Source: an uncultured virus (IMG/VR IMGVR_UViG_3300036761_000818)
Taxonomy: Duplodnaviria > Heunggongvirae > Uroviricota > Caudoviricetes
Strand: one strand, 5' to 3'
DNA: 27,641 bases
Virus record (IMG/VR): IMGVR_UViG_3300036761_000818
Part shown: positions 1-27,641 of the stretch, piece by piece
How positions within the stretch are numbered: the first letter of the stretch is position 1
How the letters are laid out: every line of letters begins with the position of its first letter
Notes under the pieces: generated by a model
What the model saw: the letters and a program-made list of their open reading frames with translations, nothing else
Told to the model about the DNA's origin: nothing
Database searches by the model: none
Translations under genes and position numbers: made by a program

Positions 1-2
1 GG

Positions 3-1196
3 AAGACGTTCGTCCTGAACTACTGGCTCAACGGGCTTCCTCCCGAGGTACGCCGTCGCGTCGCCGTGACGGCCTCGACCGGCATCGCCGCGCTCCACAT
101 CGGAGGGCAGACGATCCACTCGTGGACGGGGTACGGGATCGGCGCGCAGAAGGTCGGAGAGCTTGTCACCGAGCCTCGTTGGAACGACTACGCGGCGCCG
201 AGGATTCAGGAGGCCGAAAAGCTCGTGATCGACGAGATTTCGATGATCTCGGCGCGAACGCTCAACGCCTTCGACCTCCTCTGCCGTCACGCTCGGCTCT
301 GCGACGATTCGTTCGGAGGATTGCAGGTCATCGTCATCGGCGACCTCGGCCAGCTTCCTCCCGTGAGCAGGGGCGATGGGCCTCCAGAAGCGTTCGCGTT
401 CCGCGCTGCGGCGTGGCGGGAGGGGCGCTTCAAGGTCTTCGAGCTTCGTGAGGTCCGTCGGCAGAGCGATCGGGCGTTCGTCGATGCGCTCATGGAGGCG
501 CGCGAGGGAAAGCTCGGTGACGCGAGCTTCAAGCTCTTCAACGGGCGCGTGAAGGCGTACGACCCAGACGCGGCGCCCGCTGCCGTCCGCGTCATGACGC
601 ACAACGCGCAGGTGGACAGCATCAATCAGGCGAAGCTCGTCGCGCTCCCTGGCAAGCCTCGCGAGTTCGAGGCTCGCGAGTTCGGGAATCCTAAGCTACT
701 CGCCAAGATCGACAAGGATTGCCTCTCGCCGCGCATCCTCTCGCTCAAGCCCGGCGCTCGCGTCATGTTCACTCGGAACGATCCGGCCGGGCGGTTCTGC
801 AACGGGACGCTCGGGACGGTCAATGGCTACAGAGATGAGGACGATCTCGGGTTTGCGAAGGAGACGATTACCGTCACGACGGATGCTGGCGTCGCGATCA
901 GCACCGAGCGCTGCGCGTGGGAGATCAAGCAGGGCGACAGCGTGATCGCGTCGAGGCGTCAGTATCCGCTCCGGCTCGCGTGGGGGATCACCGTCCACAA
1001 GAGCCAAGGGATGTCGATCGAGCGTGTGAGCATCAACCTGGAGCGGGTCTTCGAGGACGGGCAGGGCTACGTCGCCGTGTCGAGGGCGCGTACGCTCGAA
1101 GGACTCAACATCGAAGCGTGGCGTGGGCGCCAGACGTTCACGGCGCACCCAGAGATCAAGGTCTTCAAGGAGCGGTTCCAGAAGGAGAGCGCGTGA
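3..1196 (+). CDS. Pif1/RecD-like SF1B DNA helicase (5'-truncated by window edge)
   Basis: Frame is open from base 3 (KTFVLN..., end of Walker A). Contains TASTGIAA, GQTIHSW, IDEISM, FGGLQVIVIGDLGQLPPV, RRQSD, QYPLRLAWGITVHKSQGMS and GQGYVAVSR, all canonical Pif1 motifs. Confidence 0.95.
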   Translation, partial: KTFVLNYWLNGLPPEVRRRVAVTASTGIAALHIGGQTIHSWTGYGIGAQKVGELVTEPRWNDYAAPRIQEAEKLVIDEISMISARTLNAFDLLCRHARLCDDSFGGLQVIVIGDLGQLPPVSRGDGPPEAFAFRAAAWREGRFKVFELREVRRQSDRAFVDALMEAREGKLGDASFKLFNGRVKAYDPDAAPAAVRVMTHNAQVDSINQAKLVALPGKPREFEAREFGNPKLLAKIDKDCLSPRILSLKPGARVMFTRNDPAGRFCNGTLGTVNGYRDEDDLGFAKETITVTTDAGVAISTERCAWEIKQGDSVIASRRQYPLRLAWGITVHKSQGMSIERVSINLERVFEDGQGYVAVSRARTLEGLNIEAWRGRQTFTAHPEIKVFKERFQKESA

Positions 1197-1336
1197 AGGA
1201 GGCTCTATCGCAAGCGAAGCTCAAGGCCGCGCGCAAGCGCATCGCCGAGCTTGAGCAGAAGGTCGCCGATCTCGAAGACCTCCTGGAGAAGTACCAGTTG
1301 GACCTCAACACCGAGAGGTCGAGGAACGATTCATGA
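1193..1336 (+). CDS. small coiled-coil hypothetical protein (47 aa)
   Basis: GTGA overlap with the helicase stop and ATGA overlap with the next gene; heptad-like KRIAELEQKVADLEDLLEKY. Confidence 0.65.
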   Translation: MKEALSQAKLKAARKRIAELEQKVADLEDLLEKYQLDLNTERSRNDS

Positions 1337-1549
1337 GCGAGGCCGACCAGTTCAATCGCGCCGAGGGCTACCGCGAGACGCTGCGCGAGATCGAGATGGC
1401 GCTCGGGCTCTGGCAGCACGAGGGGAACGAGTTCGGGTTCGCCAACATCCCGAAGTGGATCAAGGCCAACTTCAAGGAGGACCAAAGACCTCCTGGAGAA
1501 GTACCAGTTGGACCTCAACACCGAGAGGTCGAGGAACGATTCATGAGCG
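1275..1549 (+). repeat. perfect 65-bp direct repeat (1275-1339 and 1485-1549)
   Basis: AAGACCTCCTGGAGAAG...GAGGAACGATTCATGAGCG is identical in both copies, 210 bp apart. Confidence 0.95.
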
Positions 1550-1872
1550 CCGCCGAGCAAGCCCCGCATCGCTTCGACCCGTTGCTGGCCCATGGGCTCC
1601 TTCAGCTTTTCGGGCCGTTCCGGGCCGTCGCCATGATCGCGAACCATCTCGGTGAGGGATCGACCGGCGTCGTCCTCTGGTTCTACGACCCGCGGAACCG
1701 CGTCTTCTCGCCTCGCTTCAGCCCCCACGCGACGACGGCCGAGGGCATCGCCGCTGCGGTCATCCGGCTTCTCGACAAGCAGGACGTGACGGCAGAGCTA
1801 CGCGAGACTCTGAAGCTCGTCGAGACGTGGGTCCAGGAGGCGAAGGAGAGGAAGGAGGGGAAGAAGGCGTGA
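1333..1872 (+). CDS. hypothetical protein; in-frame second start at 1543 (MSAAEQ) within repeat copy 2
   Basis: ATGA overlap upstream and GTGA overlap with the recombinase; GAGG RBS before both ATGs. Confidence 0.6.
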   Translation: MSEADQFNRAEGYRETLREIEMALGLWQHEGNEFGFANIPKWIKANFKEDQRPPGEVPVGPQHREVEERFMSAAEQAPHRFDPLLAHGLLQLFGPFRAVAMIANHLGEGSTGVVLWFYDPRNRVFSPRFSPHATTAEGIAAAVIRLLDKQDVTAELRETLKLVETWVQEAKERKEGKKA

Positions 1873-2585
1873 TCGTCGCGTACATCCGCGTCAGCACCGA
1901 GGAACAGGCGAAGAGCGGCCTCGGCCTCGACGATCAACAGAAGACCGTTGGCGAGACGGCCGCGAGGATCGGCATCGCCGTGCGCGCAACCGTGATCGAT
2001 GACGGCGAGACGGCAGGGAAGGACGTGAACAGGCGTCCGAAGCTCCAGGAGGCGATCGGGCTTCTCAAGAAGGGCGACATCCTTCTGGCCGTGAAGCGCG
2101 ACCGGCTCTCGCGCGGCGATCCCGTCGCCATGTCGATGATCGAGCGCCAAGTCGCGAGGAAGAAGGCGCGGGTCATGTCGGCCGCTGGCGAGGGAACGGA
2201 GCGCCAGACCTCGGGGGCCGTCTTCGAGCGGCGGATGCACGACGCCTTCGCCGAACACGAGCTTGGTGTGATCGGCGAACGAACGAGCGCGGCCCTCCAA
2301 GCGAAGCGTCGGAGGGGAGAGCTTGCGGGAGCCGCCCCCTACGGCTGGAGGTCCGAAGTGGACCTTGCCATGAAGCCGACGAAGCGAGGGCGCCCCGGGC
2401 AGAGGCTCGTCCCGATCGAGAACGAGCAGAAGGCGCTCGTCATCATGAAGGAGTGCCGCGCGCAAGGCTTCAGCCTACGCGACGTGGCGCGAGAACTCGC
2501 GCGCCATGGATTCCAACCCAAAGGGAAGAAATGGCACGCGGAAACTATCCGCGTGATCCTCGGGGAAGACCGAAAGCCGTGTTAG
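1869..2585 (+). CDS. serine recombinase (resolvase catalytic domain plus short recombinase/HTH C-terminus), 238 aa
   Basis: GTG start overlapping the upstream stop; YIRVSTEEQ catalytic Ser motif, RPKLQEAI, KRDRLSR, APYGW, and C-terminal SLRDVARELARHG...KWHAETIRVIL. Confidence 0.92.
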   Translation: MIVAYIRVSTEEQAKSGLGLDDQQKTVGETAARIGIAVRATVIDDGETAGKDVNRRPKLQEAIGLLKKGDILLAVKRDRLSRGDPVAMSMIERQVARKKARVMSAAGEGTERQTSGAVFERRMHDAFAEHELGVIGERTSAALQAKRRRGELAGAAPYGWRSEVDLAMKPTKRGRPGQRLVPIENEQKALVIMKECRAQGFSLRDVARELARHGFQPKGKKWHAETIRVILGEDRKPC

Positions 2586-2594
2586 GGTCGCCCC

Positions 2595-2682
2595 GTGTCA
2601 ACCGATGGGCAGAGGTTGACACTGCAAGTCCTTACATAGCAAGGGCTTACGTTTGAAGCCTTGCGCCGCAAGGACTTACGTC
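2595..2682. promoter_or_regulatory. cluster of palindromic sites downstream of the recombinase (possible res/att or operator site)
   Basis: GTGTCAACC-N10-GGTTGACAC (2595-2622), then two imperfect palindromes: GCAAGTCCTT-N7-AAGGGCTTAC and AAGCCTT-N7-AAGGACTTACG. Confidence 0.55.
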
Positions 2683-2708
2683 AACAGGCGCCCCTCGGGG
2701 CCAGGAGG

Positions 2709-3185
2709 ATGATGATGAAGAGGGTCGAGGTGTCGAATCTGAAGAAGGATGCGGACCCGCAGCTTGACATCCCGCTCGGGGTCATCGCTTTCGAGAAGCG
2801 GCTCGCCGCTTTCGAGAAGCGGCTCGCTGCGCGCGATGCTGCCGAGCACTCGCTGCTCGACGCCTTCGAGAAGCGGCTCGCCGCGCGCGATGCTGCTGCA
2901 CACGGGCAATTCGCGGAGGATGGGGAGAGGCTTCGCTCGGCCATCAGTAAGATCGACGTGGACGCGCTCAAGACGGCGATACGTTCCGCGGTGAGCGACA
3001 TCAGACATAGCGTTGGAGAGTCCGAAGGGTCTGGCTGCGTTCATCTCCTCCGCGGGCTCATGACGAGCATCTCAGATGTCAAGGAGGGGCAGATGGCGAT
3101 CATCAAGGCCATCGAGTCGAACACCGCGGAGCGGCTCGCCGTGCTGGAGGGAGTCCTCGGGCTCCGAAAGGGCGACAAGGCGTGA
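2709..3185 (+). CDS. coiled-coil hypothetical protein with AFEKRLAA x3 repeats
   Basis: AGGAGG at 2703-2708 precedes ATG ATG ATG (true start 2709-2715); 21-bp repeat units at 2786, 2807 and 2861; GTGA overlap downstream. Confidence 0.75.
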   Translation: MMMKRVEVSNLKKDADPQLDIPLGVIAFEKRLAAFEKRLAARDAAEHSLLDAFEKRLAARDAAAHGQFAEDGERLRSAISKIDVDALKTAIRSAVSDIRHSVGESEGSGCVHLLRGLMTSISDVKEGQMAIIKAIESNTAERLAVLEGVLGLRKGDKA

Positions 3186-3463
3186 CCCAAGGGGTAGAGC
3201 GCTTCGACGCCGAGGCGTTCGGCGTCGAAGCATCGCGATTCATGAGGGAAGCCGAGACAATTCTCGGGGCGATCTCGACCGTCGAGATCGTCGCCGACGC
3301 TCTCAAGCGGGCGTACAACGAAGGACGCGACTCCGAGCGCGTGAGCGGGGAGGTTCGACTCGCGGACGCCGTTGCGATGGAGCGCTCCGAGTGCCTCAAG
3401 CTCTGCGTTTCGTCGCGCACGAAGCTCATCGCGGCCTCCAGGATCAAGGCAAGGGGGAAGTGA
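3182..3463 (+). CDS. hypothetical protein (93 aa)
   Basis: Translationally coupled at both ends (GTGA and TGATG overlaps). Confidence 0.7.
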   Translation: MTQGVERFDAEAFGVEASRFMREAETILGAISTVEIVADALKRAYNEGRDSERVSGEVRLADAVAMERSECLKLCVSSRTKLIAASRIKARGK

Positions 3464-3984
3464 TGCAGGGAGCAGGTAGCGCACAGGGCGTCCAGGGAGC
3501 CCTCGAAGAAGCCCAGGTCGCCATCAAGGCGATCAAGCGGGCGCTCTCGATGGCCGAGGCGTGCTTCAAGGAGATCAGGCCGGAAGTCCTTCGGAAGCAC
3601 CCCTGGCTCTTCGAGTACACGACGCCGATCGAGGAAGCGCAGCACGCGCTCCGATCGCTCAAGCTCGCGATCGACAAGGGGCTCAACGCTGGACGCGCCG
3701 GAGGGCGCGAGCCTGGAAGCTCCGTCCCGCTATCGACGCGCTGTGCCGTCTGCGGCGATCCGCAGTTCGAGACGCCGGGCGGCGTCACATGTAAGAACGG
3801 ACATGGAGGCGCCGACCCGATTCGATGTCCAGACGTGAAGCCCGGCGAACTCGATTGCGGACGCGAGAGTTGCGACAAGTGCTACGAGGCGTTCAAGTAC
3901 AGGAACCGCAGCGCGGATGTCGAGCGGATCGTGAACAAGGAGCACCGCGAGCAGGGGCGCCGGATCACCCCGAAGCATTTCTGA
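3463..3984 (+). CDS. hypothetical protein with Zn-ribbon motifs
   Basis: ATG at 3463 overlaps the upstream TGA; CAVC...CKNGH and CGRESCDKC. Confidence 0.7.
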   Translation: MQGAGSAQGVQGALEEAQVAIKAIKRALSMAEACFKEIRPEVLRKHPWLFEYTTPIEEAQHALRSLKLAIDKGLNAGRAGGREPGSSVPLSTRCAVCGDPQFETPGGVTCKNGHGGADPIRCPDVKPGELDCGRESCDKCYEAFKYRNRSADVERIVNKEHREQGRRITPKHF

Positions 3985-4237
3985 TTGATATGCTGTTTGG
4001 CTTCGCGTCCTTCCGCTCCTCGCCCGGCCAGCCGCAGAAGCACGGGATCGGAGCGCTCGGCAAGGTGAAGCTGTGACCGTTCGAGCATTCGTAGCTCGTG
4101 ACGGTGCTGCTCCCGTCATGATGGTGGAGGTTTCCGTCCTCGTCGTAGAACGGCGGGTAGTACGTCGCCGTCGTGTACGATGGCCCGGGGTAGAGCTTGC
4201 TCTTCAGGTCGAGCTTCTTACATTCCTGACAGATCAT
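3965..4237 (-). CDS. small Cys/His-rich (Zn-binding) phage-type protein
   Basis: GGAGG RBS then MICQECKK...HHHD...CSNGH...CFC; converges on the + strand module. Confidence 0.7.
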   Translation of the reverse strand: MICQECKKLDLKSKLYPGPSYTTATYYPPFYDEDGNLHHHDGSSTVTSYECSNGHSFTLPSAPIPCFCGWPGEERKDAKPNSISIRNASG

Positions 4238-4255
4238 GTGGACCTCCGTGGAGGT

Positions 4256-4468
4256 CGGGTCGTGGAGAGGACTCTGGTTGGCGAAAGAGAGATCGAGCAT
4301 ACAGCGCCCGCCAGTCGGCAGTTACAAGCACTTTGACCCCGCACCGTGTTGGCAAAGATTATGCCGTCATGCGCGTGAGACAGCGAAGAAGCGCCGTGGT
4401 CGGGTCGTCGTCACCAACTTTCGTCGGTGTGCATCAGGTACGCCTCCCTCATCCTCCCCACGAACCCG
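4256..4468 (-). ncRNA. putative structured ncRNA (~213 nt)
   Basis: Minus-strand 5' CGGGUUCGUGGGGAGGAU pairs with 3' GUCCUCUCCACGACCCG. Nested stems GAGGGAG/CUCUCUU and GCGUAC/GUAUGC, plus hairpin CACCGAC-GAAA-GUUGGUG. Mismatches within these stems are G-U on this strand. Confidence 0.7.
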
Positions 4469-4473
4469 GTGAA

Positions 4474-5001
4474 CTACGAGACGAACTTCCTCACGTACTC
4501 GGATGCCGATTCCGAGATGTCGATCTCGACGGGCGTCGCGTTCGCCGTCGCGATGGCGGCGCGGAGCGCCGCAAGCTGCGACGCCTTCGTGTTCGCGATG
4601 TCGAGCGCGGCGCGCCGGTCGATCTGCGGCGCGGCGACGATCGAGTCCTTGTCGCGCGTGTGCTCGTAGTAGCCGCCGCCGTAGCGCTCATGCGACGGCG
4701 CAGCGGCCTCTCGCCAGAGCTTCGCGTTGCGCCCGCGGGGGCCGACGAGCTTCACGGCGCGGATCAGCGGCATCTCGCCCGCCCGCACCTTCAAGTTGTA
4801 CGTGGCCTGTGCCGTCTCGATCTCGGAGATAAGATCGTCGAGGCCGACGATCTCCTCGTCGAGCGACTTCGGCGACGGCTTCTCTTCGCCGGGGAACGCC
4901 ATCACCGAGTCCTTGAACATGCGGCTCACGGCGTCGAGCCGGAGCCGCGCCTCTGTGAGCGCGGCGCGTAGAGCGTACCCGTTGACCTTGACGACGACCA
5001 T
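4474..5001 (-). CDS. DIP1984/septicolysin-like (DUF6847-like) helical protein
   Basis: AAGGAGG RBS. Pattern ALRAAL...FPGEEKPSP..L..EI...I...Q..YN...LIRAV...ID...LRAAIATANAT resembles the DIP1984 family layout as I recall it (by eye). Confidence 0.55.
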   Translation of the reverse strand: MVVVKVNGYALRAALTEARLRLDAVSRMFKDSVMAFPGEEKPSPKSLDEEIVGLDDLISEIETAQATYNLKVRAGEMPLIRAVKLVGPRGRNAKLWREAAAPSHERYGGGYYEHTRDKDSIVAAPQIDRRAALDIANTKASQLAALRAAIATANATPVEIDISESASEYVRKFVS

Positions 5002-5031
5002 GGACGATCCTCCTTGCTGCGGTTATCTACG

Positions 5032-5060
5032 AGAATAACCGCAAGGGAATCGGCTGTCAA
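5032..5060 (-). promoter_or_regulatory. sigma70-type promoter for the 5001 gene
   Basis: TTGACA (5060-5055), 17-bp spacer, TATTCT (5037-5032); overlapped by inverted repeat TGCGGTTAT-N8-ATAACCGCA (5018-5043). Confidence 0.8.
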
Positions 5061-5186
5061 GAAGAACCCGTGATAGGTGTGCTCGTGGATCAGGCGGGAT
5101 GGACTTACGTCGTTGAGGTGAGGGGCGAATCATGCTTCACCCCCTTCCCCCCTAATCAGTTGAGATCGGCCCACAGCAAGGGATTC

Positions 5187-5205
5187 AGATATTTGACAAA
5201 TATCT
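5187..5205. promoter_or_regulatory. AT-rich perfect palindrome, putative protein-binding site
   Basis: AGATATTTG-A-CAAATATCT in an intergenic region, bracketed by GGACTTACG (5101-5109) and CGTAAGTCC (5226-5234). Confidence 0.55.
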
Positions 5206-5234
5206 TTTCAAGTCCTCGGATTGTTCGTAAGTCC

Positions 5235-5549
5235 CTATGTGTGCTCGCCTGTTTTCAGCCGTTCGTTGGCAAGATAATTCCGGCCGTTGTAGTACATCGT
5301 CGCGACGGCTATGGCCGTCAGTGAGAGGCGATCGACCGTCGTGAGGGGCTTCTCTTTCCACGCGAGATAGATGAGGAACGGAGCGAGGTAGAGCACGTCC
5401 CACGCGCGAGTCCGCTGCGACTTCTGGATTTCGCCGCTGTGGGTGTCGATCTCCTGTAGTGCGGCGCCTGTCGATACGACGCCCATCTCGTCGCCAGCTT
5501 GGCCGAGCCCCGAGAGCCCGAGAGCCTGATGGACCGTCGGCAACCTCAT
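5235..5549 (-). CDS. small two-TM membrane protein (possibly virion membrane)
   Basis: TGATG coupling; N-terminal LGLSGLGQ; KSQRTRAWDVLYLAPFLIY...ATMYYNGRNY with two hydrophobic helices. Confidence 0.75.
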   Translation of the reverse strand: MRLPTVHQALGLSGLGQAGDEMGVVSTGAALQEIDTHSGEIQKSQRTRAWDVLYLAPFLIYLAWKEKPLTTVDRLSLTAIAVATMYYNGRNYLANERLKTGEHT

Positions 5550-5803
5550 CAGTTCCTCACGAAGACCGGGGTGCGTGCGCCCACCCACGAGCCGAGCGTG
5601 TTGAACTCGAAGAACTCCTCTGCCTCCTCGCGGGGCATGTCCTCCATGAAGACCCCGATCACCTTTTCGTAGTCGTAGACCACGAACGATGGCCGTCCGG
5701 GCGACGGCATCGTAGCTCCGATGATCGCCACGTCGAGGGTGGATGGATCGAGGAACATGAGTTCCTCGTCGTCAGCTTCGCCAACAAGCTCTTCGCGGGT
5801 CAC
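5549..5803 (-). CDS. phage-type hypothetical protein
   Basis: GGAGG plus GTG; D.AIIG...VVYD..K.I...EEA.EFF.FN..G..VG..TP.F pattern, which I recall from small phage proteins. Confidence 0.75.
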   Translation of the reverse strand: MTREELVGEADDEELMFLDPSTLDVAIIGATMPSPGRPSFVVYDYEKVIGVFMEDMPREEAEEFFEFNTLGSWVGARTPVFVRN

Positions 5804-5994
5804 TATCGCCTCCCTTGCTGCTGCATCTGCTCGTGCCAGCACGTCGGGCCGCAGACGTGCCCGTGCAGCGCCTCGATCGGGTCGGCTCCGTTCATGACGA
5901 GCTTGAGCCAGTCGCCGATCGCCTGGAAGAACGTCTTGCCGCTCGGCGGCGGTCCATGCTGCTGCTGCGTCCTACGGCGTCGCTGTCGGGCCAT
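5803..5994 (-). CDS. small basic hypothetical protein (HVCGPTCWH)
   Basis: Fills the gap between its neighbours, with overlaps at both ends. Confidence 0.55.
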   Translation of the reverse strand: MARQRRRRTQQQHGPPPSGKTFFQAIGDWLKLVMNGADPIEALHGHVCGPTCWHEQMQQQGRR

Positions 5995-6400
5995 CGTTCA
6001 AGTCCTCCGGGGTCAGGATGCGCATCTCGGGCTTCGTGTGCGGCTTCGCCTCCGCGCCTCCGTGGATCGCCTCCTCGACGATCGGCGCGACTACGCCCTG
6101 CGCATTCGCGTCGTCCACTGCGGCTCGGAGCACGTCCTTCGACTTCTTGTAGAGCGCCGGGTGCGCTGTCTTGAGCGGCTCCAGCGCGGCCTCCGAGCCC
6201 TTGACGACAGCCGTGAGCCCGTTCTCGAACTCTGCGGCTTGCGTTTTCCAGAGCTTCATCTGCGCGTAGAGCTTCGCCGCGGCGACGGCAAGCCCGCCGA
6301 GCGCAAGCGTGAGCGCGCCGATCGCCGCAACGATCGCGTTGATGTACTCGACGGCCGCGCCTCCAGACGGAGCGGCAGCGATGACGGTCACAAGGTCCAC
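5972..6400 (-). CDS. membrane protein, N-terminal TM (holin-like)
   Basis: AGGAG RBS; hydrophobic INAIVAAIGALTLALGGLAVAAA followed by amphipathic helices. Confidence 0.65.
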   Translation of the reverse strand: MDLVTVIAAAPSGGAAVEYINAIVAAIGALTLALGGLAVAAAKLYAQMKLWKTQAAEFENGLTAVVKGSEAALEPLKTAHPALYKKSKDVLRAAVDDANAQGVVAPIVEEAIHGGAEAKPHTKPEMRILTPEDLNDGPTATP

Positions 6401-6409
6401 GTTGATCTC

Positions 6410-6745
6410 CTACTTGGGCTCCGGTGGCGCAGCCGAAAGCTCCAGCTTCGCAGCCGTCCCTACGACCTCGAAGTCGATCGACGCCGAGAGCGCGCCCGCC
6501 TTCGCCGTGACCGTCGCCTTCCCCGCGCCGGTCGGGAAGACCTCGGCGACGAGATGCCCTTCGTCGTTCGTCTCGACCTCGACGACCTTCGGGTCGCTCG
6601 TCGCCCACTCTGGCGCGTTCGGCGGCGGTACGGGGGCTCCAGCCGCGTCGAGGAAACGCGCCGTCACCACGGTCTTCTGCATGTCATTCATCGAGGGCAT
6701 GTTCGATCCTTTCATAGCTATGAGGACCACGAGGCCGAGTCTCAC
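6410..6745 (-). CDS. Ig-like (Big_2-type) domain protein; alternative start at 6700
   Basis: PEWATSDPKVVEV...GAGKATVTAKAG pattern typical of Big_2; GTGA overlap at 6745. Confidence 0.7.
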   Translation of the reverse strand: MRLGLVVLIAMKGSNMPSMNDMQKTVVTARFLDAAGAPVPPPNAPEWATSDPKVVEVETNDEGHLVAEVFPTGAGKATVTAKAGALSASIDFEVVGTAAKLELSAAPPEPK

Positions 6746-7326
6746 CCCTCGACCCTCTTCCACTTGAAGCCGTGCGCCTTCGCCCATGAGGCCCCTCCCT
6801 TCGCCGTGTACTGCGCCTTCGGGAAGAGGATTGACCAGACCTTCATGGACGCCTTCCCGCAGCGGTAGACGCGGGCGAGGATACCAGATTTCCCGAACGC
6901 GATCGTCCTGACGACGCGCGACGGGCAGCGGGCGGGGCCACCGATGACGACGTGCCAGAACGCGGCCTTGCTCGGGTTCGTCTCGACCTTGCGCTCGCAC
7001 CCTCCGGGGGAGGCGGCTCCCGTCACCTGTGCGTCGGTGATTGTGCGCTCGGAGCCGGTCGCCGTGAGGACGCGGTAGCCGTCGGAGAGCTTCTGCATGA
7101 CGACGCCCTGACCGCCCTGGAACGAGAGCACCGTCCCGACGGGAAGGTGGTGGTTCGGTCGAGCGCGTTTCGGGTTCTTGCTCGTGGCGAACTTGATGGC
7201 CGCTTCCTTCGACGGGAACGGACCGAACGCTGCGTCCCACGTCTTCCGGCGGATCGGCGCGGCGACCTTCGCGACCTCGACCTGTGGCGTCTTCTTGAGA
7301 GCGCCGACGAACCATTCCTTGCTCAT
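6742..7326 (-). CDS. basic NP-segmented protein with C-terminal 'WHVV...FPKA...GF.W.RVEG' module
   Basis: ATGA coupling; KNP and TNP motifs; C-terminus aligns with the C-terminus of the SNF2 protein. Confidence 0.8.
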   Translation of the reverse strand: MSKEWFVGALKKTPQVEVAKVAAPIRRKTWDAAFGPFPSKEAAIKFATSKNPKRARPNHHLPVGTVLSFQGGQGVVMQKLSDGYRVLTATGSERTITDAQVTGAASPGGCERKVETNPSKAAFWHVVIGGPARCPSRVVRTIAFGKSGILARVYRCGKASMKVWSILFPKAQYTAKGGASWAKAHGFKWKRVEG

Positions 7327-8663
7327 GATCTCTCCGTTCCGTACGGCGCGAACACAGGGAGCGTGACCTTGCCGCCGCCGGGGTTGGCTACTGTCCCGAT
7401 CTTCGGCTTCTGCGTCGTGTCCGTGTAGCCCGGGTCGTGGATCACGATGTCCTGGAGCCCGACCTCGGCGTCGTCTGGATCGGCCATCTGCTCGTGAATG
7501 CGGACGCCGAAGTTGCCAGCGTGGAGATCGTAGAGGACGACGCCGGTCGCCTCGAAGAGTGCGCTCATGGCGACGGCGACGTTCTTCAGAAACGCGAACC
7601 GCGAGATCGCTTCGCTGAACTTCTTCCGAATCAACTTGACATTGGCTTTCATCCTGTCGTTATGGTCCTTCTCCTGCCATTTTTCGCTCTTCTTCAGCTT
7701 CACCCCCGCGAATCTGATGAAGTCCCTGCCGTCGAGAGCGATGTCGCCCAAACTTCCGATCTCTTGGTGGATTCTGTCAGTGACCTTGTACTCGTACTTC
7801 TCCATCGCAGTCTTGAGCGGCAAGACCTCCTCGCGCGAGATGGCGTAGAGGTTGCTGTCTTTAGAGTGCTTGCTTGGGAAGGCGCCGACGGTGAACGCTT
7901 CTTCATGCTCTTCCTTCGTGAGCACGAGCTTCACGACGCCGAAGACGATCGCGAAGCCGAGCCGGTACTTGTCCCTGTCGGGGCCGCGCTTCGACTGCAT
8001 GGTTCCGAAGTAGGCTTGGTTGATCGCCTCGGAGTCGTCATAGGTGACTTTCAAGACCTGATCTTCGTGCTGCGTCTTGAACGCGCATCCGAACGCGCCT
8101 TTGCCGAGTTCATTCGAGAGTTCGAGGCCAGTGGCCTCCTCGATCTTGCTCTTCCACCGCCCTCCCATCACCAGCTTGCGGAAGCACTCATGCTTCCAGT
8201 TGTTGCCGTGCTCATCCTCGATGATTTGCGTGCGGCGGCGGTGCATCGGACCGACCGTAGGAAGCTCGGGATCGTGTGGTGGCGCTGGACGTGCTGGATT
8301 GCTCGCATACCACTTCTTGCTCTTGTCGGTCTTCACCCAATGCTCCTTGTACCCCTTGCCGAGATACGTTACGGCGAAGTGTCTTTTTGCCGCTGCCAGC
8401 GCCTTGCTCTCGCTTCCGCACTGATCGACCTCGAACTCCCGATCGTCAATCTCGCTGCCTATCGCAGTGAACGAGAACACTTCTTCGCCCGTGTCGTCCA
8501 TGGCCACTTCGATGCGGCCGACAGGGCGCCCTCTTTCCCTGCCTTCGGCGTCGTCGCCCGTGTACCACGCGAATATCTCTCCCGTGCCATCGCTTGCGTG
8601 CTCAAGAGGCCCGAAGGTGAGAGTCCAGTGCTCGCCGCGCCGAGGCCCCATCGGGTTCTTCAT
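7323..8663 (-). CDS. protein kinase-like (ePK/APH fold) protein with N-terminal extra domain, 446 aa
   Basis: GGAGG RBS before MKNPMG; LGKGAFGCAF, VLKVT, DLHAGNFG, IVIHDPG. Confidence 0.85.
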   Translation of the reverse strand: MKNPMGPRRGEHWTLTFGPLEHASDGTGEIFAWYTGDDAEGRERGRPVGRIEVAMDDTGEEVFSFTAIGSEIDDREFEVDQCGSESKALAAAKRHFAVTYLGKGYKEHWVKTDKSKKWYASNPARPAPPHDPELPTVGPMHRRRTQIIEDEHGNNWKHECFRKLVMGGRWKSKIEEATGLELSNELGKGAFGCAFKTQHEDQVLKVTYDDSEAINQAYFGTMQSKRGPDRDKYRLGFAIVFGVVKLVLTKEEHEEAFTVGAFPSKHSKDSNLYAISREEVLPLKTAMEKYEYKVTDRIHQEIGSLGDIALDGRDFIRFAGVKLKKSEKWQEKDHNDRMKANVKLIRKKFSEAISRFAFLKNVAVAMSALFEATGVVLYDLHAGNFGVRIHEQMADPDDAEVGLQDIVIHDPGYTDTTQKPKIGTVANPGGGKVTLPVFAPYGTERS

Positions 8664-8710
8664 ATCGAATCCTCCGTGGCGTTGTCGGACCCTCGATGTA
8701 GACTGAGGAT

Positions 8711-9103
8711 ATGGCCGACTGGACGCCCACTGCCGCAATCGACTTCGACGGGACGATCGTCGAACATGCGTGGCCCAACATTGGGAAGCTCAAGCCGGGG
8801 GCGAAGACCGCCGTGGCGAGGCTGAAGGATGCCGGGTTCCATATCCTCATCTTCACCTGCCGAGCGAACCCGCCCGACGGCGGCAAGTTCGATGATCCCG
8901 ACGCCACGAAGCTCAAGGACATGGTGCGGTTCTTGAAGGAGCACGACATCCCCTTCGACGACGTGTGGACCGGAGCAGGGAAGCCCTTCGCGACGGCGTA
9001 CGTTGACGACAAGGCGATCCGGTACGGCCCCACCGCTGGCGGGCTCGACTGGCCAGAGATCGCCGAGTTCTTGATCCAGAGTCGTCACGCGGCCGTCGCG
9101 TAG
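8711..9103 (+). CDS. capless HAD-superfamily phosphatase
   Basis: AIDFDGTIV (motif I), IFTCR (II), GKP (III), YVDDKA (IV); GAGG RBS. Confidence 0.88.
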   Translation: MADWTPTAAIDFDGTIVEHAWPNIGKLKPGAKTAVARLKDAGFHILIFTCRANPPDGGKFDDPDATKLKDMVRFLKEHDIPFDDVWTGAGKPFATAYVDDKAIRYGPTAGGLDWPEIAEFLIQSRHAAVA

Positions 9104-9105
9104 GT

Positions 9106-9480
9106 TCATCGCTTCTTCTTCCGGCCGTCCTTCGGCTTTCGAGGGGGCTTCGGCTCGTCCTTCGGCGGCGCTTCGGGCGCGTCCTCTTCGTCGCCGCCGT
9201 GCATCAGGCAAGGTCCGCGCCTGTGCGGCGTGTTGGTGCTGAAGAGGCAGCATCCCTCTTTCAGCACGACGCCTACGTTCTCCTCGACGCGCTTCGCGAC
9301 GATGCGGAAGCCTGATTCGAGGCACGATGGGCACGCGACGTAGAACCGACGATCGCAACCCTCGCAGCCCTTGTACGGTTTCACTTCGATGATCGCGAGC
9401 GGGATGTTGCACTCAGAGCAGACGAACGCGCTGTCGTACAAATGGACCTTGCGTGAGGCGTGGGGCTGCATGGGAATCAT
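9106..9480 (-). CDS. Cys-rich Zn-finger protein with basic tail
   Basis: CSEC, CEGC, CPSC, CC...CLMH; TGATG coupling. Confidence 0.7.
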   Translation of the reverse strand: MIPMQPHASRKVHLYDSAFVCSECNIPLAIIEVKPYKGCEGCDRRFYVACPSCLESGFRIVAKRVEENVGVVLKEGCCLFSTNTPHRRGPCLMHGGDEEDAPEAPPKDEPKPPRKPKDGRKKKR

Positions 9481-9887
9481 CACAGGTTCTCCTTGAGCCA
9501 GCGCGGAGGACGCGACCACTCCAGCGTGTTCGGCCCCCTGAAGTGTACTCGAACCCCCGACACGAGGAACGCTCCCTCGTTCGCATCCTCTTCGGTGTGA
9601 TCGACTACGAGCGCTGGCCCACCGATCGCGAGATGGCCGATCTCGTGTAAGATCAGGCCGAGCTTCCAGTTGAGGCCGAGGTCTTCCGTGGCTCCAGCGT
9701 AGCAGATGCACGCAAACCTATGTCCTACGTGCATATACTGCCGTTCGCTCTCCTCGTGTTCTCTGTCGGCGCGAGCGCACCGAGCGATCTGGACGCGCTT
9801 GAGCCACTGCGCATGGCCGCGCCTCCCCGGGACCACGATCCCTTTGCGGACGGCAAGGAAGAGCTTCCTGACGCTCGGAGGGCTCAT
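9480..9887 (-). CDS. HEXXH zincin-like metallopeptidase
   Basis: GLILHEIGHL followed by EEDAN; GGAGG RBS and ATGA overlap. Confidence 0.72.
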   Translation of the reverse strand: MSPPSVRKLFLAVRKGIVVPGRRGHAQWLKRVQIARCARADREHEESERQYMHVGHRFACICYAGATEDLGLNWKLGLILHEIGHLAIGGPALVVDHTEEDANEGAFLVSGVRVHFRGPNTLEWSRPPRWLKENL

Positions 9888-10255
9888 GGCGCCTCCAGGC
9901 TCAAGTCGATCGCCAGAGCGCTTCTGACGCCCTCCATAGCCATCGCAGCGAGCCGGTGGGAGCCGTCCACTGGTAGCCCGGAGGTCGCGTCCACGATGAG
10001 GTACGTTGTTCGGGCGAGAACCCAAGCCTGGGGGCGGTAGCGCGCGACGGCCACCCTCTCGGCGACATCGGATCGCTGGAACGACTGCGCGAGCGCGCCG
10101 CCGTTCTTCTCGTAGAGCCACGCTACGGGATCGACGTTGACGACGGCGAACTGCGTCCGCGCCCACTCCTCCGGCCGCACGTAGAGCCACAGCTTCGCCG
10201 TTGGCGAAGGAGGCGCCCCGAACCACGCTTCGGCAACGGAGAGGAAGCGCATCAT
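9884..10255 (-). CDS. ParB/Srx-like domain protein
   Basis: LIVD...PVDGSHRLAAMAMEG motif; ATGA coupling. Confidence 0.65.
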   Translation of the reverse strand: MMRFLSVAEAWFGAPPSPTAKLWLYVRPEEWARTQFAVVNVDPVAWLYEKNGGALAQSFQRSDVAERVAVARYRPQAWVLARTTYLIVDATSGLPVDGSHRLAAMAMEGVRSALAIDLSLEAP

Positions 10256-10767
10256 TCGGACATCAGGAACTTGAGCGCGGCCTTCTGGTCCTTCTTCGTG
10301 ATCCTCACGTCGTTGTCGAAACCCCAATCCACGGCGGTATCGACTGCGGCTTGCGCCGCGTCCAGGCGCGTCTTGTACGGTCCGTCGTCGCTGAACGATT
10401 CGAGGACGTGCGGGGAGTCCATGCTCGCCACGACGAACCACCCCGCGCGCCTCTTCTTCACGTCAACGTACACTCCGGCCTCTCCGTCGCCGAGGTACGC
10501 CGCGGTGTCCATGTCCGCTCCGGTCCTGCCACGCGGGTTTCTCTTGGTGGGCTGCGCCCACGAGGCGTTCTGGTCGGGGTCGAGCCCCCAGGAGCGGACA
10601 AGGGTGCTCTTGGCGACGACCCTGTGCGCCCAGGTCTTCGGCAGGTTGTCGCGGGTGTGCTCCTTCGCGTCTTCCTTGAACTCCCACCCCGTTTCGACAA
10701 ACCACGGGGCGTCGAGTTCGGAGACGAGAACGTACCACTTGTAGCCCTTCTGATTGATCTTGCGCAC
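10252..10767 (-). CDS. two-module hypothetical protein split by KRNP
   Basis: GAGGAG RBS plus GTG; continuous ORF coupled to the next gene. Confidence 0.7.
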   Translation of the reverse strand: MRKINQKGYKWYVLVSELDAPWFVETGWEFKEDAKEHTRDNLPKTWAHRVVAKSTLVRSWGLDPDQNASWAQPTKRNPRGRTGADMDTAAYLGDGEAGVYVDVKKRRAGWFVVASMDSPHVLESFSDDGPYKTRLDAAQAAVDTAVDWGFDNDVRITKKDQKAALKFLMSE

Positions 10768-10784
10768 TTCAGGCTCCTCTTATA

Positions 10785-13700
10785 TTAGCCGTTGACCCTC
10801 GGAATGCCCTTCTCGACCTTCTCGCCCTCTTCGCCCGTCGGCGTGTGCCCCGGGTCGAAGATCACGACCATCCCAAGGCCATCGTCGCCGCCGTCGCCGG
10901 TCATTCCGCGCTGCGTCCTGACGCCGACGTTACCCGCGTGAACGTCGAGGAGAGGCGTCCCTTCGGCCTCCAGAACTTCCATGATCTGACCGACATATGG
11001 GAACCCGTCGCTGATGTTGTTGAGCGCGTTGCGCATGTTTTCCAGCGCCATGTCCTTCATGTGTTCTGTCTTGAACGCAACGAAGCGGCGGGATTCGATC
11101 TGGTACGATTGGAGCCCACTGAGCGCTCTGGCGACGAGGCGCGCATCGGTGTTGGGCGAGAGCCGCGGAGCGCCTTCTATCATCGCTCTGCCGTAGATCG
11201 ACCAGAGGTCGAGGAACGGCGTGACCTCCTCGCGCACGATCGCGTAGACGGGCCACGTCTTCCCGCGAAACGAGATGTTTGGCTCAAGTCGGAAGACGCC
11301 CCTCACGATGGCGAAACCCTCGAACCCGTAGTCGCCAACTTCCTGCCGCTTCCCGACCATCGCTTGCATGGGGCCTTCGGTCGGGTCGCGCGTGATCTTG
11401 AGAACCCACCGGCCGCTCTTGAACGCGAACGCGCAGCCGTAGTGGCCGCAGCCGAGCATCTTGCTCCAGTCGATGCTCTCGCCTTCGGGGAAGAGCTTCG
11501 ATACCTGTGAGACGATCCGCTTGCGGAACTCGCTGCTCTTGACGAGGTTCGTGACCCACCCAGGAGCCTTCTCGGGGTTGGCCGATGCCCCGTGCGACAT
11601 CTTTCGGAACTCCGCGATGTCTCCGACGAACCCGCCCGCGCTCGAAGGGTCTTCGTCTGCCATGAGTCCGTAGACCTCCGGCTCTGGCCGATCGGCGGAA
11701 GAGGACGGAGCGATGTCGGTCACGCGATAGACCAGCGCATCGTTCCCGAGATGCTGGATCGTGTCGCCGATGCGCACGTCAGACGCGCGCATGGTGCCGT
11801 ACTTCGCTTGCCCGGCACGGATGGCGGCGGCGGATTCATCTTCCTCGCGTTGACGGGCCGTCGCCTTCGTCTGCCTCTCGCCCTCGCGTGCCTTCTCGCG
11901 TCGAGCGACCTCGGGGTCGTCCACTGCCGTCCATGCGGCGTCGAGCGCATAGAACTTCCCTTCGCCCTGGACTGGCGCTGCGCCGTGGGCGGTTGCACCC
12001 CCGGTGAGCCGCACGCGGATCGCGCCCTTCCCGCGCCCGCGGGTCTGCCGCTCGACCACGCCCATCACCCGTGCAGGGGCGCCTCCGAAGCCGCGCGACA
12101 TCTGGTAGACCCGATCACCTTCTTCCGGCACCTTGCGGCCGTCGGGGTAGGTTGGGTTCATCCCGCAAGAGCACGGATTCTGCTCGCAGGAGCACGGATT
12201 CTGCTTCCAGTCGGCCATGACGAGAGGCTTCGCCGCTTTCTTCTCGAACTCGCGCTTCTCGTCTTCGGTGAAGAAGTCGAAGAACTTCTGCACCTGCCGC
12301 GTCGTCCCGCCTTCCTGCTTCACGAGCGCGGCGAGGTAGCGCATGAGCGTCGATGACTTCACGTTGTCGAGCGTGGCTGCGGCGAGAGCGGCGGGCTTCG
12401 GGAGCCTCCACTCCGCAGCGAACTTCTCTTCCAGCTTCTCGTTCATGTGGACGACGTATCCAGAGGAGATGACCTCCTCCGTCTTGAGGATGTTGACGGG
12501 CTTGCCCTTCGTGCAGAACGTGTACTTGACGCGACCGCACATCGATCCGCCAACTTCGCCGCTTACCTCCTGCACTTCCGAGCAGGTGTCGTCCTCTTCT
12601 TGGCACTTCTCAAGGAAGTCGTTGGCCGTAGCGATGGTTTCGACATCGACGCCTTCTACGTCTACGCACCGATCTCGTCTACTCGACTCTTGGTCGCAAT
12701 TCTCGTCGCCCTCGACGACCTCGGCGAAGCCCCTCTCGACCTGATCTTTCCACCATCGCTCGGCGAGTTGCGAGCGACCTCCGACCGGCGACGAGACGCA
12801 GAGGCCACCGACTTCCTGTGCTTCCTGGAGGCCGCGCTCGGTCGCCTCGTCGTCGGTGAGGAGCGACGCATAGCCCGCGGTGAGCGCGAGCCCCGAGTAG
12901 AGGAGGAAGCCCTGCCCGGCGCCCTTCTCTACCACGCCCTTCGGCGTGTGCGTGCGGAGGCACCCCGTCTGGCCGACCGGATCATCGAAGTAGCCGACGC
13001 CAACGACATCGAACTCGCCTTCGTCGGCAGCGTCGATCGGGTCGATGATGTTGACCTGGGACTTCTTGATGTCCCACATGACGCTGTAGAACTTCGGCAG
13101 CTTCTTCGACGGGTTGAGGAGCGTCGCGATGTAGACGTACGCATCGGCGTCTACGTCTTCTTCGCTGCTGTTCTCCTCCCATCGCATCTCGCTTTTCGGG
13201 ATGTGCTGCTCGATGATCTTGTGGCCGATCTCCTTGAGCATCTGGCTCCCCGTGAACCCACGACCCTTCGGGTCGAGCCAGAACGACGAGCCGCCCGTCG
13301 TGATCTTCGTCCACGTCCGCTTCTTGCCGCGGAACGTGTCCTCGATCGTGTGCCCGTCGGGAAGCGCGGCGAGCGCGGCGTCCACGCGCCGCTCGCGGGA
13401 GGCTTCCTGGTGGCCGACCTTCAGGAGCGTCTCCTGCGGCGTCTCGGGGTTCCTCACGGTTCGCTTCCATTCTCTTCCCATGGCGGTCAAGTCCTTTGAG
13501 TGCTCCACCTTGCGGAAGTGCGTCCTGGCGTACTCCAGGAGCTTCGCGGCATATCCTTGCCGCCTGTAGTTCTCGTCGGTGAAGACCTCTTTGATGACGG
13601 CCGATTGCTCGTTGTTCCACCGGCGACCAGCGCGCAGCGACAGACCGGAGATCGCTCGATCGTCGCCCTCTTCCGCCACGAAGCGTATCAGGTGGAAACT

Positions 13701-14108
13701 GTTGCTGCGACAGGCTTCATGGACGATATGCGGATTCCCTGTGCGGATGCTGCGGATGTCCGTCTCGCGCTCGCACTCGCTCAGTTCTGAGATGGGACCG
13801 AGGAGCCCCGGGAACCAACCCTCGTCCACGGTTTGCATCGGCGCCGCCTTCACGGGCGGCTTCCCCGTGCGCGGGTCGAGCTTGAGCTTCTTCCGAAGCT
13901 CCCATCTCGCGGCGAAGAGGACGCCGTGCCTCTCGCTGATCGCGGAGAGGCGCTCATCTACCTCTTGAGGGGGCTCGTAGTCCTTCGGCCATCGTAGACC
14001 GAACGCCGTCGCGACAGCGCCGTGCCCCAAGAGGAGCGTCTTCTCTTCGGCATCGAGCTTCGCAAGCTCGGTATCGATGACGGCAAGCTGTTCGCGATCG
14101 TCACTCAT
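10785..14108 (-). CDS. 1107-aa polyvalent polyprotein: GNAT, GNAT-like, unknown modules and C-terminal kinase
   Basis: GNAT motif A VFTDENYRRQGYAAKLL; second GNAT-like KGAGQGFLLY...RSQLAERWW; kinase LGCGHYGCAF/VLKIT/DVHAGNVG/VIFDPG; seven NP dipeptides. Confidence 0.85.
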   Translation of the reverse strand: MSDDREQLAVIDTELAKLDAEEKTLLLGHGAVATAFGLRWPKDYEPPQEVDERLSAISERHGVLFAARWELRKKLKLDPRTGKPPVKAAPMQTVDEGWFPGLLGPISELSECERETDIRSIRTGNPHIVHEACRSNSFHLIRFVAEEGDDRAISGLSLRAGRRWNNEQSAVIKEVFTDENYRRQGYAAKLLEYARTHFRKVEHSKDLTAMGREWKRTVRNPETPQETLLKVGHQEASRERRVDAALAALPDGHTIEDTFRGKKRTWTKITTGGSSFWLDPKGRGFTGSQMLKEIGHKIIEQHIPKSEMRWEENSSEEDVDADAYVYIATLLNPSKKLPKFYSVMWDIKKSQVNIIDPIDAADEGEFDVVGVGYFDDPVGQTGCLRTHTPKGVVEKGAGQGFLLYSGLALTAGYASLLTDDEATERGLQEAQEVGGLCVSSPVGGRSQLAERWWKDQVERGFAEVVEGDENCDQESSRRDRCVDVEGVDVETIATANDFLEKCQEEDDTCSEVQEVSGEVGGSMCGRVKYTFCTKGKPVNILKTEEVISSGYVVHMNEKLEEKFAAEWRLPKPAALAAATLDNVKSSTLMRYLAALVKQEGGTTRQVQKFFDFFTEDEKREFEKKAAKPLVMADWKQNPCSCEQNPCSCGMNPTYPDGRKVPEEGDRVYQMSRGFGGAPARVMGVVERQTRGRGKGAIRVRLTGGATAHGAAPVQGEGKFYALDAAWTAVDDPEVARREKAREGERQTKATARQREEDESAAAIRAGQAKYGTMRASDVRIGDTIQHLGNDALVYRVTDIAPSSSADRPEPEVYGLMADEDPSSAGGFVGDIAEFRKMSHGASANPEKAPGWVTNLVKSSEFRKRIVSQVSKLFPEGESIDWSKMLGCGHYGCAFAFKSGRWVLKITRDPTEGPMQAMVGKRQEVGDYGFEGFAIVRGVFRLEPNISFRGKTWPVYAIVREEVTPFLDLWSIYGRAMIEGAPRLSPNTDARLVARALSGLQSYQIESRRFVAFKTEHMKDMALENMRNALNNISDGFPYVGQIMEVLEAEGTPLLDVHAGNVGVRTQRGMTGDGGDDGLGMVVIFDPGHTPTGEEGEKVEKGIPRVNG

Positions 14109-14111
14109 CCC

Positions 14112-14735
14112 TCAAGGCCCCGTCCGAAAGCCCTTGGCGAAGTCGAGCAGCAAGCCGTACGACCCGGCTGCTGCTCCGACTCCGACGAGCACGCTGTTCT
14201 GCGGCTTCACGCCAAGCATGTACGCAAGCCCTCCCGCCACCGCGCCGATGCCGATGAAGACCGCGTACGGTGCGCGCGGAACGTCTTCGGGTGTGGCCTT
14301 CGGCCTCATCATCTGCTCTTCGTAGACGGCCTGTGCCTGGGCGGCTTGCCATTCTGCGGACATCGGCGGCATCGGGACCGGCCTCCGGGCTTCAGGCGGC
14401 AGCATCGAGATGATGCCGTTCAACTCGGCATTATCGACGATCCCGTGGGCGCTCTTGAAGATGTGGAGGAGTTGCTCGGCGATCGTCTCCCCTGGCTTCT
14501 CGTTGAACGTGACGAGCCACGTCCCGCCGCCCATCGCGCTCGCAAGCTGGATGTTGAACGGGTTGGGCTGTCCCTCGATGAACTGGAAGTCCTTGATCGC
14601 GTCCTCGGCGTTGACGCCCGGCGCAAAGGTGACGATGAGGTTGCCGAGGACACGCGGCAACCTCGGAACGTCTGGCAACGCATGGAGCGTGTCCAGAACG
14701 AACGGCATTTGACCGAGCTTCGTATAGCCGCCCAT
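14112..14735 (-). CDS. membrane protein with C-terminal TM hairpin
   Basis: YAVFIGIGAVAGGLAYML and VLVGVGAAAGSYGLLL; abuts the SNF2 stop. Confidence 0.75.
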   Translation of the reverse strand: MGGYTKLGQMPFVLDTLHALPDVPRLPRVLGNLIVTFAPGVNAEDAIKDFQFIEGQPNPFNIQLASAMGGGTWLVTFNEKPGETIAEQLLHIFKSAHGIVDNAELNGIISMLPPEARRPVPMPPMSAEWQAAQAQAVYEEQMMRPKATPEDVPRAPYAVFIGIGAVAGGLAYMLGVKPQNSVLVGVGAAAGSYGLLLDFAKGFRTGP

Positions 14736-17700
14736 TTACCCCTCCACACGAATCCAAGAGAAGCCGTTCAAGCTGGCCCAATCGGCAGCTTCCTCTGGCT
14801 CGTACAGCGCCTTCGGGAACTCGAACCGTTGGACAGCCGACCCTTCTCCGTTTTTGCTCTCGTACACAAACGTCCGCACGTCTTCCTGCCCCGTGATCCC
14901 CTCCGAGAGCTTCCTGCCGCGGATGGGCTCGACGACGACGACGTGCCACATTCCCTGCTCGTGTGGGTTCTTCCCGGCGCCCGGCGCGGCGCCGACCTGT
15001 CGGCGGTACTTCGACGCGAGCTTGATCGCAGCCGCCCACTGCTTGTCCGTGAGCCCTCCCTTGGTCCTGATCTGCTCGGCGAGCGAATGGCCGAAGTCTC
15101 CGTCGAACTTCGAGAACCCCATGTCGTTGCGCTGGCACGCGCGATCCTGATCGCACGCTGCAAGCGAGGCGAGCGCGCCAGCGGCCCACTTCTCGACGGC
15201 CGTGTTCGCAGGGTGCGCCCCACCGGGCCTCGGCGCTGGAGGGCCACCGCCCGACGTTCGCTTGCCACGGACTTCGGCTGGCTCGTTGAGGACTCCGTAC
15301 TTCGAGAGCATCCTGTCGGCTGCGGCCCACTGCTTGTCGGTGAGCCCGCCGCGCAGGAGGTCGCGGTAGATCGATGCGCCGAAGTCCTGGTCGCCCGGCG
15401 ACCCGAACGAGCGCTTGGCGATCTCCGCGAGCATGAACCCGATCTCCTCTTCGCGTGCGGTCACTCCCTTGCGGCGAACCGACGCCACGCCGGGCGCAGG
15501 TGCGGGCGCAGGTGCGGGCGGGCGCTCCGGCGCCGGTGGGGGCGCCGGAGCGCGTGGAGGCACCGGAGCGCGCGTGGGCGCGGGTGGCGGCGCCCCTGGG
15601 CGCGTGAGTTGCGGAGGCGCTCCGACGCGCGTGGGCTCTGGCACCGGGCGCAACAGCACCGGCGCTTCATCGTCGCCACACGCCCCCTCGGCCTCCAACG
15701 CGAGCTTGGCGGCGCCCTCAAGGTCGTCAGCCTCGGTGACGAGGACCGCCTCCGGGTCCATCGACGCGGCGCCGATCACGGCTTCGATCAGTTCGATCTT
15801 CTTCTTGTTGATAGCGGCGATCTTCCGGTCCATCTCGTGGTCTGCGACGAGCACCTTGATCGTCACGTTCTTGAACTGGCCGATGCGGTGGATACGGTCC
15901 TGCGCCTGAAGGTTGAGCGCTGGCGTCCACGTCTCCTCGATGAAGATCGCGGTGGTCGCGCGCGTGAGCGTGATCGCGACGCCAGAGGCGCCGATCGTGC
16001 CCGCGACGCCGCGGAGGTTCCCGCGCTGGAACGTCTCCTCGATTGCGCTCCGCTTCCTCGGGCTGATCGCGCCGGTGATGAGCGCCCATCCGCCCGCCTC
16101 ACGGCCGAACTTCTCGTAGATGGCCTGGACGGGCTCGATGTGGTCTGCGAAGACGACGATCGGCTCGCCGCGGTCCACGTACTCCTGCACGATCCGCAGC
16201 GCCGCCGGAATCTTCGCGTTCGCGAGGATGGCGCGCACCTTCGATAGCTCGTTGAAGGGGATGAAGTCCTGCGCTCGGCCGTGCGCGTACTCCTGCGCTT
16301 CCTTGAGCCGCGTTGCCTCGTCTGGCTCCTCTTCCTCCTCCCCGCCCTCGTCTACCTCCTCTCCCTTCTCCTGCGCCTTCTTCTGGCGCTTCTCCAACGC
16401 CTTCGCACGCTTCTCGTCGGCCTTGATGTACTTCTCCTGCTCCCCCTCGAAGAGATCCTCGAATCGTTCTTGCCGACCCTTCTCGACATCGGCGAGGAGT
16501 GCGTCGAGCGCCTCCTTGTCCTCGGGCTTGATCCTGACGGCGACGTGCTCGCGTGTCTTGGGCGGAAGCTCCTTGAGCACGGCATGTTTCGAGTACCGAA
16601 ACATGCAGCGCTTGAGAAGCTCGGGAACGCTCGGATGTGGAGTCCACGTTCCATCGCGGTTCTGACGGAAGAGGCTGTCGAACCGCTTCCGCGTCCCGAA
16701 CACGTCCTTCGCGCAGCCCGTCGCGACAAGGACGGCCCATAGCTCGGTGGGCTCGTTCAACATCGGCGTGCCGGTGAGGAGCCACGACCGGCCCTTCTCA
16801 GCGCGCACGTACTCGGCAAGCGCGCGGAACCTGCGGGCACGGTTCGACATCTTCGCCGACTTCCGCGTCCTGACGATGTGCGCCTCGTCGGCGATGAGGA
16901 CCGTTCCCTCTGGAGGGGGCGTGACCGGGCTCATGCCAGAGAGGCGCTCGGCCTGTGCAACCTCCGTAGCGCCTACGAGTTCCGTCTCCCCTTCTTCGGC
17001 GCCGGGAGGCGTCCATCGGAACGACTCCGGCTTCCCTCTCCGCTCCCACTCATCAAGGAGCGAGATGGCGTCGGCGTGCTCCGATGGCGTCACGGGGAGG
17101 ATGTCGTAGTTCGTGATGACGATCTCGCCGGGCCTCGGCCAGACGAAGCTCCCGCGCCCTTCGAGGACGGTGATGCCCTGCTCGGGCTCAAGGTAGTCGA
17201 GCCCCGCGCGCGTGCGAACGCTGCACGAGCCATAGTCGGGGCGCCAGTTGCAGATTTCGCGCAGCCAGACGCCCTTCGCCACGGCGGGCGAGATCACGAG
17301 AACCGGCGCATTGTTGGGGAGCGCGACGAGCGAGATGATCGTCTTGCCGAGCCCCGGATCATGACCGAGGAGGCCCGTCTTCCGCGCCGAGAGCCACTGG
17401 ATCGACTTCCTCTGGTAGTCGTAGAGCTTGAGGTTGCGCTTGGCGAGGAGCTTGTTCGTGATGTCGGCGCGCTCGTCTGCGCCCTCGACATCGGCTCTCG
17501 CCTCTTCGGCCTTCTCCTGGAGGCGCGCCGTGAGCTTCGGGTCGATGACCTTCACGTCGAACCCGGCGTCCTGCACCGCCTTGATGAGCGCTGGCACGCT
17601 TCGGACCTCGCCCACCTGCGCCTGGAAGTCGGGGTTCCAGAAGAACCCGACGGCCTTCGCTGCGTTGAGGTAGCGGTCGAAGTCCTCGCGCGGAACCTTG

Positions 17701-17924
17701 TCCCTGTCGAGAGAGACGCTCACGCGGTCGTCGGGGAGGAGAGCGAGGATGGCGCACGTCCTTCGGAGCGGGCTCACTTCGCGAGCGGCCTCGAAGCACC
17801 TCTGGCAGTGGACCGTCCAGTTCGGACGGAGGCCACCGAGGATTCCGAGCCCCTTCGGCACTCTTGCCCGGCAAACAGCGCAAGGCGCATCGAAAATGTT
17901 CGCGCCGTTGTACGAGACGGACAT
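14736..17924 (-). CDS. SNF2/SWI2-family ATPase with N-terminal Zn finger and C-terminal accessory modules, 1062 aa
   Basis: LYDYQ, GHDPGLGKT, LIADEAH, LLTGTPMLN, QAQDRIHRIGQ; N-terminal CAVC...HCQRC; likely start MSVSYNG. Confidence 0.92.
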   Translation of the reverse strand: MSVSYNGANIFDAPCAVCRARVPKGLGILGGLRPNWTVHCQRCFEAAREVSPLRRTCAILALLPDDRVSVSLDRDKVPREDFDRYLNAAKAVGFFWNPDFQAQVGEVRSVPALIKAVQDAGFDVKVIDPKLTARLQEKAEEARADVEGADERADITNKLLAKRNLKLYDYQRKSIQWLSARKTGLLGHDPGLGKTIISLVALPNNAPVLVISPAVAKGVWLREICNWRPDYGSCSVRTRAGLDYLEPEQGITVLEGRGSFVWPRPGEIVITNYDILPVTPSEHADAISLLDEWERRGKPESFRWTPPGAEEGETELVGATEVAQAERLSGMSPVTPPPEGTVLIADEAHIVRTRKSAKMSNRARRFRALAEYVRAEKGRSWLLTGTPMLNEPTELWAVLVATGCAKDVFGTRKRFDSLFRQNRDGTWTPHPSVPELLKRCMFRYSKHAVLKELPPKTREHVAVRIKPEDKEALDALLADVEKGRQERFEDLFEGEQEKYIKADEKRAKALEKRQKKAQEKGEEVDEGGEEEEEPDEATRLKEAQEYAHGRAQDFIPFNELSKVRAILANAKIPAALRIVQEYVDRGEPIVVFADHIEPVQAIYEKFGREAGGWALITGAISPRKRSAIEETFQRGNLRGVAGTIGASGVAITLTRATTAIFIEETWTPALNLQAQDRIHRIGQFKNVTIKVLVADHEMDRKIAAINKKKIELIEAVIGAASMDPEAVLVTEADDLEGAAKLALEAEGACGDDEAPVLLRPVPEPTRVGAPPQLTRPGAPPPAPTRAPVPPRAPAPPPAPERPPAPAPAPAPGVASVRRKGVTAREEEIGFMLAEIAKRSFGSPGDQDFGASIYRDLLRGGLTDKQWAAADRMLSKYGVLNEPAEVRGKRTSGGGPPAPRPGGAHPANTAVEKWAAGALASLAACDQDRACQRNDMGFSKFDGDFGHSLAEQIRTKGGLTDKQWAAAIKLASKYRRQVGAAPGAGKNPHEQGMWHVVVVEPIRGRKLSEGITGQEDVRTFVYESKNGEGSAVQRFEFPKALYEPEEAADWASLNGFSWIRVEG

Positions 17925-17926
17925 TT

Positions 17927-18127
17927 TCAGACCCTCGCCGGTTCCTGCGGTTGGCCCGCGTAGATGGTGAAGACGCCATCCGACTTCGCGCGCAAGCACG
18001 CGATGCACGGGCGCTTCCAGAACGTCTCCAGATCGAACGCCTCCGCACCGGCCTCAGAGAGAGGAATCCCGCAGTACGTCTTATCCGAATCGTTCGGCCG
18101 GAGGTGGACGAGTTCCTGTTCGCTCAC
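17927..18127 (-). CDS. small Zn-binding protein (H...C...CxxC)
   Basis: GTGA overlap; VHL...TYCG...CIAC. Confidence 0.6.
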   Translation of the reverse strand: MSEQELVHLRPNDSDKTYCGIPLSEAGAEAFDLETFWKRPCIACLRAKSDGVFTIYAGQPQEPARV

Positions 18128-21066
18128 GCGCCCGCTTCCTCTCTCGCAAGCTCCACGAGGATCATCGGCGTGATCTTCGCCATGACCGCCTTGACGGTAG
18201 GCTCTTCCCATCCATCGTCGTACTTCGACTTCCCCTTCACGGGGTCGTCGAAGATGGTTTTGCCGCCGTACGAGACATGGATGTCCCACGCGCCGGGCTT
18301 GCCGTACTCGTGCCCGATGACCTTTACCTGCTTCCTACCGACAGACGTATACACGTCGGCATCGATCCGGCGTCTGTCAAACGCCGACTGGAGCAGCGCT
18401 TCCTTCATGGAATCGAAGAACTTCATCGACTCTTCGGAGAGGTCTTCGGCCGACGGCATGAGGAGATCGGGGCGCCGCTTCGCGACGATCGCTCGGAACC
18501 GCGAGAGCATGAGCACCACGTCCTTGTCGTCCTCCATCTTCTCCGTCTCGGCGAGCTTCTTGTTGCCTACCTTCAGAATCGACTTCCTGCCGCCATCGTA
18601 GCGGCTTCCTTCCCGTTCGAGTATCCACCGGCGATCACGATCCGGGTCGTCCGGGTTGGAGGGGAGGTAGAAGGTTTCGTAGCCGCTCTCCTTGAAGCCC
18701 TTGTCCCTCTCAATGTCCTTGAACTTCTTCTCCACGTCTGGAACGAACTTGAGCTTCTTGACCTTCGACGTGGGCTTCCAGTCGGGCGGGCGCTTCACCA
18801 CGACATCCCTGATCCGCTTCAACTCCTGGAGCGAAAGAGCGACCCTGGCGATGTTGTCGGTGAGCGCGGCGGCATACCTGTCATCGTGACCATGGAAGCC
18901 GACGAGATGCACGACTTCGTGAAGCGCGATGGCGTGGATGAGCTTCAGGTCTTCATCGCTTCGCAGCGAGTAAAGGTCGCCAGCCTTGATCGACCCGCCT
19001 CGGAACGGGTTGAGCATGAGCCACTCTTCCCCCTCCTCGTCCTTGATGTACTCGCCCTTCGTCGCGCCCCACGTCGAGTTCTCCAAGTCCCACTCTTCCT
19101 TGAAAATCCAGCCGACGCCGTACGTCGCGCCCTTCTCGATCGCCGAGAGGAGCACGCAGCACACGCTCGACCAGAACTTCGCGATCTTGCGCAGCGTGGG
19201 CGACATCGCCTCCGGCGTGAACTTCGGCGAGACGTGGAAGTCCTCGATCGACGCCTCGATGTAGAAGTCGGGCTCCCACGTCAACTGCTGGACGATCGCT
19301 TCGACCTGATCCGCCCCCTTGACGCCCTTCGTGGCGAGCATCTGCAAGATCATCTCGGCCACGTCGGGCAAGAGGGCGAAGTCGGGACGCGCGCTCGGCG
19401 TGCCCTCTTCGTCGTCCTCGCCGATGACCTCGATCTCCTCGATGGGAACGGCGTTCGGCGCCATGCCCTTCGGGACGCCGCCAGCGGGGAACGGCTTCCA
19501 GATCACGATGTCGCCGGGCTGCACTTCATCGGGCTTCTTCAGGAGGTACTTCACTTCCTCCCCTGGCGGAAGCTCCTCGCCTGGAGCGAGCGGGCGGTAG
19601 CCGGGCGGAATCTCGGTCACGATGTCGGGCTTGCCGCGTTCCGCTGAAGGACCGCCGATCGGCGACGGTCCATCGCCAGTCGGGATGATCGGAACCGTCG
19701 GGACGGCGACATCGCCGGGCACCGTCGGCTTCGTTGTGATCCCCTCGGGAGGTGGCGCCGTGCCCTCTGCGGCGTGAACTATCTCCTCCTCTTCGCGCTT
19801 CAACCCGTTCCCGGCGAGAATCTCCTTGATCTTGTCTATGTTCTCGCGCTCGACGACCTTCTCGGCCGCACCTATCTTCTGCAAGATCATGGCTTTGAGG
19901 TCGCCCTGACCCTCTGCCTTGGCCTTGAACTTCCCCGAGCCGCGCCACTTCTTCTTGAGGATGTTCCGCTTCTTCTTGACGGCCGTCATCGTGTCGCGCG
20001 AGAGGAGCCGGAGGTAGTCCGAGACGGAGCCGCGGAGCGCCCAATCGCGGAAGTCCATCCGGTTCGCGTAGAGAACGTCTGTGCTCTTGGCGAGGATTTC
20101 GAGCGTGAAGTAGCCGGGGAGGTCGGAGGCGATCGAGTGCTCGAACATGTAGATGCCGTTCTTCCGAACGAAGAACCCCTTCGCCTTCCGCGCCCGCGGC
20201 CGGTAGTGGAGCCGCGCCTTCCCGAGCCCCTTGTACTCATCTGCTTCGTCGCCGTCTTCGAGGTCTGCGTAGATGCGCTCGCCGTTCAGCGTGATCCTGA
20301 CGCGCGGGAGGTAGCAGCGCTCGATGACGTTCCGGGCCGACTCCTTGTCGGTCTTCTTGTCGGCGGGCATCCGAACGGTGAGCTTCGTGCCGTCGAGGAA
20401 CGGCGCCTTGTCGTCGTGCTCAAGCTCCTGGCTCGCGAACTTGCCTCGGGCGATGTGGTTCTGCGTGTGAATCTCGTACGAGAGCCACGGGAGGAGGAGG
20501 AGCCGCTTCGCCTCTCCGAACCCGCCAGCCGCGCCCTCGACGCCCGTCTTTCCCGACGGGCCGAGCGTCAGGAACTTCCCGAAGAGCACTTCCTCCGTCA
20601 TGCCGCCGCCGTCATCCTCGCACGACACGAGGAGCGTCCCGTCGCTCTGCTCTTCCGTCTTGAGGGTGACGCGCGTGTACCCGTCCGCTCCGTGCTTCTG
20701 CTGCCCGGCGTCCACTGCGTTCTGGATCGCCTCACGCCACCACATCTGCTGCCACGGGTTGTAGTCGGACAGCGCCTTCGTGTAGAACTCCTCGCCGATT
20801 CTGAGGAACGCGACCTTCACGCCCTCGGCGGGGTTCACTCGCGTTTCGCCACCGAAAACCTGGACGGCGACCGACTTCACGCCATTCTCGACGGGGTAGT
20901 CGCCGATGACCTCTGCGGCGCCCATGTAGACCGCGGCCATGAGCGACCCGTAGCCGTCCGTGTCGGAGTCGGCGGTGTAGAGTCCCGGGTCAAGGGCCTC
21001 GACACGCTCGGTCAGGTTGCGCGCTTGCAGCGGACCCCGGGTGGACTTCGTGGTTGAGCGGCTCAT
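18124..21066 (-). CDS. GHKL (MORC/Hsp90-like) ATPase fused to HEXXH metallopeptidase, 980 aa
   Basis: REAIQNAVDA, DDGGGM, SGK...GGFGEA, GTKLTV; later IALHEVVH...GHD; AGGAG RBS. Confidence 0.85.
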   Translation of the reverse strand: MSRSTTKSTRGPLQARNLTERVEALDPGLYTADSDTDGYGSLMAAVYMGAAEVIGDYPVENGVKSVAVQVFGGETRVNPAEGVKVAFLRIGEEFYTKALSDYNPWQQMWWREAIQNAVDAGQQKHGADGYTRVTLKTEEQSDGTLLVSCEDDGGGMTEEVLFGKFLTLGPSGKTGVEGAAGGFGEAKRLLLLPWLSYEIHTQNHIARGKFASQELEHDDKAPFLDGTKLTVRMPADKKTDKESARNVIERCYLPRVRITLNGERIYADLEDGDEADEYKGLGKARLHYRPRARKAKGFFVRKNGIYMFEHSIASDLPGYFTLEILAKSTDVLYANRMDFRDWALRGSVSDYLRLLSRDTMTAVKKKRNILKKKWRGSGKFKAKAEGQGDLKAMILQKIGAAEKVVERENIDKIKEILAGNGLKREEEEIVHAAEGTAPPPEGITTKPTVPGDVAVPTVPIIPTGDGPSPIGGPSAERGKPDIVTEIPPGYRPLAPGEELPPGEEVKYLLKKPDEVQPGDIVIWKPFPAGGVPKGMAPNAVPIEEIEVIGEDDEEGTPSARPDFALLPDVAEMILQMLATKGVKGADQVEAIVQQLTWEPDFYIEASIEDFHVSPKFTPEAMSPTLRKIAKFWSSVCCVLLSAIEKGATYGVGWIFKEEWDLENSTWGATKGEYIKDEEGEEWLMLNPFRGGSIKAGDLYSLRSDEDLKLIHAIALHEVVHLVGFHGHDDRYAAALTDNIARVALSLQELKRIRDVVVKRPPDWKPTSKVKKLKFVPDVEKKFKDIERDKGFKESGYETFYLPSNPDDPDRDRRWILEREGSRYDGGRKSILKVGNKKLAETEKMEDDKDVVLMLSRFRAIVAKRRPDLLMPSAEDLSEESMKFFDSMKEALLQSAFDRRRIDADVYTSVGRKQVKVIGHEYGKPGAWDIHVSYGGKTIFDDPVKGKSKYDDGWEEPTVKAVMAKITPMILVELAREEAGA

Positions 21067-21075
21067 CTTGATCTC

Positions 21076-22296
21076 CTAATTTGCGCGCAAGATTGACGTG
21101 ATCCTACGTGTACGAGTCCACTCATTGACGATCCTGATCCCGGCGTACGTGGCGAGCGCGAGGAGCCCGATACGTGCGACGGGATGATCGAGAAAGAAGC
21201 GGACAGGAGCGGAAGGTTGCTCCGACATGGGGAGGCCGGGAGTAGGCTTCAACTCGACGGGTCCACTCGGGACGTACGTCGCCACAGCGTTCTCCGAACA
21301 GCCCGGGAACGGCGCCGACTGCGGACACGGCGCCACGATGCAGGAGATGCTCGGATGATCCGCGGCCCACTGCGATTTTTCCTGCGCGCACTTGAGGGTC
21401 GAGAGCCCGCCCTTCGGCATGATGCCGTGCTCGTACTGGTAGCGCGACATGCTCGTACCGAGCGGCGCGATCTCCGGCATCGAAACCCACATGCCGCCGC
21501 CGGGAAGTTCGACGGGCTGATCCCAAATCGGATTCGGGCGCCCGGGGCTCGACGGGCATCCCCTGCCCCACCACGCTTCCTTCACGAACCCGTAGTTGTC
21601 GTACTCGCAACCGAAGATCGAGCGGTGCGTGCCGGTGTCGGTGAGGGTGTCGGTGAGGACGGCGAGGAGTGCCGGGTCGAACTGCCCGAGCGCCCCGCCC
21701 TTCTTGACCTCATCCACGAACGCGAGCCCCGCGTCGCCCTGAATCTCGGCGATCATCTCGCGCGTAACGTCCTGCGCGTTCGTGTCGGGGCCGGTCCACT
21801 CCGCGCGCTCCATGGCCGACTGCGCGCCGGGCCATCCTGCCTGGACATCCGCGGCCGACGGCGCTGGCGTCCTGAACCTCGCGTTCGCTCGGCTGCGGAG
21901 GATTGCGCCGTTCGGCGGCACCTTCCGCACGAGCGAGAGGCTCCACTGCGGGTAGCCAGCGATGATGTCGCGGATCGTCGCGTCGAGGTCCGCACCGGGG
22001 TTCGACCCGATCAGGACGACGCCTTCCTGGATCGGGTCGAAAAGACCAGCGAACCCGTATGAACGCCGGTAAAACGATCCAAGCCCGAGCTTGGCGATGG
22101 CGTCCTTCGCCCGACACGGTGCGCACTCGGGGCATCCGAGCCCCATCAGACAGCCTGGGCAGAAACCGAGCCCTGCAACGCCCGAGGATTGTGAATGCCG
22201 CCACGGGCGCCAGTAACGGTCCCACTGCGACCCGTCGGCTATCCGAGGGTCGTGGATGTCGGCCGCGGAAGGCGGCGCAAGCTCTGCCCACTGCAT
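21076..22296 (-). CDS. Cys/Gly-rich protein with GLG motifs and C-terminal TM anchor
   Basis: AGGAGG RBS; GLGFCPGCLMGLGCPECAPC...LGLGS; C-terminal IGLLALATYAGI. Confidence 0.75.
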   Translation of the reverse strand: MQWAELAPPSAADIHDPRIADGSQWDRYWRPWRHSQSSGVAGLGFCPGCLMGLGCPECAPCRAKDAIAKLGLGSFYRRSYGFAGLFDPIQEGVVLIGSNPGADLDATIRDIIAGYPQWSLSLVRKVPPNGAILRSRANARFRTPAPSAADVQAGWPGAQSAMERAEWTGPDTNAQDVTREMIAEIQGDAGLAFVDEVKKGGALGQFDPALLAVLTDTLTDTGTHRSIFGCEYDNYGFVKEAWWGRGCPSSPGRPNPIWDQPVELPGGGMWVSMPEIAPLGTSMSRYQYEHGIMPKGGLSTLKCAQEKSQWAADHPSISCIVAPCPQSAPFPGCSENAVATYVPSGPVELKPTPGLPMSEQPSAPVRFFLDHPVARIGLLALATYAGIRIVNEWTRTRRITSILRAN

Positions 22297-22311
22297 GGAC
22301 GCCTCCTGTGC

Positions 22312-22674
22312 CTACTGCTGCTGCTCTTGCCTCGAAACCTGCACGATTGCCTGAACCCCCGTCGCGAGCGCCCCCCCGATGATCGCCGGGAAGACGTAGC
22401 GTGGAACGAGGTAGCCGACGAGGCCGACCGTGAGGAGCCCAAGGACGCCGGTGAAGATGATCGACTTCACGCCCTTGATCTCGGGCGCGAGCTTGTACGG
22501 CACATAGAGCGCGAGCGCACTGGCGCCGCCGCCGACTCCATAGGCAGTGGCGGTGCTCGCGGTCGCGAGCGTCTTCTGCTTCGCGCTCTCGTAGAACCGC
22601 TTGAATCCCTCGATGCGATCATCGATCGCTGCGCCTACTTCCTTGAAGGCGTTCGGGCTGGCTCGTCGCTTCAT
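22312..22674 (-). CDS. multi-TM small membrane protein
   Basis: GGAGG RBS; two to three hydrophobic segments. Confidence 0.72.
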   Translation of the reverse strand: MKRRASPNAFKEVGAAIDDRIEGFKRFYESAKQKTLATASTATAYGVGGGASALALYVPYKLAPEIKGVKSIIFTGVLGLLTVGLVGYLVPRYVFPAIIGGALATGVQAIVQVSRQEQQQ

Positions 22675-22689
22675 CGTAGACGCCTCCGT

Positions 22690-23079
22690 TCAGACCGCCG
22701 CGATACCGACCGTGATCGCCGTCTTCGCGAGGGCGAGCCCAACATCGATGGCGGTGTCGAGCACGCGCTTCATGCGCCGGAGCGCCGCCTGTGCCTTCTC
22801 CTCCACCACCTTGAGCGCCAGGAACTCCAAAGCCTCGTTCTCGCGCCGGGCGGCTTCTTGCGCGATGTCGGGGTCGATCTTACCCGCGAGCCCGTCGGAG
22901 AGGTACGCAGCGGCCTTCTGCTCGATCTCGTAGGCTTCCTCGATGTACTTCGGGGCCGAACTCTTGATGTCGTCCATGGCCAAACGAAGCTCTTCGGAGA
23001 GCTTCATCGTCACGCGCGACGCTGCGAGAGCGAACTCGGTCGAGAGCCTCCTCTTCACACCGTCGGCGGCGTCGCTCAT
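22690..23079 (-). CDS. helical hypothetical protein with hydrophobic C-terminus
   Basis: GGAGG RBS and ATGA overlap. Confidence 0.7.
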   Translation of the reverse strand: MSDAADGVKRRLSTEFALAASRVTMKLSEELRLAMDDIKSSAPKYIEEAYEIEQKAAAYLSDGLAGKIDPDIAQEAARRENEALEFLALKVVEEKAQAALRRMKRVLDTAIDVGLALAKTAITVGIAAV

Positions 23080-23363
23080 CCGGGAACCTCCAGAACTCCA
23101 TCGTGGTGTGCCACCGTGTAACCGTTTGTGTCAGCGCACTCCCCGCACATGAGCGAAAGCTCGTCCGTCGCGTGCTCCTCGGCGCTCTTGATGACGCAAA
23201 CGAGCGAGCCGACGCGGCCGGGCTTCGGCCGCTCGATGCTGCCGACGGGGAATCCACCGATGACGTGCTTGCAGACGATGTAGCCGAGCACGTCGTCGCC
23301 GTGCTCGGAGCACGAGACGAATTGCTTCTTCCGCCTCTTCCTCGGCGTGAAACCCGTGCTCAC
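23076..23363 (-). CDS. small Zn-binding protein
   Basis: CSEH, CKH, C, CGEC; GTGA and ATGA coupling. Confidence 0.65.
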   Translation of the reverse strand: MSTGFTPRKRRKKQFVSCSEHGDDVLGYIVCKHVIGGFPVGSIERPKPGRVGSLVCVIKSAEEHATDELSLMCGECADTNGYTVAHHDGVLEVPG

Positions 23364-23929
23364 GCCTCGCTCTCCTCTTCGTCCTCTTCGTCCTCGTCCT
23401 CGTCCTCTTCCTCTTCCTCGCGCTCGTGCTCGTGCTCTTCCTCTTCCTCGGGGTCGCCCTCGAAATACGGTCCAGGGAAGCCGTGGCGGTCCTCGTCCCT
23501 GGACTCTTCCTCGTCCTCGTCCTCATCCGGCGGGTTCATCGAAGCGACGCTCGTGAGGGCCTCCATGTCAACGCCAGCCCACTTGAAGAGCGCGTAGCTC
23601 GCGCCGAGCCCGAGCGCGGCCCATCCCCACCACGGGATGCGCTTGACGAGCATGAGGAGGCCCATCGCCGGTGCGGCCTGGGTGGCGGCTTCTCCGATCG
23701 CCGCCTGTGCGGCAGCGTTGAAACGGTACAGCGGAGGCGCCGTGTAGCCCCGTGGCGACTCGACTGCCTCCTTCTCGGCCTCGAAGGTCACGCCCTCGGG
23801 AAGCGCGTCCGTGCTCCCCTGCTGCTCCATTGTGGCCTCGGCAGAGGCGACGCCAGTGCCGTTGTCATCGCCCACATACCCGAACCCGGAGATGGGCGCG
23901 TACCTGCTTGGATTCTTCGGCGCGATCAC
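23360..23929 (-). CDS. TM protein with NP-delimited very acidic C-terminal tail
   Basis: GAGGAG RBS; IPWWGWAALGLGASYALF TM, then MNPP-DEDEDEEE... tail. Confidence 0.75.
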   Translation of the reverse strand: MIAPKNPSRYAPISGFGYVGDDNGTGVASAEATMEQQGSTDALPEGVTFEAEKEAVESPRGYTAPPLYRFNAAAQAAIGEAATQAAPAMGLLMLVKRIPWWGWAALGLGASYALFKWAGVDMEALTSVASMNPPDEDEDEEESRDEDRHGFPGPYFEGDPEEEEEHEHEREEEEEDEDEDEEDEEESEA

Positions 23930-23999
23930 GACTTGCGTCTCCTCACTAACCTTCCCCGGCTCTCCGGGCGCCCCTTTTTTGACAACCTTCTGACGAACC

Positions 24000-24215
24000 C
24001 TACGTCAGAAAATCCCACGCCAAGTACCCGAGGACAGCCACGACGAGGAGCCCGCCGACCGAGATCGACGGCTTGTGGATAACTGGTGGACGTTCCGGCG
24101 GAACATACGCGCCCTCCTCGACTCCCGTCATCGACGTGCCTGTGGATAACGTGAGCGGAGTCCTTGGCTGCATGACGCCCTGCCCAAAGTCCTGTCCGAG
24201 CCCGCGATTGAACAC
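24000..24215 (-). CDS. small GLG-motif protein with C-terminal TM
   Basis: GAGG RBS plus GTG; RGLGQDFGQG; VGGLLVVAVLGYLAW. Confidence 0.7.
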   Translation of the reverse strand: MFNRGLGQDFGQGVMQPRTPLTLSTGTSMTGVEEGAYVPPERPPVIHKPSISVGGLLVVAVLGYLAWDFLT

Positions 24216-24225
24216 GCAACCCCTC

Positions 24226-24585
24226 TCAAAACAAGAGCTTGTAGCCCACGTAGTACACGACTGCGGCGATGGCGACCTTCGGCACGGTTCCGAGTTCCTG
24301 GTACTTCTGCCAGATCGACTTCTCTGTCGGCGCTACCTGCGCCGAAGTGATTGGTTCGGGCGACCCTTGGACCCCGCCGGGGCCAGTTGGACCGCCTCAC
24401 CTGAAGACCGAGTGTCCTGGCGCCGCGAGGTCGCCGTCGGTGAGGAGGTGGCTTGGAAGACGGTCGCCCTGCGTGGCGGCGACGAGCGCGAAGAGCCCCC
24501 GCGTGTCATCGCTGACGGGGCTCACCGACTGCCCGGCAGCACGAAGGGCTTCCGCTTGGTTGAGGAACCCGAGTCCGTAGCTCAT
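24226..24585 (-). CDS. GLG-motif membrane protein interrupted by an in-frame TGA (24397-24399); readthrough gene or pseudogene
   Basis: MSYGLGFL...HSVFR*GGPTGPGG...KVAIAAVVYYVGYKLLF*; the frame stays open for 56 codons after the TGA and ends at the RBS of the next gene. Confidence 0.65.
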
Positions 24586-24860
24586 GGCGTCTCTTTCCCC
24601 TGTTTGGCCTTCTCGTAGTCCAAGAGCTTCTTGAGTCGGTCAAGCTCGCTGTCCTGTAGCGCCTGGATGCCCGCGAGATCGCGCTCGCTCGACTTCTCCT
24701 TCGCCATCTCCTTCTTCCAGCGATCGTAGTCGGAGGTCCGCGCCTCGATTGCCCGCTCGACCCCTCTGATCGTCGCCTCGTCTCGCTCGTGGAGCGTGAC
24801 GCACCCCGGCGACGATGCGATTGCGATGAGCGCGATCAGAAGACAGGGAATCCTCTTCAT
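24582..24860 (-). CDS. lipoprotein (coiled coil)
   Basis: MKRIPCLLIALIAIASSPG-C lipobox-like signal; GGAGG RBS. Confidence 0.72.
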   Translation of the reverse strand: MKRIPCLLIALIAIASSPGCVTLHERDEATIRGVERAIEARTSDYDRWKKEMAKEKSSERDLAGIQALQDSELDRLKKLLDYEKAKQGKETP

Positions 24861-24882
24861 GCCGACCTCCACTCGACCGCCG

Positions 24883-25104
24883 CTACGCTGCGGTCATGCC
24901 CTTCAGCGCAGAGTCGATCGCCGCGTTCGCCTTGCTGAACATGCGCCTCGACTCGTCCACCGTGACCCTTGAGGCGGTGATCCTCTGCGTCTCGCAACCG
25001 TTCACCGGAGCCTCGGGCCTCGTCCCGTTCGCGAGGCTTCCAAGCAAGCCGTCGAGTGCCTTGTCGGCCTTCTCGACAAGCGCCCTGTACTCGTTGGGCG
25101 ACAT
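24883..25104 (-). CDS. hypothetical protein (73 aa)
   Basis: AAGGAG RBS before MSPNEY. Confidence 0.65.
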   Translation of the reverse strand: MSPNEYRALVEKADKALDGLLGSLANGTRPEAPVNGCETQRITASRVTVDESRRMFSKANAAIDSALKGMTAA

Positions 25105-25118
25105 GCGCGCACTCCTTC

Positions 25119-25337
25119 CTAATCGTCCTTTCCCGATTTCACCTTGAGCATGAGCTTCTCGCATAGGTCCGTGAGCTTCTGGACGAGCGGCGCGCAGAGC
25201 TTGTACGCATCGACCTCCCGCGCGTTCGACTTGAGAAGCTGCCAGAAGAGCGACACGACGGCCAGCGTCAGGCCGCTCACGGCGAAGATCAGCAGCTTCT
25301 CCGTCGGAGTGAGCCCGGGGATGTCTGTTGGATTCAT
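25119..25337 (-). CDS. small single-TM protein
   Basis: LLIFAVSGLTLAVVSLFW; holin-like size. Confidence 0.65.
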   Translation of the reverse strand: MNPTDIPGLTPTEKLLIFAVSGLTLAVVSLFWQLLKSNAREVDAYKLCAPLVQKLTDLCEKLMLKVKSGKDD

Positions 25338-25352
25338 GCTCGATGCTCATCC

Positions 25353-25790
25353 TCATGTCCCTGCTGGCTGCGTCTCGTACTTCGCCCTGCTCGCAACGTA
25401 AGCGAGCGCGGCAAGACCCGTTCCTCCAGCTATCAGGAGCGTCCTCGGCTTCACGAACCTGCCGACGAGCCCTCCAATTCCCAGGATGGTGAAGAGCACG
25501 CCGCCCACCCCCGCAAGGATGAGCGGCGTGTAGTTCGCGCTCGGGCTACCGTACGGCGCCCATGTGTACGGCCCCGTCGGTAGAGCGACAACGATCTCGG
25601 GCTTCAGGATCGACATGAGCGGGTTCGGAGCGGGCGGCGGCGGTGGAGGCCCCGTCTGCTCTGCGAACGGGTCGATCAAGAACGGTTGATCTGCATTGAG
25701 ATTCGACCGGATCGAGATCGGCCCCACGGCAGCGCCTACTACCTGCGTGCCCGCCGCAGCGATGAAGCTCATGAAGTTGTCGCCGAGCAT
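25353..25790 (-). CDS. membrane protein with two C-terminal TM segments
   Basis: GGAG RBS; LILAGVGGVLFTILGIGGLV and LLIAGGTGLAALAYV. Confidence 0.75.
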   Translation of the reverse strand: MLGDNFMSFIAAAGTQVVGAAVGPISIRSNLNADQPFLIDPFAEQTGPPPPPPAPNPLMSILKPEIVVALPTGPYTWAPYGSPSANYTPLILAGVGGVLFTILGIGGLVGRFVKPRTLLIAGGTGLAALAYVASRAKYETQPAGT

Positions 25791-25799
25791 GAGGTTCTC

Positions 25800-26231
25800 C
25801 TACTCGGTTGGCTGCTCCTCGGGGAGCCGGTTCTTCACGGCGCCGCGAGGGATCGGGACGATCTTGCTGTCGCCGTTGCCGTTGCCGTCCGTCGCTTCCT
25901 TCACCGGGACGACGCGCTCCTTCTTCTCTTCCGGCGCCGTGAACGTGAGGTAGCACGGGTACTTCCCGAACGGCTCCAGCTTCATGTCTCCCGGGATCAG
26001 CGTGAGCCCGCGCTTCCCCACGACCTCCAGGATGATCGTGTTCCGCTCGGCTTCGAGGAACTTCATCCGATCCTGATGAAGCGTGGTCTGCATGTTCGAT
26101 CCTTCGGAATGCTTCAAGATCGCCATGTTGACCTTGATCGCCTCTTCGGGCGTCAGTTCGAGTTTCGTTAGCACTGGTTGGCTCCTCCGTTCCCTGTTTC
26201 TGTCCCTGTTCTTCTTGAATCCCTGGCTCAT
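25800..26231 (-). CDS. hypothetical protein (143 aa)
   Basis: Clean ORF packed between its neighbours. Confidence 0.7.
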   Translation of the reverse strand: MSQGFKKNRDRNRERRSQPVLTKLELTPEEAIKVNMAILKHSEGSNMQTTLHQDRMKFLEAERNTIILEVVGKRGLTLIPGDMKLEPFGKYPCYLTFTAPEEKKERVVPVKEATDGNGNGDSKIVPIPRGAVKNRLPEEQPTE

Positions 26232-26267
26232 CTTAGCCCCACTACTGGCATTCTACCCCCAGGATGG

Positions 26268-26537
26268 CTACGGGCCAACACCGATCTTGTCCACGTCCTT
26301 GTCTCCGCTCTTCGGAGGCGCGTTCCACTCGTACTGGTTCACGCCATCGGAGTCGCAAACCATCATGCTCACCGTGTTGTCTTTTTCTATCTTCGCGCAG
26401 AAGCGACACATGCCCTTCTTGTCGAAGAGTCGCACGACGCCGTTCTGGCCGGGCTCAAGCGCGTTCGCCTCGACGACCACGTTGCCGTCATCGTCTTGGA
26501 TCACGAATCCGTCCTTGTCGAAGACCTGGACCGGCAC
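26268..26537 (-). CDS. hypothetical protein downstream of the fibre
   Basis: GAGGAG RBS plus GTG directly after the fibre stop. Confidence 0.65.
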   Translation of the reverse strand: MPVQVFDKDGFVIQDDDGNVVVEANALEPGQNGVVRLFDKKGMCRFCAKIEKDNTVSMMVCDSDGVNQYEWNAPPKSGDKDVDKIGVGP

Positions 26538-26538
26538 G

Positions 26539-27639
26539 CTATATCTCCTCGATTCGCATCCAGCATTGATCGACGACCGTGTCCGCTGCGCCGCCCGCGC
26601 CGGGCGCCGTCGAGCGCACTTCCACGGTATCTGCTGCGGCGAGCGTGAACTCTACCTGCGCGCACGTCTGCGTGACGTTGCTGTTCGTGCTGAAGTTGGC
26701 ACCCTGCGTCACCGTGCGTGGTTGCGAGACTCCGTTGACGAAGTACGCGAGCGTGATGTTCTTCTCTGCCGCCGCGCTCGGGTTCCAGACGATCTGGTAC
26801 GAGAGCCTGTACTGCCCCGCTCGAACGATCGTGACCGTTGTCCCGGGCGCAGCGAAGGTGAACGATCCCACGTCTTGGAACTGGCTCGTCTGCCACGTCA
26901 TCGTGACGCTGGCATCGAGGTCTTGGCTGACGGTCTGCACGAGTTGGATTCGACGCGGGGCGCAGACGGTCCGGTACGCCTCGGCGTTGGTCCCGCTCTC
27001 CCAATTCTGCTTCGTCGCGTTGTAGCGGAGGCGCCCTTCGGATGCGGCGCTGACGGGCTGCGCTACCCCGTTCGTCGTCTCCAGCACTGAACCGAGGGTA
27101 GCCGCCGTGTTCCCGAGGAAGCGGAAGACGTTGAGGGGGGCTCCGGCCGCGCCGAGGATGCACTGGTTTGCGGCTGTGGCCGTGGCGCCCGCACCGAGGG
27201 CGAGCGACGCCGCGAAGCCCGCCGTTGTTGCCGCCGCTCCGAGCGCTGTTGAGGTCACTCCGCTCGCCGTGGCCCCCGCGCCGACCGCCGTCGAACTTGC
27301 GGCGGAAGCCCCGGTCGTCGCCGAGACGCCGATCGCCGTTCCTCCGACGCCACTCGCTGCCGCAGCCTGACCGACAACCGTCGCGTCGGTCGCAGCGGCA
27401 GTAACCGACGCGCCGATTCCGATGACGGTGCATGTGGAGTTCGCAGCGGAGAGAACGATGTTCCCGAGCACGATCGACGCAACCGCACCGAGAGGGAGAA
27501 ACGCTCCACTTCCGATTGCGATTGCGACTGCGTTCCGAGCGTTCGCACCCTGGCCGATCGCGATGGCAGAGTTGGCCGACGCCGAGGCTGCGGCTCCGAT
27601 CGCGATGGAAAGAATGCCCCCCGCCGAGGCTGCGGCTCC
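26539..27639 (-). CDS. fibre/adhesin: YadA-head-like AIAIG repeats plus C1q/BclA-like C-terminal domain (5'-truncated)
   Basis: Frame is open to the window edge; ~14-aa repeats SIAIGAAASA/AIAIGQGANA/TALGAAAT; EGRLRYN motif; C-terminal TVTIVRAGQYRLSYQI...LAAADTVEV. Confidence 0.8.
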   Translation of the reverse strand, partial: GAAASAGGILSIAIGAAASASANSAIAIGQGANARNAVAIAIGSGAFLPLGAVASIVLGNIVLSAANSTCTVIGIGASVTAAATDATVVGQAAAASGVGGTAIGVSATTGASAASSTAVGAGATASGVTSTALGAAATTAGFAASLALGAGATATAANQCILGAAGAPLNVFRFLGNTAATLGSVLETTNGVAQPVSAASEGRLRYNATKQNWESGTNAEAYRTVCAPRRIQLVQTVSQDLDASVTMTWQTSQFQDVGSFTFAAPGTTVTIVRAGQYRLSYQIVWNPSAAAEKNITLAYFVNGVSQPRTVTQGANFSTNSNVTQTCAQVEFTLAAADTVEVRSTAPGAGGAADTVVDQCWMRIEEI

Positions 27640-27641
27640 TA

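Follow-up and report, generated by a model that had tools for sequence, protein, structure and literature searches.

The window, i.e., the whole stretch of 27,641 nucleotides analyzed here, carries on its minus strand a block of large proteins (6742-21066) in which the dipeptide Asn-Pro (NP) recurs, raising the question of whether this pair marks the junctions of enzyme modules and, if so, whether anything reads the mark. The block represents phage polyvalent proteins, an already known class with unrelated enzymes strung together in single polypeptides, here a GNAT acetyltransferase, a shortened protein kinase, an SNF2 helicase, and a GHKL ATPase joined to a metallopeptidase. The mix-and-match architecture proposed for it in a sequence-only reading is borne out by domain swaps among homologues. 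Those of the central 1107-aa protein have only 20-24% of its length in common with it and display the same modules in other orders or combinations, with RadC/JAB, SprT-like, SAP, DUF5661, and Zn-ribbon domains as partners. The alignments break exactly at NP, e.g., where the query runs GNAT-NP-A2-B and the homologue P0002 runs GNAT-NP-B.

The 1107-aa polyvalent protein (ORF 10785..14108, minus strand, as are all features below) was divided into modules A, A2, B, C, and D from 178 local hits to 151 homologues, independently of NP. Module A (aa 45-222, 13443..13976; 59 local hits) comprises an N-terminal helical part and the GNAT domain (Pfam match at aa 141-201); it ends in WKRTVR followed by NP, and its stand-alone relatives stop just short of the NP position. 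This pair, NP220-221 (13446..13451), lies at the A/A2 junction and coincides with the largest internal peak of alignment ends (31 at aa 220/221). Module A2 (aa 223-310, 13179..13442), a small alpha/beta unit to which the stand-alone 87-aa protein P0095 aligns over residues 223-310, is the sole stretch reaching pLDDT 61-80 in a single-sequence model of the protein. Module B (aa 319-611, 12276..13154; 17 local hits) belongs to no known family and gave no usable Atlas match; its conserved internal motif ATLLNP contains NP332, with no alignment endpoints nearby.

Downstream of module B, a tandem NP triple (QNPCSC, QNPCSC, MNPTYP; aa 637-652, 12153..12200) places two pairs in a linker and the third, NP651, at the opening of module C, where 15 alignments start within -2 to +6 residues of it. 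Module C (aa 650-843, 11580..12161; 22 local hits) matches no known family and is also found in giant proteins of 1371-5019 aa; its relatives start with R-P-[KT] in place of NP (NP in 0/21). The N-edge of the kinase-like module D is marked by NP844-845 (11574..11579), with 21 alignment starts at aa 845/846. Module D itself (aa 845-1107, 10788..11576; C-end IPRVNG) is predicted by AF2 and Foldseek to be a protein-kinase-like domain with a shortened C-lobe: the model built from a 62-sequence alignment has a pLDDT of 91.5 and a pTM of 0.90, the 50 listed Foldseek matches in the PDB consist entirely of protein kinases and aminoglycoside phosphotransferases (best E 5.7e-4, TM ~0.3), and K, D, E, D-x-H-x-x-N-x-G, and D-x-G are invariant. 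In the AF2 model, residues 839-842 fall below pLDDT 50 and N844 precedes a one-turn helix starting at P845; NP844 borders a low-confidence linker, a point in favor of its accessibility.

The 446-aa protein (7323..8663) likewise contains a kinase-like domain of this family, recognized by alignment and by BLASTP to other kinases; its N-terminus reads MKNP, and its tail reads IGTVANP followed by 18 residues. Of its two possible starts, the ATG at 8663 was chosen, since the TTG overlaps a plus-strand gene (8711-9103). The 194-aa protein (6742..7326) carries a C-terminal 78-aa module (aa 117-194, nt 6745-6978) starting at NP117. This module is shared with the 1090-aa SNF2-family helicase with added modules (14736..18008; Pfam SNF2-rel_dom 1.5e-20 and Helicase_C 1.2e-7; phrog_62 1.4e-75), where it occupies the last 77 residues (nt 14739-14969) and starts at NP1014. 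The BLASTP alignment between the two runs from N117-P118 through the C-terminus (E 2e-10), so the shared module begins exactly at NP in both; no homologue of the 194-aa protein other than the SNF2 protein was found. The 980-aa protein (18124..21066) combines a GHKL ATPase (HATPase_c at 1.1e-5, just below the Pfam cut-off, along with weak Hsp90/TopoIV-B matches) and a C-terminal HExxH metallopeptidase-like domain. In 10/10 sequences of its family, H716, E717, H720, H727, D728, N78, and L685-N686-P687 are invariant, the LNP lying inside the domain, 30 residues upstream of HExxH. Finally, a small ORF of 135 aa counted from an internal ATG (9480..9887), of uncertain coding status, bears a HEIGH motif and is a candidate minimal zincin; the enclosing 248-aa ORF has no Pfam or PHROG match.

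All 16 x-N-P sites initially listed for the block lie at the positions given, which refer to the lower-numbered end of each Pro codon, and four more occur within 6742-21066 (aa 58 of the 207-aa protein, aa 125 of the SNF2 protein, and aa 103 and 686 of the GHKL protein). Asn is indeed scarce (1.5-3.9% per protein). Across 10 curated minus-strand proteins (4577 aa in total), 20 NP were counted vs. 6.73 expected from composition (2.97-fold), and none of 5000 within-protein shuffles reached 20, in agreement with the supposed enrichment; in another gene set of this window, NP had the top observed/expected ratio among the 400 dipeptides. The pair is generally over-represented, also in related phage genes: 343 high-GC genes (GC3-filtered ORFs from related viral and metagenome loci) contain 171 NP vs. 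113.9 expected (1.50-fold). The block stands at about twice this background (Poisson p = 0.004, or 0.015 with the tandem triple counted once), and the window genes outside it contain 7 NP vs. 5.21 expected. The excess is concentrated in the 194-, 446-, and 1107-aa proteins (12 vs. 2.04 expected; 7 vs. 1.32 in the 1107-aa protein). The GHKL protein has 4 NP vs. 1.12 expected, and the SNF2 protein shows no excess (2 vs. 1.91).

The assertion that NP falls at module junctions is supported for half of the 16 listed sites, namely RNP220, the triple at 637/644/651, ANP844, the kinase-tail ANP of the 446-aa protein, TNP117 of the 194-aa protein, and KNP1014 of the SNF2 protein. The three highest internal peaks of alignment endpoints in the 1107-aa protein fall on NP220, NP651, and NP844 (31, 17, and 21 endpoints, respectively; permutation p = 0.007-0.01 for this protein alone). 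Two sites contradict a junction role: LNP332, as a conserved motif within module B, and VNP78 of the GHKL protein, inside a conserved N-terminal domain with N78 invariant. Another six (GNP125, MKNP and SNP of the 446-aa protein, KNP51 of the 194-aa protein, SNP804 of the GHKL protein, and RNP77 of a 171-aa protein) fall into neither class. As judged from the alignments, the NPs of the GHKL-peptidase protein do not represent junction marks: they are intra-domain, and the linkers of this family are acidic. Hence, together with the SNF2 protein lacking an excess, an NP rule for the whole block had to be abandoned.

Among 151 homologous proteins filtered at <=50% identity, NP ranks third of 400 dipeptides (292 vs. 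150.7 expected) and is the most enriched one at module edges: 106 boundary windows contain 18 NP vs. 3.74 expected (4.8-fold), with DP at 0.42-fold, SP at 1.3, TP at 1.4, and GP at 1.3. The GNAT C-edge carries NP in 11/18 fused forms (and N-G-P in two more) vs. 1/14 forms ending there, these counts being sequences rather than independent events, since the poorly resolved GNAT tree forces only >=2 state changes. The kinase tail reads FDPGHTPT, 10-13 further residues, and then h-x-N-[P>G>other]; in stand-alone kinases, the chain stops 0-13 residues past this motif, often in R/K tails. At least five unrelated edge types bear NP (GNAT C-edge, module B N-edge, both edges of the kinase, and the N-edge of the shared C-terminal module), and the pair is kept where the flanks diverge completely, with DNA conservation at the junctions limited to the six bases that encode it. 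NP also lies <=15 residues from the N-terminus in 19/152 proteins and from the C-terminus in 23/152, i.e., 6.7% and 7.7% of all NP vs. 2.3% of residues (other xP <=4.2%); several stand-alone proteins start with M-N-P or M-K-N-P, and one has NP as its C-terminal end. Around NP there is almost no sequence preference except for K/R at +3 and +4 (21.3% vs. 12.8% background at +4).

The excess extends to neighboring genes. The non-kinase genes of the four loci with a kinase-tail NP, the window itself included, contain 55 NP vs. 24.7 expected (2.23-fold), and those of 18 loci with other kinase tails contain 135 vs. 106.8 (1.26-fold); two of these 18 (L019 and L028) are also NP-rich (2.2-fold). In the 16 relatives longer than 1200 aa, NP is at background (1.46-fold). 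A 526-aa hyperbasic protein of another locus (L013) contains 7 NP vs. 0.89 expected, each followed by R/K runs.

Collectively, this evidence indicates that, in the kinase/GNAT sub-family, Asn-Pro likely serves as a short linear module-edge mark moving with the shuffled modules. By the same comparisons, the edge effect is Asn-specific, with NP at fused rather than free GNAT ends and recurring near the termini of stand-alone proteins. As to its meaning, we tentatively favor a motif read in trans, probably a protease site. A trans-acting phage factor, most likely an endopeptidase, would recognize exposed NP and cut at or adjacent to it, so that modules might be freed or short terminal tails trimmed, either within the capsid or once the proteins have been delivered to the host; we infer both that some factor reads NP and that reading means cutting. 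Several observations count against this explanation: NP is present in only 17/106 boundary windows, module C relatives have R-P-[KT] instead, the giant proteins stay at background, some conserved NPs are intra-domain, the flanks of NP show almost no sequence preference, and the comparison of lineages involves just four loci with an NP tail. The predicted N-cap position of N844 also speaks against it, as do the NPs near the very ends of proteins, where a cut would remove almost nothing and a cap or a binding tag fits better. The HExxH proteins, suspected earlier of being the proteases, do provide two candidates (the 980-aa protein and the HEIGH ORF), but nothing ties either of them to NP.

Quite possible, and ranked second, is a purely structural punctuation, with Asn-Pro stopping the last helix or strand and capping the next helix while the modules fold independently, without any reader. 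Asn is favored at helix N-caps and in left-handed turns, and Pro at the first helix position; in the models, N844 precedes the helical turn from P845, and the kinase-tail Asn comes after the final beta bridge of its domain. The confinement of NP to GNAT ends where the chain continues, the N-G-P and N-G variants at equivalent positions, the NP retained at the extreme N-terminus of stand-alone proteins, and the 1.5-fold excess in ordinary phage genes fit as well. Still, the specificity for Asn at boundaries speaks against a generic cap, since DP, SP, TP, and GP should serve equally well, and the capping-box signal is absent (D/E at +3 in 16.8% vs. 14.1% background). This explanation also leaves unaccounted for the seven NPs of the hyperbasic, probably unfolded protein, the excess across other genes of the NP-tail loci, and its lack in the giant relatives. 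That NP has no function at all, a favored dipeptide and common ancestry of a few edges being amplified by shuffling into the semblance of a code, is unlikely: the general background, the sparse occupancy of boundary windows, the few state changes in the GNAT tree, and the absence of an excess of paired NPs (12 vs. 11.1 expected) would suit it, but not the multiple unrelated edge types, the persistence of NP amid diverged flanks, or the permutation result for the query alone.

Less probable yet is a tag which, together with nearby basic residues, would be bound uncut by a phage factor for loading into the capsid or handover to a transfer machine. The enrichment toward either end of stand-alone proteins, many of them with R/K tails, the raised K/R at +4, and the covariation of the NP excess among genes of a locus point to it. 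Against it speak the shortness of the motif and the basic tails that stand-alone GNATs carry without NP; the tag has no known partner, and virion genes (including a maturation protease, capsid, and portal) were not identified in the window. Self-cleavage by Asn cyclization at Asn-Pro, without a protease, seems very improbable. Uncatalyzed Asn-Pro cleavage is slow. With NPs bordering unrelated folds and low-confidence linkers, fold-specific autocleavage is unlikely; the known asparagine peptide lyases need a specific fold around the Asn (PMC3207474). In favor of it, these lyases include two Asn|Pro-cutting families (PMC3207474), and what the kinase tail conserves is the Asn, with the following residue varying (P > G > other). 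The FlhB/YscU analogy drawn in the sequence-only reading failed on the motif: NPTH occurs at 0/22 window and 0/292 homologue NP sites. 2A-type motifs are likewise absent.

Among known systems, the head-maturation proteases of T4-like and phiKZ-like phages cut numerous virion and internal proteins, injected enzymes among them, at motifs with about two fixed residues, and remove short N-terminal targeting peptides; their motifs end in Glu, whereas here the pair is Asn-Pro and no such protease, capsid, or portal was identified in the window. Short conserved peptides where interchangeable modules join are also known as demarcation motifs of polymorphic toxins, e.g., VENN in CdiA; these are longer and reside in conserved DNA supporting recombination, in contrast to the six conserved bases here. 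In the asparagine peptide lyases N6 (FlhB/YscU) and N7 (reovirus mu-1), Asn is the key residue of the scissile Asn|Pro, but they self-cleave within one dedicated fold, N6 at Asn|Pro-Thr-His (PMC3207474), while the NPs reported here border many unrelated modules and NPTH is found at 0/314. PPEP-1, an HEXXH-type metalloprotease encoded next to its substrate gene, has natural sites V-N-P|P-V-P, so a zincin can read an x-N-P context; it needs Pro after NP (PMC10413326), which follows 0/22 window and 28/292 homologue sites, and a Pfam comparison found no relationship between the HExxH proteins of the window and PPEPs.

The class to which the block belongs, polyvalent proteins found in phages and conjugative elements, is described by Iyer, Burroughs, Anand, de Souza, and Aravind (2017, PMC5512222). 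The main text of that work contains no "linker", "boundar", "Asn-Pro", or "proline", and where "asparagine" appears, three times in all, it refers to other motifs, so a junction-specific Asn-Pro mark is apparently not described there. The shared features include several unrelated effector domains per polypeptide, recurrent GNAT, SNF2-type helicase, RadC/JAB, and zincin peptidase domains, a distinctive protein kinase without the C-terminal subdomain, and smaller nearby ORFs resembling cassettes. Built-in zincin metallopeptidases were predicted there to process polyvalent proteins (PMC5512222), which sets a precedent for reading NP as a site of cutting.

The minus-strand block at 6742-21066, for which the sequence-only reading had proposed that the Asn-Pro dipeptide (NP) marks the module junctions of effector polyproteins as part of a processing or packaging system, consists of polyvalent proteins as defined by Iyer et al. 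2017 (PMC5512222). The proposed link between NP and junctions turned out to be statistically real for one family of these proteins and wrong as a general rule of the block. The 1107-aa protein joins unrelated domains in one chain: a GNAT (Pfam 6.2e-5), a kinase-like fold and three further modules that are found separately elsewhere. Other multi-domain chains combine an SNF2 core with extra modules or a GHKL ATPase with an HExxH domain. The idea of a mix-and-match architecture was borne out, as the modules recur in homologues, recombined there with parts of the RadC/JAB, SprT-like zincin, SAP, DUF5661 and Zn-ribbon kinds.

The window has a GC content of 64% and carries on its plus strand a Dda/PIF1-like helicase (3-1196) and a serine recombinase (1827-2585), both with PHROG matches; minus-strand genes are densely packed from about 5 kb to its end. 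The block comprises, all on the minus strand, the genes for a 194-aa protein (6742-7326), a 446-aa kinase-like protein (7323-8663), three small ORFs followed by a 171-aa protein, the 1107-aa protein (10785-14108), a 207-aa protein, the 1090-aa SNF2 helicase (14736-18008) and the 980-aa GHKL/HExxH protein (18124-21066). For the 446-aa protein, an ATG start (8663) is favoured over the TTG one, as the longer form overlaps a plus-strand gene (8711-9103). That gene matches phrog_1238 ("phosphoheptose isomerase", E 5.7e-24) and has a weak match to HAD hydrolase. The three small ORFs (9106-10255, minus strand) are tightly packed and of uncertain coding status, encoding a Zn-ribbon with a Lys-rich tail, a 135-aa product with HEIGH and a 123-aa product; they may represent small, cassette-like modules such as have been described next to polyvalent genes. 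The phage record collection returned no match to the window at the DNA or protein level, none of the window's genes was recognisable as encoding a capsid, portal or terminase protein, and no prohead protease or structural gene of the T4 or phiKZ type was identified in it. The only hints of virion genes in the window are a small protein (6410-6730, minus strand) with a bacterial Ig-like match (Big_1/invasin D3) under the Pfam cut-off (E 3.6e-5) and the neighbouring ORF 5972-6400, with a weak tape-measure PHROG match.

All previously listed xNP sites were found at their coordinates. The block holds 20 NP dipeptides, of which 16 had been listed; the other four lie at aa 58 of the 207-aa protein, aa 125 of SNF2 and aa 103 and 686 of the GHKL protein. 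In the ten curated proteins, composition predicts 6.73, and 20 is never reached in 5000 within-protein shuffles; in one gene set, NP has the top observed/expected ratio among the 400 dipeptides. These figures overstate the case, since proteins in general favour NP: in related viral and metagenome loci, GC3-filtered ORFs contain 171 against 113.9 expected in 343 high-GC genes (1.50-fold) and 65 against 42.8 in 110 low-GC genes (1.52-fold), with the duplicate contigs L011, L020, L031, L032, L048 and L052 left out. An earlier background of 1.22 was replaced by the value of 1.50, because it derived from unfiltered greedy ORFs that included spurious frames. Window genes beyond the block have 7 NPs against 5.21 expected. 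Relative to the 1.5-fold background, the block excess has a Poisson p of 0.004, or 0.015 with the tandem triple taken as one. The excess is present in the 194-, 446- and 1107-aa proteins (12 against 2.04) and in the GHKL protein (4 against 1.12), and absent from SNF2 (2 against 1.91). A DNA-level motif or recombination site as the cause is excluded, since the 22 in-frame AAYCCN sites have no common flanking bases and the hexamer shows no overall excess, with 30 copies on the coding strand and 21 on the opposite one.

The modules of the 1107-aa protein were delimited from homology endpoints, ignoring NP. Searched against 1.84 billion representative proteins, this protein gave 460 matches at E <= 0.001, the best 150 of which were used; nearly every match among these best 150 spans only one part of the query. 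The parts are module A (aa 45-222, a helical N-part plus the GNAT), A2 (aa 223-310, also occurring as the free-standing 87-aa protein P0095), B (aa 319-611) and C (aa 650-843), both of no known content, and the kinase-like D (aa 845-1107). Only aa 972 distinguishes the database copy of the protein, P0001, from the translation of the window (10785-14108), with Y against H; the same genes are found at 99.9-100% identity on L011, a metagenome contig of 3550 bases. Local re-alignment of the query to 151 proteins (from the best 150 of 460 matches) yielded 178 local hits, whose endpoints form their three largest internal peaks at 220/221 (31 endpoints), 650 (17) and 845/846 (21). NP220, NP651 and NP844 (numbered by the Asn) fall exactly on these peaks, in agreement with the placement at module boundaries proposed earlier; sets of five or seven randomly placed sites fit as well in 0.7-1% of 20,000 trials. 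NP637 and NP644 lie in a short Cys-rich repeat directly ahead of module C. NP125 and NP332, also put forward as junctions, lie off the peaks, the latter in a conserved motif internal to module B. In the ESM Atlas, module B scored below 0.9 throughout and module C had no match; a single-sequence AlphaFold model of the full protein was unusable (pLDDT 37).

The 194-aa and SNF2 proteins provide a second independent case of NP at a junction. Their single significant BLASTP alignment (E 2e-10) starts at N117-P118 and N1014-P1015, respectively, and reaches both C-termini. The C-terminal module of about 78 aa that they have in common (6745-6978 and 14739-14969, minus strand) belongs to no known family; both proteins end in R-V-E-G, the 1107-aa protein in R-V-N-G. 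The homologue search with the 194-aa protein returned only itself. Past its helicase core, SNF2 contains at aa 800-1010 a linker rich in Pro and Ala, along with a pair of similar repeats (about 50 aa each; G-G-L-T-D-K-Q-W-A-A), of which one matches phrog_21015.

The association extends to the relatives of the 1107-aa protein. The 151 homologues (best 150 of 460 matches) contain 292 NPs against 150.7 expected (1.94-fold), the excess peaking in proteins of 300-1200 aa (2.4-2.6-fold) and standing at background (1.46-fold) in the 16 proteins above 1200 aa. Among all dipeptides, NP is the most enriched in 106 windows round projected module edges, the kinase C-edge excluded (18 against 3.74; binomial p 9e-8, which assumes independent sequences, and the homologues are not independent); these windows show no enrichment of DP (0.42-fold), SP (1.3), TP (1.4) or GP (1.3). 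NP is present in only 17 of these 106 windows and in none of the 21 at the N-edge of module C. The clearest contrast is offered by the GNAT C-edge, where the module closes with the consensus ...W-K-[KR]-A-V-(R): when further chain follows, NP comes next in 11 of 18 sequences and N-G-P in 2 of 18, whereas only 1 of the 14 forms ending there has NP. The sequences after NP are unrelated at this edge, so the swap point lies directly behind NP, as the proposed domain swaps would have it. The GNAT tree shows seven state changes in its best form, at least two of them forced; with 7 of 29 inner branches well supported, it is too poorly resolved to count independent NP gains. NP also occurs in the first 15 residues of 19 of 152 proteins (for example, in those that start M-N-P-P, M-K-N-P or M-R-T-T-N-P) and in the last 15 of 23, and is the sole xP dipeptide concentrated near the termini of these proteins; ordinary genes of the related loci lack this concentration, save for a slight N-terminal trend.

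The kinase-like module D was modelled confidently from a 62-sequence alignment (pLDDT 91.5, pTM 0.90). Each of the 50 Foldseek PDB matches listed is either a protein kinase or an aminoglycoside phosphotransferase (best E 5.7e-4); their TM of about 0.3 is low, as expected for a partial match. K, D, E, D-x-H-x-x-N-x-G and D-x-G are invariant in this 263-aa module, and the module fits the shortened kinase known from polyvalent proteins, with the catalytic residues kept and the C-terminal subdomain lost (PMC5512222). In the model, aa 839-842 are of low confidence and a one-turn helix starts at P845, just after N844; N1106, the Asn of the tail, comes after the last beta bridge. At the kinase C-edge, FDPGHTPT and 10-13 further residues lead to hydrophobic-x-N, followed most often by P, then by G and last by others. 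Stand-alone kinases stop 0-13 residues past the tail Asn, frequently with R/K-rich tails; this edge is thus unlike the others, because its Asn belongs to the module. Ten kinase relatives reside on viral contigs of 17-169 kb and further ones on metagenome contigs; two scans of 185,579 species genomes revealed none, which fits lytic phages or unsampled hosts.

The GHKL protein does not follow the junction rule. Its nine homologues have the same architecture, with an acidic linker separating the ATPase from the peptidase-like part, and the conserved NPs are domain-internal: N78 and L685-N686-P687, thirty residues ahead of HExxH, are invariant in 10 of 10 sequences, and SNP804 is conserved in none of the three homologues reaching past it. 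The C-terminal part is a candidate zincin domain (H716, E717, H720, H727 and D728 invariant in 10 of 10 sequences); Pfam and PDB sequence searches with it gave no peptidase match.

A lineage effect accompanies the kinase tail. In the four loci in which this tail has NP (the window, L008, L012 and L013), the other genes contain 55 NPs against 24.7 expected (2.23-fold); in 18 loci with other tails, the count is 135 against 106.8 (1.26-fold). This comparison, from which duplicate contigs (L009, L011, L020, L031, L032, L034, L035, L048, L052) and loci below 8 kb were left out, rests on few NP-tail loci and has exceptions in L019 and L028 (about 2.2-fold, no NP tail). L013 reaches 4.05-fold; its 526-aa hyperbasic protein (L013:2466-4043, plus strand) has 7 NPs against 0.89 expected, most followed by Arg/Lys runs. 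The first 320 residues of the latter are extremely Arg/Lys-rich and punctuated by NP, and Gly/Ala-rich hydrophobic segments follow; a PHROG search gave no hit, and a role as an internal protein that binds DNA, or as a membrane protein, is conceivable. Directly after the L013 kinase gene lies an M23-type metallo-endopeptidase or endolysin-like gene (L013:10753-11340, plus strand; phrog_7767, E 2e-13). All-against-all BLAST of 675 ORFs found only the kinase and one SNF2 as families common to the window and the related loci.

Two readings of these data are left, and they are close. NP would be a recognition motif of polyvalent proteins, most simply a protease site, as suggested by the specificity for Asn, the presence of NP at GNAT ends only upon fusion, the lineage effect and the NP-studded basic protein; large phages use short maturation motifs, which offers a precedent. 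That NP is a cut site is the slightly favoured reading, a tentative one that may well prove wrong. Alternatively, NP may be a structural cap only, a possible if doubtful explanation, consistent with the N-cap position of N844, the N-G variants, the retention of NP at the extreme ends of stand-alone proteins and the general 1.5-fold background; a cap alone does not predict the lineage effect, and a capping-box signature was not found round NP. Excision of spacers between paired NPs was rejected, as close pairs number 12 where 11.1 are expected (P = 0.42). It is improbable that NP has no function, and still more so that it is a binding tag. A fuller form of the protease-site reading, rather unlikely as it stands, would make NP the cleavage code of a high-GC phage lineage: a phage-encoded or host endopeptidase with rare Asn-Pro specificity would free modules or peptides from polyvalent enzymes and from hyperbasic internal proteins, e.g., the 526-aa protein of L013, in the capsid or post-injection. 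If so, the enzymes would be delivered as a free set although their genes are fused in the genome.

Polyvalent proteins are regarded as cargo sent ahead by phages and plasmids to disarm the host; as to how the many enzymes of one chain are deployed, processing has so far only been predicted. Were NP a cut site, mature products could be read directly from the sequence, the sites would point to a protease whose specificity is both unusual and useful, and a handful of mutants would test the processing hypothesis; were it only a cap, a simple design rule insulating fused modules would emerge. On either reading, the mark aids in delimiting unknown modules in phage dark matter.

The main text of Iyer et al. 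2017 predicts processing of polyvalent proteins by built-in metallopeptidases and leaves linkers, boundaries, proline and an Asn-Pro mark unmentioned (PMC5512222). The retrieved literature on Asn-Pro autocleavage in bacteriophages comprised FlhB-type and unrelated work only; as far as these searches show, an NP mark at module edges is undescribed.

Known systems acting at Asn-Pro differ from the pattern seen here. The 2A/StopGo peptides have the motif D-[VI]-E-x-N-P-G-P, whereas NPGP occurs at none of the 22 NP sites of the window and none of the 292 of the homologues. Substrates of the PPEP type carry x-N-P followed by Pro-x-Pro; NPP was found at 0 of 22 and 28 of 292 sites, respectively. Self-cleavage of the FlhB/YscU type, to which the sequence-only reading had appealed, is highly improbable, NPTH being found at 0 of 22 and 0 of 292 sites: the asparagine peptide lyases of family N6 (FlhB/YscU) hold Asn|Pro-Thr-His within their own four-strand, four-helix fold, whereas the NPs of the block flank kinase, GNAT and other folds.
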